Positions 1 through 64,000 of a DNA stretch of 64,000 nucleotides are shown here, one piece after another. The notes beneath the pieces were generated by a model. The model did no database searches. It saw nothing but the letters and a program-made list of their open reading frames with translations, and was not told the origin of the DNA. The DNA is from Candidatus Moranbacteria bacterium UBA1362 (GTDB lineage Bacteria > Patescibacteriota > Minisyncoccia > Moranbacterales > GWC2-37-73). The stretch's first letter is position 1. Each line of letters starts with the position of its first letter. The stretch is from positions 8,133 through 72,132 of the forward strand of contig DBRS01000004.1 in the NCBI GenBank assembly GCA_002306085.1. The letters run 5' to 3'. The position numbers were made by a program, and so were the translations under genes.

Positions 1-3
1 TCG

Positions 4-1797
4 ATGGTTGCGGTGTCTAAGGCGGGGGAGCGTCTTGTCGGGCTTTTGGCGAAAAGGCAATCGGTGACGAACCCGGGCAATACGCTTTTTTCGATCAAAA
101 GGCTGATAGGCCGCGCATACAATGATCGCGAAATACAGCGAGACGCGGAGTTGATGCCGTATAAGATTGTCAAATCTAACGGCGGAGTAAAAATAGCGAT
201 GGGAGACAGGGAGTATACTCCTCAGGAAATTTCAGCGATGATTTTGCAGAAACTTAAACAGGATGCGGAAGAAAAAATCGGTGAGAAAATCACAGAGGCC
301 GTGATCACTGTTCCTGCGTATTTTGACGATTCGCAAAGAAAAGCTACAAAGGAAGCCGGTGAAATTGCAGGATTTACTGTGAGGAGAATTATAAACGAAC
401 CTACTGCCGCGGCCCTTGCCTATGGTTTTGACAAAAAGAAAGATGAAAAGATTGCGGTATACGATCTCGGAGGCGGAACATTCGACATTTCTATTTTGGA
501 AGTTGGCGGAGACACTGTCGAAGTTAAATCAACGAATGGAGACACGCACCTTGGAGGAGACGACTTTGATCAAAGAATCATCGGATGGATAATTGAGGAA
601 TTCAAAAAGCAGGAAGGCATTGATCTTTCCAAGGATCCGCTTTCGCTTCAAAGGATCAAGGAGGCTGCGGAGAAAGCAAAGATTGAACTTTCAACCTCGA
701 TGGAAAGCGAAATTAACCAGCCGTTCATAACTTCTGACGCGACCGGTCCGAAACATCTTGTGATGAAAATCACCAGGGCCAAGCTCGAGGAATTGGTGGG
801 AGATCTTGTTGAGAAGACACTAGGACCTGTCAAAAAAGCATTGGAAGATGCCAAACTTTCCCCAAGCGATATCAATGAAATCGTTATGGTTGGAGGAATG
901 ACAAGGATGCCGCTGGTGCTTGCTACTGTTGAAAAATTTTTCGGAAAAAAACCGAATATATCGGTCAATCCTGATGAAGTTGTTGCGCTTGGCGCGGCGA
1001 TCCAGGGCGGCGTGCTCGAAGGAAGCGTGAAAGACGTTCTTCTTCTTGATGTCACCCCGCTTACGCTCGGAATCGAGACAATGGGAGGAATTTCCACCCC
1101 GCTCATTCCAAGAAATACGACTATTCCGACAAGCAAGAAACAGATTTTTTCTACAGCTGCCGACAATCAGCCGGGGGTTGAGATTCATGTGCTTCAGGGA
1201 GAAAGGGAACTTGCTTCAGGAAATAAGACTCTTGGAAAATTTTTGCTTGATGGAATTCCGCCGGCACCCAGAGGAGTTCCGCAGATCGAGGTTGAATTTG
1301 ACATTGACGCGAATGGAATCTTGAATGTTACCGCAAAAGACAAGGCTACCGGAAAATCACAATCCATCAAGATAGAAGCATCATCAGGTCTTTCGAAAGA
1401 AGAAATCGAAAAGATGAAGAAAGACGCCGAAATGCATGCCGAAGAAGATAAGCGCAAGAAAGAGCTTGTTGAGGCTCGCAATATTGCCGACACGCTGGTT
1501 TATACAACGCAAAAAGCTCTTCGAGAAGCGGGCGATAAAATTTCAGCCGAAGAAAAGAAGCCCGTGGAAGATGCGATTGCCGAACTTGACAAAGTGAAGA
1601 ACGGCGATGATCTCAATGAAATTAAAGCCAAGACAGAAGCTCTCTCGCAAGCCGCGCAAAAGATCGGAGAAAAGTTGTATAAAGCTGCTCAGGAAGCTCA
1701 AGGCACTCAGGCAGGCCAGCAGGAAGGCCAAAAACCTGAAGGCGATGTCAAAGAAGCGGAAGTTGACAAAGATAAAGACGAAAAAGAGAAAAAATAA
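4..1797 (+). CDS. dnaK: Molecular chaperone DnaK (Hsp70), 5'-truncated by the window edge
   Basis: Translation carries canonical Hsp70 motifs ([40 protein letters not shown]) and an acidic/Lys-rich C-terminal tail. The ORF runs in from the window start. Confidence 0.97.
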
Positions 1798-1802
1798 TCT
1801 TC

Positions 1803-1830
1803 AAAGCCCCGATTCCATCGGGGCTTTTTC
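1803..1830 (+). terminator. Rho-independent terminator after dnaK
   Basis: aaagccccgat-tcc-atcggggcttttt: an 11-bp GC-rich stem followed by a T-run, 6 nt after the TAA. Confidence 0.8.
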
Positions 1831-2033
1831 AAGAATTTCCTCTGATTTATTTGTATTTTATTTAATTGTTTCAATTTATCTTATTACCATACTGGTATTA
1901 TGACATTTGTATGGTAATGTTATGAGTAAAAGGCAGCAGAGTAGGGGAATGAATTTTGGTTAATAATACGAATGGTCTGCATATGAGTTTTGCTGGTTGT
2001 TGATTGGTGCGTGCATAAATTTTAATAATTTGT

Positions 2034-2735
2034 ATGCTTAAATTTTTTGAAAAATTTTCCGAAGTTTTTGCGATAATGTCCGAAAAAACGGATGGTTCAA
2101 TGAAATTGCTCGATGGCGAAAAATGGGAAGAAAATCTGAAAAACAGAAACAAGTTTTTCAACAAGAACGAAATAAATCCGAATAAGGTTACCAGCGTGAG
2201 ACTCGTGCATGGAAGCAAAGTTTTGGCTGTTAAAAATGGTGCGGAAAAAATAGTTGAGGATGCGGATGGACTCGTCACGTCTGAAAGCAACATTTTTCTT
2301 GCGGTGACAGTTTCAGATTGCATTCCCGTGTATTTTTATGAAAAAGAAAAGAAAATTGTCGGCATTGCCCATGCCGGCTGGAGAGGAATTGTCGGAGGCA
2401 TTGTTGAAAATGCAATCGGCGAAATTCTGAAGCTCGGCGGAAAAGTTGAAAATATGTATATCGCTCTGGGACCGGGAATAAACAGTTGTCATTTTGAAAT
2501 AAAGAAAGATGTTTTGAATGAATTTCGCCGATATGACGCGCATGTGCTTCGGAGAGAGGAAAAAATATTTGTCGATCTAAAAGGAATAATCAGGGAACAG
2601 CTCTTATCTCGGGGAATAAAAGAAGGCAGCATTGAAGACAATAAAGCATGCACATATTGCTCGGAAAATTTTTTCTCTTTCCGCAGGGACAAAACGAACG
2701 AAACAATGGTTGCGGCAATAGGGCTTAAGAATTAG
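2034..2735 (+). CDS. pgeF: YfiH/PgeF family (DUF152) purine nucleoside phosphorylase / peptidoglycan editing factor
   Basis: Signature motifs TVSDCIPV, IAHAGWRG and C-terminal CTYCSENFFSFRRD. The start may be the internal ATG at 2076. Confidence 0.8.
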   Translation: MLKFFEKFSEVFAIMSEKTDGSMKLLDGEKWEENLKNRNKFFNKNEINPNKVTSVRLVHGSKVLAVKNGAEKIVEDADGLVTSESNIFLAVTVSDCIPVYFYEKEKKIVGIAHAGWRGIVGGIVENAIGEILKLGGKVENMYIALGPGINSCHFEIKKDVLNEFRRYDAHVLRREEKIFVDLKGIIREQLLSRGIKEGSIEDNKACTYCSENFFSFRRDKTNETMVAAIGLKN

Positions 2736-2880
2736 TTCTAAAGATGCATCACATTTTTCAAAAAGCAGCAACCGATGGCATTAATTATTAGTTTGTTGTA
2801 TACTGCAATTGATCACTTTTCCTCGATTTTTGAAATTTATTATGGCTTGAAAGTAAAAATAGACAAAGGGAGGTACAGCC

Positions 2881-3087
2881 GTGAGAGAGGTTTATATGGC
2901 GAAATATGCGGAAAAGGCTCTTTATCCGCCCAAAAGAAAGTCTTTTTGCTTTATAGAATTGTGTTTTGAAAAAGAAGTTACCATCGAAGAAGTGGAAGAA
3001 TTGGGAAAAGATCTTACTCCAAGAGGCTATATATTCATGGGTGTGACAAAAAAATTTCAAGTTCTTAGCGGAAAAGTGATGCGGTAA
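2881..3087 (+). CDS. Small hypothetical protein (about 63-68 aa)
   Basis: RBS aaagggagg 6 nt upstream of GTG 2881 (or ATG 2896). Followed by a hairpin at 3088-3125. No recognisable domain. Confidence 0.25.
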   Translation: MREVYMAKYAEKALYPPKRKSFCFIELCFEKEVTIEEVEELGKDLTPRGYIFMGVTKKFQVLSGKVMR

Positions 3088-3200
3088 ACGGGACAAGTCG
3101 GAAAAATACGGCTTTCCCGTTTTAATTTATTCAACAGAAAATTTGGATAAAACGGGGTATTGATGTATGATTGAACCATAATTATTTACCAAACAAGAAT

Positions 3201-3785
3201 ATGAAAAACAAATTGTTTGGTATTGTCATTTTGGGAGTCGGTATTGTTCTGGCCGGCTGCGGATCGCAGAAGCAGGAACAAAATCAAATGCCGGAACAGG
3301 AAAACACTCAGCAGCAAAGCTCCGTCATCAGTTCAATCAAGGACGCCATGGATCTCGGTAAAAAAATGAAATGCGAATATTCAGTGGATGAGAATGGCAA
3401 CGCTGTAAAAGCAGCTTCTTATGTTGAAGGTAAAAAATTCAAATCAACCATATCATACGGCGGTGCCGTTAATAACACGTTTTTTGACGGAGAAACAACT
3501 TACATATGGACGGAAGGGCAAACAACGGGCATGAAAATGACCGAAAGCTGCATCAAAAAATTCGGCGAATCTTTACCGCAGGGGCAAGAAAATGTAAGCG
3601 GGCAGATGGTTAGGGAGCCTGAAGAACATTTCAATAATGCCGTTGACGTCAAATGCGTGCAAGCTTCGGACAGCGTAGATTTTTCAGCTCCGTCAGATGT
3701 AACATTCAGCGATCAGTGTGAAATGCTGGAAAAATCTGCAGAAATAATGAAAAACATCAATATTCCGGGAAATCTTCCGCAATAA
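3201..3785 (+). CDS. Hypothetical lipoprotein
   Basis: N-terminus MKNKLFGIVILGVGIVLAGCGSQ is a signal peptide with lipobox LAGC. ATG 3201 preferred over the 3171 ORF-track start. Confidence 0.6.
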   Translation: MKNKLFGIVILGVGIVLAGCGSQKQEQNQMPEQENTQQQSSVISSIKDAMDLGKKMKCEYSVDENGNAVKAASYVEGKKFKSTISYGGAVNNTFFDGETTYIWTEGQTTGMKMTESCIKKFGESLPQGQENVSGQMVREPEEHFNNAVDVKCVQASDSVDFSAPSDVTFSDQCEMLEKSAEIMKNINIPGNLPQ

Positions 3786-3860
3786 CGCATGGTTTGCCTA
3801 AGAACTCCGCGGTCGCGGAATTCTTTTGTTTCGCAAAATTTAACTTCAATCCGAAAATAG

Positions 3861-4922
3861 ATGAAAAAAGAAAAGATTATTCGTTATTGTCCGCATTTTT
3901 TTATTTTGTTTGCAGGCTTTTTTTCGTGGATGTCGATTCAAAGGGCGGTTATGGTTCCCGGCTCGAGCATATGGTTTGTTCCCATCGCCGTCTTTTTCTT
4001 GTATATCATCTCTTTTTGTCTTGCGGCGATTCTCGTAAAGAGAACGGCCGAGGTTGAGATAGCTGCCGCGATCTCGCTTTTCGGGAGCCTGATTTTTGCA
4101 CATTCGTTTTGGCATTTCGCGGTAGTCTTAATTTGTGCGGTTTTGCTGCTGAGTGGTATAAGAAGCATAAGAAAAGATCTCGAACTTAATGTAAAGATCG
4201 ATATTTGGAAGTCATTGAGCACGGGAAAATCGAAAATTATCCTGGCTCTTGCAATAATGATTTCAAGTCAGTATCTGTTCATGGTCAAAGGTTCGGAATT
4301 GGAAAGGGCGGCGGTGAAACTTGATCTGAAGCCCGCGACATCGGAAATAATCGGACCAATCTTCGGATATTTCAATCCGAACTTTAAGAAGATTCAAGAA
4401 GATGGAATGACAGTTGACGAGTTTATAATTGAATCGCAGAAACAAAATATGGCGCGTGTTTTGGAAAATGGAGAGAGTCTTATGGATGAAGAAGCATTGC
4501 GCGATCTTCCGGAAGAACAAAGAGAAGAATTTAAACGGGAGATGCTCAGGCAAATAGCCGAGGAGGCGGAAAAGGCGCGCAAGGAAAACCTTGAAATTAT
4601 TCTTGAGAATGGGCGCGAGGAACTTTCGCAAATGGTGGGTCGCGAAGTTGCTGAAGATGAAGAAATTGCGGACATTTTCGTTGGGTTTGTCAATGAAAAA
4701 ATAAATGATTTTTTTCAGCCGAAAGTTGGAAGCGATTCACATTCTTCGCTATTTGTGTATATCATGGCACTCTTGCTGTTTCTGACAATTCTTCCCCTGG
4801 GTTCAATTCTTATGGTCTTTTGCTTCACGGTTGCGGTTTTGGTTTTCAGATTGCTTCTGCGTTTCCAAGTGATTGGCATAGGAAAAGTTGCGGTTGAAAG
4901 GGAAGTGATAGTGAGCAAATAA
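3861..4922 (+). CDS. Hypothetical polytopic membrane protein with a central acidic coiled-coil segment
   Basis: Several hydrophobic helices at the N- and C-termini. Central EE/RE-rich region (EEALRDLPEEQREEFKREMLRQIAEEAEKARKEN). Confidence 0.5.
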   Translation: MKKEKIIRYCPHFFILFAGFFSWMSIQRAVMVPGSSIWFVPIAVFFLYIISFCLAAILVKRTAEVEIAAAISLFGSLIFAHSFWHFAVVLICAVLLLSGIRSIRKDLELNVKIDIWKSLSTGKSKIILALAIMISSQYLFMVKGSELERAAVKLDLKPATSEIIGPIFGYFNPNFKKIQEDGMTVDEFIIESQKQNMARVLENGESLMDEEALRDLPEEQREEFKREMLRQIAEEAEKARKENLEIILENGREELSQMVGREVAEDEEIADIFVGFVNEKINDFFQPKVGSDSHSSLFVYIMALLLFLTILPLGSILMVFCFTVAVLVFRLLLRFQVIGIGKVAVEREVIVSK

Positions 4923-4973
4923 TCGGTTGTTTGCGGCCTGATATCGTCCGTGACGCGTCGCTACGGGCGCGAG

Positions 4974-5000
4974 TTAGCACTCACCCTTGGGGATTGCTAA
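4974..5000 (+). promoter_or_regulatory. CIRCE element (HrcA operator) upstream of dnaJ
   Basis: TTAGCACTC-acccttggg-GATTGCTAA versus consensus TTAGCACTC-N9-GAGTGCTAA: one mismatch, exact 9-nt spacer. Confidence 0.8.
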
Positions 5001-5160
5001 TTTTTTTATTTTGTTGTAGTATGTTAACGAGAAGTAACTGATGCGGAGATTGCGTGAGAGAAGCTGGATTATTTATCTTTCAGCTGTCCGTTCCGATGGA
5101 TATAAGTCTGAAAAATAAATAATCCAGCTTCTTGGATGTTTAGGTAAAACATAAAACAAT

Positions 5161-6276
5161 ATGAGCAAAGACTACTATGAAATTTTGGGTGTAAGCAGAA
5201 ACGCTTCCGATGATGAGATAAAAAAGGCTTATCGCAAGCTTGCCCACAAATATCATCCTGACAAACAAGGCGGAGACGCCACTAAATTTAAGGAAATCAA
5301 CGAGGCCTACCAGACGCTTTCAGATAAAACCAAGCGCCAGCAGTACGACCAATTCGGCAGAACTTTTGAACAGGCGGGCGGCGCCGGCGGTTTTGGCGGA
5401 TTCGGCGGTTTTGAAGGCTTCGATTTTGGTGGTTTTTCTGCCGGAGGCGGGCCATCTTTTGGCGGAAATTTCGGAGGAGGTTTTGAAGATATTTTTTCCG
5501 ACATGTTCGGAGAGGCTTTTGGCGGTGGCAGAAGGCGCGGAACGTCGAGAGCCGGAAACAATATTCAGATAGATGTGGAAATAAGCTTTGAGGAAATGGT
5601 GAATGGCACGCATCGCAACGTGAAACTTCGCAGATATGTGACGTGCGACGTTTGCCGCGGAAGCGGAGGAGAGCCTGGTTCAAAAGAAGAAACGTGCCCG
5701 ACTTGCCAAGGAAGCGGCCAGATCAGGAAGACCGTGCGCAGTTTCTTCGGATCGTTCGCGCAAGTTTCCACGTGTCCGACATGCGAAGGCAGAGGAAAGA
5801 TATTTTCCAAAAAATGCCACAAATGCAAGGGAGAAGGACGCGTGAGAGAAGGTGAGGAAATAAGAATAGACATTCCGGCCGGAATTTTGGACGGGCAGAC
5901 GATATCGCTTCAGGGATATGGTGAAGCCGGAGAAAAAGGCGCGGCAAGCGGCGATCTCTACGTGAATATTCATGTCAAACCGCATAAGAAATTTAAAAGA
6001 GAGGGCAATGACGTACTTTCAACAGAACACATTTCATTTTCGCAGGCTGTTCTTGGCGACAAGGTTGTTGTTGAAACTATTAGCGGACCAATTAAAATGA
6101 AAATTCCGGCAGGCACGCAATCGCATGATAAATTCAGAATAAAAGGCGAAGGAGTTCCGCATATCGGGCGAAGAGGCGCAAGGGGAGATCAAATTGTGAC
6201 GGTTATTGTCGATATTCCGAAAAGTCCGACCAGGCAGCAGAAGAAACTTATTGAAGAATTGAGAAAACTTGACTAA
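5161..6276 (+). CDS. dnaJ: Molecular chaperone DnaJ (Hsp40)
   Basis: J-domain (DYYEILGV...[15 protein letters not shown]), Gly/Phe-rich linker, and four CxxCxGxG zinc-finger repeats ([32 protein letters not shown]). Confidence 0.96.
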
Positions 6277-6296
6277 ATCAATAAAAAGTGCTATAA
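6268..6296 (+). promoter_or_regulatory. Sigma70-type promoter (TTGACT-N17-TGcTATAAT) overlapping the dnaJ stop and terminator hairpin
   Basis: ttgact at 6268-6273, 17-nt spacer, extended -10 tgc-tataat at 6288-6296. Downstream hairpin gtgctata..tatagcgc plus T-run. Confidence 0.5.
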
Positions 6297-6466
6297 TTAA
6301 AGGATATAGCGCTTTTTTAATATAAGTCATGACATCAGAAAACAGTCCAGGAGAGCAGTGAAAAATCTAAAAGCTCAGGTAATGCTTCTTTGTTTTACGT
6401 AATATTCAAAAAGTAATATAATGTAAGTGCGCAATTTATCTTTTACCAAAATATAAAAAATATAAA

Positions 6467-8536
6467 ATGAAAAAAAACAGCCTTAAATCTCTTTTTAATC
6501 CCGCTTCGATCGCGATTGTCGGCGCATCGGGCAAAAAAGGAAAGATCGGGAACATAATCATGGAGAACATCATGAAGCTCGGATATGGTGGAGATGTTTT
6601 TTTGGTCAATCCTTCCTGCAAATTCATAAAATTCAAACGTTGCCATCCTTCGCTTGGTTCGATCGGAAAAAAAGTTGATCTGGCGATAATTTGCGTGCCG
6701 GCAAAATTTGTTATCGACGTCGTAAAGAACGGAGCCAAAAATGCCAAAAATTTCGTGATTATATCGGCAGGTTTTTCGGAAACGGGAAAAGAGGGAGCAA
6801 AAAGAGAAAAAGAATTGCTTGCCATTGCCAAGAAAAACAACATCAACATCCTTGGTCCGAATTGCCTTGGTTTCATTGTTCCAAAAATTGGACTCAATGC
6901 GTCCTTTGCCGCGGGAATGCCCGATGCTGGGAACATAGCGTTTGTTTCTCAGTCGGGAGCGCTTGCTGTGGGGTTTATGGATAAGGCCAAAGAGGAGCAC
7001 CTTGGATTTTCAAGTGTAATTTCAATCGGAAACAAGATGCAACTCGGGGAAAGCGAGCTTTTGGAATATCTTGCCGAAGACAGAGAAACGAAAGTGATCG
7101 GCATGTATCTTGAAGGCATTAAAGACGGGAAAAATTTTTCCGAAATTGCCAAAAAAGTTTCCGCAAAAAAACCGATTGTAATTTTGAAAGCCGGCAAAAC
7201 CGCAAAAGCGCAGCAGGCAATTTCCTCGCATACGGGAGCGCTTGCGGGAAGCGATGAAATCACAAGCGCCGTTTTTGAAAAAATAGGCATCATGCGAGCC
7301 GATAATCTGGATGAGTTTTTTGATTTGCTTCAGCTTATTTCTTTTACCGACGCGCCGAAAAGCAAAAATGTCGCCGTAGTTACCAACGCGGGCGGCGCCG
7401 GAGTTCTTGCTACTGACTCTTTCAAGGGCAAAGAAATAGAGCTTGCGGAGTTTGTGAAAAATGAAAAGGAAAATCTTAGAAGAAATCTTCCTGCAGAAGC
7501 ATCGGTTGAAAATCCTGTAGATCTTCTCGGTGATGCCGAAGAAATCCGCTATCAAAAAACATTGGAAATTCTCAATAATGAAAAAATGGGATGCATATTG
7601 TGTCTTCTTACTCCGCAGCAGCAGACTCCAGTCGAGAAAATTTCAGAAATACTCAAATGTGAAAAGGCAAAAAACAAAGCGCTCATTGCAGCTGTTTTTG
7701 TGGGGGGAGAGAGGGTTGAAGATTCGATTGCCGACCTTAAGAAAAATAATGTTCCGTGCTTTTCCGATCCGCAAAGCGCTGTCGATGCAATTGATAAATA
7801 TTACAAGTGGAACGTTGCCGAAAAGAGTGCTCCTAAAAAACTTGCTGAAAAAAATTCTCTTGAGCGCAAAAAGCAATCGAATGAAATTATTTCAAAAGCT
7901 CTTGCGGATGGAAGAAAAGCTTTGTTTTTTCCGGAAGCTTCCGAAGTGATGGAAAAGTTCGGAGTAAAATGCGTTGAATCTTACGGAATAAAACCTGGTG
8001 ATGGCGTGCCTGAGATAAAAAATTATCCCGTGGTTCTCAAGGTGGACAGCGATAAGGTTTTGCACAAGTCCGATAAACAGGCGCTGATTTTGGACATAAA
8101 AAACAAGGAGGCTCTTGAATTGGAGCTGAAAAAGCTTAGAAAAAATTTTCCCGATGAGCATTTCGTGGTGCAGCCGATGATGGAAAGAAAAACGGAAATA
8201 ATTTTAGGCATCAAAAAGGACGCGATTTTCGGTCCGGTTGTTGTCTATGGATTGGGAGGAATATATACAGAAGTCTTTAAGATGGTGGATTTCTTGGTTC
8301 TGCCGGCAGATTTTGACGAGATTAAAAAGAATGTCATGAAAGGGAAACTGCGCTTTTTGTTTGAAGGCGCAAGAGGCCAGGCTTCGTACAATATCGAGGA
8401 GTTTGCAAGGATTCTCAAGGGAGTTGCTGATTTTGCCAGAAAAAACGACAAAGTTAGAGAGTTTGATGTGAATCCGCTTTTTATCTATAATGACGGAAGA
8501 GAGGCTCTGGCGGCGGACGTAAAAATAATTCTTTAA
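6467..8536 (+). CDS. Acetyl-CoA synthetase (ADP-forming) / acetate--CoA ligase, fused alpha-beta (CoA-binding + ATP-grasp)
   Basis: N-terminal CoA-binding Rossmann region (SIAIVGASGKKGKIG) and succinyl-CoA-synthetase-like domain. 689 aa, consistent with ADP-forming ACS (NDP-forming acyl-CoA synthetase family). Confidence 0.75.
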   Translation: MKKNSLKSLFNPASIAIVGASGKKGKIGNIIMENIMKLGYGGDVFLVNPSCKFIKFKRCHPSLGSIGKKVDLAIICVPAKFVIDVVKNGAKNAKNFVIISAGFSETGKEGAKREKELLAIAKKNNINILGPNCLGFIVPKIGLNASFAAGMPDAGNIAFVSQSGALAVGFMDKAKEEHLGFSSVISIGNKMQLGESELLEYLAEDRETKVIGMYLEGIKDGKNFSEIAKKVSAKKPIVILKAGKTAKAQQAISSHTGALAGSDEITSAVFEKIGIMRADNLDEFFDLLQLISFTDAPKSKNVAVVTNAGGAGVLATDSFKGKEIELAEFVKNEKENLRRNLPAEASVENPVDLLGDAEEIRYQKTLEILNNEKMGCILCLLTPQQQTPVEKISEILKCEKAKNKALIAAVFVGGERVEDSIADLKKNNVPCFSDPQSAVDAIDKYYKWNVAEKSAPKKLAEKNSLERKKQSNEIISKALADGRKALFFPEASEVMEKFGVKCVESYGIKPGDGVPEIKNYPVVLKVDSDKVLHKSDKQALILDIKNKEALELELKKLRKNFPDEHFVVQPMMERKTEIILGIKKDAIFGPVVVYGLGGIYTEVFKMVDFLVLPADFDEIKKNVMKGKLRFLFEGARGQASYNIEEFARILKGVADFARKNDKVREFDVNPLFIYNDGREALAADVKIIL

Positions 8537-8605
8537 GCGTCAATTGCCCTGATGAGCTTGCTGATTTTTTAATAAGCTAAAAGATGCCGCAAGGTTCGTA
8601 TTTTT

Positions 8606-9181
8606 ATGGACAAAAAAACAAAAATTTTGCTTGTTGACGACGATGTGAATTTGCGCCAAATGTACGCAGAGATATTTAAGAATTCAGGCTTTGAAGTTGT
8701 TGAGGCCGGTGACGGAGTTGAAGGACTCGACAAAGCTTCCAAAGAAGCTCCGGATGTAATTTTTACCGGAATAATTATGCCGCGCATGGATGGTTTTACC
8801 ATGATGGAGGCGCTCAAAAAAACCGTGATGACGGCAAGCATTCCGGTGGTAATTTCTTCGCACATGGGCCGAGAAGAAGATCAGCAAAAGGCCAACGCTC
8901 TGGGTGCGAAAGATTTCATAGTCCGTGACATAACGCGTCCGATTGAAACTGTGGAAAGAATCAGGGCTTTGTTTATCCAAGAAGGAGGAGAATATAAACT
9001 TGAGTTTAGTGCTGACAGAATGGATGCTCCGAAACTTGCAAAAGACTTGAGTTTTAATCCGACTTTCAACTGTCTGGATTGCGGAACAACCATTTCTCTT
9101 AATCTGAAATTGATAAATAAAAAGGATCGTATTTTTGAAGCAAAATTTGTTTGTCCTAAATGCGGATGGGAAGCTAAATGA
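8606..9181 (+). CDS. Atypical response-regulator receiver (phospho-acceptor Asp replaced by Gly) fused to a C-terminal zinc ribbon
   Basis: REC fold (KILLVDDD...; PDVIFTGIIMPRMDG aligns to DLVLLDxxMPxMDG with D->G at the acceptor). C-terminal CLDCG...CPKCG zinc ribbon. Confidence 0.7.
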   Translation: MDKKTKILLVDDDVNLRQMYAEIFKNSGFEVVEAGDGVEGLDKASKEAPDVIFTGIIMPRMDGFTMMEALKKTVMTASIPVVISSHMGREEDQQKANALGAKDFIVRDITRPIETVERIRALFIQEGGEYKLEFSADRMDAPKLAKDLSFNPTFNCLDCGTTISLNLKLINKKDRIFEAKFVCPKCGWEAK

Positions 9182-9302
9182 TGTATATAGTGTTTGGTAT
9201 ATAGTGTTTTGTATAAAATTTCACAGGGCATTGGAATTTGCTATTTTCCGTTTTTTATTTTTTGAACCGTATATACAAGATGCTAGGTACCGTTACAAAT
9301 TT

Positions 9303-11021
9303 ATGCCTCGATGGATTTTGTCTGAAAAGGAAGAAATTGCGAAAATGCCAAACTTGAAGCTGCATCCTTTGTTAGTGCAGCTTTTGTTTTCCCGTGGAAT
9401 TAAAACAAAAGAAGAAATCGAAAAATTCGTTTTCCCTGACTATGACAGAGACTTCCATGATCCTTTTTTGTTCTCTGACATGGAAAAAGTTGTCAAAAGA
9501 ATAGAAAAAGCCCGGGAAAAAAAAGAAAAAGTGGCCATTTTCGGTGATTATGATGCCGATGGAATCACCGCTTCCGTAATCATCAAGGAAACTTTGGATC
9601 TTTTAGGAATCGAATCTTTCACCTATATTCCCGACAAGATGAATGAAGGCTATGGCATGAATGTCGCGGCAGTGGAAAAATTTGAAAAAGAAAATGTTTC
9701 GCTGATAATCACGGTTGATTGCGGAATCACGAACATTGCCGAGGTGGAAAGAGCCAATTCTCTCGGGATAGATGTCATAATAACAGATCATCATCATATG
9801 CCGGAAAAAATTCCCGAGGCTTTTGCTGTGGTTGATCCGCACGATCCCAGATCAGAATATCCTTTCAGAGATCTTGCCGGAGTTGGAGTTGCGTTTAAAG
9901 TCGTGCAGGCCGTGTTTCAGAGGTTGCTGGAAGATAAGATTCAGCAAACCAAATGGATGCTTGATCTTGTGGCCATAGGCACAATTGCCGATTGCGTGCC
10001 GCTGGTCGGGGAAAACAGATTGTTTGCCAAATATGGTCTTATTGTTCTTTCGAAAACAAAACGCGTGGGCCTTAAAGAATTGTTTTCTGTGGGAAGAATC
10101 AATATTAACGAAAAGAATTTGCCCGACACTAGAAAAATTTCTTTCTATATTGCTCCCAGAATCAATGCTGCCGGAAGAATCAAGCATGCCAATCTTGCCT
10201 ATGATCTTATTTTTGAAAAAGACGTCGCGAAAGCGCGAACCTCGGCGCTTGAAATCGAGGCGCAAAATTCGGAAAGACAAAAAGTAACCGAGAAAGTTGT
10301 GGAAGAAGTTTCCATTCTCGCTCGCAGCGCTTTTAAAGACAAGAAATTTATTTTTGCCGCAAGCGAACATTTTCCCATAGGTGTTTTGGGGCTTGCTGCA
10401 GGAAAAATAGCTCAGCAATTTTTAAGGCCGGTTGCTATTTTTCGCAAAGATGAAGATGCAAGTACCGGCTCTTTTCGCAGCATCCCGCAGATAAATATCA
10501 TTGAAACGATCGGTAAATTTGGCGGCATGCTCATGAAATTCGGCGGACATTCTCAGGCTGCCGGTGCGACCATCAAAAATGAGAATTTTGTCAAATTCTG
10601 TGAAAAAATGAGCGAAGAAATTGAAAAGAAGCTCAAGGATTGTGATTTTTCCGAAGAAATTTTGGTTGACGCGAAAATTGATGCGAAAGATGTGGATTTT
10701 GCCCTGGTTGATGATATTGAGAAATTGAAACCTTTCGGCGAAGGCAACAGGGAGCCGGTTTTTATGATAAAAAATTTGACAGTGCGCGAAACAAGAATCG
10801 TAGGCAACGGAAACAAGCACATAAAGCTTTTCCTGGCTTGCGAGAATGAACCAAAAATATTTGAAGCGATCAGTTTTAACGGTTATGAAAAATTTTCGCA
10901 CATAAATGTCGGGGATAAAATTGATATTTTGTGCAATTTGCAAAAAGATGAATGGAATGGAAATATAAAGATACAATTTACTCTGATTGATGCGAGAGTT
11001 AGTCAGAGTAAGAATTTTTAA
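9303..11021 (+). CDS. recJ: Single-stranded-DNA-specific exonuclease RecJ (DHH/DHHA1)
   Basis: DHH motifs (AIFGDYDADGITAS, ITVDCG, ITDHHH) and a C-terminal OB-like region. The ORF-track start at 9135 overlaps the upstream gene, so ATG 9303 (or 9345) is preferred. Confidence 0.9.
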   Translation: MPRWILSEKEEIAKMPNLKLHPLLVQLLFSRGIKTKEEIEKFVFPDYDRDFHDPFLFSDMEKVVKRIEKAREKKEKVAIFGDYDADGITASVIIKETLDLLGIESFTYIPDKMNEGYGMNVAAVEKFEKENVSLIITVDCGITNIAEVERANSLGIDVIITDHHHMPEKIPEAFAVVDPHDPRSEYPFRDLAGVGVAFKVVQAVFQRLLEDKIQQTKWMLDLVAIGTIADCVPLVGENRLFAKYGLIVLSKTKRVGLKELFSVGRININEKNLPDTRKISFYIAPRINAAGRIKHANLAYDLIFEKDVAKARTSALEIEAQNSERQKVTEKVVEEVSILARSAFKDKKFIFAASEHFPIGVLGLAAGKIAQQFLRPVAIFRKDEDASTGSFRSIPQINIIETIGKFGGMLMKFGGHSQAAGATIKNENFVKFCEKMSEEIEKKLKDCDFSEEILVDAKIDAKDVDFALVDDIEKLKPFGEGNREPVFMIKNLTVRETRIVGNGNKHIKLFLACENEPKIFEAISFNGYEKFSHINVGDKIDILCNLQKDEWNGNIKIQFTLIDARVSQSKNF

Positions 11022-11057
11022 TTTTGAATTTAAAATGTTAAAAAATTAAAAATTAAA

Positions 11058-12179
11058 ATGCGTATTGCTTTTGTACATGATTATTTGGTGCAATATGGAG
11101 GAGCCGAAAGAGTGCTTGAATGCCTTTCGGAAATTTATCCGTACGCGCCCATCTATACGATTCTCTATAACCGCGAAGCGATGCACGGCGTTTTTGAAAG
11201 CAAGCGTGTTCGCACTTCCTTTCTTCAGCGTTTTCCGTTCGCGAAAAAATGGCACCGCGTCTTTCCGCTTTTCATGCCGCTAGCAGTTGAACAGTTTGAT
11301 TTTTCAAAATATGACATAGTGGTTTCAGATTCCGCAAGCTATGCCAAAGGCGTAATAACAAATCCCGCAACATTGCACATATGCTACATGCACACGCCGA
11401 TGCGCTATGCTTGGGACGATTGTCAAAAATATACGCGCGATTTCTATTTTCCGCGTTTTATCAAAAAACTGATTCCTTTTGCCATGAATTATTTGCGGCT
11501 TTGGGATAAAATCAGCGCCGACAGAGTTGATATTTTCATAGCAAACTCAAATTTTGTTGCGCGGCGCATCAAAAAATACTATCACAAGGATGCCATGGTT
11601 GTGCATCCTCCCGTTGACACGAAAAAATTCTTGATTCGCAAGGGAGCGGAGAAAAAAGATTATTTTCTGATGGTCGGAAGGCTTCTTGCGTACAAGCGTA
11701 ATGATATTGCGATCGAAGCGTTCAATAAGCTGGGGCTGCCTTTGAAAATAATCGGAAGAGGCCCGGAGCTCAAACGTCTTGAAAAAATTGCCGGGCCAAA
11801 CATCGAGTTTCTTGGAAGAGTAAGTGACGAGGATCTTGGGAAATATTATTCCGAATGTCAGGCACTGATTTTTCCGCAGGAGGAAGATTTCGGAATTGTT
11901 GCCATTGAAGCTCTTGCCAGCGGAAAGCCGCTCATAGCTTTTCGCGGAGGAGATATTCCCGAGCATATGGAGGATGAAAAAATGGGAATATTTTTCGACG
12001 AGCAGGCACCCAAAGCGATCATGGAAGCGGTCGAAAAATTCAAAAAAATGTCATTTGACGCCGATTATATCAGATCTAGGGTGCTAAAATTTGATCGTGA
12101 AATTTTCAAAAAAAAGATGAAGGAAATTATTGAAAGGGAATTGGAAAAGCACAAGCAAACCTCGGCAAGTGAGAAATAA
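11058..12179 (+). CDS. Glycosyltransferase family 4 (GT-B)
   Basis: N-terminus MRIAFVHDYLVQYGGAERV and C-terminal E-x7-E region (FPQEEDFGIVAIEALASGKP) typical of GT4. Confidence 0.85.
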   Translation: MRIAFVHDYLVQYGGAERVLECLSEIYPYAPIYTILYNREAMHGVFESKRVRTSFLQRFPFAKKWHRVFPLFMPLAVEQFDFSKYDIVVSDSASYAKGVITNPATLHICYMHTPMRYAWDDCQKYTRDFYFPRFIKKLIPFAMNYLRLWDKISADRVDIFIANSNFVARRIKKYYHKDAMVVHPPVDTKKFLIRKGAEKKDYFLMVGRLLAYKRNDIAIEAFNKLGLPLKIIGRGPELKRLEKIAGPNIEFLGRVSDEDLGKYYSECQALIFPQEEDFGIVAIEALASGKPLIAFRGGDIPEHMEDEKMGIFFDEQAPKAIMEAVEKFKKMSFDADYIRSRVLKFDREIFKKKMKEIIERELEKHKQTSASEK

Positions 12180-12180
12180 A

Positions 12181-12228
12181 AAAAATCGCGCAGTTTCGAT
12201 TTGTTTATCGGACTGCGCGATTTCATTT
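12181..12228. terminator. Bidirectional terminator hairpin between convergent genes
   Basis: aaaaatcgcgcagt...actgcgcgatttcattt: an 11-bp stem flanked by an A-run and a T-run. Confidence 0.7.
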
Positions 12229-12245
12229 GTGGCTCATGCCTTATG

Positions 12246-12656
12246 TTACTTAGGAGGCTGAGAGGTGAAAGGTGAAGAGTCAAGATCGGCCATGGTGTTT
12301 TCTTTGTAAACAAAATTCTTGACTCTCTTTCTGCTGTTGAAATGCACCCACAGGATGTCCAGGTATACCGAGTTGTCTCCCGAATAGATGCCCCAGCTGC
12401 TAAAAGCCGCGAATTTGTTCATGGCGTTCTGGGATGCATTGGGTTTTCTGTATTCCCATGTCTCCGATCCGTCGGCCTGCCAGGACTTCCTTGTCGGCTC
12501 GCCGATTTTTGCAAGCACTGCTTGCTGAGAGTCTCCTTTTTTCAAGGCGGAGATGTGGGTTGTATCCCAGTCGCAATTCTTACATGTGCCCGCGCAAGAA
12601 GTCATCATTGCTGCTGCGAGAAAAGCCGTGATAGCAACCAACAAAATCTTTTTCAT
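12246..12656 (-). CDS. Lipoprotein with a SmpA/OmlA (BamE-like) domain, putative
   Basis: Signal peptide with lipobox (AAMMTSC). Segment ISALKKGDSQQAVLAKIGEPT...WEY resembles the BamE/SmpA_OmlA motif. Confidence 0.4.
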   Translation of the reverse strand: MKKILLVAITAFLAAAMMTSCAGTCKNCDWDTTHISALKKGDSQQAVLAKIGEPTRKSWQADGSETWEYRKPNASQNAMNKFAAFSSWGIYSGDNSVYLDILWVHFNSRKRVKNFVYKENTMADLDSSPFTSQPPK

Positions 12657-13182
12657 GAAAAACCTCCTGTTCTTTGGATTTTTTAGGCTTTGTTAAGCCT
12701 TTTTTACTTTATCAATGAACAAGCCATCTTTTAATTATACTCCAAAACGCCCATAAAGTCAATAGGTATTGATTTTGACGATTCTGAAGCTAATAAAAAA
12801 TATCCCATGCTGGAATGAAACTTTTTCCAGCATGGGTGCCTAATGAGGCTGAAACATTGTGGTGATTGGATTATACCGAAAAGGGACATCAATGTCAATT
12901 TAAAATGATGTACCAAGCAAAAAAATGCCATGGATGCCGCCGTTGCGTCGGCACCCATGGCGAATTATAGGAGAAGTCGCTACGGACCCTAATTCCATTA
13001 TACTTCCAAAGCGCGGCAAAATACAAATTATATTGATATATCAAAATTAACCGCGGGAACAATATCCGCGTGTTTTTCTGGGCATGAGGAGCGGGGGAGG
13101 ACCGATAGCAGCCCACATTTTCTTCGCGGGGTCAATATACAACAAATCGCAAAACTGTTATATGATGAAATAACATAAACAA

Positions 13183-14361
13183 TTGACAAAAATGGCAAGA
13201 ATCGGAATCGACATCAGATGTTTTGTTGCCGGGAAACGGACAGGAGTCGAGGAATACACACTGAACGTCCTCGAAAATCTTTTCGAATTGGACAAAAAAA
13301 ATGAATACATCATCTTCATCAATTCATACAAAGAACCAAAATTTGATCTTGGAGTTTTTCGCAAATATAAAAATGTTTCGGTGCGGCAATTTCACATTCC
13401 GAACAAACTGCTGAATTTTTGTTTCTGGTACTTGGGCTGGCCGCATGTCGACAAAATGATCGGGGGCGTTGACATCTTTTTCATGCCAAGCATTGCATTT
13501 ATCGCGCTTTCCCGAAAAGTAAAATTGGTTTTGAATGTCCATGATCTTTCGTTTGAATTAATGCCGGAAACTTTTTCATTAAAAAGAAGGCTTTGGCATC
13601 ATATTTTAAATCCGCGCAGGCTGTGCCTGAGAGCTGACAAAATAACGTCCGTGTCGGAATCCACGCTTGAGGACATTGTTCGAATCTACGGGATAGATAG
13701 GGAGAAAATTGTGAGAATATACAACGGAATATCGGAAAATTTTGAAGCTTTTGATAGGAACAATCCGAAACTTATTGAAATAAAAGACAAATATCATCTG
13801 CCTTTTAATTTTATTCTGTTTCTCGGAACGGTCGAACCCAGAAAGAACATAAGAGCTGTCGTGAAGGCTTTTGATCGCCTCAAAAGTCTCGGAAATCCTC
13901 AGTTCGACAAATACAAGCTGGTGGTCGCCGGCGGCAAGGGTTGGAAAACAGAAAGCATATTTTCTGAAATGCGGAAGGCTCGTTTCACTAAAGACATAAT
14001 CTATACAAGTTGCGTCACGCAGGAAGACAAGGCGGCGGTTTATACTCTTTCTTCGCTTTTTGTATATACTTCCTTTTTTGAAGGGTTTGGACTTCCGCTT
14101 CTTGAGGCGATGCGTTGCGGAGTGCCAGTGATCACATCAAACGCTTCGTCAATTCCCGAGGTCGTGGGAAACGGAGCAATCATGGTCGATCCCGACAGGC
14201 CGGATGAAATTTTTGCCGCGATGAAGGAAATTTTGCTGGACAAAGATCTCCGCATTCGGATCGGCGAAAACGGACTCAAACAATCAATAAGATTTAATTG
14301 GAAAACTTCAGCCAGAGAATTGTTTGAAATGTTTGAGGGCATCTCCAAGTCTTGCAATTAA
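13183..14361 (+). CDS. Glycosyltransferase family 4
   Basis: GT-B fold with C-terminal catalytic motif (FVYTSFFEGFGLPLLEAMRCGVPVI). Confidence 0.85.
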   Translation: MTKMARIGIDIRCFVAGKRTGVEEYTLNVLENLFELDKKNEYIIFINSYKEPKFDLGVFRKYKNVSVRQFHIPNKLLNFCFWYLGWPHVDKMIGGVDIFFMPSIAFIALSRKVKLVLNVHDLSFELMPETFSLKRRLWHHILNPRRLCLRADKITSVSESTLEDIVRIYGIDREKIVRIYNGISENFEAFDRNNPKLIEIKDKYHLPFNFILFLGTVEPRKNIRAVVKAFDRLKSLGNPQFDKYKLVVAGGKGWKTESIFSEMRKARFTKDIIYTSCVTQEDKAAVYTLSSLFVYTSFFEGFGLPLLEAMRCGVPVITSNASSIPEVVGNGAIMVDPDRPDEIFAAMKEILLDKDLRIRIGENGLKQSIRFNWKTSARELFEMFEGISKSCN

Positions 14362-14524
14362 TGTTTCGACTGCATATATATTTCCATGTTTTGGATAAGT
14401 TTTTGTTCTTGGAAGTGCGAAATGGCGGTTTTGTATTTGTTTGCTTTTTTTGTGGATGAAAAAATGGTAGAATTGCATAAAAGTCGAAAACCTACAAAGT
14501 CTTTAAAGAATTTATCTAAAAACT

Positions 14525-15664
14525 ATGCTGATTGGTATCGATGCGCGGTTCTACGGTTCGATAGGAAAGGGCCTGGGCCGCTATACGCAAAAATTGGTTG
14601 AATATCTCGAGAAAGTCGATGAAAAAAACCAATATATCGTCTTTCTTCGCAAGGAAAATTTTGAAGAATACCAACCTAAAAACAAAAATTTTCGCAAAGA
14701 ACTTGCGGATTACCGATGGTATTCGTTTGCCGAGCAAATTTTCTTTCCGTTCAAACTCAGAAAATACAAATTCGATCTCGTGCATTTTCCGCATTTCAAT
14801 GTTCCACTTTTATATCGCAAGAAATTCGTTTTGACAATTCATGATTTGATTCTGATTCATTTTCCCACAGTTCGTGCCACAACATTAAGTCCGATTTTTT
14901 ATTGGATGAAGTTTTTTGCATACAAATGCGTTATCAAATCGGCAATAAAAAGAAGTCAAAAAATATTCGCCGTGTCAAAATTCACAAAAAAAGACATTCT
15001 TGAAACCTACAAAAAAATTCCCGAGGAAAAAATATGTGTCACATATGAAGCTTGCGAAAAAAATTCTGCTTTGGAAAACAAAAATGCTGACAATGTCCTT
15101 AAAAAATATGGTATAATGAAACCATATATCATATATATCGGAAACGTTTATCCTCACAAAAATCCCAAACGTCTTGTTTTGGCGTTTAAAAAACTGAGAG
15201 AAAAAAGAAAAGACATTTCCTTGGTTTTTGTCGGCGGAGAAGACTATTTTTATTCGCGCCTTAGAGATTATGTCCGCGAAAACGAGGTTGAAAATATAGT
15301 ATTTGCAGGATTTGTTCCCGACAATGATCTTGATTTTCTGATGTCCGGTTCGGAAGCTTATATTCGCCCGTCACTCTACGAAGGTTTCGAGCTTCCGCCA
15401 CTCGAAGCCATGTCTAAGGGTATTCCGGTTCTTTCATCCAATCATTCATGCGCATTGGAGATTCTTGGCGGCAGCGCTCTTTATTTTGACGGCAAGAACG
15501 TTGATGATATTGCGGATTCTGTTTGGAAAATTCTGACGGATGAAAAACTCAGGGAGAATTTGATTCAAAAGGGTTACGATCAGATTAAAAAATATAGCTG
15601 GGAGGGAATGGCGAAAAAAACGCTTGAGGTCTACAATAGTCTGAAAAAAGATGCGAAAAAATAA
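14525..15664 (+). CDS. Glycosyltransferase family 4
   Basis: IGIDARFY...GLGRY N-terminus and SLYEGFELPPLEAMSKGIPVL motif. Confidence 0.85.
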   Translation: MLIGIDARFYGSIGKGLGRYTQKLVEYLEKVDEKNQYIVFLRKENFEEYQPKNKNFRKELADYRWYSFAEQIFFPFKLRKYKFDLVHFPHFNVPLLYRKKFVLTIHDLILIHFPTVRATTLSPIFYWMKFFAYKCVIKSAIKRSQKIFAVSKFTKKDILETYKKIPEEKICVTYEACEKNSALENKNADNVLKKYGIMKPYIIYIGNVYPHKNPKRLVLAFKKLREKRKDISLVFVGGEDYFYSRLRDYVRENEVENIVFAGFVPDNDLDFLMSGSEAYIRPSLYEGFELPPLEAMSKGIPVLSSNHSCALEILGGSALYFDGKNVDDIADSVWKILTDEKLRENLIQKGYDQIKKYSWEGMAKKTLEVYNSLKKDAKK

Positions 15665-18215
15665 TGTGATTCCTCAAATGTTCGACATAAGACCCGTTGA
15701 TGAGACGGGCAATTTGGATTGGAAAAAGATACGTTTGATTGGAAATCCCGTGCGGGTTGCGACAACAAAAAACCAGACATTTGCGCAAAGCGAAGAAGAA
15801 AGGATGAAGCGGATAGAGATGGAGAGGAGAAAAAAAGAAATCGAAAACTGCAAAAAGGCGGAGAGACTGCGCGCTTTGCAAGAGAAAAGAGATAGATTTA
15901 TTATGACTGAACAGATAAGACGAAGAGAAGAGGACGAGGCTTTTATTCGTGAAGAAAAGTTGCGATCGGAATTGAAACTCAAGGAAATTTTAGAATGCAA
16001 CAAGCAAAAGCAAAAAGCCCATGAAGAAGCTGTCGGAGCCGGAGGAATCGCGCGCGAAGATGCGTGGATTGAACAAGAAACAAGCGAAAAATCAGATGTT
16101 GAAAATATTAAAAATTATTGGCAAAAAAATTTCGCACAGAAATGTCGTGAAAAATCTGATTATGGCGGAACTATGGAGTTTTCATTAATGGACCTTATTT
16201 TGTCTCATAGGTTTACTTTCGGGTGCCGGCTTTTTGCTAAACCTGTTCAATTATTTGTTTTTACGGCGCTTTTGGTATCGCTTGGAATTGGAGGAGTATC
16301 CTATGCGAGCAAGGGTTTGGATGCGAAAGGCAAGGTTTTAGGCGTCAGTCAAAGCGGTTTCGAAAACCTGGCTTCCGCCATAAACGATTTGTCCAATCGT
16401 AATTTCGAAAACTCTTCAAAAAGATTTGCTGAAGCTCATGAAAAATTTTCAAATGGATCGGAAATTCTGGAAGGTATCGGGGGGTCCATACTGGATGTTG
16501 CACGCTTTGTTCCTTATGCAACAAAAGTATCTTCCGGAAGAAACGCGGTGGAAGCCGGAAAACACCTTTCTTTAGCGGGAGGATATATGAATGAGGTTGC
16601 CCATACATTTTCCGAAATAGAGAATTTGGTCGGGAAGTTCGGTGATGACGGTTTTTCTTTTCTTGATATTTTGAAAATGACCGAAAAGAACATAAGTTTA
16701 GCCAAAGCCGAACTTGATGCGGCACAGAATAATATAGACAAGATTGTCATAACGGATCTTCCCGAAGATAAAAGGGATGAATTTTTTCTTCTCAAGGAAA
16801 ACATGCCGGATATAAGAAAAAGTCTTGATTTCTTTCTTGCCAACAGTCACATTCTTACCGATCTTCTCGGAGGCAACGGCCCTAGAAAGTATTTGTTTTT
16901 ATTTCAAAATAATTCCGAAATGAGAGCCACGGGAGGATTTATAGGAAGTTACGGGTTGCTTGATATTTCAAATGGACGCGTAAAAAACTTTTTTATAGAC
17001 GGAATATACAATCCCGACGGACAACTGAAAGAAAAAATAGTTCCTCCCCAGCCGATTCAAAAAATCAGCGCGGCCTGGAGTCTTCATGACAGCAATTGGT
17101 TTGCCGATTTTCCGATGTCGGCAAAAAAGGCGATTACTTTCTATGAAAAAACCGGCGGTCCTACCGTTGATGGAGTTGTGACTTTTACTCCCGCATTGAT
17201 AAAAAAAATGCTGGCAATTACCGGACCTATTGAAATGCCGGAATATGAAGTGACGTTGGATGAAAATAATTTCACGGAAGTTACACAATATGAAGTGGAA
17301 GTTGATTATGACAAGGAAGAAAATGAGCCGAAAAAAATTCTCGCGGATTTGGCTCCGATTTTACTGCAAAAACTATTGGACAAGAAAGATATTGAAAGTA
17401 TTTCTAAAATAGTTCAGGTGCTTTTGCTGGGTCTTGATGAAAAACACATACTTATTTATTCATCCAATCCGGAACTTCAAAGAATAGTGTCGCAGCAAGG
17501 GTGGTCCGGAGAAATATTACCTTCCAGTTGTGATTATTTGAGTGTTATAAACACCAACATAAACGGATTCAAAACTGATGCGGTTGTCGAAGAAAAAATT
17601 GAACATGGCGCTGAAATACAGGAAGATGGTTCGATTGTAGATACAGTCACAATCACCCGCAGGCATACCGGAGGAAATTCAGAGTATGAATGGTTCAACA
17701 AGGTTAATGCTGATTATATGCGAGTATATGTTCCGGAAGGTGCAAAATTACTGGAAGCCAGCGGACATACGCGCGAAGCTCACAAACAACCTCTTGACTA
17801 TGATGCGCTTAATTTCAAGCGGGACGCCGATGTTGAAAGAGAGGAGCGGGATATGATTATTGATCCCGAATCGGGAACTCGTATATATAATGAAGCTGGA
17901 AAAACTGTATTTGCTAACTGGGTATATATAAGTCCGCAAGAAGAGGTTTCGGTCACATATAAATATATTCTTCCAGTGCGCATGTTTCAAGTTTCAATTG
18001 ACGGTTCCAATCCGGTTGATTCATATTCATTGGTCTTTCAGAAGCAATCGGGAAGTTATGGCAGTTTACTTGAATCCCGAATTCAATATCCGTCAAGCTA
18101 TGAAATCAAGTGGAGCTTTCCCGAAAATATGGAAAAGGGAAGCGATGGAGTGAGGATTAATACTGATCTTTCCCTCGACAGATTTGCGGGTGTGGTGTTT
18201 GAGAAAAAACAATAA
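15651..18215 (+). CDS. DUF4012 domain-containing envelope protein (N-terminal charged coiled-coil, one TM, large extracytoplasmic domain)
   Basis: Core FLFQNNSEMRATGGFIGSYGLLDISNG...IDGIYNPDG matches the DUF4012 signature. Overlaps the upstream GT stop by 14 nt, suggesting an operon. Confidence 0.7.
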   Translation: MRKNNVIPQMFDIRPVDETGNLDWKKIRLIGNPVRVATTKNQTFAQSEEERMKRIEMERRKKEIENCKKAERLRALQEKRDRFIMTEQIRRREEDEAFIREEKLRSELKLKEILECNKQKQKAHEEAVGAGGIAREDAWIEQETSEKSDVENIKNYWQKNFAQKCREKSDYGGTMEFSLMDLILSHRFTFGCRLFAKPVQLFVFTALLVSLGIGGVSYASKGLDAKGKVLGVSQSGFENLASAINDLSNRNFENSSKRFAEAHEKFSNGSEILEGIGGSILDVARFVPYATKVSSGRNAVEAGKHLSLAGGYMNEVAHTFSEIENLVGKFGDDGFSFLDILKMTEKNISLAKAELDAAQNNIDKIVITDLPEDKRDEFFLLKENMPDIRKSLDFFLANSHILTDLLGGNGPRKYLFLFQNNSEMRATGGFIGSYGLLDISNGRVKNFFIDGIYNPDGQLKEKIVPPQPIQKISAAWSLHDSNWFADFPMSAKKAITFYEKTGGPTVDGVVTFTPALIKKMLAITGPIEMPEYEVTLDENNFTEVTQYEVEVDYDKEENEPKKILADLAPILLQKLLDKKDIESISKIVQVLLLGLDEKHILIYSSNPELQRIVSQQGWSGEILPSSCDYLSVINTNINGFKTDAVVEEKIEHGAEIQEDGSIVDTVTITRRHTGGNSEYEWFNKVNADYMRVYVPEGAKLLEASGHTREAHKQPLDYDALNFKRDADVEREERDMIIDPESGTRIYNEAGKTVFANWVYISPQEEVSVTYKYILPVRMFQVSIDGSNPVDSYSLVFQKQSGSYGSLLESRIQYPSSYEIKWSFPENMEKGSDGVRINTDLSLDRFAGVVFEKKQ

Positions 18216-18278
18216 TATTTCAGTATTGTCAACTGGAAAAATTTGGGTTAAGATACCGCTAGTGATTCGAAGAAATTT

Positions 18279-19922
18279 ATGATGAAAAGGCTTGTAAAAA
18301 GCAAATTTTTGAACGAAAAGCCGACGCAATCGATTGCGGCGGCGGCTTTTATTATTTCACTTGCCGGGATTGCGAGCCGCATCCTTGGGCTTTTCAGGGA
18401 TCGCATTTTGGCCGGACAATTCGGAGCGGGAGACACTCTTGACGCATATTATGCCGCCTTCCGTATTCCGGATCTCATCTATAATCTTATGATAGTAGGG
18501 GCGCTAAGTGCTGCGTTTATTCCGATATTCACGGAATATATTGCGGATAAAAAGGAGGAAGATGCCTGGAGGTTTTCTTCGGGAATGCTTAGTCTTCAGA
18601 TTTTTTTTATGGGCACTGTTTCATTGATTCTTATTGCGGTAGCTCCTTGGATGATGAAGATTATAACTCCGGGCTTTTCTGGCGAAAAAATGGACCTCAC
18701 TGTGCAGCTTACGCGTATAATGTTTTTGAGCCCGCTTCTTCTCGGCATAAGCGGGATATACGGAGGTATTTTGGTGTCATTTAAGAAATTTTTAATATAC
18801 TCGCTCGCTCCGATTTTCTATAACGTGGGAATAATAATCGGGGTTGTTTTTTTTGTTAAATTTTGGGGTCCGGTTGGACTTGCGTGGGGAGTGGTGCTTG
18901 GAGCGCTTTTTCACATGTTGTTGCAATATCCGTCTGTAAAATTTTCCGGCTTCAGTTTTAAACCGTTGTTTTTTGATGCCCTGAAAAACACGGGAGTAAG
19001 AAAAGCGTTCAAACTGATGATTCCAAGAACAATGACCGTCGCTGTCACGCAGATCAATTTCACCATAATAACAATTTTTGCTTCCACGCTGGCGGCTGGA
19101 AGTCTTGCTGTCTTCAATTTTGCAAACAATATCCAAAGCGCTCCCATAGGGCTTTTCGGCATTTCATTTTCGATTGCGGTGTTTCCCGCGCTCAGCGCCT
19201 ATGCCGCAAAAAAAGAGAAAATGGAATTCATCAAAGCTTTTTCAAGGACATTCAGACAGATTTTATTTTTTGTGATACCGCTGAGTGTTTTCATTTTTGT
19301 TTTACGCGCTCAGACAGTCCGTGTTCTTCTCGGATCCGGCAAATTCGATTGGGATGACACGATCCTGACTTTCCAGACACTCGGATTGCTTGTGGCAAGC
19401 TTATTCGCTCAGGCCGTTTTGCCGCTTCTGACCCGTGCCTTCTACGCTTTACAGGATACGAAAACTCCTTTTTATATTGCTCTTTTAAGCGAAGTTGTGA
19501 ATATTGTGCTCGTGATTGCGCTGATAGGGCATTTCGGGGTTTTGGGATTGGCGATAGCTTTTTCTTTCGCTAGCATACTTAATATGGCGTTACTTCTGAT
19601 ATTTCTTAAAAGGAATCTTCCTGACATAGATGGTAAAATAATATTGGGCTCAACCGCGAAAATAGTGGCTGCCTCCGTAATAGGAGGAGCTGTCGCTCAG
19701 GTGGCCAAATATGTCGTAGGTTCGCGCGGGGAGCTTGATACTTTCGTGGCGGTGTTTACTCAGCTTGTTGTCGCGGGACTTGCCGGAGCGATGGCTTTTG
19801 CAATTGCCAGTTATTATTTTAAAATTAAAGAATTTTTTCAATTTACAGAATCTGTTACTAAAAAACTTTTCAAGGCCAAAAAAGTCATCCAGGAGGACAC
19901 GGGAGAAGTCACCGGAATATAA
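18279..19922 (+). CDS. murJ: Lipid II flippase MurJ (MviN)
   Basis: GLFRDRILAGQFGAGDTLDAYYAAFRIPDLIYNL and about 14 TM helices. Confidence 0.92.
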   Translation: MMKRLVKSKFLNEKPTQSIAAAAFIISLAGIASRILGLFRDRILAGQFGAGDTLDAYYAAFRIPDLIYNLMIVGALSAAFIPIFTEYIADKKEEDAWRFSSGMLSLQIFFMGTVSLILIAVAPWMMKIITPGFSGEKMDLTVQLTRIMFLSPLLLGISGIYGGILVSFKKFLIYSLAPIFYNVGIIIGVVFFVKFWGPVGLAWGVVLGALFHMLLQYPSVKFSGFSFKPLFFDALKNTGVRKAFKLMIPRTMTVAVTQINFTIITIFASTLAAGSLAVFNFANNIQSAPIGLFGISFSIAVFPALSAYAAKKEKMEFIKAFSRTFRQILFFVIPLSVFIFVLRAQTVRVLLGSGKFDWDDTILTFQTLGLLVASLFAQAVLPLLTRAFYALQDTKTPFYIALLSEVVNIVLVIALIGHFGVLGLAIAFSFASILNMALLLIFLKRNLPDIDGKIILGSTAKIVAASVIGGAVAQVAKYVVGSRGELDTFVAVFTQLVVAGLAGAMAFAIASYYFKIKEFFQFTESVTKKLFKAKKVIQEDTGEVTGI

Positions 19923-19967
19923 ACAATATAGTAGCGCAAACGCAGTGGCTTTTCAGGAAATAGATAT

Positions 19968-21758
19968 ATGAACAACATTAGAAACTTTTGTATAATTGCG
20001 CATATTGATCACGGTAAGTCGACATTGTCTGACCGTATTTTGGAATTCACGCAAACGGTTGAAAAAAGAAGGATGAAAGAGCAGATTTTGGATCAGATGG
20101 ATTTGGAAAGGGAAAGGGGAATTACGATAAAATTACAGCCGGTCAGAATGGTACATTTTTTGAACGGCGAAGAATACGTTTTAAATTTAATTGATACTCC
20201 CGGGCATGTGGATTTTGGATATGAAGTTTCAAGATCTCTTGCCGCCGTCGAAGGAGCCGTCCTTTTAGTTGATGCTACCAAGGGGGTCCAGGCACAAACT
20301 CTTTCAAATTTGTATTTGGCAATCGAGCAAGGCCTTGAGATTATTCCAGTCGTGAACAAAGTAGACCTTCCGAACGCCAATGTGGAAAAAACAAAAAAAG
20401 AAATAATACATATCCTGGGATGCAAAGAGGAAGAAATCTTGGAAGCTTCCGGCAAGACCGGCCAGGGAGTGGAAAAAATACTTGAAGCGATCGTAAAAAA
20501 AATTCCGGCTCCGAGGGGCGAGGCGGGGAAGCCTTTGAGGGCGCTTATTTTTGATTCCAAATACGACACTTATAAAGGTGTCGTGGCGTATGTGCGTATC
20601 GTGGACGGTCATGTGCGAAGAGACGATGAGGTGATGATGATGGCGAATAAAAAAGAAAGTACCGTTGTTGAAGTGGGATATTTCAATCCCAGTTTTCGAC
20701 CCGGCGAATCTTTAAAGTCAGGAGAGATAGGTTATATCGCCACAGGTCTCAAGAGTGTCGAACATTGCCGGGTAGGCGATACGATAACAGTGAAAAATTC
20801 CAAAACTCCCGTCGAAAGACTCCCGGGATATAAAGAGGTGCGTCCCATGGTATACGCGGGATTATATCCCATTGAGGGAGACGCATATAATCTTATGCGG
20901 GATGCTTTGGAAAAACTAAAATTGAATGATGCAGCTTTCGTTTTTGAACCGGAAAGTAACGCGGCTCTCGGCAAAGGCTTCCGCTGCGGATTTCTGGGAT
21001 TGCTGCATCTTGAAATCGTAAAAGAAAGACTGGAAAGAGAGTTTAATTTTTCTCCCACAATAACCACTCCAAGCGTCGTTTATGAAATAAAAATGAGAGG
21101 AAGCAATGAAAAAAGAAAGATATATTCAGCATCGCAGATGCCGGACCCATCGACTTTGGAAGAAATCTCGGAGCCTTTTGTTAAATTAGACATACTCACC
21201 CCCTCGAAGTATCTCGGTGGAATAATGGAACTTATGAGTTCATTAAGATCTGTGTATCTGAACACGGAATATATTGATCTCGAAAGGATATTGCTCACAT
21301 TTGAAGTTCCTCTTACTGATATTATCGTGAATTTTCATGATGATCTTAAAAGTGTCTCGTCGGGATATGCTTCGATGAGCTACGAGCTTATAGGTTACAG
21401 AAATTCGGACTTGGTGAAGCTCGATATACTGCTCGCCGGGGAAGCAGTTGAATCTCTTGGGAGGATCGTGCCAAAAGAGAATGCCTACGCCGAAGGAAAA
21501 AGAATTGTTGAGAAACTCAAAGATGCCATTCCGAGGCAGAGCTTTGCTATTCCTATTCAGGCGGCGATCGGCGGAAAAATTATCGCGCGCGAAACGATCA
21601 AACCTTTCAGAAAAGATGTTATCGCAAAATTATATGGAGGGGATGTCACGAGGAAAAATAAGCTGCTGAACAAACAAAAGAAAGGAAAAAAGAAAATGAA
21701 GAATATCGGCAAGGTGCAGGTTCCGTCAGAAGCGTATCTTGCGGTGCTGAAACGGTAA
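19968..21758 (+). CDS. lepA: Elongation factor 4 (LepA)
   Basis: NFCIIAHIDHGKSTLSDRIL, GTPase G1-G4 motifs and the LepA-specific C-terminal domain. Confidence 0.96.
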   Translation: MNNIRNFCIIAHIDHGKSTLSDRILEFTQTVEKRRMKEQILDQMDLERERGITIKLQPVRMVHFLNGEEYVLNLIDTPGHVDFGYEVSRSLAAVEGAVLLVDATKGVQAQTLSNLYLAIEQGLEIIPVVNKVDLPNANVEKTKKEIIHILGCKEEEILEASGKTGQGVEKILEAIVKKIPAPRGEAGKPLRALIFDSKYDTYKGVVAYVRIVDGHVRRDDEVMMMANKKESTVVEVGYFNPSFRPGESLKSGEIGYIATGLKSVEHCRVGDTITVKNSKTPVERLPGYKEVRPMVYAGLYPIEGDAYNLMRDALEKLKLNDAAFVFEPESNAALGKGFRCGFLGLLHLEIVKERLEREFNFSPTITTPSVVYEIKMRGSNEKRKIYSASQMPDPSTLEEISEPFVKLDILTPSKYLGGIMELMSSLRSVYLNTEYIDLERILLTFEVPLTDIIVNFHDDLKSVSSGYASMSYELIGYRNSDLVKLDILLAGEAVESLGRIVPKENAYAEGKRIVEKLKDAIPRQSFAIPIQAAIGGKIIARETIKPFRKDVIAKLYGGDVTRKNKLLNKQKKGKKKMKNIGKVQVPSEAYLAVLKR

Positions 21759-21921
21759 AAATACGAAAGAAACTCCGATTCGTAATGGTGTTTGTGAGGC
21801 TGTTTTAACAGTTTTTATGCGCTAGTGCGCAGAAACAGCGCAGAAGAATTATTGAAGAAAACGAAAGAATATTTTCGGCTTATGACTTGTTGGAAAGGAT
21901 TAAATTTGTTAAAATGTTCCT

Positions 21922-22035
21922 ATGAATTACAAAAAAAGAAAAAAAGGTGCATACATTGTGTGGATAATAATTTCTATATTGGCCGTCATTTCGATGATAG
22001 GGTTTCTGTTTGCTCCTCTTATGAGCATGCAATAA
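21922..22035 (+). CDS. Possible small membrane protein (37 aa) upstream of the ftsB-like gene
   Basis: MNYKKRKKGAYIVWIIISILAVISMIGFLFAPLMSMQ: basic N-terminus plus one TM. Below the ORF-track cutoff. Confidence 0.2.
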   Translation: MNYKKRKKGAYIVWIIISILAVISMIGFLFAPLMSMQ

Positions 22036-22144
22036 GGAATAGCAATGTTTTCAAAAAAACTTGCGGAAGCTTCAAGTGTACGATTATCTGAAATCCATAG
22101 CATGTGTTGTCGCCAATTGGAGTTGCCCAAGTTCTCTTCAGACG

Positions 22145-22528
22145 ATGAAAACAAAATATTCATTAATGGTGATTCTTTTTGCAATCGGGATAATTCTGGC
22201 AGTCGTGATATCGTCAAGCGCCATAAGACAGGCATATAGAAGCAAAAAGATTGAAAGCGAAGTAAATGCGCTTCAGGAAGAGGCGCGCAGGATTCAAAGC
22301 GAGAATGAAAGAATTTCCCAGCGGATCAGCTACTACAGTACTCCTCATTTTATAGAAAAAGTTTCCAAGGATAAGATAAGTCTTCAAAAACCTGATGAGA
22401 ACGTTATTATTGTAAGCCAAAGGCAAATTGCAGAAAGTGAGGATGCAAGCGAGAAAAAAGAAGAAAATCTGCCAGCTGAACAGCCGAATTTGCCGAATTA
22501 CATAAAATGGTGGAGATTATTTTTTTAG
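22145..22528 (+). CDS. Septum formation initiator family protein (FtsB/DivIC-like)
   Basis: N-terminal TM, coiled coil (VNALQEEARRIQSENERISQRI) and C-terminal PHFIEKVSKDKISLQKPDENVI matching the FtsB/DivIC tail. Internal ATG 22145 preferred. Confidence 0.65.
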   Translation: MKTKYSLMVILFAIGIILAVVISSSAIRQAYRSKKIESEVNALQEEARRIQSENERISQRISYYSTPHFIEKVSKDKISLQKPDENVIIVSQRQIAESEDASEKKEENLPAEQPNLPNYIKWWRLFF

Positions 22529-22537
22529 AAAATAAAT

Positions 22538-23596
22538 ATGTCTGACTCTGACAATGAGAAGAAAATAAAATTGTCCACTCTTGTTTATGCGATGCTGACC
22601 GTATTGTTTGTTATTATTGCGATTATAAGTACGCTTGCCTATGGAACAAATACTGAAATTGGTAAAAGGATATATTTGAAAATATCAAAAATCGTGCCAA
22701 TACCGGCTGCTGTTATAGGCTGGAATGATTTCGTTCTGCTGAGTGACGTGCGCAGCAATCTCGCATCTGTTGAAAAATTCTATAAAGTCAACGATTTTTC
22801 GCAGGAAGGATTAAGGGTGGATTTTTCGACTGAAAGCGGTAAAAAGCGACTGAAAATAAAAGAAAGAGAAATTCTGGAAAAGCTTATTGAAGATAAAGTG
22901 ATAAAAATTTTGGCACAAAAAAGAGGCATATCGATTTCCGAAAAAGATATTGATAAAATGGTTGAGAACAAGCTTGAAGAATTGGGAACGGCAAGCGATT
23001 TAGAGAAAGATCTTGCAAACACGTATGGATGGAACATGGAAGATTTCAAAAAAAACGTGGTGATTCCAACGGCCTATAAAGACGCTTTAATGCAATACGT
23101 GTTGCTCGGCGAACTCGACAATTCTAGCGCAAAAGAAAAAGCGAACGAAGCGCGTAAGGAACTGGAAAGCGGAAAAGATTTTGCGGAGGTTGTTGACAAG
23201 TTTTCAGAGGGAGATTCAAAGAAAAAAGGCGGTGAGTTGGGATGGGTAAAAAAAGAACAGATGATTCAGGAGCTTCAGGAAGCGTTGTTTGACGAAGAAA
23301 GATATGGCAATAACGAGGTGATTGAAAGTTCGATAGGATTTCATATTGTCAGAATTGAGGAAAAAAAGAAGGAAGGAGAGGAAAGCGTACTAAGGTTAAA
23401 GCAGATATTTGTTGCGAAAAAAACATTTGCTGATTGGCTGAAGGATTCGAAAAAATCGATCAGCATATTAATCCCCTTAAAAGATTTCAGGTGGAACTCG
23501 GATAGGGCAGTTGTTGAGTTTAGAAGTGAAAAGATGCAAAAATTTGAAGCAGAAGAAAGATTGAAAGCACAAGGAGATGCGTCGATAATGTTTTAA
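22538..23596 (+). CDS. PpiC-type (parvulin) peptidyl-prolyl isomerase, membrane-anchored (PrsA/SurA-like)
   Basis: N-terminal TM. Parvulin core GKDFAEVVDKFSEGDSKKKGGELGWV...IGFHIVRIEEKK. Confidence 0.8.
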   Translation: MSDSDNEKKIKLSTLVYAMLTVLFVIIAIISTLAYGTNTEIGKRIYLKISKIVPIPAAVIGWNDFVLLSDVRSNLASVEKFYKVNDFSQEGLRVDFSTESGKKRLKIKEREILEKLIEDKVIKILAQKRGISISEKDIDKMVENKLEELGTASDLEKDLANTYGWNMEDFKKNVVIPTAYKDALMQYVLLGELDNSSAKEKANEARKELESGKDFAEVVDKFSEGDSKKKGGELGWVKKEQMIQELQEALFDEERYGNNEVIESSIGFHIVRIEEKKKEGEESVLRLKQIFVAKKTFADWLKDSKKSISILIPLKDFRWNSDRAVVEFRSEKMQKFEAEERLKAQGDASIMF

Positions 23597-23699
23597 ACAT
23601 TAAACCCAAATTCATTAATCAAGTAAATAATCAAAATGTCATGTATCAATTGATCGACATTTTGTTTTTGAAACATAATTAATAATTAAATAAAAAATT

Positions 23700-23879
23700 A
23701 TGCCAAAACCAGTAGTAAACAAAGAATTGTGTATCGGATGCGGAACTTGTGAATCTTTGTGTCCGAATGTGTTTCAAATCAAAGACGGTAAATCGGAGGT
23801 TATAAGTGAAGAATGCGGTGATTGCAATTGCCAAGAAGTGGCAGAAAGTTGTCCTGTCAATGCGATTTCCGTGCAATAA
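23700..23879 (+). CDS. Ferredoxin (single 4Fe-4S cluster, 59 aa), missed by the 60-aa ORF cutoff
   Basis: MPKPVVNKELCIGCGTCESLCPNVF...CGDCNCQEVAESCPVNAISVQ: CxxCxxC...CP cluster motif. Confidence 0.75.
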   Translation: MPKPVVNKELCIGCGTCESLCPNVFQIKDGKSEVISEECGDCNCQEVAESCPVNAISVQ

Positions 23880-23943
23880 TGCATTTATTTGTTTTGTATA
23901 AATTTAAAGGTAGTGTTCTGAAGGCTACGCAAGAGAAGCTTTT

Positions 23944-25326
23944 TTGCGGCGCCTCAACATGATGAATATTATGCAACTAAATAATGAAAAAGATTTTGTC
24001 AAAAATCTGAGCAATAGCGGCAAAGATAATTTGCCGTCCAAAACGGAAGAAACAAAGAAAAAGAAAAAAAATGAAAAAGGGCGGGGGTATTTTTTAAACA
24101 ACACTGTCATCACCGTCATCATTTTAATGTCTATTGCTATTTCTTCACTATTTGGTGCTGTTTTTGGCTTTATGTCTGGGGGAATGGCAAGCGCTTTTTC
24201 TGCGAAGTTTGGAGCCAAATTGAGTAAATACATCCCGATTATGGAATCGGAAAACGTTGATAAAAAAATCAACAAACAACAGATTATTATCGAAGATTCT
24301 GAAATTATAGAAGTGGTTGAAAAATCTTCTCCCGCAGTTGTCAGCATAAACATATCAAAAAACATTCCGAGTTACAGAAATTATTTCAATAATCCTGAGG
24401 ATTTGTTTTACCAATTCTTTGGATATGACGTGCAAACACCAGGCGACGGAGATGAGGAGCAAAAAGTTGGAGGCGGAAGCGGCTTTTTCATAAGTTCCGA
24501 CGGAATGATTTTGACAAACAGGCATGTTGTTGAAGATCAAAATGCCAATTATACTGTGGTCACGAACGACGGCAAGCAATATAAAGCCACAGTTCTGGCG
24601 CGCGATCCTGTAAGGGATGCTGCTGTCATAAAAATAGAAGGCACTGGTTTCCCGACGCTTCCTTTGGGTGATTCCGACTCGCTGAAGATAGGTCAAACAA
24701 CCATAGCCATAGGCAATTCATTGGGAGAATTTGCGAATTCCGTTAGTCGCGGGATCGTTTCAGGACTTAAGAGGAACCTGAGCGCCGGATCTGGTTTCGG
24801 AACTTCGGAACGTCTTACTGATATAATCCAAACGGATGCCGCAATTAATCCTGGAAATTCAGGAGGACCTCTTTTGGATATCGAGGGGAAAGTTATCGGA
24901 GTCAATGTGGCAATAGCCCAGGGCGCGCAAAATGTAGGCTTTGCTTTGCCGATCAATCAGGCAAAAAGGGTGATAGAACAGGCGAAAAGCGGGAAAAAAA
25001 TAGCCATTCCGTTTCTGGGAGTAAGATATGTTATCGTAAATTCGTCCGTGCAAAAAGAAGCGCAGCTGCCTTTTGACTACGGAGCGCTTGTTTTGAGGGG
25101 AAATAAATTAACAGAGCTGGCCGTTGTTCCGGGTTCTCCGGCCGATAAAGCTGGTATTGTTGAAAATGACATAATCCTGGAAGTCGAAGGTGAAAAACTT
25201 GATCAGGACAACCAGCTTGGCGATATTATCTCCAGATATAATGTGGGAGACGAGATAACCTTGAAGGTTTGGCACAAAGGAGAAATCAAGACTGTGAAAG
25301 TGACATTGCAGGAATTAAAGAATTGA
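23944..25326 (+). CDS. htrA: HtrA/DegP-family serine protease with PDZ domain
   Basis: Catalytic triad intact: TNRHVV (His), DAAVIKI (Asp), GNSGGPLLD (Ser). C-terminal PDZ. N-terminal TM. Confidence 0.9.
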   Translation: MRRLNMMNIMQLNNEKDFVKNLSNSGKDNLPSKTEETKKKKKNEKGRGYFLNNTVITVIILMSIAISSLFGAVFGFMSGGMASAFSAKFGAKLSKYIPIMESENVDKKINKQQIIIEDSEIIEVVEKSSPAVVSINISKNIPSYRNYFNNPEDLFYQFFGYDVQTPGDGDEEQKVGGGSGFFISSDGMILTNRHVVEDQNANYTVVTNDGKQYKATVLARDPVRDAAVIKIEGTGFPTLPLGDSDSLKIGQTTIAIGNSLGEFANSVSRGIVSGLKRNLSAGSGFGTSERLTDIIQTDAAINPGNSGGPLLDIEGKVIGVNVAIAQGAQNVGFALPINQAKRVIEQAKSGKKIAIPFLGVRYVIVNSSVQKEAQLPFDYGALVLRGNKLTELAVVPGSPADKAGIVENDIILEVEGEKLDQDNQLGDIISRYNVGDEITLKVWHKGEIKTVKVTLQELKN

Positions 25327-25441
25327 CATCAGTTGCGCATAACTCTTGTATGTGTCGTGTAATCTCGCACTCTTGACGTAGTGCGGCTCAGAGCTTATCT
25401 TAAAATGCATACCGTGTTTGTGAGCGCTTTGTGTTTAAATT

Positions 25442-28084
25442 ATGGATATTAACCGATTTACAACCAAAAGTCAGGAAGCATTAAGAAAATCCCAAGAACT
25501 TGCACTTTCTTTGAATCAACAGCAGGTGGATGTTTTTCACTTGTTGTTTTCCCTCATCAACCAGGACGGTTCCATCGTTCCTGTTATCATACGAAAGATA
25601 GGGGTAAACATGGAGAAACTAAAAAATGAATCTATCAAAGAGGCGCAAAAGTATCCGAAATCTGTCGTGGGCTCTTTGGGTCAAATTTTCGTGACTCCGT
25701 CGTTGGTACAGGTGCTCGAGCAGGCAGAAAAAGAAATGTCTGCTGTTGGAGACGATTTTGTTTCGACGGAACATCTTCTGCTGGCCATGCTTTCGATAAA
25801 TACTGCGGCCAAAAAAATGTTCGAAATAAATGGCGTTAATTATGATATAGTTCTACAGATACTTTCGGAACTTCGCGGATCGCAACGGGTTGATTCTCCT
25901 GAACCGGAGGGAAAATTTCAGGTAATAGAAAGATATACTATCAATCTTACGAATTTGGCTCGCCAGGACAAGCTGGATCCGGTAATAGGCCGCGATGAGG
26001 AAATAAGAAGAGTTATGCAGGTTCTGAGCAGACGCACAAAAAATAATCCGGTGCTGATCGGAGAAGCCGGAACTGGCAAGACTGCAATTGTGGAAGGGCT
26101 TGCTCAAAGAATTGTTTCGGGAGATGTTCCTGAAACGCTGAAGGATAAAGAACTTATTTCACTGGATCTTGGATCTTTGCTGGCAGGCGCGAAATTTCGC
26201 GGAGAGTTTGAGGACAGGCTGAAAGCGATAATAAAAGAAACGGAACATGCATCTGGAAAATACATATTATTTATAGATGAACTTCATACTTTGGTCGGCG
26301 CCGGTGCCACTGAGGGATCTCTTGACGCTTCCAATATGCTGAAACCGGCTCTTGCAAGGGGAAAATTGAGAACAATTGGGGCCACGACTACCAGGGAGTA
26401 CCAAAAGCACATCGAGAAAGACGCAGCGCTTGAAAGACGTTTTCAGCCGGTTTTAATCAGTGAACCTTCTGTTCAGGACACTATTGCAATTTTACGCGGG
26501 ATTAAAGAGCGCTATGAATTGCATCACGGAGTAAAAATAACCGATGATGCTCTTCAGGCCGCAGTAAAACTTTCTTCAAGATATATCACTGACAGATTCT
26601 TGCCGGATAAGGCGGTTGATCTTATTGACGAGGCTGCGTCGGCGCTTCGGATACAGATAGACTCGATGCCTATAGAGATAGATCAGATGCAGCGTAAAAT
26701 TCATCAGCTTGAAATTGAAAAGAAAGCTATCAGCAAAGACAAATCGAAAAATATGCGCAAAAAAATTGCGCAAATCAATAAACAACTTGCCGAGCTCAAG
26801 GAAAAATCGAACAGTTTGACGTTGCAATGGAAAACCGAAAGGGATCTTATTGCGGCAAGTCGCAAACATAAGAAAGAGATAGATAAACTGAAATCAGAAG
26901 CGGAACAGGCGGACCGCAGGGGAGAGCTTGATAAGGTTGCGGAAATACGCTATGGGAAAATTCCGATACTTGAGAAAAAAATCGCAGAAGAAGAAAAAAA
27001 GCTGACAAAAATCCAGAAAGAAAATTCAATCTTAAAAGAAGAAGTCACTGAAGAAGATATAGCAAAAGTCGTTTCGCGATGGACTGGCATTCCTGTTTCC
27101 AAAATGCTGGAAAGCGAGCAAGACAAGCTGGCGCACATGGAAAAGGAGCTAAATAAATATGTCATCGGACAAGAAGAAGCCATCACTTCGGTTTCGAACG
27201 CAATACGTCGTTCGCGAGCGGGAATTTCGGAAGAGAATCGTCCTATAGGATCGTTTATTTTTCTCGGGCCCACGGGCGTGGGAAAAACGGAACTGGCCAA
27301 AACTTTGGCGAATTTTCTCTTTAACGATCCGAAGTCGCTTATTCGCCTGGACATGAGCGAATATATGGAAGGACATTCGACCGCAAAAATCATCGGCTCT
27401 CCGCCTGGTTATGTCGGATATGAAGAGGGAGGCCAGCTTACGGAAATGGTTAGAAGAAGGCCGTATTGCGTAATCCTTTTTGATGAAATAGAAAAGGCTC
27501 ATCCGCAGGTGTTCAATATTCTTTTGCAAGTCTTGGATGACGGAAGACTTACTGATGCCAAGGGACGTGTAGTAAATTTTAAGAATACTGTTATAATAAT
27601 GACATCCAACGTGGGGTCCGATATTATAAACAAAATGCGGACATTCGGATTTCAGGGAGAGCGCAGGGAAGACACGGTAAGTGAAAGCGAGATGCGAAGC
27701 AGAGTTTTGTCGAGTCTGCGCGAGCAATTTAAGCCGGAATTTCTGAATAGAATTGATGATACCATAATCTTTCACCCCCTTACCAAAAACATATTGAGAA
27801 AGATTGTTGATATTCAAATTAATTCAGTTCAAAAACGCCTTTCGGAAAGAAACATCAAGCTTCGGATTTCGAATGATGTGAAATCCTATCTGGCGGAAAG
27901 AGGCTACGATCCAACCTATGGAGCAAGGCCGCTCAAAAGGATGGTGCAAAATGAAATTTCAGACAAGCTTGCCCTGGAAATACTTGAGAAAAAAATCACG
28001 GATGGAGATATCATGAATGTTCGTCTGGATCACGGAAGAATTGCATTTGAAAAAGCGCCCAAAATAATTCGAGGTCATATTTAA
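25442..28084 (+). CDS. clpB: ATP-dependent chaperone ClpB
   Basis: Clp N-domain, two AAA+ modules ([15 protein letters not shown]; [12 protein letters not shown]) and a long middle coiled-coil domain, so ClpB rather than ClpA/C. Confidence 0.96.
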
Positions 28085-28100
28085 TTTTTCATTAAGATAA

Positions 28101-28877
28101 ATGTTTTTTCACATCCCGGTATTTTTTTATACCTTGGTATTTATTTTGATTATTGAGCTTTCAGCAACCGATTTGGTAGGTGGGTCATTTTCATTTTTTT
28201 TCTCAAGAGGAATTTCGGTTAAAATATTCATAGTTTCTTTGCTTTTTTTCTATTTTTTTAATGTCGCGCGTAAAATTTCACGAAAGGCGTCCATGGCAAT
28301 CATACCGATTTTGTTTGTTATCGCGGTAATGGGACTTTCATATTTCGTGCAGCCCGCAAAACAGCAGCAGCTCCTCATAGCTCTTAGCGCGTTCGCATAT
28401 TATTTTATCCATCTTGCGCTTTACAGATTACATATCTACGAAAAAGACAAAACGGCTCATAGCATCATTGCGTCCGGCGGCATGGCGACCATTTTTTTGA
28501 TATACTGCACCATGTTTGCCATATACCTTAATTACAACATTCCACTGTATATTCTGATGATTATCATGATGCTGATTACCACTCTGGTCAGCTATCAGTA
28601 CTTTTCCTTAATCAGGGAGGAAAAGAAGCGAGTATTTAATTTCAGCCTTGTTCTCGGTCTTATAATGGCTGAGATATCTTGGGCTCTTAACTTTTGGCCC
28701 TTCGGATACTTGACAACTGGCGTGATTGCTTTTATTTTTTATTATATGTTTTGGGATTTGGTTCAATGCCATTTTGCGGGAGAATTGTCAAAAAGGCGCG
28801 TGATTGCCAACATGATTTTCTTGGGTTTCATTGTCGGTTTGATATTGTCAACATCCCGTTGGTTGCCCGTGGTTTAA
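28101..28877 (+). CDS. Hypothetical polytopic membrane protein
   Basis: About 7 hydrophobic helices. No recognisable motif. Confidence 0.45.
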   Translation: MFFHIPVFFYTLVFILIIELSATDLVGGSFSFFFSRGISVKIFIVSLLFFYFFNVARKISRKASMAIIPILFVIAVMGLSYFVQPAKQQQLLIALSAFAYYFIHLALYRLHIYEKDKTAHSIIASGGMATIFLIYCTMFAIYLNYNIPLYILMIIMMLITTLVSYQYFSLIREEKKRVFNFSLVLGLIMAEISWALNFWPFGYLTTGVIAFIFYYMFWDLVQCHFAGELSKRRVIANMIFLGFIVGLILSTSRWLPVV

Positions 28878-28905
28878 TTAATTACAACGTAATAACACAG
28901 TACTC

Positions 28906-30075
28906 ATGAATGAGAACGCAAAAAATATAACTAGGCGTATTGCCAGAGGAATTTTTATTTTTTTTCTGATTTTTATAATTGGCGGACTTGGCGGTGTCTA
29001 TTTTGATCAAAAAGTGCTGCCCATGATCAGAACAAGCAAGCATCTTTCGCGCATAAATTTTTTGAAGCGAAGCGCGGAAAATGTCACAGTAATAAACAAG
29101 ACAGAGCAGGTTATCATCCAGGAGGACGATTCCGTGAACGAAATAGCCTCACAAGCTTCCAATACGGTCGTCAACATAATTTCAATTTCTTCGCAGAATT
29201 CTCCGGCAAGCGAGCAGGGAGTGCGTGAACAGAGCGGAACTGGCATGATAGCCACAAGCGACGGTTTGATTACCACTTACAGGACCGCGATAATTGAAGA
29301 CGGCGCTATATATAAGGTATTTTTATTCAATGGAAACAGCTATGATGCAAAACTTCTGGGAGTTGATGAGTTTTCCAATCTGGCATTTTTAAAGATTGAC
29401 ACGCCCAATTTGATGGCCATACCTTTTGGCGATTCTTCCGACGCGCGTCCCGGAAAAAAGCTTGTGGCAATTGGAAATTCATTTGGTGAATATCAGAACA
29501 GATATGCTTCAGGTCTTCTTAGCAGCATAGACAAAACTTTCAATTTGGCGGGAAAATCGGTTTCCTCTACTGAAAAATTGGAAAGTGTTTTTGAGGATGA
29601 TTTCAGCGACAGAAGAGAATATATCGGAGGTCCTGTCATAGGGCATAGCGGAGATCTGGTGGGAATAGTAGGAATGACCGTAATTGATGGCAAAGAGAAA
29701 TATTTTTTGATTCCGTCAAACGTTGTTAAAAATACTGTTGACTTTGTGCTGAAAAATGGTTTTGAAGCAAGACCCTTTTTCGGAGCTTATTATAAAACCA
29801 TTACGAAAGAGTTTTCCATGACGCACGGGCTTAATCGCGATCGCGGAGCGCTTATCTATTCTCCGTCAGGCAAACAGTCCCTAGCTTTCATTTCCGGATC
29901 GCCAGCCGAGATTGCCAGACTTAAAATAAACGACATTGTCACCATGGTTAATAATCAGGGGGTGAACCTCGACAATCCGCTTTCAAACCTCATTAATCAA
30001 TACAAGAAAGGAGACAAAATCGAACTCACGGTGGACAGAAACGGCGAAGAGATAAAAATTCCGGTGCAGCTGTAA
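28906..30075 (+). CDS. HtrA-like trypsin-fold plus PDZ protein with all three catalytic residues substituted (pseudoprotease)
   Basis: Aligns to the upstream HtrA: TTYRTA instead of TNRHVV (His->Arg), NLAFLKI instead of DAAVIKI (Asp->Asn), YIGGP instead of GNSGGP (Ser->Ile). PDZ retained. N-terminal TM. Confidence 0.7.
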   Translation: MNENAKNITRRIARGIFIFFLIFIIGGLGGVYFDQKVLPMIRTSKHLSRINFLKRSAENVTVINKTEQVIIQEDDSVNEIASQASNTVVNIISISSQNSPASEQGVREQSGTGMIATSDGLITTYRTAIIEDGAIYKVFLFNGNSYDAKLLGVDEFSNLAFLKIDTPNLMAIPFGDSSDARPGKKLVAIGNSFGEYQNRYASGLLSSIDKTFNLAGKSVSSTEKLESVFEDDFSDRREYIGGPVIGHSGDLVGIVGMTVIDGKEKYFLIPSNVVKNTVDFVLKNGFEARPFFGAYYKTITKEFSMTHGLNRDRGALIYSPSGKQSLAFISGSPAEIARLKINDIVTMVNNQGVNLDNPLSNLINQYKKGDKIELTVDRNGEEIKIPVQL

Positions 30076-30146
30076 ACTTGCATGAAAACCGAGATTTTCA
30101 AACTCGCTGAACAGGCGAGTTTTTTTCATTTCTTTTGTAATAAGTA

Positions 30147-30175
30147 TTGACAAACACAAGCAGCTTAAAAATATA
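30147..30175 (+). promoter_or_regulatory. Putative sigma70 promoter (TTGACA-N17-AATATA)
   Basis: Perfect -35 ttgaca at 30147-30152 and a weak -10. RBS aaaagggg precedes GTG 30190. Confidence 0.35.
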
Positions 30176-30189
30176 AAAAAGGGGTAACC

Positions 30190-30756
30190 GTGACAAGAAC
30201 TTTTGTCATAATTTTGTTTGCATGTGCTTTTAGTTTTTTGGCGTAGTCATGCGATGACGACGACAATTGTGAATTCTGCGGCCTTGATGATTGCAGCGGG
30301 GATTGCGAAAGATCGGCAGAAATATCGTATGACTCCGAATCCAACGTGTTGACAGTTTTCTTCCCGACGGATAGCGAGGGAAACTTTGTGAATTTTGTGA
30401 AATATGGCGAGCCGGCAACGCTCGTAATTGATGAGTGTGATGAGTTTCCCCAGCCGAACCTTGAAAACGATTGCGAGGGAGGATGGCCGGAAGCTGATCC
30501 GAATGTTCCGGGTCTTCCGGGACATTTCCTCGATGAGAACACTGCCATATTTTATCTGGAAAAGGACGGCGGAATCGGGCTACCTGCGCTCATCAGCGAT
30601 GGAGTCATCTATAACGTCAATATTGACATGGTTGTTTCGACAGGAGGCCCGATCATAAAAAGCAAGGAGAATAGTGACGGCCTGCTCTACTGGGAAACTG
30701 CCCAAATTGATGGAAATATCAATCATGAATTTTTTTGTGACAAGGAAGATCACTGA
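30190..30756 (+). pseudogene. Lipoprotein gene interrupted by an in-frame TAG (signal peptide, stop, Cys/Asp-rich mature domain)
   Basis: GTG 30190 with good RBS encodes VTRTFVIILFACAFSFLA, then TAG at 30244-30246. The same frame continues SCDDDDNCEFCGLDDCSGDCE... into ORF 30346-30756. Confidence 0.4.
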
Positions 30757-30793
30757 AATTGTGACGGTGTGCAAAACACACCGTCTTTTAATA

Positions 30794-30822
30794 TTGACAT
30801 TTATTGAAATTTGGAGTATAAT
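30794..30822 (+). promoter_or_regulatory. Consensus sigma70 promoter TTGACA-N17-TATAAT
   Basis: ttgaca at 30794-30799, 17-nt spacer, tataat at 30817-30822. Drives the lipoprotein gene at 30884. Confidence 0.6.
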
Positions 30823-30883
30823 TAAGGGTTGGATCATTTACAAAAAAATAAATGGCTTTACCAAGCCAAAAGGGAGGGATAAC

Positions 30884-31822
30884 ATGAAAAAGATTGTCGA
30901 AGTTGCAGGCTTTTTGCTCTTACTGGTGTTGGTTTCATGCGGCGGCGGAAGCAGTCATGATGATGGTGGCGGAAATACGAAAGTTTTTCCCAGCGTAAAC
31001 ATAACGCAAGACGAGCTCGACAATGCCGTGGCAAAGCTGGAAGTTTTTTCCGACCACGGCGTGTTCTATCCAGCCATGGTGGGCGAATATATCGTCCATC
31101 TATCCGACGGTGAGCAGGAATGCTATGCCGACAAAAACGAGATCGCGGAGATTTACTGGAATGACGAGTTTGGTGGATTTCACGCGGTCGATCCTGAAAA
31201 GGGATTGAAGCTCGAATGGGACCCGGAAAATCCGGTGCTTGAAATTCCGGGAGAGATCGCATCATCGGGAGCCACCATCAGTTTTGTGCTGAATGACGGC
31301 AGGGAGCTTTCCATCATAACCGATGAGAAGTGGCTCGTTTTCGAATGTGAAGAAGGCATGTTCGCCAAAGTTACGGAAAACGGGCTCATATGCATCGGCT
31401 ATGACGATGGGATTGCTCCACCCCAGACATTACCGGAACTCACCAAGATCGAGATAAACACAGTGACCGGAACGATCCAAATCACTCCAGGTTTCCAGAA
31501 CGGAAAAATTTTCTACCTGGTTGATTCAAATCCGGTGGAAACTGTATGCGATTCTGACGGAAACATTACATCCGAATATGAAGTCGCATGGAACGATGTG
31601 TATTCCTGGTATCCCACTCGCGGGATTCTTGCTGATCTTGCGTTGCCGCAAACGTTGATTTTGAATGCGGCAAATGCAGCAGGATGCGGGGAGGGCATGC
31701 CTTACCTCGTAAGGCCTGATAGGTCATATGTCTCGTTCAACACTGAAAAATGCATTGTGTTTGTTGACGGAGTGGATGTAACCGCAACTGCCATAGGCAG
31801 CGACGGACTCATTCACTATTAA
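30884..31822 (+). CDS. Hypothetical lipoprotein (secreted, Gly/Asp-rich N-terminus)
   Basis: MKKIVEVAGFLLLLVLVSCGGGSS: signal peptide with lipobox LVSC. RBS agggaggga. Upstream extension of the ORF track is judged spurious. Confidence 0.6.
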   Translation: MKKIVEVAGFLLLLVLVSCGGGSSHDDGGGNTKVFPSVNITQDELDNAVAKLEVFSDHGVFYPAMVGEYIVHLSDGEQECYADKNEIAEIYWNDEFGGFHAVDPEKGLKLEWDPENPVLEIPGEIASSGATISFVLNDGRELSIITDEKWLVFECEEGMFAKVTENGLICIGYDDGIAPPQTLPELTKIEINTVTGTIQITPGFQNGKIFYLVDSNPVETVCDSDGNITSEYEVAWNDVYSWYPTRGILADLALPQTLILNAANAAGCGEGMPYLVRPDRSYVSFNTEKCIVFVDGVDVTATAIGSDGLIHY

Positions 31823-31883
31823 AATCGAAGGCGGGTTGTGCAAATTTGCGCAATCCGCCTTTTAAAATATTTAAGGCAGGGTA

Positions 31884-31912
31884 TTGACAAAAATTGATTT
31901 TTGTACTAATAT
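31884..31912 (+). promoter_or_regulatory. Sigma70 promoter TTGACA-N17-TAATAT
   Basis: ttgaca at 31884-31889, tgtac-taatat at 31907-31912. 30 nt upstream of the ATG at 31943. Confidence 0.5.
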
Positions 31913-31942
31913 AACCTGTTAAGTATATAAATCGGTAACAAT

Positions 31943-32641
31943 ATGCAATTTAATCAGATTTTACCTTTAATAAGGCTCAAATTGGCCGGGATCATAATGT
32001 TCGGTCTGCTTGTTGCCGCTTTTTCTTTTCTTGCGCTTGTTGTGAAAGAAAAGAATTTCAAGGTTAATACGGCATATCTTATTGTCCAAAATCAGGGATT
32101 GAATGAAGATTATTACACTCTTTCCAAGTCTGCCGAATATGTCGGGAAAGTTCTTGGCGAAGGAATTTATAGCGAGCTGTTCATCGACGAGGTTTTGAAA
32201 ACAGGCAAAGTAAATCCTGAATTTTTGCCTTTCGACAAAAAAGAAAAAATGAAAGAGTGGGGCAAGAATGTTGAAGTTAGACGCAATCCGGATCTCGGAA
32301 TCATGAGCATTGAAGTTTTTGATAACGGACAGGGCCAGGCTCTTGCCGTCTCAAATGCCATAAGCGAGGTATTGATTTCAAAAAACAGTCAGTTTTTGGG
32401 AGAAGGGAAAAACATAAGCATCAAAATTATTTCAGGGCCGATTCTTGAAAAGAATCCGTCCATCGAAAACATTTCCGCAACAGTAATGGGAGGCTTTGTG
32501 TTGGGGATAATGTTCAGCGCTCTTTGGATAATATCCAAGGAAGAAAGGAGAATGAGAAGAATTTTTTCCGTGAATACTGCAAAACGCGCAGAAAACGATG
32601 GCGCCGAGGAATATATGGAAAGCTTGAATTATATCAAATAA
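31943..32641 (+). CDS. Polysaccharide chain-length determinant (Wzz/PCP-like) protein, putative
   Basis: Topology TM, soluble domain of about 150 aa, TM (GGFVLGIMFSALWIIS), short basic tail. Resembles Gram-positive CpsC/Wzz-type co-polymerases. Confidence 0.45.
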   Translation: MQFNQILPLIRLKLAGIIMFGLLVAAFSFLALVVKEKNFKVNTAYLIVQNQGLNEDYYTLSKSAEYVGKVLGEGIYSELFIDEVLKTGKVNPEFLPFDKKEKMKEWGKNVEVRRNPDLGIMSIEVFDNGQGQALAVSNAISEVLISKNSQFLGEGKNISIKIISGPILEKNPSIENISATVMGGFVLGIMFSALWIISKEERRMRRIFSVNTAKRAENDGAEEYMESLNYIK

Positions 32642-32810
32642 AATGCATATAATTGCAAGAAGTATTGTCAACAAAATAATCTTTCTTGAAATTAAATTAT
32701 TTTGGGTGTATCGGGAATTTTTGTCAGGCAAGAATTTCCGCATAGGCTCGAAATAGGTTCGGGTCAGTAGCTTGAAAAAATACGCGTAAGCGAGAGAGGG
32801 AGGAGATATC

Positions 32811-33602
32811 ATGAAGAGGATCATATCGATTTTGGCAACAACGGTCTTTCTGGCGGCGCTGTTTTCTGGAAGCGCCATGGCAACGGGTGAGGAATTGGTC
32901 ATTTCCGAGGAACAGGCTCAGCCCGCGAAGGTTTGGGGAAGTTTTCCCGAAGCCTCAATTTGGGCGGGAGCCTGGATAAATCCGAAAATGGACACTCAGG
33001 GGTTGTGGGCTACTGCAAAGTATCTGGAGTGGTTCACAAAGTATGAAAAACCCGAAAACTTCGGCATCGGTGCTAAAGTTCGCGGAGATTATGGATGGAA
33101 ATCTATGGATGGTTCTGATCCTAATTGGAGCTACTATGCTCCCGGTCCGTCTGTGGGCTATTACCGCGGACTGACTCTTCGCGATTCAATTGAAGCGGAT
33201 TTTTCATTGCTATATCGCTTCGACAAAAATCGTGATGACGGATTCATGCCGGATCTTCATGCGGAGTATAATCGGATTTTGGGCTACAAAAATCGGCTGA
33301 CACTCCAAGTGGATGCGGTTTACTTTGAAGACGATAGCTGGGTTGGTCCTGGTGCATATTTGCATCACAGACTGAATAAAGACTGGAAAGTAATTCCTGG
33401 TGTCGGAGCGAGTTTGAGCTGGATTGATGGAGACTATATCTCCGGATTCCAGCCGTCGCTCAAGTTCAAGTATCGCAACAAGTGGACAATCGGCGCAACA
33501 GCCAACCTGTTCACAGGAAACGGTTCGTTTTTTGGGATTGTCGCGGCGTATGAATTTACGCCCGACATAAACACATGGTACGAAACAAAGAAAGCTCGTT
33601 GA
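32811..33602 (+). CDS. Secreted hypothetical protein (signal peptide), aromatic-rich, possibly beta-rich
   Basis: MKRIISILATTVFLAALFSGSAMA signal peptide. Mature part rich in W/Y/G with alternating hydrophobic pattern. Confidence 0.45.
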   Translation: MKRIISILATTVFLAALFSGSAMATGEELVISEEQAQPAKVWGSFPEASIWAGAWINPKMDTQGLWATAKYLEWFTKYEKPENFGIGAKVRGDYGWKSMDGSDPNWSYYAPGPSVGYYRGLTLRDSIEADFSLLYRFDKNRDDGFMPDLHAEYNRILGYKNRLTLQVDAVYFEDDSWVGPGAYLHHRLNKDWKVIPGVGASLSWIDGDYISGFQPSLKFKYRNKWTIGATANLFTGNGSFFGIVAAYEFTPDINTWYETKKAR

Positions 33603-33622
33603 GAGCGCAAAAGGAGGTAGAA

Positions 33623-34699
33623 ATGAAAGCACTACGTTTATTGGTCCTGTGTTTCGTCGCAATCGCGCTTTCAACAAGCGCGATGGCATACACCGAACGG
33701 CTCACGTCGCCCGCAAGGGTTGACGCTGATCTGGTGGACGTGAATGGAAAGAAGTATATTCGCTTCACCTTCACACACACAAGCGCGGCTGATACGTGGC
33801 ACGATACACTTGTTTCTTTCTGTCCGGATCCGCTACGGGAAGGTTGTGATAACAACATTCCATTCAGCATAACAAAGATGGAATGCACAACCACCATGAT
33901 CTGGGACATTCCGCTCGAGGTTATCGCCGGAGGTCAGAGTGCTGTGAACTGGGCCTGTGATGAGGACTGGTTCAACACAAAATGGCTATTCCTTCCGGAT
34001 TGCAGAAACCTTACGGTAGGTCGGAATCTCATTTACTATAAGAGTCTTCCTGATCCGATGATTCCGAAGTCCGGCGGCATGCATCTTTTGTATGTCGGTC
34101 CGGGAGCGCCGTTTGTTCCCGCGTCTGATGATCCGAGATGGTTCAGGTGCGGAGGATATTGCGCTCCTTCTGCACCACCTATTGTGATTGCGCCTGTTGT
34201 TCCGGCGCCGGTACCTCCCGTGGTGAAGCCTGCAGAGCCTTGCAAAAAGCCGGCTTCGCCGAAGTCGATCTGCGACGAACCCTGCATACAGCAGATCAGT
34301 GAAGACACTTCGGCAACACGTGAATCAGTTGGTGTCATTGATAAGACTGAACCGGCTGATGAGCAAAAGTTGCAGCAGAAGGCCCGCAAGACTCTTGCAA
34401 TTTCCAAACGTGTGGAAACAAACACCAGTACTATTATTGACCAAAACAACCAGACTAATGACAAACTGGGGACGCCCAAGGGGGAAGGTCAAACGCTTTT
34501 CTCCGAGCTGGATGACGTTAAAGGGGGTGTAACCATTATACAGAATCAAGTGGATACAAAATTCAACGAGATAAAGGCTCAGGTATCCACAAGTTTCTGG
34601 GACAAATGGTGGTTGCTTATACTAGCCATAGCAGCTGCCATTATCATATTAGCCACGTGGGGGCTTACATGCTACTCTGGTGTACGCATAAAGGATTAG
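33623..34699 (+). CDS. Surface protein: signal peptide, Cys-containing globular domain, Pro-rich linker, C-terminal TM anchor
   Basis: MKALRLLVLCFVAIALSTSAMA; PIVIAPVVPAPVPPVVKPAEP linker; C-terminal WWLLILAIAAAIIILATWGL. RBS aaggagg before ATG 33623. Confidence 0.55.
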   Translation: MKALRLLVLCFVAIALSTSAMAYTERLTSPARVDADLVDVNGKKYIRFTFTHTSAADTWHDTLVSFCPDPLREGCDNNIPFSITKMECTTTMIWDIPLEVIAGGQSAVNWACDEDWFNTKWLFLPDCRNLTVGRNLIYYKSLPDPMIPKSGGMHLLYVGPGAPFVPASDDPRWFRCGGYCAPSAPPIVIAPVVPAPVPPVVKPAEPCKKPASPKSICDEPCIQQISEDTSATRESVGVIDKTEPADEQKLQQKARKTLAISKRVETNTSTIIDQNNQTNDKLGTPKGEGQTLFSELDDVKGGVTIIQNQVDTKFNEIKAQVSTSFWDKWWLLILAIAAAIIILATWGLTCYSGVRIKD

Positions 34700-34721
34700 C
34701 GAAACGCGGCTAATTCAAGCA

Positions 34722-34768
34722 GACCCCGGGTTCTCGATCGTGAGAACTCCGGGGTCTTTACTTTTTTG
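34722..34768 (+). terminator. Rho-independent terminator
   Basis: agaccccgggttctc-gatcgt-gagaactccggggtct followed by ttacttttttg. Confidence 0.8.
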
Positions 34769-34776
34769 CAAAAATA

Positions 34777-34785
34777 TGCTATAAT
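34777..34785 (+). promoter_or_regulatory. Extended -10 promoter element (TGcTATAAT)
   Basis: tgctataat immediately after the terminator, upstream of the Wzy-like gene. Confidence 0.4.
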
Positions 34786-34939
34786 AGAAGGTTAGCATGA
34801 ATGAAAAGTATGATAGTTCATTTTGATATATTTTGGCTAAAATAAAGCATATTTTAAATAAAATACTTTTTGCTTGTTAATTTCCGATTGATTTTCGATT
34901 GGAAATTTATAATCGAAAATTTAAAAATGGTAGAAAATT

Positions 34940-36364
34940 ATGGAAAAGGAAAGCGGCAGAAAAATTTCTCAAGATCTTTTGTATGCAGGCATACTTGTTG
35001 CTTTTGCGGGTCTTTTCGTTTTGGCAAATTATTTTTCAGGATTCAGTTTGCCGCTTTATGTTGCAACAATGGCGGTTGCGGCAGTTCTTGCAATTTTTCT
35101 GCCTCGCGCGGGATTCTATGCGATAATTTTTCTTACGTTTATTTTTGAAAGATTTTTCACATTGGCACCGATAATGATAGGAAGAGATGAATACAAGATT
35201 TATCCGATCGACGTGATTTTGGGCGCTGTTCTTTTTGGAATGCTTGTGCAGGTGGCGATGGGGAAAATTAAATTGCGTTTCAAGAAGATTGATTGGTTAT
35301 TGGCGGCGTTTTTTCTGTTCGTGGGCATGTATTTTTTGGCAAGTATTTTTGCGGGCGGAGGAGAGTTCAGCTTGGCGTTCAGCACCGCAAAAAATTATCT
35401 TTTCTATCCGTTACTTTACTTTGTCGCATATCTCCTCATTAAACATGTAAACAATTTGAAGGATTTGGGGAAAGTTGTCATCGCGGGAGCTTTGGGAATC
35501 GTGTGGTTCATTGTTTTCGGTCTCGCCAACAGGCATGGTCTTTGGTCGGATTTTACTCCTCTTTCGACTGAAGGAGTAAGGACTCTTGCGTTTACCCATG
35601 CTTTCTATCTTTCCATGACTTTGATTTTTGCGTTGGCATATACGGCGTTGAAATCTGACAAGGTTTCAAAACTTCTTTTGATTGTGTCTCCAATTTGGAT
35701 TGTCGGAATCGTGGGCTCGATGATGAGACATCTTTGGATAAGTCTTTTTGTCGCAGCGGTTTCTATGATGTTTTTGCTTTCGCGCAACAGCAGAGAAATG
35801 CTCAAAAATTATGCGGGAAAATATTTGATTTTTGCGATCTTCGCATCAGCGATGCTTTTCTATGGGGCAACTCTTTTTCCGCGTTCTGCTACGTATGAAG
35901 CGCTTGAAAATTCTTTGGGAATTGTTCAAAACCGCGTGGTTTCCGTTGCCAACACATCCGGAGATGAAAGCATCCTTTGGAGAAGCGAAATTTGGAAACA
36001 AGCAACAAAACAATATCTTGAAAATCCCGTCTTAGGCATAGGATTCGGAAAACTCATTCCGGTGGAAATCGGAAAATATCATGATTTTGTCGAGGCAAGA
36101 AACATTCATAATTCATTTCTGGCGCTTTTGGTGCAGATGGGAATTTTCGGGATAGGTCTTGTCACGACGCTGACTGCGGTGCTTGCAGTAAAAGTTGCAA
36201 AGAAAAAATATTCGGACAAAGATGTGCAGATAGCCGCTTACTCATCGCTTGGAATATTGGCGCTTCAGGTTGTGGCGTTCATGTTCCAGCCGTATCTTGA
36301 AGCGAACCTGCTTGGAATATTTTTCTGGATAAATCTGGGAATATTGAGGCGATTGCATGAATAA
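34940..36364 (+). CDS. O-antigen ligase/polymerase family (Wzy_C) membrane protein
   Basis: About 12 TM helices. Periplasmic loop WRSEIWKQATKQYLENPVLGIGFG...H..NS typical of O-antigen ligase-like proteins. Confidence 0.7.
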   Translation: MEKESGRKISQDLLYAGILVAFAGLFVLANYFSGFSLPLYVATMAVAAVLAIFLPRAGFYAIIFLTFIFERFFTLAPIMIGRDEYKIYPIDVILGAVLFGMLVQVAMGKIKLRFKKIDWLLAAFFLFVGMYFLASIFAGGGEFSLAFSTAKNYLFYPLLYFVAYLLIKHVNNLKDLGKVVIAGALGIVWFIVFGLANRHGLWSDFTPLSTEGVRTLAFTHAFYLSMTLIFALAYTALKSDKVSKLLLIVSPIWIVGIVGSMMRHLWISLFVAAVSMMFLLSRNSREMLKNYAGKYLIFAIFASAMLFYGATLFPRSATYEALENSLGIVQNRVVSVANTSGDESILWRSEIWKQATKQYLENPVLGIGFGKLIPVEIGKYHDFVEARNIHNSFLALLVQMGIFGIGLVTTLTAVLAVKVAKKKYSDKDVQIAAYSSLGILALQVVAFMFQPYLEANLLGIFFWINLGILRRLHE

Positions 36365-37602
36365 TGAAACCTATGAGAATTTTGGAAATCAACAAATTCT
36401 ATAACTCAAAAAGAGGTGCGGATAAACATTTTATTGATTTAATCGCGCTGCTTAAAGAAAACGGGCATGAGGTCGCTGAATTTTCAATGTTTCAAGAAGA
36501 CAATAATTATTCGCGGTGGAATAAATATTTTCTTTCCAAGGTCGGATATGGAAGCGGATTTTCGCTGTGGGAAAAAATAAAAGGGGCGGCAAGAATGTTT
36601 TATTCTTTTGAAGCAAAAAGGAAGATAAATGCTATTCTTGATGAATTCAAGCCTGATATCGTGCATATCCACAACATCTACCATCAGATATCGCCGGCAA
36701 TTCTTTTTGAAATAAAAAAACGCGGCATTCCCGTTGTGATGACCGTGCATGACTACAAACTGATTAATCCGAATCACAGCCTGTATCTTGACGGAAAGCC
36801 TTATCAAAGATGTGCAAACGGGAAATATTATCAGTGCTTTTTTGACAAATGCGTCAAGAATTCATACGCGAAAAGTTTTCTTGCGTCTTTGGAAATGTAT
36901 TGGCACCGCTGGCTTGGAACTTATGGGAAAAACATTGATCTTTATATCGCGCCCAGCAAGTTTGTTAAAACCACTCTTGTGAAATGGAATATTTCTGCTG
37001 AAAAAATAATTGTCTTGCCTCATTTTATCCCGTTTAGAAAAAAAGATAGCAAGAGATATTCATTCGCGGTGGCCGACAAGTACGCTATATATCCCGGAAA
37101 GATTTCCAAAGAAAAAGGCGTTGATGCGCTCATCCAAATTTTTCTCAAGCAAAAAGGTTTAAAGCTCTATCTTGCGGGAGAAATCGAAGACGGATTTGAG
37201 ATTCCAAACCATCCAAATATTGTTTATCTTGGCTTTCTGAAAGCTGATCAGTTGAAGGAGTATGTGCGCAATAGCGCATGCATTGTTTCCGGATCAAGGC
37301 TTCCTGAAACTTTCGGACTCATCGCGATAGAAGCGATGGTGGAAGGAAAACCGTTTTTGGGATTCGACTCGGGAGCTTACGGTGAAATTATTGAAAATGA
37401 GCTGACGGGTTATATTGCGAAAAGCGACGAAGAATTCGCCGAGTTTCTGAAAAAAATGGAAAACGGCAGTGTTATTTTTAACAGTGATGAAATAAAAAAA
37501 CACGTGAAAAAATACGATCCTGAAAATTACTGCAAAAATCTTATTCAAATATTTAAAAATATTATAGACGAAACAAATACCAAAAGAAAAAATATCTATT
37601 GA
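36364..37602 (+). CDS. Glycosyltransferase family 4
   Basis: GT-B fold with C-terminal SRLPETFGLIAIEAMVEGKP. Start overlaps the upstream stop (ATGA). Confidence 0.85.
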   Translation: MKPMRILEINKFYNSKRGADKHFIDLIALLKENGHEVAEFSMFQEDNNYSRWNKYFLSKVGYGSGFSLWEKIKGAARMFYSFEAKRKINAILDEFKPDIVHIHNIYHQISPAILFEIKKRGIPVVMTVHDYKLINPNHSLYLDGKPYQRCANGKYYQCFFDKCVKNSYAKSFLASLEMYWHRWLGTYGKNIDLYIAPSKFVKTTLVKWNISAEKIIVLPHFIPFRKKDSKRYSFAVADKYAIYPGKISKEKGVDALIQIFLKQKGLKLYLAGEIEDGFEIPNHPNIVYLGFLKADQLKEYVRNSACIVSGSRLPETFGLIAIEAMVEGKPFLGFDSGAYGEIIENELTGYIAKSDEEFAEFLKKMENGSVIFNSDEIKKHVKKYDPENYCKNLIQIFKNIIDETNTKRKNIY

Positions 37603-37627
37603 CAAAATCCAAAAAAATTGCTATTAT
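37599..37627 (+). promoter_or_regulatory. Sigma70 promoter TTGACA-N17-TGcTATTAT
   Basis: ttgaca at 37599-37604, extended -10 tgc-tattat at 37619-37627. 24 nt upstream of ATG 37651. Confidence 0.55.
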
Positions 37628-37650
37628 ATAAGGTTCTAAACAATTAATTT

Positions 37651-38610
37651 TTGAAAAATATGAAAAGCTTGAAAAATCGCTTATTCAGGGGAAAATTGGA
37701 GGTTATAGGAAGCCTTGTGCTTATAGCCCTCTTTGTTATTCCTTTGCTTTCTTTTGCGGGCGGCAGAAAAGACATCTATGTCAGCGCCAACGCAAAAGGT
37801 ATTGAAGATGGCTCTGCAAAACATCCTTATAGAACAATCTCTGAAGCTTTAGTGCATGCGGATAAGAAAACTGATGTACATGTGCTTAAAGGTTCCTATG
37901 AAGACAATATTGAAATTCCCAAGGGTGTAAGGATTTTCGGCAGCGGCTCTGACGATGTGACAATACGTTCAAGAAGCAGCAAAAAAGTTGTTGTCAGCAT
38001 GAAGGACGATACTGTCATAGACGGCGTTACCATTAAAAAGGGCAAGAACGGAATCTGGATTAAGGGCGACGCTGAAGTCTCAATTGTTGATTGTGTTATC
38101 CGCGATAATGAATCCGACGGGATAAAAATAGCCAAAGGTAGCACCAAGCACGACAAAGTAAGTATTACCAACAGCAGGATTGAAGATAACGGCAAAAGCG
38201 GAATTTATTCAGGCAAGAGAAGAATTGTTTTGATAAACAATGAAATCATTGGCAATGACAAAGACGGGATTGATCTCGCTGCTGGAGCAAGCGCCTGGAT
38301 GGAAAAGAATGAAATAAAGAAAAATGACAAGAGCGGAATCAAGCTCACTTTGGATAGAAGCGACATATGGATGAAAAATAATTCCATAAGAGACAATGAG
38401 AGAGAAGGGATTGAAATTAACGCTTATGGCGGGACAGGAAGGATTGATGTCAACAAAGCAAAAATAATTGGCAACGAAAATTTTGGTATCGCGAAAATAT
38501 CAAGAGCGGCATTTTCTCACAGCATTTGGAACGGATTAACCATTCATGACACCAAAATCATCGATGGAAATAAAAAAGGATCCATTTCCGCAGTAATATC
38601 TATATTTTAG
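37651..38610 (+). CDS. Secreted right-handed parallel beta-helix repeat protein (pectin-lyase fold)
   Basis: Signal peptide. Repeated about 22-aa units (NNEIIGNDKDGIDL, KNEIKKNDKSGIKL, NNSIRDNEREGIEI) typical of PbH1 beta-helix repeats. Confidence 0.7.
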   Translation: MKNMKSLKNRLFRGKLEVIGSLVLIALFVIPLLSFAGGRKDIYVSANAKGIEDGSAKHPYRTISEALVHADKKTDVHVLKGSYEDNIEIPKGVRIFGSGSDDVTIRSRSSKKVVVSMKDDTVIDGVTIKKGKNGIWIKGDAEVSIVDCVIRDNESDGIKIAKGSTKHDKVSITNSRIEDNGKSGIYSGKRRIVLINNEIIGNDKDGIDLAAGASAWMEKNEIKKNDKSGIKLTLDRSDIWMKNNSIRDNEREGIEINAYGGTGRIDVNKAKIIGNENFGIAKISRAAFSHSIWNGLTIHDTKIIDGNKKGSISAVISIF

Positions 38611-38661
38611 GACAGTATCTTTAATCTGCTGATAAATTTCATTTTTGTCAGCAAGACCCTT

Positions 38662-39819
38662 ATGAAAATAGCATTTATCGGACAAAAAGGCATACCAGCA
38701 AAGTCGGGCGGTATCGAAAAGCATGCTGAAGAGATGTCGGCGAGGATGGCCAAAATGGGTCATGAGGTTTTTGTCTATGTCAGGAACAACTATACTTCCA
38801 AAAAAATGTCAAAATTTAAGGGAGTTAATCTTATTCATCTTCCCAGCATAGGTACGAAGCATCTTGATGCGATAAGTCATACTTTTTTTGCCAGCGTTCA
38901 TGCTTTGTTTTGCGGATATGACATTATTCATTATCACGGCATCGGACCGTCTCTTTTAAGCTGGATTCCGAAATATCTGACTTTCAGGACAAAAGTAGTG
39001 TCGACTTTCCACTGCCAGGATTATTTTCATCAAAAATGGGGATGGTTCGCGAGACTATCATTAAAAATCGGTGAATATATATCTTGCCATGTGCCGCACA
39101 AAACAATTGTCGTCAGCAAGTCGCTGGCTGAATATGTGAAAGAAAAATACAACCGTAACGCTTTCTATATACCCAATGGCGCAGACGTAAAAATATCCAA
39201 GAGAACCGACAAGATCAAGCAGTGGGAATTGAAAGAAAGAAAATATATCCTTTCACTGGGCCGGCTTATAAAGCACAAGGGTATACATTATCTTATAGAA
39301 GCGTTCAAACAACTTGAAGATACCGCAAAGACTCCAAACAATTTCAAGCTTGTGATAGTCGGAGATGGTTTTCATACTGACGACTATGTGCGTTATTTGC
39401 ACACCATTGCCTACGGTAGGGAAAATATCATATTTACCGGTGCGCAATCGGGAGAAACGGTGAGACAGTTGTTCTCGCACGCATATTTGTTTGTGCAACC
39501 TTCCGAATCCGAAGGGATGTCCTTGGCGCTTCTTGAAGCGATGGGATACGGCCTTGCGCCACTTGTCAGCGATATAAAAGAAAATGTTGAGGTTGTAGGA
39601 GAAGAGGGTGTAACATTTGCTTCGAAATCAGTGTCGGATCTTAAAAGCAAATTGGCGTATCTTTTGAGCCGTCCGGACGAAGTTGCAAAATTTGGAGAAA
39701 ATGCCAACAAAAGAGTCAGGGAAAAATACGGATGGGATTCGATTGCCCGCGAAACTCTTGAAGTTTACGAGGCAGCCATAATGAAAAACAATGAACACGT
39801 TGAAGCTAAAATTGGATAA
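38662..39819 (+). CDS. Glycosyltransferase family 4
   Basis: MKIAFIGQKGIPAKSGGIEKHAEE N-terminus and SESEGMSLALLEAMGYGLAPLVS motif. Confidence 0.85.
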   Translation: MKIAFIGQKGIPAKSGGIEKHAEEMSARMAKMGHEVFVYVRNNYTSKKMSKFKGVNLIHLPSIGTKHLDAISHTFFASVHALFCGYDIIHYHGIGPSLLSWIPKYLTFRTKVVSTFHCQDYFHQKWGWFARLSLKIGEYISCHVPHKTIVVSKSLAEYVKEKYNRNAFYIPNGADVKISKRTDKIKQWELKERKYILSLGRLIKHKGIHYLIEAFKQLEDTAKTPNNFKLVIVGDGFHTDDYVRYLHTIAYGRENIIFTGAQSGETVRQLFSHAYLFVQPSESEGMSLALLEAMGYGLAPLVSDIKENVEVVGEEGVTFASKSVSDLKSKLAYLLSRPDEVAKFGENANKRVREKYGWDSIARETLEVYEAAIMKNNEHVEAKIG

Positions 39820-40858
39820 ATGCAGATTTTCTTTGCAATTTTTTGCCGTGGCAATCATATTGTCTGTCACATCTTTTGTTTTACTTGCGGATGTGTTCAA
39901 GAAAAGCACATCTAGCATTACCATTTTGGTGAATGCAAAATCATCGGCGGCAATAAAACAACAGCAGATAGTCAACAATCTTGTTGAAATTCCAAACCTT
40001 CTCTCTTTTTATGACAGAATGCTTGCGGAAAATCCCGACGTCAGGGATGTTGCACAAGGCAAAAGTCCTGACGAAAGGAAGGCTATGTGGAACAGTATGC
40101 TGGAAACGGAAACTGTAGATGGAGATTCCTCAATGATTCGCATATCAATAACTGCCAACAAGGGATCTGACGCGCAACAACTCGTGCAGAAAACAACAAG
40201 AACGCTTTTAAACTTGGCTGGCATGTATTATGACGTAAGAGACGAGCTTGATCTTAGAATCATTGAAGGGCCAATTACTCGTACCGTGCTACCGGCGTGG
40301 TACTGGGTTATATTGCTTAGTGTCACACTTGGAATTCTCGTGACATTTATTCTGCAATCAGTGTTGTTGTCAATGGGGAAGGTGTTTGATAAGAAGAGGG
40401 TTACCCTTCCCAAAAAAGAATATCTTAGCTTCACGAGAAACGGAAATTTTTCAAAAGAAAGCGGAATAAAATCGCTTGAAGAATTATACAAAATTGAAGA
40501 ATCTGAAAAATCCTTTTTCGAGGATGCAAAGAAAGCTGAACAACGCAAAGAGGATTTTCTGAAAGAGAAAGGGATTGCGAAGGAAGAACACGCTAAAAGA
40601 AACGAAGAGCAGTTTTTCAAAGAAACATATCCAAACTTTCCTGAAGCGGTGGGCAATGTGCAACAAAAGAAAGCGGAGGCCCCAAGCAATCTGCCGGTTG
40701 CCAAAGATGCCGGTTTGCCAAAAGGAATTGCAGAAGGAAAAGGAAGCAAAAAGGACGGATTTGTGGAAATCGGCGAAGAAAAGAAAACCAATGTCGAGCG
40801 CGAACCAACTGATGAAGAGATCAAAAAGAGGCTGAATCAGCTTTTGAGGGGCAAATAA
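39791..40858 (+). CDS. Wzz/PCP-like chain-length determinant protein with acidic/basic C-terminal tail, putative
   Basis: TM (FFAVAIILSVTSFVLL), soluble domain, second TM (WYWVILLSVTLGILVTFIL), then a long K/E-rich cytoplasmic tail. Confidence 0.4.
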   Translation: MNTLKLKLDKCRFSLQFFAVAIILSVTSFVLLADVFKKSTSSITILVNAKSSAAIKQQQIVNNLVEIPNLLSFYDRMLAENPDVRDVAQGKSPDERKAMWNSMLETETVDGDSSMIRISITANKGSDAQQLVQKTTRTLLNLAGMYYDVRDELDLRIIEGPITRTVLPAWYWVILLSVTLGILVTFILQSVLLSMGKVFDKKRVTLPKKEYLSFTRNGNFSKESGIKSLEELYKIEESEKSFFEDAKKAEQRKEDFLKEKGIAKEEHAKRNEEQFFKETYPNFPEAVGNVQQKKAEAPSNLPVAKDAGLPKGIAEGKGSKKDGFVEIGEEKKTNVEREPTDEEIKKRLNQLLRGK

Positions 40859-40882
40859 CTTTTAATTGTTAGAAGACCTGCG

Positions 40883-42247
40883 ATGGCGAAAAAATATTCT
40901 TACAAATTTTGGATTTTGTTTTGGACGGCGTCCGCAATTTTTTTGGGGGCGTGGTATTTGTATTGCAACACCAGAGGGGAAAGTGTTTCAAGCGCCGTAG
41001 CTGGAGCGATGGACTTTTTGCCCATAAAAGAAGAGCAAAAAAATGAGTACAAGGCGCTTATAACGATGGGTGAATACATACTAGGGAAGGATGGTCAGGA
41101 AAAAACGCTGCTGGTGTTGTTCCAAAACAATCTCGAAATCAGACCAGGAGGAGGATTTATTGGCGCTTTTGGGATAATAAAAATCAAGGACGGAAAAATT
41201 ACGCTTCTTGAGACACACGACCTTTCCAATTTTGACGGAAGAATTCCTGATATTGTGGAACCGCCATATCCCATGAAAGAAGCCCTGCGTATCAAATCTT
41301 GGAAGTTGCGTGATTCCAATTTCTCACCTGATTTTTCGGAAAATGCGAAAAAAGCCGAGGAATTTTATTACATGGGAGAGGGGAAGGAAAAGTTTGATGC
41401 CGTAATAGGAATAACCGCCAGTACCTTGGAGTCGATACTGAAAATAACAGGACCAATAGAAGTTACGGGTTATCCAGGGACATACAACAGCGAAAATGCG
41501 CTGATTTCCTTGGAATATCAGGTTGAAAAGGCGTTTGAAGAGCAGGGTATTGAAAGAGGAGAAAGAAAATCTATTATAACGGATCTTGCAAAAGAAATTG
41601 AAAAAAGAATTTTTGCGCTTTCAGTTTCCCAAAAAATTGAGTTGGCATCATTGATGATACGTGATTTGAAGCAAAAAGACATCCAATTGTTTTTCAAGGA
41701 TGAAAATCTTCAAAATATAACCAAAACTGCCGGATGGGACGGCAACGTCGACAAAGATTGGAAAAACGACTATTTTATGATTTCAGATGCTAATCTGGGC
41801 GCATTCAAGAGTGATTATTATGTGAAAAGGGCGCTGGACTATACGGTAGACTTTACTGGCGAAAAGGCCATTGCTCGACTCAAGATTTCTTATAATCATA
41901 CAGCAAAGAAAAAAGACTGGATGACACGCGATTACCTTACCTATTTAAGAGTATACGTACCGGAAGGATCTTGGTTTATAGGGGGCACGGATTTTAGCAA
42001 TCCCCAATTCGGCAACGAGTTTGGGAAAAAATATTCCGGCGAAATCATTAAGGTGCCGATTGGCACAAAAAAGACGGTTGAACTTACATATTCTCTTCCT
42101 GATACGATAGATGCCGAAAATTACATGTTGAAGATACAAAAGCAGGCAGGTATCAGCGATGTGCCGGTTGCCGTGCACATAATCGGCAAAAATGGAATAA
42201 GAAGGGATTTTTCGTATACCATGAACGAAGATATTGTCGTTGAATAA
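40883..42247 (+). CDS. DUF4012 domain-containing protein (second copy)
   Basis: LFQNNLEIRPGGGFIGAFGIIKIKDGKITLLETHD matches the DUF4012 core, as in the 15651-18215 protein. Confidence 0.7.
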   Translation: MAKKYSYKFWILFWTASAIFLGAWYLYCNTRGESVSSAVAGAMDFLPIKEEQKNEYKALITMGEYILGKDGQEKTLLVLFQNNLEIRPGGGFIGAFGIIKIKDGKITLLETHDLSNFDGRIPDIVEPPYPMKEALRIKSWKLRDSNFSPDFSENAKKAEEFYYMGEGKEKFDAVIGITASTLESILKITGPIEVTGYPGTYNSENALISLEYQVEKAFEEQGIERGERKSIITDLAKEIEKRIFALSVSQKIELASLMIRDLKQKDIQLFFKDENLQNITKTAGWDGNVDKDWKNDYFMISDANLGAFKSDYYVKRALDYTVDFTGEKAIARLKISYNHTAKKKDWMTRDYLTYLRVYVPEGSWFIGGTDFSNPQFGNEFGKKYSGEIIKVPIGTKKTVELTYSLPDTIDAENYMLKIQKQAGISDVPVAVHIIGKNGIRRDFSYTMNEDIVVE

Positions 42248-42260
42248 GCTTATGTCAAAA

Positions 42261-42286
42261 AAAGACCGCCTGAGGCGGTCTTTTTT
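42261..42286 (+). terminator. Rho-independent terminator
   Basis: aaagaccgcc-tga-ggcggtcttttttg. Confidence 0.85.
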
Positions 42287-42370
42287 GCAAAATAACCGTT
42301 GTTGTAGTATTCTTAAAAGGCTTAAAAACAATAAAAAATACCTTTTTCTTTTTGCAATAAGGCCAGAAAG

Positions 42371-42835
42371 TTGAAGCTCAAAAATATGATCGAAGGTGTA
42401 GTAATAAAAAATCTTGTTAAATATGGAGACGAACGAGGATGGCTTGCTGAAATATTCAGAAAAGATGAGATTGAAGCGCGTCCGGTCATGGGATATGTAA
42501 GCGCAACTAAGCCCGGAGTTGTCAGGGGGCCGCACGAGCATAAAAACCAGACGGATATTTTCGCTTTTATAGGACCTGGGAGTGTCGAACTTATGCTTTG
42601 GGATAACCGAAAAGAATCTCCGACATTTGGTGAAAAAATACTCGTGGAATGCGGGGAAAACAATCCGACATTGGCAATAGTTCCGCCGGGAGTCGTGCAT
42701 GCCTATAAGAATGTGGGCGAAATTGATGCATGGTGCATTAATCTCCCCGATAAATTATATAAAGGCGAAGGAAGGCGAGAAGAAGCGGATGAAATCAGAT
42801 GGGAAAACGATCCCAATTCACCATTTAAATTATAA
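42371..42835 (+). CDS. rfbC: dTDP-4-dehydrorhamnose 3,5-epimerase (short cupin-type RmlC)
   Basis: DERGWLAEIFR..., RGPHEHKNQTDIFAF, VVPPGVVHAYKNVGE. Possible start at 42386. Confidence 0.8.
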   Translation: MKLKNMIEGVVIKNLVKYGDERGWLAEIFRKDEIEARPVMGYVSATKPGVVRGPHEHKNQTDIFAFIGPGSVELMLWDNRKESPTFGEKILVECGENNPTLAIVPPGVVHAYKNVGEIDAWCINLPDKLYKGEGRREEADEIRWENDPNSPFKL

Positions 42836-42896
42836 ATCTATCAAATATTTTTGAAATTTTATGAATTTATAACTTCATAAACTTTAAAAATTTTCC

Positions 42897-43904
42897 ATGA
42901 AAATTTTAATAACAGGAGGCGCAGGCTTCATAGGAAGCAATTTTATTCATTATATACTAGGAAAATATCCGGATTATAAAGTTATCAACCTGGACGCTTT
43001 GACTTATGCGGGAAATTTAGAAAACCTTAAAGATGTCGAAAAAAATCCGAATTACAAATTTGTCAAAGGCAATATCTGCGATGTCGAGTTGGTCAAAAAA
43101 CTAGCAGAAAACACCGATATTATTGTTCATTTTGCAGCTGAATCTCATGTTGACAGATCAATTTTAGATTCCAATGACTTCATCAAAACAAATATTGTCG
43201 GAACGCACACATTGCTTGAAGCAGCCAAAAATTGCGGCAACGTGAGATTTCACCATGTTTCCACCGACGAAGTTTTCGGCTCGCTCAAGCCGAACAGCAG
43301 GCCTTTTGATGAAAATACCCCATATTGTCCAAGAAGTCCTTATTCTGCCTCCAAGGCCGCATCTGATCATCTTGTGTGTGCGTACTACCATACATTCGGT
43401 TTGCCGATAACCATTTCGAACTGCTCAAACAACTATGGCCCTTTTCATTTTCCTGAGAAGCTCATTCCGCTCATTATAACCAATCTTTTTGAAGACAAAA
43501 AAATTCCGATCTATGGAGACGGAATGCAGATACGCGACTGGCTTTACGTGGAGGACCATTGCAAAGCCATCGATAAAATAATTCATGATGGAAAAATTGG
43601 AGAAACCTACTGTATTGGTGGAAATAGCGAGATTCCGAATATCGAAATTGCAAAAACTATTTTATCGTTGCTTGGAAAAGATGACAGTTATATCGAGTAT
43701 GTCAAAGATCGTCCGGGACATGACAAAAGATACGCGATTGATTTTTTAAAAATAAAAAACGAACTCGGTTGGCAGCCCCAGGTTTCATTCAAAGAAGGAA
43801 TCAAAAAAACAATCGAGTGGTTCAAGAAAAATGAGCAGTGGTGGAGAAACGCAAAATCAGGCGAATATCAAAAATATTATAATGAACAATATGATTTAAA
43901 ATAA
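42897..43904 (+). CDS. rfbB: dTDP-glucose 4,6-dehydratase
   Basis: MKILITGGAGFIGSNF, STDEVFG, and YSASKAASDHL (YxxxK). Confidence 0.93.
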   Translation: MKILITGGAGFIGSNFIHYILGKYPDYKVINLDALTYAGNLENLKDVEKNPNYKFVKGNICDVELVKKLAENTDIIVHFAAESHVDRSILDSNDFIKTNIVGTHTLLEAAKNCGNVRFHHVSTDEVFGSLKPNSRPFDENTPYCPRSPYSASKAASDHLVCAYYHTFGLPITISNCSNNYGPFHFPEKLIPLIITNLFEDKKIPIYGDGMQIRDWLYVEDHCKAIDKIIHDGKIGETYCIGGNSEIPNIEIAKTILSLLGKDDSYIEYVKDRPGHDKRYAIDFLKIKNELGWQPQVSFKEGIKKTIEWFKKNEQWWRNAKSGEYQKYYNEQYDLK

Positions 43905-44011
43905 TTTCGAATTTCAAATCTTTTCTGAAGTCTGATTAGTATTTATTGGCATTCAAAATCTTAATTGGAAGCAAAAAATTAGGAGATATTAATCAAAAAC
44001 GGCAATAAAAT

Positions 44012-44962
44012 ATGAGTAGAAAAACTGAAAAAATAAACGTATTGATTATAGGCTCACACGGCATGCTCGGACAAGAATTGGTGAGAATATTTAAAAACGA
44101 TGATGATTACAAAGTGACTGCTTGGGACAGGAAAAATATTGATATTACTGATGAAAAGCAGGTTAAAGAAAAAATAAAAAAACTTGCGCCTAAAATAATC
44201 ATAAACGCGGCCGCATACAACGCGGTCGATCTTTGTGAAAAAGACAAAAAAGAATTTGAAGCTGCAAAAGCAGTCAACGGAAAGGCGCCGGGATATTTGG
44301 CGAAGATTGCAAAAAAGCTCGATGCCATTCTTGTACACTATTCTTCTGACTATGTTTTTAGCGGCATGCCGGAAATTTCGGAACCTCAAGGTTGCAGTGG
44401 ATCTTGCGCCATGTGCCATTTGCATGAAGGATTTGCTCCCGAAATCGGATTTGATGAAGATGCGGTTCCTGAACCCATTCAAAAATATGGTAAGACGAAA
44501 TTGATGGGCGAGATAGCAGTGCAGAAAAATTGTGAAAATTATTACATCATCAGAATTTCAAAATTGTTCGGAAAGCCAGCAAAATCCAAGGAGGCTAAAA
44601 AAAGTTTTTTTGATGTCATGTTGAAACTGGGAAAAAAGCAAAAAGAAGTAAGAGTTGTTGATGAAGAAACAAGTTTGTTTACATATGCTCCAGATCTTGC
44701 CAGGAAAACAAAGCAAATAATCGAAGCAGAAAAACCTTTCGGGATATATCACGTGGCAAATCAAGGGGCTTGCACGTGGTATGAAGCGGTTGTAGAATTA
44801 TATAAAATGGCTAAAATAAAGACAAAAGTGGTTCCGGTAGGAAGCGAGGATTTTTTGCGTTCCGCCAAAAGACCATATATTTCTACTCTAATAAACACCA
44901 AGCTAAATCCGTTGAGAAGCTACAAATTGGCGCTCCGAGAATATTTGAAAAATAATTTCTAA
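44012..44962 (+). CDS. rfbD: dTDP-4-dehydrorhamnose reductase (RmlD), with an about 23-aa Cys/His-rich insertion
   Basis: VLIIGSHGMLG, SSDYVFSG, YGKTKLMGE. Extra insert GCSGSCAMCHLHEG lies between the substrate-binding motif and YxxxK. Confidence 0.8.
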   Translation: MSRKTEKINVLIIGSHGMLGQELVRIFKNDDDYKVTAWDRKNIDITDEKQVKEKIKKLAPKIIINAAAYNAVDLCEKDKKEFEAAKAVNGKAPGYLAKIAKKLDAILVHYSSDYVFSGMPEISEPQGCSGSCAMCHLHEGFAPEIGFDEDAVPEPIQKYGKTKLMGEIAVQKNCENYYIIRISKLFGKPAKSKEAKKSFFDVMLKLGKKQKEVRVVDEETSLFTYAPDLARKTKQIIEAEKPFGIYHVANQGACTWYEAVVELYKMAKIKTKVVPVGSEDFLRSAKRPYISTLINTKLNPLRSYKLALREYLKNNF

Positions 44963-44979
44963 ATTTTTAAATATTAAAA

Positions 44980-46221
44980 ATGAACTATAAAAACCTTAAA
45001 AAATGCGATCCGCAAGTATATAAGGCTTTAATGGGGGAATTAAAGCGTCAGCAGGAAGGAATGGAACTTATTGCTAGCGAAAATTATGTTTCCGAAGCAG
45101 TACTTGAAGCGCTTGGCAGTGTTTTTACCAATAAATATTCTGAAGGATATCCGGGACGCAGGTATTACGGCGGACAGGAGTATACAGATCTCGCTGAAAC
45201 TCTTGCAATTGAAAGGGCAAAAAAATTGTTCGGAGCTGAGCATGTGAATGTGCAGCCTCTTTCCGGAGCTCCGGCCAATATGATTGCATATAGTGCAGTT
45301 TTAAAGCCCGGAGATACAGTTTTAGGCATGGATCTTTCACATGGAGGGCATCTGACGCATGGCCATCCAGTGACGCTCTCGGCCAAAATATACAACTTTA
45401 TAAGATATAAGACTGATGAATCGGGAATGATTGATTATGACGAGCTTGAGAAAATGGCAATAAAACATAAACCCAAACTTATTTTGGCAGGCTTTTCTGC
45501 ATATACAAGACAATTGGATTACAAAAGATTTCAGCAAATAGCAAAAAAGGTCGGCGCAATTTTAATGATAGATATTGCTCATATTGCAGGCCTTATTGCG
45601 GGAAAAGCGATTCCAAATCCAGTTCCGTATTTTGATATTGTCACAACCACCACACACAAAACATTGCGCGGACCACGCGGAGGAATGATTATGTGCAAGA
45701 AGGAATTTGCAAAAGCGATAGATAAATCGGCCTTTCCGGGCTTTCAAGGAGGGCCGCACATGAATAATATTGCAGCAAAAGCAATTGCATTTGGAGAGGC
45801 ATTGAAACCGTCTTTCAGAAAATATGCCAAGCAGATTTTGAAAAACGCCAAGGTTATGGAAAAAGAGCTTATAAAGCATGGTTTTAAACTTATGTTCGAA
45901 GGCACCGACAACCATATGGTTTTGGTCGACGTGTATGAAAGCAAGGGTGTTACCGGAAAAGAAGCTGAAATAGCGCTGGACAAGGTTGGCATCACGCTCA
46001 ACAAAAATATGGTTCCGGACGATTCACGCGGGCCGATGGATCCTAGCGGAATTAGAATTGGCGTTCCAGCAATCACAACTCGCGGCATGAAGGAAAAAGA
46101 AATAAAAATCATTTGCAAATGGATAAAAGACGCGATTAAAAACCGTAATAATGAAAAACTTCTCAAAAAAATACGCAAAGATGTCGTGAAAATGTGCAAA
46201 AAATTCCCGATTTATAAATAA
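44980..46221 (+). CDS. glyA: Serine hydroxymethyltransferase
   Basis: LIASENYVSEAVLEALGSVFTNKYSEGYPGRRYYGG, TTTHKTLRGPRGG (PLP-Lys). Confidence 0.96.
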   Translation: MNYKNLKKCDPQVYKALMGELKRQQEGMELIASENYVSEAVLEALGSVFTNKYSEGYPGRRYYGGQEYTDLAETLAIERAKKLFGAEHVNVQPLSGAPANMIAYSAVLKPGDTVLGMDLSHGGHLTHGHPVTLSAKIYNFIRYKTDESGMIDYDELEKMAIKHKPKLILAGFSAYTRQLDYKRFQQIAKKVGAILMIDIAHIAGLIAGKAIPNPVPYFDIVTTTTHKTLRGPRGGMIMCKKEFAKAIDKSAFPGFQGGPHMNNIAAKAIAFGEALKPSFRKYAKQILKNAKVMEKELIKHGFKLMFEGTDNHMVLVDVYESKGVTGKEAEIALDKVGITLNKNMVPDDSRGPMDPSGIRIGVPAITTRGMKEKEIKIICKWIKDAIKNRNNEKLLKKIRKDVVKMCKKFPIYK

Positions 46222-46255
46222 ACTTAAATTGAATTTAAGTTCATATTAAAAATAT

Positions 46256-47065
46256 ATGGATAAAAAAATGAAAGGGATAGTGCTGGCCGGTGGAACAGCT
46301 ACAAGACTTTTCCCATTGACCGCAACAACATCGAAACAGCTTTTGCCGGTGTATGACCGTCAGATGATTTTCTATCCGCTCAATACTCTCATCAAGGCAG
46401 GCATCAAAGAAATTCTTGTGATTGTTGCGCCTGACCATAGCGGACAATTTCTTAATCTCCTGGGTTCAATTTTCAAAAATCATGGGATCAGTTTATTTTT
46501 CGAAGTCCAAAAAATACCGCGGGGACTTGCAGATGCTTTCATTTTGGGAGAAAACTTCATAGCGGGAGACAATGTTGCGATGATTCTAGGAGACAACATC
46601 TATGAAGATGATTTAAGCGAAAGCATTAAGAATTTCAAATCCGGCGGAACTGTTTTTGCAAAAAAGGTAAAAGACCCCGAAAGGTTTGGCATTGTGGAAT
46701 TTGACAAAGACGGAAAAGCTATCAGAGTTGTTGAGAAGCCTAAAAAGTTTATAAGCGACTATGCTTTGACTGGATTATATGTATATGACAGTCGCGTTTC
46801 CGAAATAGCAAAAAGTCTTACTCCTTCCGACCGCGGAGAGATTGAAATCACGGACATAAATAAAAAATATTTAGAAATGGGAGAATTAAACGTCCAAAAA
46901 ATAGAAGGCGAATGGCTTGATGCCGGAACGTTTGATTCGCTTTTGGAGGCAGGAAATGTTGTCAAAGAAAAGGAGATATATAAAAACTTTGATCCTCTGA
47001 TTGACAAGGCTATCGCCGATTTCAATGAAGAACTTAAAATAATTGCTAAAAAAAGATTATTATAA
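46256..47065 (+). CDS. rfbA: Glucose-1-phosphate thymidylyltransferase (short-form RmlA)
   Basis: MKGIVLAGGTATRLFPLT...KQLLPV. Likely start at 46268. Confidence 0.85.
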   Translation: MDKKMKGIVLAGGTATRLFPLTATTSKQLLPVYDRQMIFYPLNTLIKAGIKEILVIVAPDHSGQFLNLLGSIFKNHGISLFFEVQKIPRGLADAFILGENFIAGDNVAMILGDNIYEDDLSESIKNFKSGGTVFAKKVKDPERFGIVEFDKDGKAIRVVEKPKKFISDYALTGLYVYDSRVSEIAKSLTPSDRGEIEITDINKKYLEMGELNVQKIEGEWLDAGTFDSLLEAGNVVKEKEIYKNFDPLIDKAIADFNEELKIIAKKRLL

Positions 47066-47165
47066 ATACAATTCGAATTTGCGAATAAATCTGCCAATTA
47101 ACAAATATCCTACGAATAGCATGTATTTGCTGAACAAAATTCGTTAATTCGGATCAACAACTATC

Positions 47166-48647
47166 ATGAAAAATAAACCGAAAATACATCTGGAAACACT
47201 CGAAGAATATAGCACATCCATACTTCGTTATATTGAATGGATGTTACGCAATTATTTCAAGGACGTAAAAGATATTACAATCGATGATATTAAAAAACAT
47301 GAGACGCAAATAAATGCATATGAAAATTTTGAACATCTGGAGCCGATAGACGAAAGCAAAATCATAATTCTTGATGATGAAAAAATAAATACCGCAAAAG
47401 CCGAAAATGCCATAATGAATGGAAAGATTTTGTGGGAGCATACTGCAGCCGGAGAAGCAACAAGGCTCGGACTGGGAACGAAATATCTTCTAAATCTTTC
47501 TCAATTTACCATTCCAGAAATAGTTTCGCACATTAAAAAAGAAAGGCTGGCCGAGGCAGAGAAAAAAGGATTGAAAGGCGCGGCTCTAGCCAAGGAAAAA
47601 AAAGTTATAAACAGAGAGGTTACGGAAAAAAACGTGTTAGAAACAACAGGTCAACGTCCTAAAAAGCTGATGAACATTTCTTTAGGCAACAGACACATGC
47701 TTCAACTTGCATTTGACATTTCTCAGCTTGCAAAGAAAAACAAGCTCAATCCGCGCAAAGTTCTTGCAAAACAAACAAATCTTGTCATTTTGAACGAACA
47801 GACAGTTGAGGAGATTTTGGAAGAATTTAAGAAATTTAACTTTTTTGGCTTTAATCCTCGGAAGGTTTTCTTTATGGTTCAACGCAGTTTTCATGGCACA
47901 TATATTAAGGAAGGGTGCCTGTACTATGATATAACAACTGAAAAAAATAAGCGTCTCCATAATCACGGGCAATTGATGATGCAGAAAGTTCATGACGGCA
48001 TGTTCTTTTGTGTTGATCCCAAAAATACCAGCAAAAGAAAATATCTTCTAAACGGAGAACTCAGAGAAATTCTCAAAAGACATGACGATTTGCTCTGCTA
48101 TAACGTCGAGGATTTGGGATATCTGACTTGCTCAATAGACCTTCCGAGTCTTTCATTGGCTTTGGATCTTGGAAGAAAAGATTACAATATGGTGATGGAA
48201 ATTGTGGCGCAAAATCCCATAAAACCCCAGAAGGGAGGAGCATGCTTTTATGACAGAAAACTGGGCAGGGTTGTTATGATTGAAAGCAATCAGCTGAAAA
48301 ATATAAAAAATGAGGATATCAAGCACCTTAACAAGAATTTCAACCATTTTCCAAATCCGTTGAAATTCTTCGATGTTTTATCTGAAAAAGCTTTGCCAAT
48401 AACTTTTGAGGTAAAAAGCACATTTAACCAAAGCGGCGATCCTTGTGATTATATATACGCCAATCCTCCGCAAGGAAATATTAATTTTCTTGTAAAAACC
48501 GCATATGTAATGCGCAAAAACCTGAAACCGATTTATAGCTGGAAATCGCCTGCAACAACACCGCTTGCAGTAAAATCCATGCTTGATCAAGACAAACAAA
48601 AAGGTTTTGAACAATTTGTAAAGGTGACAAAAAGGAGCAGGAAATAA
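47166..48647 (+). CDS. UDPGP-family (UTP:sugar-1-phosphate uridylyltransferase-like, eukaryotic-type) nucleotidyltransferase, putative
   Basis: WEHTAAGEATRLGLGTKY resembles the LxGGxGTRLG pyrophosphorylase loop of UAP/UGP enzymes. Size of about 490 aa fits. Confidence 0.4.
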   Translation: MKNKPKIHLETLEEYSTSILRYIEWMLRNYFKDVKDITIDDIKKHETQINAYENFEHLEPIDESKIIILDDEKINTAKAENAIMNGKILWEHTAAGEATRLGLGTKYLLNLSQFTIPEIVSHIKKERLAEAEKKGLKGAALAKEKKVINREVTEKNVLETTGQRPKKLMNISLGNRHMLQLAFDISQLAKKNKLNPRKVLAKQTNLVILNEQTVEEILEEFKKFNFFGFNPRKVFFMVQRSFHGTYIKEGCLYYDITTEKNKRLHNHGQLMMQKVHDGMFFCVDPKNTSKRKYLLNGELREILKRHDDLLCYNVEDLGYLTCSIDLPSLSLALDLGRKDYNMVMEIVAQNPIKPQKGGACFYDRKLGRVVMIESNQLKNIKNEDIKHLNKNFNHFPNPLKFFDVLSEKALPITFEVKSTFNQSGDPCDYIYANPPQGNINFLVKTAYVMRKNLKPIYSWKSPATTPLAVKSMLDQDKQKGFEQFVKVTKRSRK

Positions 48648-48684
48648 CCATTAGCAGGCTATGTATTAATTTTATCGATAATCC

Positions 48685-49392
48685 TTGAAAAATTTGCGTA
48701 TGTATTGGATCTATTTCGCACTGTTTATTTTTATAGTGTTTGTTCCTTTGATTGTTCGAGAAGGATTTTATGTTTTCAGCGCGGTTCATTTGCAACAAAT
48801 AACAATTCTGGGCATCGGAATTACTGCTTTTGCCGCGTATTATATTTACGAAAAATCTCTCAAGAAGAAATTGGCTGAACGTATTAGTATTCAAAAGCAG
48901 TTCAACAGAATTTCAAAGGATCTGACACATTCTTATTCATATATCGGGGAAATAAACCGCAAATTAGAAATTCTCAAAAATATAACAACGACATATCCAG
49001 AAAGCGCCAATCTTTCGACAAGAAAACAGAATCAAATATACGATGCAATAATGGAAGGAATAAGACTTTTCGGAAAATCTGATAAATTTGTCTTGCGCTT
49101 CGTATGCACTGCAAACAACGAAATACTCAAGGAAATAAAAAGCTATCCGAGTCTTTCCTTAAATTTTTCCCCAAAGCATCTCGGCATGGATTTTCAATTT
49201 TTCGAATCAGATGAAATACTGATGGTTTCATCTCCCAAAGCGATTGATGGCATAATAGCATGTATAATTGTGAAGAAAAAAACATCAGGACATGTCATCG
49301 ATGATCTGGACATAATGAAATCCATGGCATCTCAAGCTCTTTTCTTTTTCATGTTCATGAAGCACAAGAAAAAAATAAGTTGCGTCATGTAA
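48685..49392 (+). CDS. Hypothetical membrane protein
   Basis: Two N-terminal TM helices, then a soluble domain. No recognisable motif. Confidence 0.4.
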   Translation: MKNLRMYWIYFALFIFIVFVPLIVREGFYVFSAVHLQQITILGIGITAFAAYYIYEKSLKKKLAERISIQKQFNRISKDLTHSYSYIGEINRKLEILKNITTTYPESANLSTRKQNQIYDAIMEGIRLFGKSDKFVLRFVCTANNEILKEIKSYPSLSLNFSPKHLGMDFQFFESDEILMVSSPKAIDGIIACIIVKKKTSGHVIDDLDIMKSMASQALFFFMFMKHKKKISCVM

Positions 49393-49410
49393 TCATTTAT
49401 TGATAAACGT

Positions 49411-49848
49411 ATGAAAATAATACTTCTTCAGGATGTAAAAAAATTGGGGAAAAGAGGGCAAATCAAAAATGTTCCCGATGGCTACGCGAGAAATTTTCTT
49501 ATTGCCAAAAACATGGCGGCTCCAGCTACGCCTGAAAATATCACGCAAGCGAAAAAGAAAGAGGAGATTAACAAACAAAAGCTTGAGGAGCAAAAGAAAG
49601 AATCAGAAAAGCTTGCAGAAAAATTAAATGGAAAGAAAATTGCCATCAAAGCAAGAGCAAAAAAGGGAAAATTGTTCGGTTCAATTACTCAAAAGGACAT
49701 TTCCCAAGAACTAATAAAACTAGGATTTGAAGTGCCTGAAAAATCCATAAAAACTGGCAATATTAAAGAAATCGGGATTGCTGAAGTGACCGTTGACGCA
49801 GGTTTTGGACTTAAGGCAAAGATTATTCTTGATATAATAGAAGCTTGA
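49411..49848 (+). CDS. rplI: 50S ribosomal protein L9
   Basis: [31 protein letters not shown] is the bL9 N-domain. Confidence 0.92.
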
Positions 49849-49858
49849 TTTTTTACAG

Positions 49859-49887
49859 TTGAGCAAAAACAATGCAAGTGCTATAAT
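49859..49887 (+). promoter_or_regulatory. Sigma70 promoter TTGAGC-N17-TGcTATAAT
   Basis: ttgagc at 49859-49864, gtgc-tataat at 49879-49887. Upstream of pyrG. Confidence 0.45.
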
Positions 49888-50066
49888 AAAAGCGGAAGAA
49901 AATTTCTTTTAATTCGCAAAACAAAAGGGGGTCTGTACACGGCCGCTTTTTGTATAGCAAAAAATTCTTAAATTTATGCAACTCTAATTTACCAATAATC
50001 ACTCTAATGTCTCCAATAGCCGAGTCATCTGAGTGCTTAATTCGAGTATTAGAATTGTTGATAAGT

Positions 50067-51704
50067 ATGGAAAGAAAATATATTTTTGTCATGGGAGGAG
50101 TGATGAGCGGGGTAGGAAAGGGAGTTACCACATCATCTATAGGCGCTATTATGAAAGGACGCGGCTATAATGTGACCGCGCTCAAGATAGATCCATATGT
50201 AAATGTTGATGCCGGCACTATGAATCCCACTGAGCATGGAGAAGTTTTCGTGCTTAATGACGGAGATGAAACAGATCAAGATATAGGAAACTATGAGCGT
50301 TTTATAGGCATTACGCTTTCGAGAGATAATTACATGACAACCGGAAGAGTGTACGAGTCAGTCATACATCGCGAACGAAACCTGGAATACGGCGGCAAAT
50401 GCGTGCAAGTCGTGCCGCATATTCCGCTCGAGGTAATTGATAGAATTATAAGAGCGTCAAATAAAGCGAAAGCGGATATTACTGTTGTTGAAATAGGAGG
50501 AACGGTCGGAGAGTATGAAAACATTTTGTTTTTGGAAGCTATACGTCTCATGAAAATAAAATATCCTGATGATATTTTGACAGTTATGGTAAGCTATGTT
50601 CCGATGCCCAACAAGATAGGGGAAATGAAAACGAAACCAACTCAGCACGCAGTGCGTACTGTTAATGGAGCTGGGATTCAGCCGGACATTATTATTGCTC
50701 GCAGCGAAATTCCGATGGATGCGAAAAGGAAAGAGAAAATTTCGCTGTTTTGCAATGTCAGCGAGGAGTGTGTTATCAGCGCACCTGATGTTGAAACAGT
50801 TTATGAGGTTCCGCTTAATTTTGAGCGTGACAATTTGAGCCGAATCATTCTGAAAAAGTTGGGGCTTAAACCCAAAAGCACCGATCTCAAAGAATGGAGA
50901 ACGTTGGTTGAAAAAATAAAGAACGTGAATGAAAAAGTCAAAATAGGTATTGTGGGAAAATATTTTGGCACCGGAGATTTTGTTCTTAGCGATGCATATA
51001 TAAGCGTAATCGAAGCCATAAAACACGCAAGCTACAAAGCGGAAGTAAAAGCTGAAATAGATTGGATAAACAGCGAAATTTTTGAAAAAGAGCCGAAAAA
51101 AATCGAAAATTTGAAAGAATATCACGGGATTATTGTTCCGGGAGGTTTTGGAAGTAGAGGCATAGAAGGAAAAATCAGCACAATTAAATTTTGTCGGGAA
51201 AATAAAATTCCCTATTTTGGACTTTGCTACGGTATGCAGCTTATGATTGTGGAATTCGCACGCAACATATTGAAACTAAAAGATGCGCACACTACTGAAA
51301 TCGACCGCAAAACCAAAAACCCGGTAATTGACATCATGCTTGAACAGAAAAAAAACCTAAAGGATAACAACTACGGAGCCACGATGAGGCTTGGCGCATA
51401 TCCTGCTAATCTAAAAAAGGGAACGATTGCACACAAGGCATATGGAAAAGAAAAAATTTCCGAACGCCATCGGCACAGATGGGAAGTAAATCCGAGATAT
51501 ATAAACAAGATTGAAAAAGCCGGACTTGTTTTTTCTGGAAAATCACCTAATAGAAAACTTATGGAAATCGCGGAGCTTCCAAAATCCGAACATCCGTTTT
51601 TTCTCGGAACACAATTCCATCCGGAATTCAAATCATCTCCGTTTGAATCGCATCCATTATTCTATGAATTTATAAAAGCGGCAAAAAACAAAGCAACTGC
51701 TTAA
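50067..51704 (+). CDS. pyrG: CTP synthase
   Basis: KYIFVMGGVMSGVGKG at the N-terminus. C-terminal glutamine amidotransferase motifs GLCYGMQ and HRHRWEVN. ATG 50067 preferred over the 49950 ORF-track start. Confidence 0.95.
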   Translation: MERKYIFVMGGVMSGVGKGVTTSSIGAIMKGRGYNVTALKIDPYVNVDAGTMNPTEHGEVFVLNDGDETDQDIGNYERFIGITLSRDNYMTTGRVYESVIHRERNLEYGGKCVQVVPHIPLEVIDRIIRASNKAKADITVVEIGGTVGEYENILFLEAIRLMKIKYPDDILTVMVSYVPMPNKIGEMKTKPTQHAVRTVNGAGIQPDIIIARSEIPMDAKRKEKISLFCNVSEECVISAPDVETVYEVPLNFERDNLSRIILKKLGLKPKSTDLKEWRTLVEKIKNVNEKVKIGIVGKYFGTGDFVLSDAYISVIEAIKHASYKAEVKAEIDWINSEIFEKEPKKIENLKEYHGIIVPGGFGSRGIEGKISTIKFCRENKIPYFGLCYGMQLMIVEFARNILKLKDAHTTEIDRKTKNPVIDIMLEQKKNLKDNNYGATMRLGAYPANLKKGTIAHKAYGKEKISERHRHRWEVNPRYINKIEKAGLVFSGKSPNRKLMEIAELPKSEHPFFLGTQFHPEFKSSPFESHPLFYEFIKAAKNKATA

Positions 51705-51732
51705 ATGTTTGCTTTAACTCATTGGAGAACAT

Positions 51733-51762
51733 AAAAGAAATCTCTCGCGAGATTTCTTTTAT
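51733..51762. terminator. Bidirectional terminator between convergent pyrG and rpmA
   Basis: aaaagaaatctctcgcgagatttctttt: a palindromic hairpin flanked by A and T runs. Confidence 0.8.
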
Positions 51763-51782
51763 GTTTCATAAATCGGTATTGG

Positions 51783-52232
51783 TTAAGCATTTTGAAACGC
51801 CAAATGCCTTCTTTTTTTTCTGCTAATAATGACTTTTCCACCTGGTTTTCTTGGGCCTTTCTTTTTTCCGGGCTTGTTTTCCTTAAGATGTGCGCGAAGT
51901 TTAAGTCCAATTTTTTTTGCACCAGTTTTTTTAGGTTTAATCACAACTGGTTTGTCGGAGGCAATTACGCTTACATATTCCCTCATAACAATTTTGCCGG
52001 TGAAATTGCGCGTCTTTACGGTTGAAAATTTCACAGTTCCATCGCAGAGTGCCATAAGTGTGTCATCATTGCAGCGTTTCACATTGTCGCCGGCATGGAA
52101 TTTTGTTCCTCTTTGCCGTACAATAATATTGCCGGTTTTCACTTTCTGGTTTCCGAATATTTTTACGCCTAATCGCTTTGAAATTGAATCTCGCCCAAGT
52201 TGTGTAGATCCTCCCGCCTTACGATGTGCCAT
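51783..52232 (-). CDS. rpmA: 50S ribosomal protein L27 with an about 65-aa Lys/Arg-rich C-terminal extension
   Basis: [27 protein letters not shown]...[13 protein letters not shown] is the bL27 core. The protein is 149 aa versus about 85 aa typical. Confidence 0.9.
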
Positions 52233-52435
52233 ATGCCAGTAACTAGCAATCGAAAATCGATAATCAACAACGCTAAGCTGATTTTTGATTCGCGATTACT
52301 GTTGTATAATGTTTATAATTGATCTGTTCAGAGAGCATCGGATATTTCAATGGCATGGACAAAGCGCAAATTCTGTCCGAAATATCGATTGCTAAGACCT
52401 TTCATTCGAATATTATTCTAACAAATTTATAGAAT

Positions 52436-52870
52436 ATGTCAACCCAAATATTGCTTAAAATTAAGGATTTTTTCGCCAAAAATGAGCAAAAAATAGTGCT
52501 TATCGTTGCTTTTTGCCTTGTTTCAGCCATTTCTTTTGAATTTGGAGTTCTTCAGGGTCAAAAATGGCAGCAGAAGCCACTTATTATTGAGAAACCTATA
52601 AATATACCAGCGGACGTTCAAAATACTCAAAATGAGGCCTCTGAAGCTTCAGGAAGCACTTCTACCATAAACGTCAAATCAGGCGCAGCCGAAAATGCAG
52701 CCGCGCAACCGGCGAAAGTTTGCACTTTCGTTGCCAGTAAAAATTCTGACAAATATCACATTCCAACATGCCAATGGGCAAAACGCATTAAGCCTGAAAA
52801 TACAGTTTGCTACGATTCTGTCCAAGAAGCAGAAGCAGCCAAAAAGCAAAAATGCTCCTGTATAAAATAA
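52436..52870 (+). CDS. Membrane-anchored protein with C-terminal Ada-like zinc-binding domain
   Basis: N-terminal TM. C-terminal KYHIPTCQWAKRIKPENTVCYDSVQEAEAAKKQKCSC matches the Ada_Zn_binding pattern (YHxPxC...PEN.V.F....EAEAAG..PC..C). Confidence 0.55.
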   Translation: MSTQILLKIKDFFAKNEQKIVLIVAFCLVSAISFEFGVLQGQKWQQKPLIIEKPINIPADVQNTQNEASEASGSTSTINVKSGAAENAAAQPAKVCTFVASKNSDKYHIPTCQWAKRIKPENTVCYDSVQEAEAAKKQKCSCIK

Positions 52871-53000
52871 CAAAAAATTCTAACAAAAATTTTGTATTTC
52901 ATACCATTGGAATTGAAAAAATATAAAACAAATTGTATAATATTAGAGACGCTCAATCCCGGCCCGAGGCCGGTTTTAATAAGAATAAATCAAAAAATTA

Positions 53001-53696
53001 ATGAACAACAATAAAATGGTTGTGGTTTCGCTCGGAGGATCGCTTATTGTACCAGATGTAATTGATTGGAAATTTGTGAAAAATTTCAAGAAAATCATCG
53101 AGACGGAAATAGCAAGAGGTTGCCGCTTCATAATCGTTACGGGGGGAGGCAAGACCGCAAGAAAATATATTGAAGCCAGCGGGAAGATTGACAGCATAGA
53201 TGCAGAAGATAAAGACTGGATCGGAATACACGCAACAAGAATGAACGCACATTTTATGCGTACCGTTTTCAAAAAGCATGCTCATCCCATAATTAATACC
53301 AATCCTTTTGATCTTGAAAGTTTTCTGACGGCAAAAGAACCAATACTCGTGGCAGCAGGTTATCGTCCGGGCAATTCCACCGACTATATTTCAGTTCTTC
53401 TTGCTAAACACTTCGAAGTAAAAAAAGTTGTAAACCTTTCTAACATCGATTACGTTTGCGACAAAGATCCGAAAAAATTCAAAGACGCAAAAAAGATAAA
53501 AGAAATGTCCTGGCAGGAATTTCAAAAGATTGTCGGCGACAAATGGGATCCCGGACTTAATGCTCCTTTTGATCCGGTAGCTTCAAAAGTTGCCGCAAAA
53601 GAGGGAATAGAAGTGACCATTTTAAACGGAAAAAAACTCTCAAATTTCCGCAAATATCTTGACGGAGAAAAGTTTGCGGGGACAATCATTAAATAA
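53001..53696 (+). CDS. pyrH: UMP kinase (short/archaeal-like form)
   Basis: MVVVSLGGSLIVPD, IVTGGG, and a 231-aa amino-acid kinase fold. Confidence 0.85.
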   Translation: MNNNKMVVVSLGGSLIVPDVIDWKFVKNFKKIIETEIARGCRFIIVTGGGKTARKYIEASGKIDSIDAEDKDWIGIHATRMNAHFMRTVFKKHAHPIINTNPFDLESFLTAKEPILVAAGYRPGNSTDYISVLLAKHFEVKKVVNLSNIDYVCDKDPKKFKDAKKIKEMSWQEFQKIVGDKWDPGLNAPFDPVASKVAAKEGIEVTILNGKKLSNFRKYLDGEKFAGTIIK

Positions 53697-53945
53697 AGAC
53701 TGTATTTTTTTTCGATAAGACGTCGAAAGTCCTGAGAAATACTAGTGATGCTGTTAAAAGGGTTGCTTTTTAAATTTCAATGTGGTAACGTTGCAAACAG
53801 CTGTTTGATGATGTATGAACAACAAAAATTCACGATTCTGCACCGCTAAATACAGAAGCTAAACTTTCCTGCAAAGACGCGCGGGATTGAAGAAGTCTGA
53901 AGCTTCGTTTTTAGCAAAAGGCCAATTTAGCGGCAAACATTACGC

Positions 53946-53986
53946 GGCATGAGATTTTTCCAAAAATTTCATGCCGCTTTTTTATT
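53946..53986 (+). terminator. Rho-independent terminator about 250 nt downstream of pyrH
   Basis: gcggcatgagatt-tttccaa-aaatttcatgccgc followed by tttttt. Overlaps the 3' end of the minus-strand gene. Confidence 0.6.
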
Positions 53987-54449
53987 TTTGGGTAATCTTT
54001 CCGTATTTCAGAAGGGAATAAAGCGTAAAATATGCAATAAGAGATATGGCGCTTGCCGCAACAAGAAAACCTGTCAAAAGCGGCAAGGCAAGATCGAAAA
54101 AAATTACGTTGCTGAAAAAATACCTTATTCCGAGGTGGTAGGTGTTGTCAAATTGTTCCGTAAGATAAGAAGGAGTCGTGTCGAACAAAAATCCTCCAAT
54201 TAACGCTGCAAACGGCATTATAGCTATCGTGCCCCACATGTTGGTAGCCAAAACTCCCGCCGTTGCCGAAGCGCGATTGACGCGCAGAATGGTTGCCAGC
54301 ACCAGCGCCGTAAGCACTCCTCCGGGAATTATGCCTAGAAAAACTCCCAGCGCAAAACCGGCAGCAATATTGTGGGGACTATCATTGAGCTTAAAAAATT
54401 GCCGCAGAAATTTTTTAATTTTTAAAAGCCTGCTTTTCATATCTTCCAA
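53982..54449 (-). CDS. DUF2062 family membrane protein
   Basis: SPHNIAAGFALGVFLGIIPGGVLTALVLATIL is the DUF2062 signature. About 4 TM helices. Confidence 0.6.
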   Translation of the reverse strand: MEDMKSRLLKIKKFLRQFFKLNDSPHNIAAGFALGVFLGIIPGGVLTALVLATILRVNRASATAGVLATNMWGTIAIMPFAALIGGFLFDTTPSYLTEQFDNTYHLGIRYFFSNVIFFDLALPLLTGFLVAASAISLIAYFTLYSLLKYGKITQK

Positions 54450-54521
54450 TCTTTAGACGATAAGGTTTTTTTATTATATAATATAATCACATTTCAATAA
54501 ATATTAATAATCATTCTTCTG

Positions 54522-55412
54522 ATGTTACGTAATTTTACAGTATCGACATCGGCAAGTATTTGTTGTTTTTTGTTTCTGTTTTTCGCAATTATTTTTCCGA
54601 CAGATGCAGCCATCTACTTCGAGGATAATTTCGACGGATATTCTGACTCTCCGACAAATCATGGCTGGCATGTTCCGTCAACAAGAGTGGAAATCTATGA
54701 AGGTCCTGAAACACGCTTCGGAAGATGTATCCGCCATACCATAAATTCCAACGGAACGCATTATAGTTTCTCGCACGATCCCTATCCTGCTGGAATCGTG
54801 GATGACATATACGTAGGATTTTACTACAAATCAACTCATGTGAAAGGAACCGGCGGGGGACATAAGTTTTTAAAGTTGTTCGGATGGATAGACAGCAATG
54901 ATTATGCCAATACTACGTTCGGACAAACATATCAAACAGGTGCGTTTTGGCAAGTTAGTTATGGAGACGGAATGGGGATGATAGGTGATTCAACATGTGT
55001 GGCGCGATACAACGGCCTAATTTCAGATTCTCCTTGTTCTGGATCAATCGTCTCACATTCAGGTCCATTTGACTTAGATGATAGTCAATGGCATTGGGTT
55101 GTGTGTCATGCCAAGCATAACTCAAACGACAACTACGATGGCGCTTTGGATGTTTGGATAGACGGAGAATTGAAATTGTCCGCCATAGGCATTAAAAATA
55201 GAAATGATCTAAACACAATAGACTGGACGTCCATGAATTTTGTGGAGTACGCCGACTGTTTTGGAGCAAGTTGTAACGGCATAAACTATAATGCTTCTCC
55301 TTATTATGTATACATTGATGATGTAATAGTTTCGGACGGATATATTGCTCCACCTGGCAGCTCTTCAGACACAACAGCGCCAGCAAATCCAACAGGGCTT
55401 GCAGTAAGTTGA
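54522..55412 (+). CDS. Secreted protein with concanavalin-A-like/LamG-like domain, ending in conserved PTGLAVS tag
   Basis: Signal peptide. WHWVVCHAKHN...GALDVWIDGELKL is a ConA-like lectin/glucanase pattern. C-terminus DTTAPANPTGLAVS-stop. Confidence 0.6.
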   Translation: MLRNFTVSTSASICCFLFLFFAIIFPTDAAIYFEDNFDGYSDSPTNHGWHVPSTRVEIYEGPETRFGRCIRHTINSNGTHYSFSHDPYPAGIVDDIYVGFYYKSTHVKGTGGGHKFLKLFGWIDSNDYANTTFGQTYQTGAFWQVSYGDGMGMIGDSTCVARYNGLISDSPCSGSIVSHSGPFDLDDSQWHWVVCHAKHNSNDNYDGALDVWIDGELKLSAIGIKNRNDLNTIDWTSMNFVEYADCFGASCNGINYNASPYYVYIDDVIVSDGYIAPPGSSSDTTAPANPTGLAVS

Positions 55413-55504
55413 AAATTCAGCAAACTTGTAAAATCTCCCATAAACTATTTTTTAAATAGCGAGTTACTTAATTAGTTTAGTAACGCGTTAAGTAACAAAC
55501 TCTT

Positions 55505-56530
55505 ATGAAAAAACAAATATGTAAAATATCTTTTCTTGCTATATTTTTAGGCATTTTCTGCTTTACAAATGAAGTTTTTGCACATAACAAACTTATATTT
55601 ATTCACCATTCCACGGGAGGATATTGGTTTGCCAATGCCAGCTCCACCGGCGGCGGCCTTGCGAAAGCATTGGACGACGTGGGTATATACGCTCGGGATA
55701 TCAATTATCAGCAATACAATAACGACTTCAATCCTCCGCAAAATCCAACCATTTCCAACAACACTGATATCGGGCATTGGTGGCTTTGGTTTGCCGATAC
55801 CACAATGCAAGCGAACGGCATTACCAAGCGCGACAACGTTATGGACGGAGAGAAGGGAGTATACAAGACAACAAACAAAACCAACGCGCACGGAACATAT
55901 ACAACCAACATGACAGATCCCGGAGGAGAAAACAATATCATAATGATCAAAAGCTGCTATCCTTCTGCCAATATCTATTCCGATAACAGCACAACTTTTG
56001 GACAAATGCGCGGACAAGGAGCAAGCTATACCGTCGGAGGTCAGAACGTAAACACTGTCAGCAATGTTAAAGCTCTCTATAACTCGCTTTTGGAATATTT
56101 CAAGACAAGAACGGACAAAATGTTTATTATCTCGTTTACTCCGCCTCTTTTAGCCTCAAGCACAACTGCGGAGAGAGCGGCAAACACTCGTTTAGTTGCC
56201 AATTGGCTTGTGAATGAATGGCTGCAAAGCGCCAATTGGGTAAATAAAAATGTCTATATTTTTGACCAGTTCAACGTACTTACCCATGAGAACAACAGAC
56301 ACACATATGAAAACGGCCAAGTTATTCACTACACTGATCCGGCAAGCGGCAATTATCTCGTATATCCAAGAAGTGCAAGCGACAACCATCCTAGCGGAGC
56401 AGGGCACCAGAAAGCTACCGCCAATTTTGTTCCACTTCTTCAACATTGGATAGCAACATACGAAGCTTTTGCAGCAGGTACAACTGACACAACTCCACCC
56501 GCAAACCCAACCGGACTTTCCGTAAACTAG
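55505..56530 (+). CDS. Secreted putative SGNH-like hydrolase ending in conserved PTGLSVN tag
   Basis: Signal peptide ISFLAIFLGIFCFTNEVFA. DNHPSGAGHQKATANF resembles SGNH block V (DxxHPxxxGxxxxA). C-terminus DTTPPANPTGLSVN-stop. Confidence 0.5.
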   Translation: MKKQICKISFLAIFLGIFCFTNEVFAHNKLIFIHHSTGGYWFANASSTGGGLAKALDDVGIYARDINYQQYNNDFNPPQNPTISNNTDIGHWWLWFADTTMQANGITKRDNVMDGEKGVYKTTNKTNAHGTYTTNMTDPGGENNIIMIKSCYPSANIYSDNSTTFGQMRGQGASYTVGGQNVNTVSNVKALYNSLLEYFKTRTDKMFIISFTPPLLASSTTAERAANTRLVANWLVNEWLQSANWVNKNVYIFDQFNVLTHENNRHTYENGQVIHYTDPASGNYLVYPRSASDNHPSGAGHQKATANFVPLLQHWIATYEAFAAGTTDTTPPANPTGLSVN

Positions 56531-56554
56531 AAGCTCATAAAATTTTCAAAGAAA

Positions 56555-58198
56555 ATGCAAAAGAAAGCATATGGAATAATTAAAGCGATTACAATATTTA
56601 CAATTATATTGTTGAGCATTTTTTGCTTTGCAAATAATTCTTTTGCCTATGGCAATGTGAATGAACTTGAGATAATTGCGCCAAAAGAAGCAGGGACCGG
56701 AAACCCCGCTTTGAATGAGAACGCAAGATATTTCAGGGCATATCCCGGAATTGAATATAAAATAAAAGCAGCGGTTATAGGCGGAAAATATCCTTATATC
56801 TATTCATTAAGCAATGCTCCGGAAAGTATGACGATAGATAGGAAATCGGGAACCATCATATGGGCAAACCCGCAAGCTTCTGCGCAAAACATAGGATTGA
56901 CTGTTACTGATGCAAACGGAAATTCTGTGCAATCATCATGGTCGATAAACGTGACTTCGGACAGCTTCATTTTTGTCGATGCTGGTGCGCAAGACGGGGG
57001 AGACGGAACAATTTCAAATCCTTTCAATTCAATTGAGGACTTTCTTGCCTTGGATAGCTCATATGTTTCCGATATTGTATATTTCCGGGATGGGATATAT
57101 GATCTGCCGGTTTGGGGAGGCGCAACTTCATCCGGAGCATCAAGCTGCAGTCTTGACAGAGATGGAGGAGATGCCCATATCTGGCTGGGATATCCCAATG
57201 AAAATGTCACGATTGACTTCGGAGGAAATAAATTCATTGCGGCAAATTTAACAAATCCTCTCGCACCATACTACTTTGCGCATATGCGCTGGTATAACGC
57301 CCAGGAATATGGAATAAGAGCCGATAGTCACTTAGACTACGTTGTTTTATACGACATGGATTGCGACACATTGCACACAACTCACACTATAAATGAAAAC
57401 ATGGGATGGTACTTTACTCCTTATGTCGGAGCCGGTCATTATTTGATGTTTCTTGACAGCAAATTTCATGATTACACTGACACAACGGGCATTGGCAGCT
57501 TCTATGAGCAAGACAAGATGCTTATCGAAGGAAATCAATTTTACAATCAACTTGTCGGTGAATTGAATGGCTCATTTTCCGCCATATCTCCCAAGACAAG
57601 TGTCACTCGCAGCACAATAAGAGGAAATAGTATTGTTGTTTCCTATAGAAATTGTTTCGGTTCAGGCTGGAATTCCCAATTTGGGGAATACAGTCTGACA
57701 GGCACTCGTTCGCATGGCAATGAAGTGTGTTTTAATTTATTCTTGAAAGATTCAGAATCTGATACGGCAAGTATGATAAATCCAGGCGCGGAATCGGGAT
57801 CAACCTACTATTATCGCAATACTTGGCGTGGTCGCATAAATATGAGAAATATAAATTCAACCATGTATCCGGGAACCACAACGTGCGGCAATCCATTACA
57901 GGTAGTTCCGGATGCAGAGTGCGGAGATAACGGCCCGTTTGTTTTTGAAAACAACGTAATGCAAAATCAGGATGCCGGAGTTTATTATGATTACACAAGC
58001 GGGCCGAACCCGGAAAATTATGTTCCGATGATGGATAATTTGACAGGCTCCGAAGGCCTTATTGATTCCGATGGTCTTCTCATCAACCGTACCTACGTCG
58101 GTACCTACGGCCATGAGATTGCCGAAAGCGAATATTGGAATGATGGAGAAGCAGACGCAACACCTCCCAATACTCCAACAGGACTTTCCGTAAGTTAA
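56555..58198 (+). CDS. Secreted hypothetical protein (547 aa) ending in conserved PTGLSVS tag
   Basis: Signal peptide ITIFTIILLSIFCFANNSFA, similar to the preceding gene. C-terminus DATPPNTPTGLSVS-stop. Confidence 0.55.
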   Translation: MQKKAYGIIKAITIFTIILLSIFCFANNSFAYGNVNELEIIAPKEAGTGNPALNENARYFRAYPGIEYKIKAAVIGGKYPYIYSLSNAPESMTIDRKSGTIIWANPQASAQNIGLTVTDANGNSVQSSWSINVTSDSFIFVDAGAQDGGDGTISNPFNSIEDFLALDSSYVSDIVYFRDGIYDLPVWGGATSSGASSCSLDRDGGDAHIWLGYPNENVTIDFGGNKFIAANLTNPLAPYYFAHMRWYNAQEYGIRADSHLDYVVLYDMDCDTLHTTHTINENMGWYFTPYVGAGHYLMFLDSKFHDYTDTTGIGSFYEQDKMLIEGNQFYNQLVGELNGSFSAISPKTSVTRSTIRGNSIVVSYRNCFGSGWNSQFGEYSLTGTRSHGNEVCFNLFLKDSESDTASMINPGAESGSTYYYRNTWRGRINMRNINSTMYPGTTTCGNPLQVVPDAECGDNGPFVFENNVMQNQDAGVYYDYTSGPNPENYVPMMDNLTGSEGLIDSDGLLINRTYVGTYGHEIAESEYWNDGEADATPPNTPTGLSVS

Positions 58199-58290
58199 AA
58201 GTCCGCAAAGTTTATGGATAAAATGTGAATGAAAATCTGTTTTTTATTCGAAGATGGTCGCATTAAAATATTTTTTTAAAATACAAACTA

Positions 58291-58314
58291 AAAACCGGCG
58301 AACGCCGGTTTTGA
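58291..58314. terminator. Bidirectional terminator
   Basis: aaaaccggcg-aa-cgccggtttt. Confidence 0.8.
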
Positions 58315-58328
58315 AAACTGCATATCAA

Positions 58329-59489
58329 TTATTTTTTCTTCACGGTTAAAGTTTTGGTTTCCTTGTCTATTACTTTCGTTTTTTCAATTTCTTTACGAAC
58401 AGTAGGAGACAAGACTCCCATGATGTTTTTGAGTGCAATTCCGTCGACTTTCAGAATAGAATCCCACTTATCAAGCGGTTCCAATATCTCCCGCAATCTC
58501 TTCTCGTCATATTTAAACGTTTTTCTGACAGTTTCTGCAATAATGCCTTCGTCACTGAAAACGCGCCCGACACCTTCCTGTTTCATATACTGAGATATCT
58601 TTTCCTGAAGCTCTGCAATACGCACTTTTGTTGAATTTATGGCATATTTAAGGTTTATGTACTCGCTTATCGCAGCATTCACTTCTTCCGTGTCAATTTT
58701 TCTTTGCTCCTTGAACTTATGCATCCACATGGGACATATTTTTTGATATCCGCACCAATCACAAAGAGGAGTCACGTTCGGTTCAAATTTTTCCGCTTCA
58801 ATTGCGGCAATGACATCCAGAAACAACTCCTTGGCGTTTTTAAGCTGTTCAAGCGTCCTTGTCGATGTGAGCTTGACTCCATGTTTGAGATAGTAGAGAC
58901 TTACTTTAATCTTGTCCAAATGTTCAATTTCCTTGGGATAGCGGGAAAGAAAAGCGTTGAGATATATGGAAAGTTGTAAATCATTGTCGACTTTTTCTTG
59001 CGAAGGCATCTTTTTCGTTGTCTTGTAATCGATAATCTCATAGCCTTCATCGGTTTTATCTATCCTGTCTATAATTCCAGAAATTATATGTTGTGTTTTT
59101 TTATCCCCATCTTCAACTTCAATTTGAAAACGGCTTTCAAGGTCAACAATATTAAAGTCGGCAGGATTATTATTTTTGTAATATCGCTGAATCATTTCAA
59201 CTCCTTGCGTAAAGGCGCTTCGTTCTTCAAGCTCGTTTTCGAAAATATCCGCATTCCAATTTTTGGAAAAAAAATCGAGAGCTTCTTCGAGCTTCGGCTG
59301 GAGCAGGGAAGGAGTATGGATAAATTTCATCACGGAATGGATTAGCGTGCCAAAAATAGCCTCTTTGGATTTCGGCTCTTTGATCATGTCTACATTCTGA
59401 AATTTATATTTCAGTGAGCAGTTTTGATACGTGTCAAACGCTGAATAGGAAATACGCATATAGATCAAGTATAGAGGATCGGGCATCAT
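58329..59489 (-). CDS. PD-(D/E)XK nuclease superfamily protein, Cas4/RecB-like with Fe-S cysteine cluster
   Basis: Motifs GIIDRID (motif II Asp) and EIIDYKT (E-x-K). C-terminal C-x2-C-x5-C (CDWCGYQKIC) plus an N-terminal Cys (QNCSLKY), as in Cas4/AddB nuclease domains. Confidence 0.65.
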   Translation of the reverse strand: MMPDPLYLIYMRISYSAFDTYQNCSLKYKFQNVDMIKEPKSKEAIFGTLIHSVMKFIHTPSLLQPKLEEALDFFSKNWNADIFENELEERSAFTQGVEMIQRYYKNNNPADFNIVDLESRFQIEVEDGDKKTQHIISGIIDRIDKTDEGYEIIDYKTTKKMPSQEKVDNDLQLSIYLNAFLSRYPKEIEHLDKIKVSLYYLKHGVKLTSTRTLEQLKNAKELFLDVIAAIEAEKFEPNVTPLCDWCGYQKICPMWMHKFKEQRKIDTEEVNAAISEYINLKYAINSTKVRIAELQEKISQYMKQEGVGRVFSDEGIIAETVRKTFKYDEKRLREILEPLDKWDSILKVDGIALKNIMGVLSPTVRKEIEKTKVIDKETKTLTVKKK

Positions 59490-59577
59490 GTATCAAGTAT
59501 AAAATGAAATCAGCTATTGACACAGAAGGACTAAGATATTATTATTAAAGTATACTAAATTGGTAGGTATTAAAAAC

Positions 59578-59982
59578 ATGAAATTTTCAACAAAAGCGGA
59601 ATATGGCCTTAGAGCCATGGTAAATCTGGCAAAACACTATCCTGGACAAAAAACAGCCAAATTGATATCCAAAGAAGAGGATATTTCCCAAAAGTATCTT
59701 GAACGCCTACTGGCAACCTTATGCAGCGAAGGCATAGTTGATAGCAGCAAGGGAAAATCCGGAGGATATGTGCTTGCCAGAGATCCCAAAAAGATTTCAG
59801 CAGGTGAAATAATAGAGGTTTTGGAAGGAAGCATATCTCCAATGAGATGTGCCGGGGAATTTTGTGCCGCGGAAAAACGGTGTCTTTCAAGCATAGTTTG
59901 GATTGAATTGGGGCAACAGATCAGAAAAACACTTTATTCAATAAAGCTAGACAGCCTTATCCGTCAAAAACGTAGAAAATAA
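59578..59982 (+). CDS. iscR: Rrf2-family transcriptional regulator (IscR-like)
   Basis: MKFSTKAEYGLRAM..., HTH ISKEEDISQKYLERLL, and cluster-ligand spacing C-x4-C-x5-C (MRCAGEFCAAEKRC). Confidence 0.8.
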   Translation: MKFSTKAEYGLRAMVNLAKHYPGQKTAKLISKEEDISQKYLERLLATLCSEGIVDSSKGKSGGYVLARDPKKISAGEIIEVLEGSISPMRCAGEFCAAEKRCLSSIVWIELGQQIRKTLYSIKLDSLIRQKRRK

Positions 59983-59988
59983 CTCGCT

Positions 59989-61224
59989 ATGAACAAGAAA
60001 AAAATATATCTTGATTACGCCGCCACAACTCCCGTTGATTCCGAAATACTTGAAGCAATGCTCCCATATTTTTCTAAAGGCTACGGAAATCCGATGTCAA
60101 TTCATGGATTTGGCCAAGAAGCATTGGAAGCAGTTGATGAGGCGCGAGATAGAGCAGCTGACTTTTTTGGCTGCGCTCCTTCGGAAATATTCTTTACTTC
60201 CGGAGCAACCGAAAGCAATAATCTTGCAATCAAGGGTATTTTAAAGTCTTTCCGCATATTGCAGCTACAGACTAAAAAAGACATAAAGCCGCATATAATT
60301 ACAACAAAATTTGAACATCACTCGGTACTGGACGTCTGTAAGGCAGTTGAGAGAGGCGGGTTTGCAGAGATTACGTTCATAAATCCCGATAAAGAAGGAT
60401 TGATTTTAACTCGAGACATAGAAAAAACAATAAAACCTAACACCATTTTGGTATCCATAATGTATGTAAATAACGAAATAGGAACCTTGCAGCCGATTGC
60501 TGAAATTGGAAAAAAGTTGAAAAAAATAAACGAAGAAAGACAAAAAAACAAACAACCAAGAATTCTATTTCATACGGACGCCACTCAAGCTGTAAATTAT
60601 TTTAATTGCACAGTTGATGATCTTGGCGTGGACATGCTTTCCATGTCGGCACATAAAATATATGGACCCAAGGGAGTTGGAATACTTTATATCCGCAAGG
60701 GCACTCCAATTAAAAATATCCAGCAAGGCGGAGATCAGGAATTAAAAATGCGCGCAGGAACTCATAACGTTCCGGCAATCGTGGGTCTTGGAAAAGCAAT
60801 TTCAATGATCAAAAATCAAAAAACAAAAGAAGAATCAAACAAAATAAAAAAATTGAGAGATTATTTAATTGCACGAGTGTTAAAAGAGATACCCGGATCA
60901 TATCTGAACGGATCAAAAAATATGCGTTCTCCCAACAACGCAAACTTTAGATTTGACGATATAGAGGGAGAAGGATTGGTGCTCTCGCTTGATCTTGACG
61001 GCATTGCGGTTTCAACAGGAAGTGCATGCTCATCGGGAGCTTTAGAGCCATCACACGTTCTTCTGTCGCTCGGATTAAAACACGAACAAGCACATGGGAG
61101 CTTAAGGATAACTTTAGGAAAGCATATCTCGAGAGAAGACGTGGAACTATTAATATTAAAATTAAAAGAAGCAGTCGAACGACTAAGAAAAATTTCAGGA
61201 AACGTTCTGGCTGAATTCAAATGA
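59989..61224 (+). CDS. iscS: Cysteine desulfurase (IscS/NifS)
   Basis: IYLDYAATTP, SAHKIYGPKGVG (PLP-Lys), SSGSACSS (active Cys loop). Confidence 0.93.
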   Translation: MNKKKIYLDYAATTPVDSEILEAMLPYFSKGYGNPMSIHGFGQEALEAVDEARDRAADFFGCAPSEIFFTSGATESNNLAIKGILKSFRILQLQTKKDIKPHIITTKFEHHSVLDVCKAVERGGFAEITFINPDKEGLILTRDIEKTIKPNTILVSIMYVNNEIGTLQPIAEIGKKLKKINEERQKNKQPRILFHTDATQAVNYFNCTVDDLGVDMLSMSAHKIYGPKGVGILYIRKGTPIKNIQQGGDQELKMRAGTHNVPAIVGLGKAISMIKNQKTKEESNKIKKLRDYLIARVLKEIPGSYLNGSKNMRSPNNANFRFDDIEGEGLVLSLDLDGIAVSTGSACSSGALEPSHVLLSLGLKHEQAHGSLRITLGKHISREDVELLILKLKEAVERLRKISGNVLAEFK

Positions 61225-61227
61225 TAT

Positions 61228-61626
61228 ATGATGTATTCAAAAAAAGTGATGGAGCATTTCATGCGTCCTCACAATCAAGGAAAAATTAAGAATCCGGATG
61301 GCATAGGCATTGTCGGCAATCCCAAATGTGGCGATATCATGAGGATGTATATTAAAGTCGGCAAAAATAACAAGAATGAAGAAATGATTAAGGATATTAA
61401 GTTTGAAACATTGGGTTGCGGAGCCGCCATTGCCACCTCATCCGCGACTACGGATATGGCAAAAGGGAAGACCTTTAAAGAAGCACTCGAAATAGACAGA
61501 AATGTGGTCGCTGATGAACTCGGAGGATTGCCGCCAATAAAAATGCATTGCAGTAATTTAGCAGCAGACGCACTCAGAAGAGCGATTGAAGATTATAACA
61601 ATAAAAAGAAGAAAAATGTAAAATAA
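61228..61626 (+). CDS. iscU: Fe-S cluster assembly scaffold IscU/NifU
   Basis: GNPKCGD, LGCGAAIATSS, HCSNLA: the three conserved Cys and His of IscU. Confidence 0.92.
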   Translation: MMYSKKVMEHFMRPHNQGKIKNPDGIGIVGNPKCGDIMRMYIKVGKNNKNEEMIKDIKFETLGCGAAIATSSATTDMAKGKTFKEALEIDRNVVADELGGLPPIKMHCSNLAADALRRAIEDYNNKKKKNVK

Positions 61627-62169
61627 AACCTATTAAAAGTTTAGAGGATAAAAATTTCACGAGAAGAGAAGGAGGAAGGAACGCGAAGGTGTTTCTTCTT
61701 TGTTTTTTATTTTTCTTTATTTGATTAATACGCATTATATGTTCAGTAAATGATGGTAGGTGATATGAATATTGTTGTGTATAGATAGTCGCACAATATA
61801 TCTTTTGCGACATAATATATCATATACCCCCTTGTTTAAGCCTTTAATTTACAGATTGATTAACTGATTCAAATAGCCAGGATCGTACTTTCGCCCTCTA
61901 AAATATAACTGGATATGGATGTGTGTGCTGCCCACCCTAAAATAGCGCGAAATTTCGACCCACAATCAAATCTGATGATTTCAGGTCTAACTTTTTGCAT
62001 ATTCCAAAACCAACTTATCCTGTACACAAAATTTACCATTTCCACCATTTCGGGGATACATAGATGTATGTCTTCATGGCATCATTTGGCATAAAATCTT
62101 TACTAAAAAGAATAAAGCTATATCGTTACGCAAAACAATATAGCTTTTCATATACTGCATGGAAAAAGA

Positions 62170-62544
62170 TTAGATAATACTGCAAAATTCCAATTTATAT
62201 CCACATCTTGGACATATAAGAACATATCCTGCTTCGGATAATTGATAAACCTGCATTTTTACCGGACAACCCATTTCACATACGCGACCGGGTTTTTCTC
62301 CAGGTTTATATTGAAACTTTTTGGAAATTTTACATGAATCATTTAAACGATCAAACTCAAAAAATTGATTTCTAAAACTCTTCATAAGATTATTCATAAT
62401 CCCTCCGTTTTTTATTGGAAAAGAACAAGAATGAGAATCGGCCTTTATTCTATATTTAATTATAGCAGAGTCATCCAATGTTTCCTGTTCTGAGATATCC
62501 ACATTTGTTAACGTCGCACAACCTTTTATAGTATTGGTAGGCAA
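62170..62544 (-). CDS. Hypothetical protein with C-terminal zinc ribbon
   Basis: CEMGC...ICPRCGY pairs of Cys. No other recognisable motif. Confidence 0.4.
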   Translation of the reverse strand: MPTNTIKGCATLTNVDISEQETLDDSAIIKYRIKADSHSCSFPIKNGGIMNNLMKSFRNQFFEFDRLNDSCKISKKFQYKPGEKPGRVCEMGCPVKMQVYQLSEAGYVLICPRCGYKLEFCSII

Positions 62545-62607
62545 AAGTAATTAAAAATAAAAACAGCGCGAAAGATGTTGTCAAAATTTTAGAAGATTTT
62601 ATCAACC

Positions 62608-63909
62608 TTAATTATAAATTATCATTTGATCAATAACGGTCCCGCTTTTCGTTCCCATGGCTCCTACTAAAGCCCTTGAGGTATCAAGATAAATATTTGG
62701 ACCAAAATACGGATCATGCACCACATACTTCCCTGTTGAAGATTCCTTATGATGTATTACGACATAATGACCTCCACTTCCTTTTGTTTTTTTAATATAA
62801 ACAATCACAGGATTATCTTTTTTAATTTGCGAATCAATAACTTTCCAGCTAATATTCCCATGTCTCACCCCATAAGAAGCAAGTGAAACCTTATCGCCAT
62901 AAGACTTTGAAGGCCACGCAATGAGACCTTCTTCGGTATATATGGGTTTTTTGACAAGCTGCAAAGGAGTTATCTTGTCCTTATGCGCCGTAAAGACCAT
63001 AGCCACTGATGAAATGGCGCATCCGTAATTTTTCATCTTGAGGCCGGAAATACCAATTTTGACATCTCCCCACTTAGGATCGCGCTGGGAATAATACCAA
63101 TCGGTTGAAGCGAAAAGCGATGAAGGCGGTTCAGGAAAATCTTTCAATGAAAGACCGCTGTCAGCAAAAAATCGTTCTATATCAAGCAGCTGTTGTTTCT
63201 GCTCTTCTATGTTAGCCAGGAGTTTTCTATATCTTTCTTCTTCGCTTTTGGTCTGCACCAAAAGAACCTCCCGTTGTTTTTTCAGCGATTCCAAATTTGA
63301 GTTCTTGTCTTTAAGTTCCTGTGTTTTTTTGGCAATTTCACTCTTTTTCTTATCAATGGCATCTCTTTCTTCTTTGAGCTGGTTTTTTATTTCCGTAATT
63401 GAGTTAACAATATCTCTGATTTTGTCACCAGTCTGAGCAATCCTGTTTTTCGTGAGAATAAAAGAGGCTATGTTTCCTTTGGACAAATATGCCATTATCA
63501 AGCCTCCCTGATTTACTTCATAATAACCTCGGACAATTTCCGCGAGCAGCTTTTTTTGCGACTCGATCAATGTTTCCTTTTCTTTTATCTGACTTTCGAG
63601 TCTTATTATCTGGCTGTTGTATTCTTCAATCTGCCTGGTGCTTAATTCGATTTGCGTCTGAACCTGATTCAGGTTCGCTTCAGTAATGTATAACTGATTA
63701 CTTATTGATTCGCCCTGCTTTTCCTTTATTTCAACAATCTGCCGGTATATTTCGGCTTTTTTCTTAAGCTCTTCAAGTTTTTTTTGAGTGTCCTCCGAAA
63801 TCTCATCTTCACTGTCAGCTTTGGCGCAATAAAAAGATCCGAGGCAAATAGCCAAGACAAATGATATCACAAATAATGTATGGATTTTTTTTATTTTTAT
63901 ATGCATCAC
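62608..63909 (-). CDS. Secreted coiled-coil protein with C-terminal papain-like (C39-like/CHAP-like) cysteine peptidase domain, putative cell-wall hydrolase
   Basis: Signal peptide. Long heptad-rich region (EnvC-like). C-terminal NYGCAISSVAMV (Cys) and GGHYVVIHH (His). Confidence 0.45.
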   Translation of the reverse strand: MMHIKIKKIHTLFVISFVLAICLGSFYCAKADSEDEISEDTQKKLEELKKKAEIYRQIVEIKEKQGESISNQLYITEANLNQVQTQIELSTRQIEEYNSQIIRLESQIKEKETLIESQKKLLAEIVRGYYEVNQGGLIMAYLSKGNIASFILTKNRIAQTGDKIRDIVNSITEIKNQLKEERDAIDKKKSEIAKKTQELKDKNSNLESLKKQREVLLVQTKSEEERYRKLLANIEEQKQQLLDIERFFADSGLSLKDFPEPPSSLFASTDWYYSQRDPKWGDVKIGISGLKMKNYGCAISSVAMVFTAHKDKITPLQLVKKPIYTEEGLIAWPSKSYGDKVSLASYGVRHGNISWKVIDSQIKKDNPVIVYIKKTKGSGGHYVVIHHKESSTGKYVVHDPYFGPNIYLDTSRALVGAMGTKSGTVIDQMIIYN

Positions 63910-64000
63910 AAAAGATTAAAGCATTTTTATTGCAAAAGTGATCCTTTTCAGGGCTTGATCTTTTCCGAGCACCCAAGCAACCTCAAATGGAGATGGAGAT

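Follow-up and report, generated by a model that had tools for sequence, protein, structure and literature searches.

Introduction

Receiver domains that lack the phosphorylatable aspartate, known as aspartate-less receivers (ALRs) or pseudo-receivers (PsRs), are an established class to which 2-6% of the receiver domains in bacteria belong (Maule et al., 2015, PMC4395418; Bourret et al., 2025, PMC12632262). Only for few of them is the mechanism known; some are constitutively active, while others work by binding a partner or a ligand (Bourret et al., 2025, PMC12632262). In about 80% of pseudo-receivers, the second acidic pocket residue, DD2, is non-acidic (Bourret et al., 2025, PMC12632262). Glycine represents 11% of the substitutions at the acceptor position D in ALRs. 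As of 2015, every major ALR class except this one had a member that had been characterised or whose structure had been solved (Maule et al., 2015, PMC4395418).

The gene described here encodes such a glycine-type protein. While the class itself is known, the locus adds a Gly-type pseudo-receiver family with a remodelled, conserved pocket and a persistent genomic link to the exonuclease RecJ and the ADP-forming acetyl-CoA synthetase (ACD). In the library searched, the literature contained nothing on its signature, on the combination of receiver and zinc ribbon or on an association between a receiver and RecJ, and the family is apparently undescribed there. Patescibacteria, to which the family belongs, have minimal genomes with few regulators. 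They cannot make nucleotides and rely on scavenged nucleotides and DNA.

The receiver domain and its active site

The gene is located at positions 8606-9181 on the plus strand (ATG start, stop codon counted) and, according to both the ORF listing and the sequence, is an intact ORF encoding 191 aa. Residues 7-123 (8624-8974, plus strand) constitute the REC domain, whose (βα)5 fold was assigned with Pfam PF00072, AlphaFold2 and Foldseek. The Response_reg profile (PF00072) matches residues 7-110 with 73.7 bits, which exceeds the gathering cutoff of 30.2 (E=1.7e-20), and the nearest sequence relatives in the PDB are single-domain receivers, e.g. Thermotoga RR468 (E=1.5e-20). An AlphaFold2 model built from 75 homologues has a mean pLDDT of 89, with 91-96 across the receiver part, and displays a flavodoxin-like receiver fold with five strands and five helices. 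The best Foldseek matches of this part are the receivers of RpaA, RR468 and PhoB, and superposition on RR468 and PhoB yielded an rmsd of 1.0-1.4 Å over ~120 residues with a probability of 1.00. Hence, the intact REC fold that the earlier note had read from the letters is recovered both by the profile search and by a model within about 1 Å of RR468. Some databases name homologues as OmpR/PhoB-, NarL- or PleD-type regulators, a type to which this protein does not belong. The corresponding models score far below their cutoffs and cover the receiver part only, and Pfam and NCBIfam scans of the 191-aa protein found no winged-helix, HTH or GGDEF output domain.

Landmark positions were set by alignments to RR468 and to E. 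coli CheY. D11 and D12 align with CheY D12/D13, the acidic metal-binding pair DD1/DD2, and are followed by an additional Asp, D13 (D11-D13: 8636-8644, plus strand). The triple-Asp pocket proposed previously is therefore present. The acceptor position, corresponding to RR468 D53 and CheY D57, is occupied by G55 (codon GGA), which is preceded by the conserved T54 at D-1 (T54-G55: 8765-8770, plus strand). P59 and G63 correspond to D+4 and D+8. In the β4-α4 loop, S85-H86-M87-G88-R89 (8858-8872, plus strand) represent the SHxGR signature, recognised by its conservation in the family, which extends from T to T+4: S85 is the equivalent of CheY T87, and H86 is T+1. F104 is located at K-3, and a gapless alignment places R107 (8924-8926, plus strand) at the conserved Lys, CheY K109.

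In terms of the residues that a phosphorylatable receiver needs, the acidic pair after β1 (D11 and D12, kept family-wide) and the Thr/Ser at the end of β4 (S85, 100% conserved) are present, whereas the Asp at the end of β3 and the Lys at the end of β5 are replaced by Gly55 and R107, respectively. The protein is thus a receiver by profile that lacks the Asp. Of the conserved Ser/Thr and Lys claimed before, the former holds as S85, while the latter has to be corrected to Arg. Since the K position is Arg here and variable in distant relatives, two of the five positions that make up the phosphoryl-binding set are degraded. In the AlphaFold model, strand β3 comprises residues 51-55, and no Asp is found at or near its end. 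Consequently, an alternative alignment, which had been named as a way to overturn the Asp-to-Gly assignment, cannot supply an acceptor. The two closest candidates have other equivalents: D50 belongs to the usual 'PD' ahead of β3 and D62 is the usual Asp of MPxMDG, and canonical receivers have both. Because the acceptor Asp is an invariant Gly and the Lys is Arg or another residue, canonical His-Asp phosphotransfer is impossible in this protein.

Extent of the family and conservation of its signature

A search of 5.8 billion proteins gave 609 matches, and the best 120 together with the query are referred to as the close set (n=121). The best 120 of the 609 are essentially full-length (173-205 aa, 91-100% query coverage, 59-100% identity, E down to 1e-109). 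Where organism labels were given among them, they read Candidatus Moranbacteria, Patescibacteria group, 'uncultured bacterium' or unclassified 'bacterium' MAG. When 1.84 billion cluster representatives were scanned exhaustively with HMMER, ~37 more divergent members with 36-61% identity were added, which were collected without selection on the acceptor residue.

In the close set, no variation occurs at G55, S85, H86, G88, F104 or any of the four Cys. T54, R60, R89 and D11-D13 exceed 97%, and R107 is found in 115/121. The distant set retains G55 in 36/37 (one Ser), S85 and G88 in 37/37, H86, F104 and D11 in 36/37 each, D12 in 34/37 and R89 in 33/37. By contrast, its K position is unconstrained (R in 20, K in 7, Q in 4, H in 2, others including L and V). 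All close and distant members carry T or S at D-1. When metagenomic members are included, D11 and D12 are acidic in ~100%, S85 and G88 are kept in 100% and R89 in ~90-100%; H86 is present in all 102 metagenomic members as well. The earlier note had suggested searching relatives for this glycine and considered that it might be a lineage-specific sequencing variant; its presence in 121/121 close and 36/37 distant members shows that it is no such variant.

For comparison, the same model was used to align 384 receiver domains taken from those 112 proteins outside the family that are most similar to it. Here, the acceptor column contains Asp in 373/384 and the D-1 column L in 279/384 domains, and Lys fills 172 of the 184 ungapped cells at the K position. 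Just 12/384 domains have His at T+1, a column at which 71 of the 384 are gapped. As read from these alignments, the family signature is DD...T-G...S-H-x-G-R...F, with F being the Phe at K-3. Its conservation throughout the family and its contrast with the background receivers show that it is a product of selection and not of decay.

Two pattern-based collections have to be distinguished from these sets. Metagenome loci were fetched with a DNA pattern in which F[ST]GIxMPRMDGF is obligatory. As this pattern prescribes the Gly, Gly conservation among them is circular and was not counted as evidence. A scan of genome contigs used the generic pattern IxMP[RK]M[DSN]GF; among the 80 matches listed, most were ordinary receivers and only six loci (L005-L010) contained family members. 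Taken together, we are highly confident that the gene belongs to a Patescibacteria-restricted family of pseudo-receivers.

Search for a histidine kinase

To look for a partner kinase, 91 long receiver-containing proteins (>450 aa) were compared by tblastn with the window, i.e. the entire 64-kb stretch of DNA analysed. They matched the aspartate-less receiver gene alone. Three of the 91 queries were scanned with Pfam, and all three contained HisKA and HATPase_c. Pfam scans of 30 other ORFs in the window revealed no kinase either, and the Pfam-annotated syntenic loci, L001 included, contained no histidine kinase. The protein can therefore be considered an orphan in this neighbourhood, as the earlier note had assumed. 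Alignment, predicted structure, family conservation and this screen all agree with a receiver that would not be phosphorylated, and from the missing Asp and the absent kinase we infer that it functions without Asp phosphorylation. Among the products assigned by Pfam to the window are the ClpB chaperone, HtrA-like proteases, MurJ, LepA, glycosyltransferases, sugar-nucleotide enzymes, SHMT and CTP synthase. PADLOC detected no defence system and returned weak, partial receiver-like matches only.

The ACD-receiver-RecJ cassette

Upstream of the receiver gene lies the gene for a fused ACD of 689 aa (6467-8536, plus strand; Pfam CoA_binding_2, Succ_CoA_lig, Ligase_CoA_2, ATP-grasp_5), and downstream that for RecJ, a 5'-3' single-strand DNA exonuclease of 572 aa (9303-11021, plus strand; Pfam DHH, DHHA1, RecJ_OB). 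Within the window, the gene order is DnaJ - ACD - aspartate-less receiver - RecJ - GT4 glycosyltransferase. The central order of ACD, receiver and RecJ recurs in other loci (L001-L004, L005-L007, P0171) and with the long forms P0150 and P0138. This conserved cassette with the receiver gene in its middle is absent from the earlier note.

In all of the loci L001-L010, L085, L088, L089, L207 and L208, recJ is located directly downstream. It stays there when the upstream gene is a different one, namely DnaJ (L009, L010), PGK (L089) or enolase (L207). In such loci, adjacency holds down to 36-38% identity; in L207, a tandem-receiver form with 36% identity is separated from recJ by 6 nt. Furthermore, a metagenome scan with the family-specific DNA pattern provided 117 loci, 90 of which extend for at least 500 nt beyond the receiver gene on its downstream side. 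With neighbours called by tblastn and adjacency defined as within 900 nt on the same strand, recJ is directly downstream in 79 of the 90 evaluable loci, with a median gap of ~79 nt and an overlap in some. On the other side, 65 of the 85 loci that could be evaluated (76%) have ACD as the immediate upstream neighbour. These counts come from loci of one candidate phylum with compact genomes and are not phylogenetically independent. In 11 of the 90 loci recJ is absent downstream, and some of these adjoin UppP or Fe-S assembly genes. In one lineage (L121/L142), a PF10108 3'-5' exonuclease of 236-240 aa takes the place of recJ at a distance of 6 nt, so that the theme of a receiver with a DNA exonuclease survives.

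In a synteny-decay control, loci were binned by identity of the ALR to the query. At 57% identity and above, DnaJ was found in 4/13, ACD in 30/30, RecJ in 26/27 and GT4 in 7/15 loci. Between 50 and 57%, the values were 2/16, 25/34, 31/39 and 1/18, and below 50%, they were 0/7, 10/21, 23/25 and 0/7 in the same order. The pairing with recJ outlasts the surrounding gene order, as RecJ is kept while DnaJ and GT4 vanish with increasing divergence. Variants that consist of the REC domain only or lack the Cys still precede recJ, and the gap amounts to 4-10 nt in several lineages. In the window, the receiver gene and recJ are separated by 121 nt with a weak promoter-like site, and co-transcription is therefore not established.

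It could be argued that this adjacency is simply inherited gene order and that the protein is a generic orphan pseudo-receiver with an unlinked partner, for instance a constitutive 'on' or 'off' adaptor. Among close relatives, the whole DnaJ-ACD-ALR-RecJ-GT4 block is indeed syntenic; in addition, a single candidate phylum supplies all loci, and recJ is not downstream in 12% of them. However, the outer genes are lost rapidly with divergence, whereas recJ adjacency still amounts to 92%, and the upstream gene varies between ACD, DnaJ, PGK and enolase while recJ remains constant. The short gaps in several lineages argue in the same direction. Above all, the decay control and the exonuclease substitution weaken this explanation, and we regard it as unlikely, albeit as the best of the alternatives.

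The C-terminal domain and the spacer

The C-terminal ~65 aa (8984-9178, plus strand) form a separate domain which, judged from the Cys pattern and the AlphaFold topology, would consist of a strand, a helix and a β-hairpin between two CxxC knuckles. The knuckles C156/C159 (9071-9082, plus strand) and C183/C186 (9152-9163, plus strand) contain the only four Cys of the protein and are arranged as CLDC (156-159), 22 residues and CPKC (183-186). In the AlphaFold2 model, the hairpin strands 164-171 and 176-182 are flanked by the Cys pairs. This prediction had been proposed in the earlier note as a check on its zinc ribbon. Two CxxC motifs on a hairpin scaffold, four Cys that are invariant in the 121 close homologues and the lack of a detectable HTH are in line with a predicted C4 zinc ribbon in place of an HTH output. 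No sequence family was found for the domain in Pfam, NCBIfam or the PDB. Pfam ribbon profiles remained below their cutoffs, and profile matches to PDB entries (tandem C2H2 fingers, generic ribbons) were discarded as spurious and not indicative of homology. Foldseek returned a weak resemblance to the ribbons of TFIIS, Rpb9, NrdR and MqsA at E of at least 0.19, and no match at E≤0.001. A profile of the domain run against the 5.8-billion protein set retrieved just two fragments of family members, which provides no evidence of the domain in other architectures. The exception is P0194, a single sequence from a 1.3-kb contig in which canonical Asp-containing receivers are followed by a similar ribbon.

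Among the close homologues, all 121 have four Cys, and none has two, one or no Cys. The 37 distant representatives are distributed over four Cys (16), two (15), one (1) and none (5), and the 105 metagenomic members over four (75), two (16), one (1) and none (13). This means that about 30-55% of the more distant relatives have two or no Cys, with degenerate ribbons e.g. in L007-L010, and some are without the C-terminal domain. Receiver-only members comprise ~140 aa and have a short acidic tail ending in ...PRTT[I/F]. Others carry a low-complexity N-terminal extension of 110-310 aa, and P0146 combines two aspartate-less receivers in tandem. The predicted ribbon is lineage-specific and dispensable in other lineages. 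Since many relatives keep the receiver signature with two or no Cys or with a short tail, it is probably not the essential 'output'.

The spacer between the receiver gene and recJ contains a tandem 14-nt direct repeat (9183-9210) and an imperfect inverted copy of it (9265-9291), which were detected by a repeat search (whole element 9183-9291, plus strand). Spacers of relatives have the same layout of repeat plus inverted repeat with unrelated sequence. RNA folding of the spacer yielded an energy that is not significant (z=-1.28), and it is uncertain whether the element is part of the ALR-recJ system.

These features bear on a second alternative, a nucleic-acid-binding regulator similar to NrdR or MqsA, whose ribbon would bind DNA or RNA while the pseudo-receiver modulates it or dimerises, and which would control the transcription of recJ or of the ACD operon. 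Binding of nucleic acids is common among zinc ribbons, the weak fold matches point to the ribbons of TFIIS, Rpb9, NrdR and MqsA, the ribbon is invariant in the 121 close homologues, and a repeat element lies between the gene and recJ. Yet 21/37 distant and 30/105 metagenomic members have lost the Cys ligands, and in some members a short tail replaces the whole domain while receiver signature and recJ adjacency persist. Moreover, none of the fold matches reaches significance (best E=0.19), profile scans found no HTH or known DNA-binding family, and the repeat sequences differ among lineages. Primarily the loss of the ribbon in relatives makes this alternative doubtful, and somewhat more so than inherited gene order.

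Proposed function

We consider the protein to be a phosphorylation-independent pseudo-receiver that works together with RecJ. The functional link is inferred, and we assign this reading a probability of one half or slightly less (0.45-0.5). The pseudo-receiver would be an adaptor or a regulatory partner of RecJ that acts without phosphorylation and might affect 5'-end resection or the degradation of single-stranded DNA for repair or nucleotide salvage. G55 would open a cavity lined by D11/D12, T54, S85, H86 and R89. This remodelled acidic pocket may bind a small anion, a metal or a side chain of the partner in place of the covalent phosphoryl group, and the 'Y-T coupling' pair S85/F104 would transmit the bound state. 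The ribbon might serve as an accessory interaction module. That both DD acids are retained, in spite of DD2 being non-acidic in most pseudo-receivers, suggests that the pocket is still used. Gene adjacency itself does not amount to an interaction with RecJ, and ACD, with its adjacency in 76% of the loci, offers an alternative partner.

A third alternative ascribes a non-canonical phosphoryl chemistry to the same cavity: H86 at T+1 could be a phospho-acceptor, or an acyl phosphate or Pi could be held non-covalently, linking ACD, PGK or enolase to RecJ. The DD pair, Ser and K-3 Phe are retained, the pocket is lined by a new invariant His and Arg, and the upstream neighbours are ACD (65/85), PGK and enolase. 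Catalysis by ACD involves acetyl phosphate and a phospho-His loop, and this loop reads ISSHTGALAG in the neighbouring ACD compared to ISSHMGREED in the aspartate-less receiver. However, distant members vary at the K position, only SHxG of the ISSHxG likeness is left across the family, which could be due to chance, and we know of no receiver pocket in which a His is phosphorylated. Such a phosphoryl site is improbable. Marginally less probable still is its extended form, in which the site, be it a non-covalent anion site or a phospho-His at T+1, would let the protein signal the status of substrate-level phosphorylation to the DNA degradation or nucleotide salvage that depends on RecJ. Finally, a sequencing error or a recently inactivated ordinary response regulator, for which nothing speaks beyond the view of a single sequence, is refuted by a Gly that is invariant in the close set and nearly so in >150 independently assembled homologues of 36-100% identity, by intact ORFs and by nearby residues that co-changed and are conserved.

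The pseudo-receiver acting with RecJ thus remains the preferred reading. The family provides a clean test case, as it combines the sharp DD/TG/SHxGR signature and an intact conformational-switch pair with RecJ as a candidate partner, to which a gene adjacency of unusual persistence points. If the reading is correct, a regulator-like protein tied to RecJ and often to the main ATP-forming enzyme would be a handle on the control of DNA processing in Patescibacteria. If the adjacency reflects synteny only, one more orphan pseudo-receiver family will have been added.

Comparison with known systems

The receiver part is closest to canonical CheY-like proteins. It shares 36-37% identity and an rmsd of ~1 Å with RR468, 41-42% identity with the Patescibacteria CheY-like proteins L011-L013 and 34-35% with L014/L015, and all of these have the motifs MPxMDGF, xLGxEDD and, in α1, MY..F in common with it. 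Relative to them, LLD has become FTG, LTN has become SSH, Q at T+4 is R, and K is R or variable in the family. The canonical proteins have kept Asp, Thr and Lys, are without a C-terminal domain and are not located beside recJ. The identity to L011-L013, the shared motifs and the ribbon attached to Asp-containing receivers in P0194 suggest that the family descended from an ordinary single-domain CheY-like receiver.

With RitR, FrzS, ChxR, HP1043, AmiR, the PsR domains of CikA/KaiA and REC1 of ShkA, the family has a phosphorylation-independent receiver fold in common, and the sequence relationship is confined to this fold. Characterised pseudo-receivers regulate by forming dimers, by binding to partners or through ligands, c-di-GMP and quinones among them. 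None of those named combines Gly at D with SHxGR, and they use wHTH, ANTAR, coiled coil or kinase domains as outputs, in contrast to the zinc ribbon and the link to a DNA exonuclease found here. The C-terminal domain resembles the C-terminal domain of TFIIS, Rpb9/RPA12, the N-terminus of NrdR and small CPxCG proteins, e.g. HVO_2753, in its two CxxC/CPxCG knuckles around a β-hairpin. It differs from these classical C4 ribbons by an extra N-terminal strand and helix and by Cys that are dispensable in many members.

As in the ALR/PsR class in general, a PF00072-type fold without acceptor Asp and without a partner kinase is expected to act via conformation, contacts or a ligand. Unlike the class at large, the Patescibacteria family keeps both DD acids, Pro at D+4, Gly at D+8 and the two residues of Y-T coupling. 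It has gained an invariant His at T+1 as well as an Arg at T+4, and it is distinguished by a fused small domain outside the Pfam families and by its genomic tie to recJ.

Names and domain composition of the receiver family

The aspartate-less receiver gene (ALR, window 8606-9181) has relatives that entered the protein databases under a variety of functional names. For P0001, P0047, P0056, P0069, P0080 and others, these names, among them 'PleD family', 'DNA-binding response OmpR family regulator', 'regulator of RpoS' and 'DUF1610 Zn-ribbon protein involved in translation', are over-predictions that derive either from the receiver domain or from ribbon hits that are weak. Neither a GGDEF nor a winged-helix domain is present.

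Five members (L100, L134, L178, L181 and L196) are receiver-only proteins of ~140 aa, in which a short tail replaces the ribbon domain. This tail comprises an acidic stretch followed by a C-terminal ...PRTT[I/F] or ...PRQFI and may constitute a short linear binding motif. The genes of these members are likewise located ahead of recJ.

Variation in the gene neighbourhood

Where the gene for the ADP-forming acetyl-CoA synthetase (ACD) is absent from the upstream position, its place is taken by genes for phosphoglycerate kinase (L089), enolase (L207) or DnaJ (L009, L010, L132). Two of the three alternative gene types, all except DnaJ, encode enzymes of lower glycolysis. Downstream, one lineage carries a gene for a predicted 3'-5' exonuclease (PF10108, DNA_pol_B_exo2) where RecJ would stand (L121, 11793-12503; L142, 1455-2177), and in both loci this gene starts 6 nt past the receiver stop codon. 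Another lineage, whose receivers bear long low-complexity N-terminal extensions, has a conserved ORF of 66-77 aa between the receiver gene and recJ (L208, 4868-5068; L085, 5264-5497). It ends in ...AQD(Y/I)(D/E)C(S/E)W and has no Pfam match on record.

In the window, the spacer between ALR and recJ contains a repeat element (9183-9291): Two tandem copies of the 14-nt repeat GTATATAGTGTTTG begin right behind the ALR stop codon, and an imperfect inverted copy follows ~60 nt farther downstream. The RNA folding energy of this spacer does not reach significance (z=-1.28). The spacers of L109, L140, L152, L165 and L170 share the layout, with short tandem repeats and then the reverse complement of these, but the repeat sequences themselves are unrelated.

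Elsewhere in the window, Pfam searches at E<=1e-5 gave no match for seven sizeable plus-strand ORFs of 232-493 aa (30674-34699, 39791-40858, 47166-48647 and 55505-56530). Around them lie genes for cell-envelope polysaccharides (Wzy_C, GT4, DUF4012, beta-helix).

Comparison of the ACD and receiver loops

The phospho-histidine loop of ACD (AISSHTGALAG, residues ~250-262 of the 6467-8536 product) and the receiver β4-α4 loop (VISSHMGREED, window 8852-8881) have ISSHxG in common. This likeness is probably due to chance, because the serine preceding SH is not kept in distant receiver relatives. Since the ACD and receiver genes adjoin, it still merits biochemical attention.

What the first reader, a model, noticed from the sequence alone, without database searches (positions are those of the whole stretch)
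28906..30075. Catalytically dead HtrA paralog (pseudoprotease) downstream of clpB
This protein aligns along the protease and PDZ domains with the active HtrA at 23944. All three catalytic residues are replaced: His->Arg in TTYRTA, Asp->Asn in NLAFLKI and Ser->Ile in YIGGP. The N-terminal TM and the PDZ domain are retained. Complete triad loss with fold retention suggests a non-enzymatic role as a substrate-binding regulator or adaptor. It may partner the active HtrA; both lie near clpB. The gene is preceded by a polytopic membrane protein.
Basis: seen in the sequence. Interest (0 to 1): 0.6.

Follow-up and report, generated by a model that had tools for sequence, protein, structure and literature searches.

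The report
Dead HtrA paired with DUF5656
This gene encodes a membrane-anchored HtrA-type protease look-alike that has lost its catalytic residues but is strongly conserved in Moranbacteria (candidate phyla radiation), always directly after a 9-helix membrane protein of unknown function (DUF5656), so it most likely works with that protein without cutting anything.

Summary
ORF 28906-30075 (+, 389 aa) has a Trypsin_2 and a PDZ domain, a predicted HtrA fold, and is 30% identical to the intact HtrA at 23944-25326. The catalytic positions are Thr127/Asn158/Ile240.

The loss is old and fixed. No His or Ser occupies the catalytic His and Ser positions in 120 ortholog clusters, 54 locus genes and 65 further metagenome genes. 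No column in the family holds a conserved His. All 29 co-located active paralogs keep H-D-S. dN/dS is 0.04-0.09, the same as the active HtrA.

The invariant neighbour is the upstream DUF5656 membrane protein, not ClpB or the active HtrA. It is present in every locus with readable upstream sequence down to 26% identity except one ambiguous short contig (L051), and 75/75 in the reverse test.

DUF5656 has a confident predicted fold with no PDB match. It also has a fixed, predicted-external C-terminus, W-L-P-V-V-COOH, a plausible ligand for the conserved PDZ.

I read this as a two-gene envelope module in which the pseudoprotease is a non-catalytic binding subunit. It is an independent third case beside MamO and PflC, and I found no paper describing it. 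The mechanism is inferred, not shown.

The parts
28906..30075 (+). Dead HtrA homolog (pseudoprotease), 389 aa: N-terminal TM anchor, protease-fold domain without a triad, one PDZ domain
   Evidence: ORF. Pfam Trypsin_2 + PDZ_2. 30% identity to the active paralog. AF2 plus Foldseek give an HtrA fold. dN/dS 0.04-0.09.
28948..29004 (+). Signal-anchor TM helix (aa 15-33) with the conserved F23, G26-G27-x-G29-G30 motif
   Evidence: Single hydropathy peak. The N flank is more positive than the C flank in 103/103 family members, giving N-in/C-out. F23, G26, G27 and G29 are invariant.
29062..29124 (+). Conserved juxtamembrane linker (aa 53-73, ...AENVTVINKTEQV...). It is specific to the dead family and modelled with low confidence.
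   Evidence: E58, N59, T61 and Q68 are invariant. pLDDT is below 50 for 53-73. T61, T66 and E67 are conserved in 51-53 of 54 dead genes but not in the active paralogs. That this is a candidate partner-binding segment is inference.
29236..29667 (+). Trypsin_2 (chymotrypsin-fold) domain, aa 111-254
   Evidence: Pfam; Foldseek hits to DegP/DegQ.
29284..29286 (+). Thr127 at the catalytic His position
   Evidence: This column is S/G/T/N/K/E/A/Q/D/R across orthologs and never His.
29377..29379 (+). Asn158 at the catalytic Asp position
   Evidence: The column is N 71, D 49, S 1 in 121 sequences.
29623..29625 (+). Ile240 at the catalytic Ser position, in E-Y-I-G-G-P (active: G-N-S-G-G-P)
   Evidence: The column is V 51, I 49, L 21. 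G241, G242 and P243 are invariant.
29770..30072 (+). PDZ domain (aa ~289-389) with a conserved carboxylate-binding loop R-P-x-[LF]-G-x-Y-Y and helix-B motif N-P-L-S-N-L
   Evidence: Pfam PDZ_2; conservation data; pLDDT 83-93.
28101..28877 (+). DUF5656 membrane protein (258 aa), the invariant upstream partner gene. Predicted 9 TM, N-in/C-out.
   Evidence: Pfam PF18900, 35.2 bits against a cut-off of 23.3. AF2 pLDDT 86, pTM 0.84. No PDB fold or sequence match. K+R count is 12.6 inside against 2.5 outside. Synteny.
28689..28718 (+). DUF5656 near-invariant loop N-F-W-P-F-G-Y-L-T-T, predicted extracytoplasmic
   Evidence: F198-T205 are invariant in 48 sequences. Translation; topology.
28860..28874 (+). 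DUF5656 fixed C-terminal tail W-L-P-V-V-COOH, predicted extracytoplasmic; candidate PDZ ligand
   Evidence: W at -4 in 119/120 clusters, P at -2 in 109/120, and the last residue is V/L/I/M in 118/120. Translation. Ligand status is inference only.
30100..30130 (+). Terminator-like hairpin plus T-run 25 nt after the stop codon; likely end of the transcription unit
   Evidence: (9-bp stem, T-run) and sequence. No such site lies between clpB, DUF5656 and the dead HtrA, where the gaps are 16 and 28 nt.
25442..28084 (+). ClpB disaggregase: frequent but not obligatory upstream neighbour
   Evidence: Pfam. Directly upstream of the pair in 27 of 40 genome loci and at least 47 of 75 metagenome loci.
23944..25326 (+). 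Active HtrA paralog (H194/D225/S306 intact): frequent but not obligatory neighbour
   Evidence: Pfam Trypsin_2 at 6e-37, plus Trypsin and PDZ. 29/29 co-located paralogs are H-D-S.
22061..23596 (+). DivIC-like (22061-22528) and PrsA/SurA-like PpiC PPIase (22538-23596): the usual head of the gene cluster
   Evidence: Pfam; synteny.

Best explanation
The gene encodes a functional, non-catalytic HtrA-fold protein (a pseudoprotease). It is anchored in the membrane by an N-terminal helix, with its protease-like and PDZ domains outside the cell membrane. It forms an obligate two-gene module with the DUF5656 protein encoded immediately upstream, a predicted 9-TM protein.

Proposed mechanism:
- The two proteins form a membrane complex.
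- The pseudoprotease supplies a peptide-binding module, made of the remodelled active-site cleft and the PDZ domain, at the outer face of the membrane.
- It is held to DUF5656 through its conserved Gly-rich TM helix and juxtamembrane linker.
- The PDZ domain may also dock on the fixed, externally exposed W-L-P-V-V-COOH tail of DUF5656.
- The complex acts in handling of secreted or envelope proteins. The module sits in a DivIC-PrsA-like PPIase-(HtrA)-(ClpB) cluster and is probably co-transcribed with clpB here.

Shown here: loss of the triad, retention of the fold, purifying selection, and invariant gene pairing. Predicted: the topology of both proteins. Inferred: physical complex formation, the PDZ-tail contact and the cellular role.
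For: Triad loss is fixed:
- Across the 120 ortholog clusters plus the window protein (121 sequences), the His column is never H and the Ser column is always V/I/L.
- 54/54 genes in fetched loci and 65/65 further metagenome genes lack both.
- No conserved His exists anywhere in the family.

The fold is retained.

The protein is under selection:
- dN/dS is 0.037-0.092 in pairs with usable dS, equal to the active HtrA (0.036-0.146) in the same genomes.
- The mean majority-residue fraction per alignment column is 0.68 for the dead protein against 0.63 for the active paralog.

Pairing with DUF5656:
- DUF5656 lies directly upstream on the same strand, mostly less than 50 nt away, in 44/44 loci with upstream sequence.
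- The same holds for 4 of 5 family members at 26-34% identity; the fifth, L051, is uninformative.
- In reverse, starting from DUF5656, a dead-type HtrA follows in 2/2 and 75/75 loci.
- ClpB and active-HtrA linkage are both variable.

Compatible topology:
- Dead HtrA is N-in/C-out in 103/103.
- DUF5656 is 9 TM with its invariant NFWPFGYLTT loop and its C-terminus outside.

Candidate interfaces are conserved:
- The DUF5656 tail is fixed in length and sequence.
- The PDZ carboxylate-binding loop and helix B are among the best-conserved parts of the dead protein.
- The TM helix and the low-pLDDT linker at 53-73 are far more conserved than the N-terminus of the active paralog, 0.55 against 0.30.

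Operon structure: 16- and 28-nt gaps, with a terminator-like hairpin only after the dead gene.

Precedent: MamO combines a dead trypsin-like domain with a polytopic TauE domain that is needed for its non-catalytic function (PMC4794232).
Against: - There is no direct evidence of a physical interaction.
- A mirror-tree test was uninformative. The raw distance correlation between dead HtrA and DUF5656 is 0.91, but the partial correlation controlling for ClpB is only 0.16-0.19, no better than active HtrA against DUF5656 at 0.24.
- DUF5656 has no recognisable function or fold relative, so the output of the module is unknown.
- Both topologies rest on the positive-inside rule alone.
- One very divergent DUF5656 (L050) ends in ...PWEIIRG, not in an aliphatic residue.
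- The PDZ/tail co-variation that is visible is confined to one divergent clade and is confounded by phylogeny.
Confidence: 0.6

Rival explanations
1. The dead paralog is a regulator or adaptor of the active HtrA. It would co-assemble with or activate the catalytic paralog, as MamO activates MamE. DUF5656 would then be only an operon neighbour or a membrane anchor.
For: - Both genes are in one cluster in the window and in 24 of 40 species-representative loci.
- HtrAs work as trimers and higher oligomers (established knowledge).
- MamO promotes MamE-dependent proteolysis non-catalytically (PMC4794232).
Against: - Linkage to the active HtrA is lost in about 40% of loci, while linkage to DUF5656 is never lost.
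- The paralogs are only 30% identical.
- The mirror-tree partial correlation between dead and active HtrA is 0.07.
- In MamO, activation needed the membrane (TauE) domain, and no MamE-MamO contact was detected.
Confidence: 0.2
2. It is a free-standing, membrane-tethered holdase chaperone for unfolded secreted proteins, like the chaperone activity kept by DegP S210A. It would be functionally independent of DUF5656.
For: - Cleft loops and the PDZ domain are conserved.
- The neighbours are a PrsA-like PPIase, HtrA and ClpB, or SecA/SecDF in L001/L002.
Against: - It does not explain the strict gene pairing in more than 120 loci.
- It does not explain the strong conservation of the TM helix and juxtamembrane linker.
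Confidence: 0.1
3. It is a purely structural envelope scaffold built from an HtrA fold, as PflC is in the Campylobacter flagellar motor.
For: PflC shows that a triad-less HtrA homolog can be co-opted as a lattice protein, with its PDZ domain regulating oligomerisation (PMC12222027).
Against: - No flagellar or other large-machine genes are linked to it.
- It is TM-anchored and paired with a small polytopic protein.
- The ligand-binding elements of the PDZ domain are conserved.
Confidence: 0.05
4. It is still a hydrolase that uses a non-canonical catalytic apparatus, or alternatively it is a decaying pseudogene.
For: - A few members have Thr at the Ser position (3 of 65).
- Several acidic and basic residues are conserved: D119, D154, K163, K185, E223, K224, E226.
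Against: - The nucleophile position is aliphatic in nearly all members, the His position varies freely, and there is no conserved His or Cys anywhere.
- Most of the conserved polar residues are shared with active HtrAs as structural positions.
- Decay is excluded by intact ORFs in more than 40 species and dN/dS below 0.1.
Confidence: 0.04

Closest known systems
HtrA/DegP/DegS family serine proteases (MEROPS S1C), including the paralog at 23944-25326 and single-PDZ, TM-anchored HtrAs of Gram-positive bacteria
   Same: - Same domain order: N-terminal TM anchor, chymotrypsin-fold domain, one PDZ.
- Same predicted fold (Foldseek E about 1e-23 to DegP/DegQ/AlgW).
- Shared structural motifs: S-D-G-x-I-x-T, D-x-x-x-[DN]-L-A-x-[LI]-K-I, G-G-P, and the PDZ x-L-G-x loop.
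- Same extracytoplasmic topology.
   Different: - His and Ser of the triad are absent in every member. G-N-S-G-G-P has become E-Y-[VIL]-G-G-P.
- It scores 134 bits against NCBIfam cut-offs of 416-470.
- It has a dead-family-specific conserved linker and Gly-rich TM helix.
- It is obligately paired with DUF5656.
MamO, the magnetosome pseudoprotease (Hershey et al. 2016, PMC4794232)
   Same: - A bacterial trypsin/HtrA-type domain with a degenerate active site and non-catalytic function.
- It is associated with a polytopic membrane module that is required for function.
- It is encoded beside an active HtrA-type protease, MamE.
   Different: - MamO's membrane module is a fused C-terminal TauE domain. 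Here the module is a separate upstream gene with no TauE similarity.
- MamO binds metal through a di-His motif, whereas this family has no conserved His.
- The paper does not mention a PDZ domain for MamO.
- There is no magnetosome context.
- The NCBIfam MamO score is 48 bits against a cut-off of 800, so the origin is independent.
PflC, the medial-disk protein of the Campylobacter jejuni flagellar motor (Drobnic et al. 2025, PMC12222027)
   Same: An HtrA homolog with protease-like and PDZ domains that lacks the catalytic triad and has been co-opted for a non-proteolytic envelope role.
   Different: PflC is a soluble periplasmic lattice protein of a flagellar motor in a diderm. This protein is TM-anchored, from a candidate phyla radiation (CPR) bacterium, has no linked motility genes, and is paired with a small polytopic membrane protein.
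DegS-type PDZ sensing of C-terminal tails (E. coli envelope stress; own knowledge)
   Same: A TM-anchored, single-PDZ HtrA-fold protein whose PDZ recognises hydrophobic C-terminal peptides. The DUF5656 tail...W-L-P-V-V-COOH, is of that general type.
   Different: DegS is catalytically active and its output is cleavage of RseA. Here no cleavage is possible, and the proposed ligand is the constant tail of the partner protein. That proposal is untested.

Membership tests
HtrA/DegP (S1C) serine proteases | Chymotrypsin-fold (Trypsin_2) protease domain | tested here: met
   Pfam PF13365 at E 7.6e-13, full-length match 1-144/144. Foldseek top hits are DegP and DegQ.
HtrA/DegP (S1C) serine proteases | At least one C-terminal PDZ domain | tested here: met
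   Pfam PDZ_2 at E 8e-10. PDZ region pLDDT is 83-93.
HtrA/DegP (S1C) serine proteases | His-Asp-Ser catalytic triad | tested here: not met
   T127/N158/I240 in the window protein. His and Ser are absent in all 120 + 54 + 65 relatives examined.
HtrA/DegP (S1C) serine proteases | G-N-S-G-G-P nucleophile/oxyanion-hole motif | tested here: not met
   The motif is E-Y-[VIL]-G-G-P; only G-G-P is retained.
HtrA/DegP (S1C) serine proteases | Score above the curated family cut-offs (NCBIfam degP_htrA_DO, SerProtHtrA) | tested here: not met
   133.6 bits against a cut-off of 416.2, and 134.5 against 470.
MamO-type magnetosome pseudoprotease | Degenerate active site in a trypsin-like domain | tested here: met
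   This is a general resemblance only.
MamO-type magnetosome pseudoprotease | [quoted passage not shown] | tested here: not met
   The protein ends after its PDZ domain. The neighbouring DUF5656 has no TauE hit, even at E up to 10, in any of 48 members.
MamO-type magnetosome pseudoprotease | Surface di-histidine metal-binding motif | tested here: not met
   No alignment column holds His in 30% or more of 54 members.
MamO-type magnetosome pseudoprotease | NCBIfam MamO equivalog score | tested here: not met
   48.4 bits against a cut-off of 800.
PflC-type flagellar scaffold | Specific sequence relationship to PflC; association with the flagellar motor | not tested
   No PflC sequence or model was available in the tools. 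No flagellar genes were seen among the annotated neighbours.
DUF5656 (PF18900), for the partner gene 28101-28877 | Score above the Pfam gathering threshold | tested here: met
   35.2 bits against a cut-off of 23.3. All 48 aligned homologs hit PF18900.
Proposed DUF5656 / pseudo-HtrA module (defined here) | DUF5656 gene immediately upstream of a triad-less HtrA gene on the same strand | tested here: met
   Window gap is 28 nt. Found in 44/44 genome loci, 4 of 5 distant members (the fifth, L051, uninformative), 2/2 and 75/75.
Proposed DUF5656 / pseudo-HtrA module (defined here) | Physical complex between the two proteins; PDZ binding of the DUF5656 C-terminal tail | not testable with these tools
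   No multimer prediction was available. The mirror-tree test was uninformative.

The most novel reading that the evidence does not exclude
DUF5656 plus the pseudo-HtrA may be a previously unrecognised envelope machine confined to Moranbacteria and close Parcubacteria. DUF5656 is a 9-TM protein with a fold that has no solved relative. In this reading its activity (transport, signalling or an enzymatic step at the outer membrane face) is gated by a dead protease. The PDZ domain would hold the partner's own C-terminal tail and release it when unfolded secreted proteins compete for it. That would be a DegS-like stress sensor whose output is allosteric rather than proteolytic.
Probability: 0.2. 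Interest if true: 0.7.

Novelty: new variant of a known kind. Interest (0 to 1): 0.5.

Why it matters
Bacterial HtrA-derived pseudoproteases are known from only two studied cases, MamO and PflC. Each turned out to do something unexpected: metal binding with protease activation, and a structural lattice. This is a third, independent and much more widespread lineage. It covers dozens of 50%-identity clusters and at least 42 species-level genomes, in an uncultivated, genome-reduced group where every retained gene is likely to matter.

The strict pairing gives DUF5656, a family that no paper in the searched library mentions, its first functional association. It also yields a simple testable hypothesis: complex formation with PDZ-tail docking.

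In practical terms, databases currently name these proteins 'serine protease Do', 'S1C family serine protease' or '2-alkenal reductase'. This overstates the proteolytic capacity of these genomes.

Tried and rejected
- **Alternative triad.** I looked for any conserved His, Ser or Cys that could rebuild a catalytic site. There is no conserved His, and the conserved Ser/Asp residues are structural positions shared with active HtrAs.
- **Decaying pseudogene.** Rejected by dN/dS of 0.04-0.09.
- **ClpB or active HtrA as the conserved partner.** Rejected as the primary link because synteny is variable.
- **Rosetta-stone fusions.** The long HtrA representatives P0203, P0207 and P0225 have about 230-aa N-terminal extensions, but these are H-D-S-intact and show no DUF5656 domain.
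- **Function of DUF5656.**
  - Foldseek against the PDB found nothing (best E 0.22, TM 0.21).
  - A profile search against PDB sequences gave zero hits.
  - Pfam at E up to 10 gave only noise: no TauE, rhomboid, S2P or CPBP.
  - NCBIfam gave nothing.
- **Anti-phage defence.** No PADLOC hits for either protein.
- **Mirror-tree co-evolution.** Raw r is 0.91, but the partial correlations controlling for ClpB are 0.16-0.19 and do not discriminate.
- **PDZ/tail co-variation.** Variants co-occur only within one divergent clade, so they are confounded by phylogeny.
- **RNA elements.** There are no tRNAs and no Rfam matches in the window.
- **Literature.** No paper mentions DUF5656. None links Patescibacteria or Moranbacteria to an inactive HtrA.
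Full report

ORF 28906..30075 (+ strand, ATG start, 389 aa) is present as described.
- Pfam finds a full-length Trypsin_2 domain at residues 111-254 (E 7.6e-13, 49.9 bits against a 27.6-bit cut-off) and a PDZ_2 domain at 330-389 (E 8e-10).
- BLASTP against the HtrA encoded at 23944..25326 gives 30% identity over 280 residues (E 4e-38), covering protease and PDZ.
- An AlphaFold2 model built on 37 orthologs has mean pLDDT 75, with both domain cores at 83-93. Its best PDB matches by Foldseek are DegP, DegQ, MucD, AlgW, Deg1 and M. tuberculosis HtrA, at E about 1e-23.

The catalytic residues of the active paralog (H194, D225, S306) align to T127, N158 and I240.
- BLASTP, three independent MAFFT alignments and HMMER alignments to solved HtrAs all agree.
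- I checked the codons directly.
In T-T-Y-R-T-A the Arg matches the Arg/Lys that precedes the catalytic His in active HtrAs (N-R-H-V). The His position itself is Thr.
- The single N-terminal hydrophobic segment (about 15-33) and the upstream polytopic membrane protein are also confirmed.

**2. Is the loss of the triad fixed, and is the protein still functional?**

The window protein has 703 database relatives at E <= 1e-5. The best 120 clusters are 57-100% identical, and those with names are Candidatus Moranbacteria/Moraniibacteriota, Parcubacteria or Patescibacteria.

Counts below are for the 121 aligned sequences, that is the 120 clusters plus the window protein:

| Catalytic position | Residues observed |
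|---|---|
| His | S63, G25, T13, N7, K4, E4, A2, Q, D, R; never His |
| Asp | N71, D49, S1 |
| Ser | V51, I49, L21 |

- The same pattern holds for all 54 family genes in the loci I fetched and for 65 more from a metagenome scan. The 29 active HtrA paralogs encoded in the same loci are all H-D-S.
- No column of the family alignment holds His in 30% or more of members.
- In an exhaustive search of 1.84 billion representatives, about 67 of the best 150 clusters at 50% identity lack the triad, down to 26-30% identity to the query. In a rough NJ tree, 57 of them form one pure clade separate from the H-D-S sequences.

The gene is not decaying.
- In ortholog pairs with unsaturated dS (0.29-1.25), dN/dS is 0.037-0.082.
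- In the same genomes the values are 0.038-0.072 for the active HtrA, 0.013-0.094 for DUF5656 and 0.013-0.031 for ClpB; the L017/L018 DUF5656 pair, where dS is only 0.006, is left out.
- Column conservation (mean majority-residue fraction) of the dead protein is 0.68, at least that of its active paralog at 0.63.

**3. What is it linked to?**

In the window the order on the + strand is:
- DivIC-like (22061-22528)
- PrsA/SurA-like PpiC PPIase (22538-23596)
- active HtrA (23944-25326)
- ClpB (25442-28084)
- DUF5656 (28101-28877)
- dead HtrA (28906-30075)

The last two intergenic gaps are 16 and 28 nt. A terminator-like hairpin (30100-30122 plus a T-run) appears only after the dead HtrA gene.

I fetched 42 loci from species-representative genomes plus several metagenome contigs and mapped all six genes.
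- A DUF5656 gene lies directly upstream of the dead HtrA in 44 of 44 loci that have upstream sequence, down to 37% identity.
- ClpB is directly upstream of the pair in only 27 of 40 genome loci, and an active HtrA is present in only 24.
- Five loci go straight from ppiC to DUF5656.
- In L001, L002 and L014 the pair sits next to an EamA gene, which in L001/L002 lies downstream of SecA-SecDF.
- Four of five very distant members (26-34% identity) also have DUF5656 upstream. The fifth is on a short contig (L051) and is uninformative.

The reverse test also holds. Starting from DUF5656, a dead-type HtrA follows in 2/2 look-ups and in 75/75 metagenome loci with at least 600 nt of downstream sequence.

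The conserved unit is therefore DUF5656 plus the dead HtrA. The proteostasis cluster is its usual, but dispensable, neighbourhood.

**4. The partner.**

DUF5656 (258 aa) passes the Pfam threshold (35.2 against 23.3 bits). The searched literature does not mention it.
- Its AF2 model is confident (pLDDT 86, pTM 0.84; ten helices).
- Foldseek finds no PDB relative (best E 0.22, TM 0.21).
- A profile search of PDB sequences gives no hits, and Pfam at E up to 10 gives only noise.
- The positive-inside rule gives 9 TM segments, N-in/C-out. Across 48 homologs there are 12.6 K+R per protein in the proposed cytoplasmic loops against 2.5 outside.

Two of the most conserved features fall on the outer face.
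- The first is the loop N-F-W-P-F-G-Y-L-T-T, with F198-T205 invariant.
- The second is the C-terminus, fixed in length and sequence. W is at -4 in 119/120 clusters, P at -2 in 109/120, and the last residue is V/L/I/M in 118/120.
- Conserved acidic residues E191 and D219 lie in the helices flanking that loop.

**5. Anatomy of the dead HtrA relevant to mechanism.**

- The N flank of its TM helix is more positive than the C flank in 103/103 members. This places the protease-like and PDZ domains outside, as in the active paralog.
- The TM helix carries invariant F23 and a G26-G27-x-G29-G30 motif.
- It is followed by a dead-family-specific conserved segment (E58, N59, T61, T66, E67, Q68) that AF2 cannot place, with pLDDT below 50 at 53-73.
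- Conservation of the N-terminal region is 0.55, against 0.30 in the active paralog.
- A conserved segment that is disordered in isolation and sits next to the membrane is what a partner-binding segment would look like. This is inference.
- The former active-site region (190-245) is the best-conserved stretch. The nucleophile position is constrained to an aliphatic residue, while the His position varies freely.
- The PDZ carboxylate-binding loop (R-P-x-[LF]-G-x-Y-Y) and the start of helix B (N-P-L-S-N-L) are nearly invariant.

**6. Most likely mechanism.**

*Shown:*
- a triad-less but selected HtrA fold;
- obligate gene pairing with DUF5656.

*Predicted:* compatible topologies, from the positive-inside rule.

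*Inferred:*
- The two proteins form a membrane complex.
- The pseudoprotease is its extracytoplasmic peptide-binding subunit.
- The PDZ may dock on the W-L-P-V-V-COOH tail of DUF5656. HtrA-family PDZ domains typically bind hydrophobic C-termini (own knowledge, for example DegS with OMP tails).
- The complex acts on secreted or envelope proteins, given the PPIase/HtrA/ClpB or Sec neighbourhood.

I put 0.6 on the core claim that this is a functional non-catalytic partner of DUF5656, and about 0.3 on the tail-docking detail.

It has the MamO-MamE precedent but weaker genomic support. I could not model a complex, and a mirror-tree test was uninformative.

**7. Comparison with what is known.**

Two bacterial HtrA-type pseudoproteases have been studied.
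- MamO has a degenerate site, binds metal through a di-His motif and promotes MamE proteolysis. That activity needs its fused polytopic TauE domain (PMC4794232).
- PflC is an HtrA homolog without a triad that forms the medial-disk lattice of the Campylobacter flagellar motor (PMC12222027).

The present family works 'like' these only in being a repurposed HtrA fold, and it is a member of neither.
- It has no conserved His and no TauE similarity.
- Its MamO model score is 48 bits against a cut-off of 800.
- It has no flagellar context.
- The association of a dead protease domain with a polytopic membrane module echoes MamO, but the two are built from unrelated parts.

Within the S1C family it meets the fold and domain criteria and fails the catalytic ones, and it falls far below the curated family cut-offs.

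**8. Verdict.**

The finding is real and correctly read as a pseudoprotease.

It is a new variant of a known kind, an independent and widespread lineage of HtrA pseudoproteases with a new, uncharacterised membrane partner.

Interest is moderate (0.5). It is not a surprise in principle, but it is a clean, testable handle on two uncharacterised protein families that are conserved across Moranbacteria and close Parcubacteria relatives within the candidate phyla radiation.

Noticed in passing
[not shown]
   Followed up: partly
L001 1757-3427 and L002 1678-3426: SecD in these Moranbacteria contigs carries PpiC-type Rotamase domain hits between SecD_1st and the P1 head. This looks like a SecD-PPIase fusion, just upstream of the DUF5656/dead-HtrA pair.
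   Followed up: no
representatives P0157, P0168, P0173, P0178, P0180, P0236, P0246, P0247, P0250, P0253: Ten further HtrA representatives with incomplete triads (for example N-D-F, S-E-S, E-D-S, Q-N-S) fall among the H-D-S-intact sequences, outside the main dead clade, in a rough NJ tree. This suggests additional independent losses of catalysis, although P0180 is a 267-aa fragment that merely lacks the His region. Their genomic contexts were not examined.
   Followed up: no
database names of P0043, P0053, P0093: Members of this dead family are named '2-alkenal reductase', 'serine protease Do' or 'S1C family serine protease' in NCBI and JGI records. The first is a plain misannotation and the others imply an activity the proteins cannot have.
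   Followed up: no
L005, L007, L013, L029, L032, L033, L043: Several MAG records titled 'uncultured Bdellovibrionales bacterium' carry this Moranbacteria-type cluster, with ClpB 65-82% identical to the window's. The taxonomic label of those assemblies looks wrong.
   Followed up: no
window 23944-24250 (5' part of the active HtrA ORF): The TTG start at 23944 gives an N-terminal region of about 100 aa that is barely conserved (column conservation 0.0-0.3). tblastn matches in other genomes mostly begin at residue 26-74, though L031, L032 and L046 match from residue 5-6. The true start may be further downstream.
   Followed up: no
window 1-64000: 47 of 55 ORFs of at least 100 aa are on the + strand. 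GC skew is positive up to about 52 kb, near zero at 52-60 kb and negative at 62-64 kb. There are no tRNA genes and no Rfam matches in 64 kb.
   Followed up: no
window 30674-34699: Four consecutive ORFs downstream of the module (382, 232, 263 and 374 aa) have no Pfam match. They are followed by a Wzy_C O-antigen-ligase-like gene and a GT4 glycosyltransferase. The same layout, a block of unknown proteins and then Wzy_C, follows the pair in L003 and L053. The 382-aa ORF contains a lipobox-like L-V-S-C after a hydrophobic stretch.
   Followed up: no
L010 3658-9164: In this genome about 5.5 kb separates clpB from DUF5656, where most relatives have them adjacent. The content of the insertion was not examined.
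   Followed up: no
window 15651-18215: An 854-aa ORF whose only Pfam match is DUF4012 lies upstream of MurJ (18279-19922) and LepA (19968-21758).
   Followed up: no

Follow-up and report, generated by a model that had tools for sequence, protein, structure and literature searches.

In cohesin-dockerin systems, the dockerin is a folded, duplicated Ca-binding loop-helix module of roughly 60-70 residues, which attaches to the outside of an intact cohesin. SpyTag/SpyCatcher is a man-made split beta-sandwich in which SpyTag forms a covalent isopeptide bond, and in FN3 fragment complementation, an engineered split, a short peptide and the remainder of the domain reportedly reassemble with high affinity. 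Patescibacteria account for much of bacterial diversity and live in attachment to other cells; to our knowledge, few of the ways in which they retain surface proteins have been described. The Pam pili of CPR bacteria, which have no outer membrane, are built by donor-strand exchange of truncated Ig-like folds and include membrane-anchored components (10.64898/2026.03.03.709456). FN3 fragment complementation is cited in the references of PMC11666773 as Dutta et al. 2005 (Protein Sci 14:2838). A literature search found no described signal or split Fn3 for the bacteria considered here.

We analysed three adjacent genes of a Candidatus Moranbacteria bacterium for secreted proteins that end in one short motif, together with the genomes in which this motif recurs. 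We propose, with confidence a little above even, that the motif is the missing piece of an Fn3 domain split in nature, and that it serves as a donor strand by which enzymes dock on anchored acceptors; we infer both the binding and its purpose.

Three secreted proteins with a common C-terminal tail

The window (the whole stretch of DNA that was analysed, 64 kb long) contains three consecutive genes on the + strand, each encoding a signal peptide and a core unrelated to the other two (Table 1). As the first-pass annotation had described, and as the ORFs, tails and stop codons bear out, all three proteins terminate in the same motif. Its consensus is D-[TA]-T-[AP]-P-x-x-P-T-G-L-[AS]-V-[SN], 14 residues followed directly by a stop codon that differs from gene to gene, and a six-frame scan of the 64 kb finds exactly three copies. 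Any two of the 42-nt tail-coding stretches differ at 11 of the 42 positions and by 2-5 synonymous codon changes, so that it is the protein sequence that is conserved, as had been claimed.

Table 1. Features of the three-gene unit, in window coordinates
Feature	Coordinates	Strand	Details
Promoter match, sigma-70-like	54454..54482	+	TAGACG-17-TATAAT, ahead of gene 1; 10/12 matches; regional count of promoter-like sites equals shuffle expectation
Gene 1	54522-55412	+	296 aa, stop TGA (ORF call)
Tail of gene 1	55368..55409	+	DTTAPANPTGLAVS, then TGA
Gene 2	55505-56530	+	341 aa, stop TAG (ORF call)
Tail of gene 2	56486..56527	+	DTTPPANPTGLSVN, then TAG
Gene 3	56555-58198	+	547 aa, stop TAA (ORF call)
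Tail of gene 3	58154..58195	+	DATPPNTPTGLSVS, then TAA
GC-rich hairpin	58291..58312		AAAACCGGCGTTCGCCGGTTTT, between gene 3 and a convergent nuclease gene

Each of the three N-termini combines a basic beginning with a hydrophobic core and a cleavage site resembling A-x-A. The near-identical leader that had been pointed out in genes 2 and 3 (..IFCF[TA]N[EN][VS]FA) is present and is ordinary paralogue similarity. The next start codons follow the stops of genes 1 and 2 after 93 nt and 25 nt, leaving therefore no room for an Fn3 domain. The hairpin downstream of gene 3 is likely a bidirectional terminator closing the unit, while the promoter match upstream of gene 1 is weak evidence for a promoter. 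Exact copies of the window proteins occur on 41-58 public contigs (NCBI, JGI, ENA, Logan), and orthologues from other assemblies, at 73-83% identity, stop at the same terminal residue. A DNA element following the stop codon, AAGTTTATMAAGTT, conspicuous in loci L001, L019 and L026, was discarded as an explanation, with 4 matches in the window against 2.3 expected and no enrichment. Two HtrA-type PDZ proteases are also encoded within the 64 kb.

All three genes are predicted to encode secreted enzymes acting on sugar polymers. Gene 1, ConA/LamG-like in the first-pass annotation, consists of a signal peptide, a ConA-like jelly-roll core and the tail; the core is a weak match to the polysaccharide-lyase family PF14099 (E 8.4e-06, below the Pfam cut-off). 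Among 161 representatives of the gene 1 family, dozens carry the same tail at the end, and one (P0210) has an extra C-terminal domain with the tail placed after it. Gene 2, previously called SGNH-hydrolase-like, belongs to an uncharacterised enzyme family with invariant Ser36, Asn143 and His295, which are compatible with an SGNH-like enzyme and no proof of one. SGNH hydrolases have conserved blocks with catalytic Ser, Gly, Asn and His; in gene 2 the last block reads D-x-H where the usual spacing is D-x-x-H, and no family match was found in Pfam, NCBIfam or PDB (the last searched by sequence and by profile). Among gene 2 homologues, only the close orthologues P0001-P0005 have the tail.

Gene 3, earlier left unclassified, contains a He_PIG Ig domain (aa 76-134), a PL9-like right-handed beta-helix and the tail. 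Its AlphaFold2 model has a mean pLDDT of 87.5 and matches the rhamnogalacturonan lyase 5olr best in the PDB. In this model residues 530-547, which include the tail, have a pLDDT of 46-58 and no secondary structure, and the tail is predicted to be flexible. Docking of the tail in cis, whether on the gene 3 Ig domain or on its helix cap, was rejected, since AlphaFold2 leaves the tail disordered. Homologues of gene 3 retain the tail down to 28% identity, and across this range (Acidobacteriota, Geomonas) the chain ends 3-7 residues from G-L.

Strand A tails and A-less Fn3 neighbours across genomes

Within the Pfam fn3 profile, the match of the tail is confined to strand A, roughly the first dozen positions, which agrees with the resemblance to a first Fn3 strand that had been noticed. 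In P0184, a homologue from the gene 1 family, the motif runs on into a complete Fn3. [quoted passage not shown] The logo of 96 tailed proteins reads D T T P P A A P T G L x V x-COOH; five of these residues, D(-14), P(-10), P(-7), G(-5) and L(-4), each occur in 94 or more of the 96, T(-6) varies between T, S and Q, and the last residue varies (N, Q, S, E, L or M) and is mostly polar. The conserved hydrophobic residues at -4 and -2 reproduce the inward-facing pattern of Fn3 strand A. The motif is terminal in 96 copies and internal in 5.

A degenerate DNA search of 185,579 genomes for proteins ending in the motif returned 61 further stop-terminated tails, against about 0.3 expected by chance (our own information-content estimate), mostly in Patescibacteria and otherwise in Nitrospirota, Smithella and Burkholderiaceae. 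In other phyla, too, distant homologues end at the same point as the window proteins. The modular arrangement described in the first-pass annotation (a leader, a variable enzyme and a constant C-terminal tag) holds, and it extends far beyond the window. Tail genes often lie in arrays of 2-8, and the tail is present in 133 of 515 distinct ORFs of the fetched loci. Proteins that share it include lyase-like, esterase-like, beta-helix, GH39 and other polysaccharide-active enzymes. Two near-identical strains, L001 and L002 (99.76% identity over 16.9 kb), have different cassettes upstream, with the breakpoint in intergenic DNA just past a tail stop codon. The cassette shuffling suggested earlier is partly right, as an evolutionary side-effect. 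A phage origin was rejected, with 2 matches among 2.9 million viral contigs. An AAA/DUF4143 ATPase gene recurrent inside the arrays looked like a partner; it is unrelated and probably a mobile insert.

Tail arrays are adjoined by a recurrent protein of ~125 residues, which we call the acceptor, with an N-terminal TM helix, an Fn3 domain beginning at strand B and a short basic C-terminal helix. The AlphaFold2 model of one of these (P0370; 102 sequences, pLDDT 87.9) has the TM helix, six strands and the C-terminal helix, with no strand A, and its best PDB matches by Foldseek are all Fn3 domains. Taken alone, acceptors match Pfam fn3 only from profile position 13-15. Model, Foldseek matches and profile start together describe an Ig-like fold minus one strand, the hallmark of the acceptor in donor-strand complementation. 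The donor is expected to be a free strand with the pattern of the missing one, and the tail has this in its strand A logo and its lack of structure in cis; an artificial concatenate of tail and acceptor matches the fn3 profile from position 1, with a higher score than the acceptor alone.

Larger acceptors carry the A-less Fn3 directly after the signal-peptide cleavage site and a peptidoglycan-binding (PG_binding_1) or SH3_3 domain at the end. Of 26 acceptor-type Fn3 domains, 25 come first among the folded elements, preceded by a signal peptide, TM helix or lipobox, and often just 2-3 residues stand ahead of strand B. The acceptors are anchors by virtue of a TM helix, lipobox, PG_binding_1 or SH3_3. 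In some of the small ones, a juxtamembrane segment (e.g. RDLKVSGK) could provide a short strand A from within the same chain. One internal Fn3 of the acceptor subtype, in L046, also has no canonical strand A, suggesting that the subtype might be stable with six strands. The L050 protein encoded at 4527-6905 combines acceptor and tail in one chain. Dockerin and cohesin matches were seen beside one acceptor (L060).

Genetic linkage, a further mark of donor-strand complementation, was found at five of eight acceptor loci picked regardless of tails (six for their long contigs, two via the L001-fragment scan): 2-8 tail genes lie immediately upstream on the same strand. At the other three no canonical tail gene is nearby. 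Acceptors also flank tail arrays in L001, L021, L025, L029 and L046. The 64 kb window itself contains no acceptor gene. On the contig of the near-identical L001 strain (99.8% identity), an acceptor known from its last 57 residues lies beside a second array, ~13-23 kb beyond the window end, and this contig suggests a presumptive acceptor for the organism studied here. A metagenome scan for that acceptor returned only relatives at 59-63% identity, and ERR6188828_3908, the contig joining the window to the second array, ends short of the acceptor position. The Acidobacteriota EPS loci L006 and L007, which encode tailed homologues, and the related L008 locus showed no acceptor within 10 kb.

Proposed split-domain docking and alternative readings

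A docking peptide for a common partner was one of three hypotheses in the first-pass annotation and is the one that we favour, a candidate acceptor having been found; the binding is what we infer. In the proposed mechanism, strands B to G of an Fn3 domain are encoded apart from strand A, as the first folded element of surface-anchored acceptors. After Sec export, the free tail of an enzyme would slot in beside strand B of the acceptor, with Leu(-4) and Val(-2) filling its open hydrophobic core. The Fn3 sandwich would be completed non-covalently by donor-strand complementation, tethering the enzyme to the membrane or wall. From Fn3 topology, the N- and C-termini of an A-less Fn3 would lie at the same pole, beside the membrane; the donor strand would start at the distal pole, with the enzyme pointing outward, and end at the membrane pole, which would account for the abrupt C-terminus. 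L050-type proteins could polymerise head to tail.

It is unlikely, in our judgement, that the tail is instead a sorting or processing signal for another machine (for example a peptidase, a transpeptidase, or a secretion or retention factor) and that the Fn3 neighbour is merely a co-regulated surface protein. Classic sorting signals are likewise short terminal motifs common to unrelated enzymes, in L001 and L068 an S41 (Ctp-type) PDZ protease is encoded at a distance of four genes beyond the array, and there are the two HtrA-type PDZ proteases of the window. However, the S41 gene is no general neighbour, being absent from L057, L059, L061, L062 and L072, and the annotated neighbourhoods showed no gene for a sortase, rhomboid or S8 peptidase, a minority of the fetched loci having been screened for peptidase families. 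The tail matches no NCBIfam sorting-signal model and has no TM segment or basic tail, in keeping with the earlier view that it is not LPXTG/PEP-CTERM-like. A sortase substrate, in which a hydrophobic segment and a basic tail come after the LPXTG motif, was rejected, as the chain ends three residues past G-L and T(-6) is replaceable by S or Q. So were PEP-CTERM/exosortase and related TM-containing CTERM signals, which combine a signature motif with a TM helix and an Arg-rich end. Ligands of PDZ domains and C-terminal processing proteases end in a hydrophobic residue, and positions 0 and -2 determine their specificity; this possibility too was rejected, given the variable, mostly polar last residue and the restriction of the S41 neighbour to two loci. 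The variation at T(-6) and at the last residue, with hydrophobic residues at -4 and -2, fits Fn3 strand A rather than a PDZ or sortase motif.

Slightly less probable again is that the tail acts without an Fn3 acceptor, as an edge strand for enzyme self-association or by binding another surface component, for instance an S-layer, pili or a polysaccharide substrate. The exposed, flexible tail in the gene 3 model is consistent with this, as are the tailed homologues in diderm EPS biosynthesis loci with no acceptor nearby, and the L050 protein hints at head-to-tail assemblies. Such action leaves unexplained the residue-for-residue likeness of the tail to Fn3 strand A, and also the recurrent neighbouring Fn3 that is missing exactly this strand.

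We consider it improbable that the tail is a functionless vestige, left when an ancestral C-terminal Fn3 was cut by recombination or cassette insertion at the linker/strand-A DNA and kept by gene conversion between paralogues. Fused forms such as P0184, the plasticity of the arrays with the L001/L002 breakpoint, and the leader common to genes 2 and 3 point in this direction. Yet a neutral stub should decay and end variably, whereas from phylum to phylum the end point and five positions hardly vary, and the three tails differ at synonymous sites and in their stop codons. Gene conversion is impossible between Acidobacteriota, Nitrospirota and Patescibacteria, and in P0210 the tail stands behind the extra domain, so that it follows whichever domain is last.

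That the stops are read through, or that the genes are 3'-truncated assembly artefacts of ordinary Fn3 proteins, has nothing in its favour except that the tail looks like the beginning of an Fn3, and is already refuted by the sequence, its probability being close to nil: TGA, TAG and TAA are all used, the next genes and the hairpin follow closely, identical proteins recur on the independent contigs and orthologues share their end, and other genomes have 61 independent stop-terminated cases.

Returning to split-Fn3 docking, we give about an even chance to its wider form, a previously undescribed and widespread surface-display system made of a 14-residue strand-A tag on swappable cassettes and six-stranded Fn3 receptors on anchored proteins. 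If true, Patescibacteria and some Nitrospirota, Desulfobacterota and Proteobacteria would gain a minimal, cellulosome-like means of arming their surface with polysaccharide-active enzymes. Tag and receptor would allow the surface enzyme repertoire to be listed from sequence for thousands of uncultured genomes, and would point out enzymes acting on host or own glycans. Natural split-domain docking would join the known anchoring mechanisms (sortase, exosortase, T9SS, cohesin-dockerin), and the pair would offer protein engineering a tiny natural tag and catcher. The split-Fn3 reading is directly testable with peptides and the roughly 90-residue ectodomain.

Comparison with known systems

The C-terminal sorting signals (LPXTG/sortase, PEP-CTERM/exosortase and the T9SS CTD) resemble the tail in being a short conserved C-terminal element across otherwise unrelated secreted proteins of one genome. 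The tail, in contrast, has no TM helix, basic tail or conserved cleavage motif, and no cognate sorting enzyme was seen in the annotated neighbourhoods; the T9SS CTD, which belongs to diderm bacteria, is an entire domain. In fused Fn3 enzymes such as P0184, the same linker and strand A (DTTPPxxPTG..V) follow the catalytic core, but strands B-G continue in the same chain, whereas the window chains stop after strand A. Unlike the engineered split tags (FN3 fragments, SpyTag/SpyCatcher), the split proposed here would be natural and non-covalent, at the A-B loop.

The likeness to pili (chaperone-usher Pap/Fim and CPR Pam) lies in an Ig-like sandwich minus one strand that is completed by the strand of another polypeptide. 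In our case the sandwich is an Fn3 that lacks strand A, its N-terminal edge strand, and the proposed donors are C-terminal tails from a range of unrelated enzymes rather than pilin subunits. Neither a chaperone nor an usher homologue was noticed in passing among the annotated loci. The product would be an anchored enzyme and no filament, with the L050 protein as a possible exception.

With cohesin-dockerin, the proposed system shares diverse secreted carbohydrate-active enzymes, a common C-terminal module, a receptor on an anchored scaffold and exchangeable enzymes. The three window proteins have no Pfam Dockerin_1 or Cohesin match, and the tag, at 14 residues, would join the receptor's own fold rather than bind the surface of a complete one. 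Since one tag is common to many different polysaccharide-active enzymes, it would act like a minimal cohesin-dockerin display platform with exchangeable cassettes.

Three secreted proteins and their common C-terminus

Three neighbouring secreted-protein genes (genes 1, 2 and 3) close with the same 14-residue C-terminus, here called the tail, directly ahead of three different stop codons, which bears out the claim of the first-pass annotation that tandem secreted proteins share an extreme C-terminal motif. The gene 1 stop lies 93 nt from the start of gene 2, and the gene 2 stop 25 nt from the start of gene 3; given these starts and the hairpin after gene 3, no translation is possible beyond the tail. 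The annotation had also named 3'-truncation during assembly as a possible source of the motif. Such an artefact, like recoding, is excluded by the three different stops, the two short gaps, the hairpin and the recording of the proteins (HPX94151-HPX94153) residue for residue on 41-58 public contigs. Scanning of all frames of the 64 kb revealed no tail copies beyond the three genes. Within the tail-coding DNA, 11 of 42 positions differ in every pair, including two to five synonymous codon changes.

The cores of the three proteins are mutually unrelated. That of gene 1 weakly matches the PF14099 polysaccharide-lyase (jelly-roll) family, and gene 3 comprises a He_PIG Ig domain and a right-handed beta-helix, with an AlphaFold2 model (pLDDT 87.5) whose nearest structure is a PL9 rhamnogalacturonan lyase. 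Searches of Pfam, NCBIfam and the PDB returned no relative of the gene 2 family, in which Ser36, Asn143 and His295 are invariant. This large family (alignment A4) has no Pfam model, consists of secreted proteins of ~300-600 aa in bacteria and methanogenic archaea, shows the conserved motifs IHHSTG, KSCFPNS and GDxHPS, and in many members carries a C-terminal TM anchor instead of the tail. The window derives from a Candidatus Moranbacteria MAG; the surrounding 40 kb is an ordinary Patescibacteria chromosome, with a cell-envelope glycan cluster (GT4 genes, MurJ, Wzy_C, DUF4012 and dTDP-rhamnose genes).

Tail-bearing genes and other features of the window
Feature	Position	Strand	Description
HtrA-like proteases (two)	23944-25326; 28906-30075	+	trypsin + PDZ; 5 kb apart, around ClpB and a DUF5656 gene
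Secreted protein	32811-33602	+	no Pfam match
Secreted protein	33575-34699	+	no Pfam match; Pro-rich stalk and C-terminal TM anchor, therefore a possible surface protein
Beta_helix/NosD-like protein	37651-38610	+	319 aa; N-terminal anchor, no tail; between GT4 genes, in the glycan biosynthesis cluster (Wzy_C, GT4, DUF4012)
Gene 1	54522-55412	+	296 aa; Sec signal peptide; tail DTTAPANPTGLAVS then TGA
Gene 2	55505-56530	+	341 aa; Sec signal peptide; tail DTTPPANPTGLSVN then TAG
Gene 3	56555-58198	+	547 aa; Sec signal peptide; tail DATPPNTPTGLSVS then TAA
GC-rich hairpin	58291-58312		3' of gene 3
Secreted protein	62608-63909	-	433 aa; long coiled coil, C39-like peptidase domain

Conservation and spread of the tail

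Gene 2 orthologues from other assemblies (73-83% identity) terminate in ..P[ST]GL[SA]V[SILN], and more distant homologues have no tail. Nearly all gene 3 homologues, down to 28% identity, terminate in P-x-[GNEA]-[LIV]-x-[VI] plus one to five residues; they include proteins of the diderm Vicinamibacterales and Geomonas, encoded within Wzy-type exopolysaccharide loci. Among the 50%-identity cluster representatives of the gene 1 family, dozens have the C-terminus ..DTTPPAAPTGLxVx, and the distance of P-x-G-L from the terminus is exactly seven residues. In some homologues of genes 1 and 3, a Pro-rich linker leads instead to a different short strand-like tail (..GTVRVR, ..GVSASGVTFR, ..FRGMGQ, ..GSVQFN; P0125, P0220, P0197, P0209, P0233, P0238, P0142 and L063 3213-7880), which could serve another acceptor as donor strand.

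A degenerate DNA pattern for D-T-T-[AP]-P-x-x-P-[ST]-G-L-x-V-x-stop, run against 185,579 species with one genome each, gave 63 matches in 47 stretches, with ~0.3 expected by chance as estimated from the information content of the pattern. True stop codons are present in 61 of the 63, which mostly close long ORFs with signal peptides; the remaining two are TGG, in archaeal proteins running on past the motif. The majority fall in Patescibacteria (Moraniibacteriota, Wolfe-, Brenner- and Gottesmanbacteria, Paceibacterota and Saccharibacteria), and others in Nitrospirota, Smithella, one Burkholderiaceae MAG and MAGs labelled Bdellovibrionales. Of the 515 distinct ORFs in the fetched loci, 133 carry the tail, and they usually stand in tandem, with 2-8 genes per array. 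The motif closes the protein in 96 cases and lies internally in five. Its logo reads D(-14) T T P P A A P(-7) T G L x V x, and D(-14), P(-10), P(-7), G(-5) and L(-4) are each missing from at most two of the 96 proteins. The tail is thus a conserved C-terminus under selection, recognised by no curated family model in Pfam or NCBIfam.

A second array occurs in the window organism. The Logan contig ERR6188828_3908 (L002), 99.9% identical to the window over the compared 2.9 kb, carries genes 1-3 at 31-34 kb and a second, larger array at 0.3-10.5 kb (327-10524) of six tail-bearing enzyme cassettes, one of which is called as two genes; the contig edge truncates a seventh. This array is on the opposite strand, ~13-23 kb past the window's 3' end, with GT4, LytR_cpsA_psr, GT2 and S41 PDZ protease genes downstream. 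A strain contig, L001, is 99.76% identical over 16.9 kb and encodes, directly upstream of its array, a 123-aa fn3 protein known from its last 57 residues only. The strains differ by whole cassettes upstream of an intergenic breakpoint just after a tail stop codon.

The L002 array may be compared with L001 322-13459 and with L003. The L001 array includes a 709-aa SLT + LysM (lytic transglycosylase) protein (6372-8501) with a degenerate tail-like end, ..KKLPIPEGIVIRV. Just 3' of tail stops in several Moranbacteria-like loci stand AAGTTTATMAAG-type words, in places in tandem (AAGTTCATCAAGTTCATCAAGATCATCAAG); they follow stops 4609, 9934, 11590 and 13459 in L001, and also occur in L019, L025 and L026. 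The motif, which shows no enrichment in the window (4 matches vs 2.3 expected), might mark a recombination junction or act as an intergenic signal particular to the lineage. AAA_14/DUF4143 ATPase genes repeatedly interrupt tail arrays of different lineages (L026 2837-4204 and 5636-6832, L011, L012, L027, L038 and L040).

An anchored Fn3 domain lacking strand A

The likeness of the motif to the first strand of a fibronectin-III domain, proposed in the first-pass annotation, is confirmed by the gene 1 homologue P0184, in which an equal motif (DTTPPxxPTG..V) leads directly into a complete Pfam fn3 domain. For gene 3, an AlphaFold2 model computed from an alignment of 34 sequences with a conserved tail is confidently folded except for residues 530-547, which have pLDDT 46-58 and no secondary structure, indicating that, as modelled, the tail is not used in cis.

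Clustering of the non-tail ORFs of tail loci yielded a recurrent protein of 120-130 aa that directly adjoins tail arrays, our candidate acceptor. A short linker joins its N-terminal TM helix to an Fn3 domain that runs from strand B onward and opens with G-x-A-x-L-S-W-N-x-N-T-E-x-D-L-A-G-Y-K-I-Y-Y-G-T...; two invariant cysteines come next, together with a short C-terminal helix that is basic and amphipathic. Database searching brought up 124 relatives, almost all between 92 and 166 aa long. The AlphaFold2 model (102 sequences, pLDDT 87.9) has six strands (B, C, C', E, F, G) between the TM helix and the terminal helix, strand A being absent, and its best PDB matches are all Fn3 domains. Five acceptors match the Pfam fn3 profile (84 positions) only from position 13-15; when tail and ectodomain are joined in silico, the match reaches position 1 and the score rises from 31.6 to 34.9 bits.

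The fetched loci contain 26 copies of this A-less Fn3 subtype. Of these, 25 follow a signal peptide, TM helix or lipobox with no other folded element in between, and the predicted cleavage site (slash) is often only 2-3 residues from strand B (..AFA/AT-ANLSWN, ..ALA/GS-ATVSWN). Larger carriers terminate in wall-binding domains, PG_binding_1 (L072, L021, L046) or SH3_3 (L016). The window contains no acceptor signature.

For a reverse synteny test, eight acceptor loci were chosen regardless of tails, six for long contigs and two via the L001 fragment. Tail genes lie immediately upstream on the same strand in five of them (L057, four; L059, two; L061, four; L062, five; L072, eight), and no upstream tail genes were found in L060, L063 and L068. 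By our own estimate, assuming ~1-2% tail-bearing genes per genome, the probability of five such loci among eight by chance is of the order of 1e-7. Tail arrays with flanking acceptors are also present in L001, L021, L025, L046 and the Burkholderiaceae locus L029, where the acceptor is a lipoprotein.

Two other arrangements were observed. A 792-aa protein of a Nitrospirae MAG (JACQFA010000095; L050 4527-6905) carries an A-less Fn3 directly behind the signal peptide, then a GH39 domain, and a donor tail at the C-terminus; under the docking model it could self-close or polymerise head to tail. Adjoining some small acceptors are proteins (L060 10593-13228, L057 10389-11015, L061 10716-11255) with an A-less Fn3 right after the signal peptide and dockerin-like C-termini, with weak cohesin matches alongside, a hint that some Patescibacteria combine split-Fn3 with cohesin-dockerin modules.

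A proposed split Fn3 domain and its alternatives

The simplest account, which we consider somewhat likelier to be right than wrong, is a naturally split Fn3 in which the enzyme tail is donated in trans to the anchored six-stranded acceptor. It is suggested by a tail whose end is exact and conserved, which equals strand A and is free in cis, and by a receptor that lacks just strand A, lies at a mature N-terminus, is anchored to membrane or wall, and is gene-linked to tails. Among the earlier hypotheses, a docking peptide for a common partner is favoured, and the gene-linked A-less Fn3 protein is a candidate partner whose binding of the tail we infer. The tail would insert as strand A; from Fn3 topology, both termini of the A-less acceptor should lie at one pole, beside the membrane, and the donated strand should begin at the distal pole and end at the membrane pole. 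Ending there would explain the abrupt C-terminus, and starting distally would make the Pro-rich linker and enzyme face outward.

Alternatively, the tail might pair with strands independently of an acceptor, in keeping with the diderm exopolysaccharide-locus homologues that have no acceptor nearby. Reading by another machine, such as a peptidase or PDZ protease, would suit the terminal position, but the last residue is variable, with hydrophobics at -2 and -4, tail genes have no consistent enzyme neighbour, and no model matches the tail. As for a neutral vestige of Fn3 loss, cassettes do turn over between strains, but conservation of the tail end point across phyla does not fit such an origin. 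The cassette shuffling proposed earlier is partly right, as an evolutionary side-effect.

Full-text literature searches turned up no account of the tail, nor of a docking pair built on a split Fn3. Complementation between engineered Fn3 fragments has reportedly been described. Chaperone-usher pili are an established case of truncated Ig-like folds completed by a donor strand, and CPR Pam pili have just been reported as another. The principle of donor-strand complementation is known; a universal 14-residue tag by which enzyme cassettes dock to an Fn3 receptor would be a new form of it.
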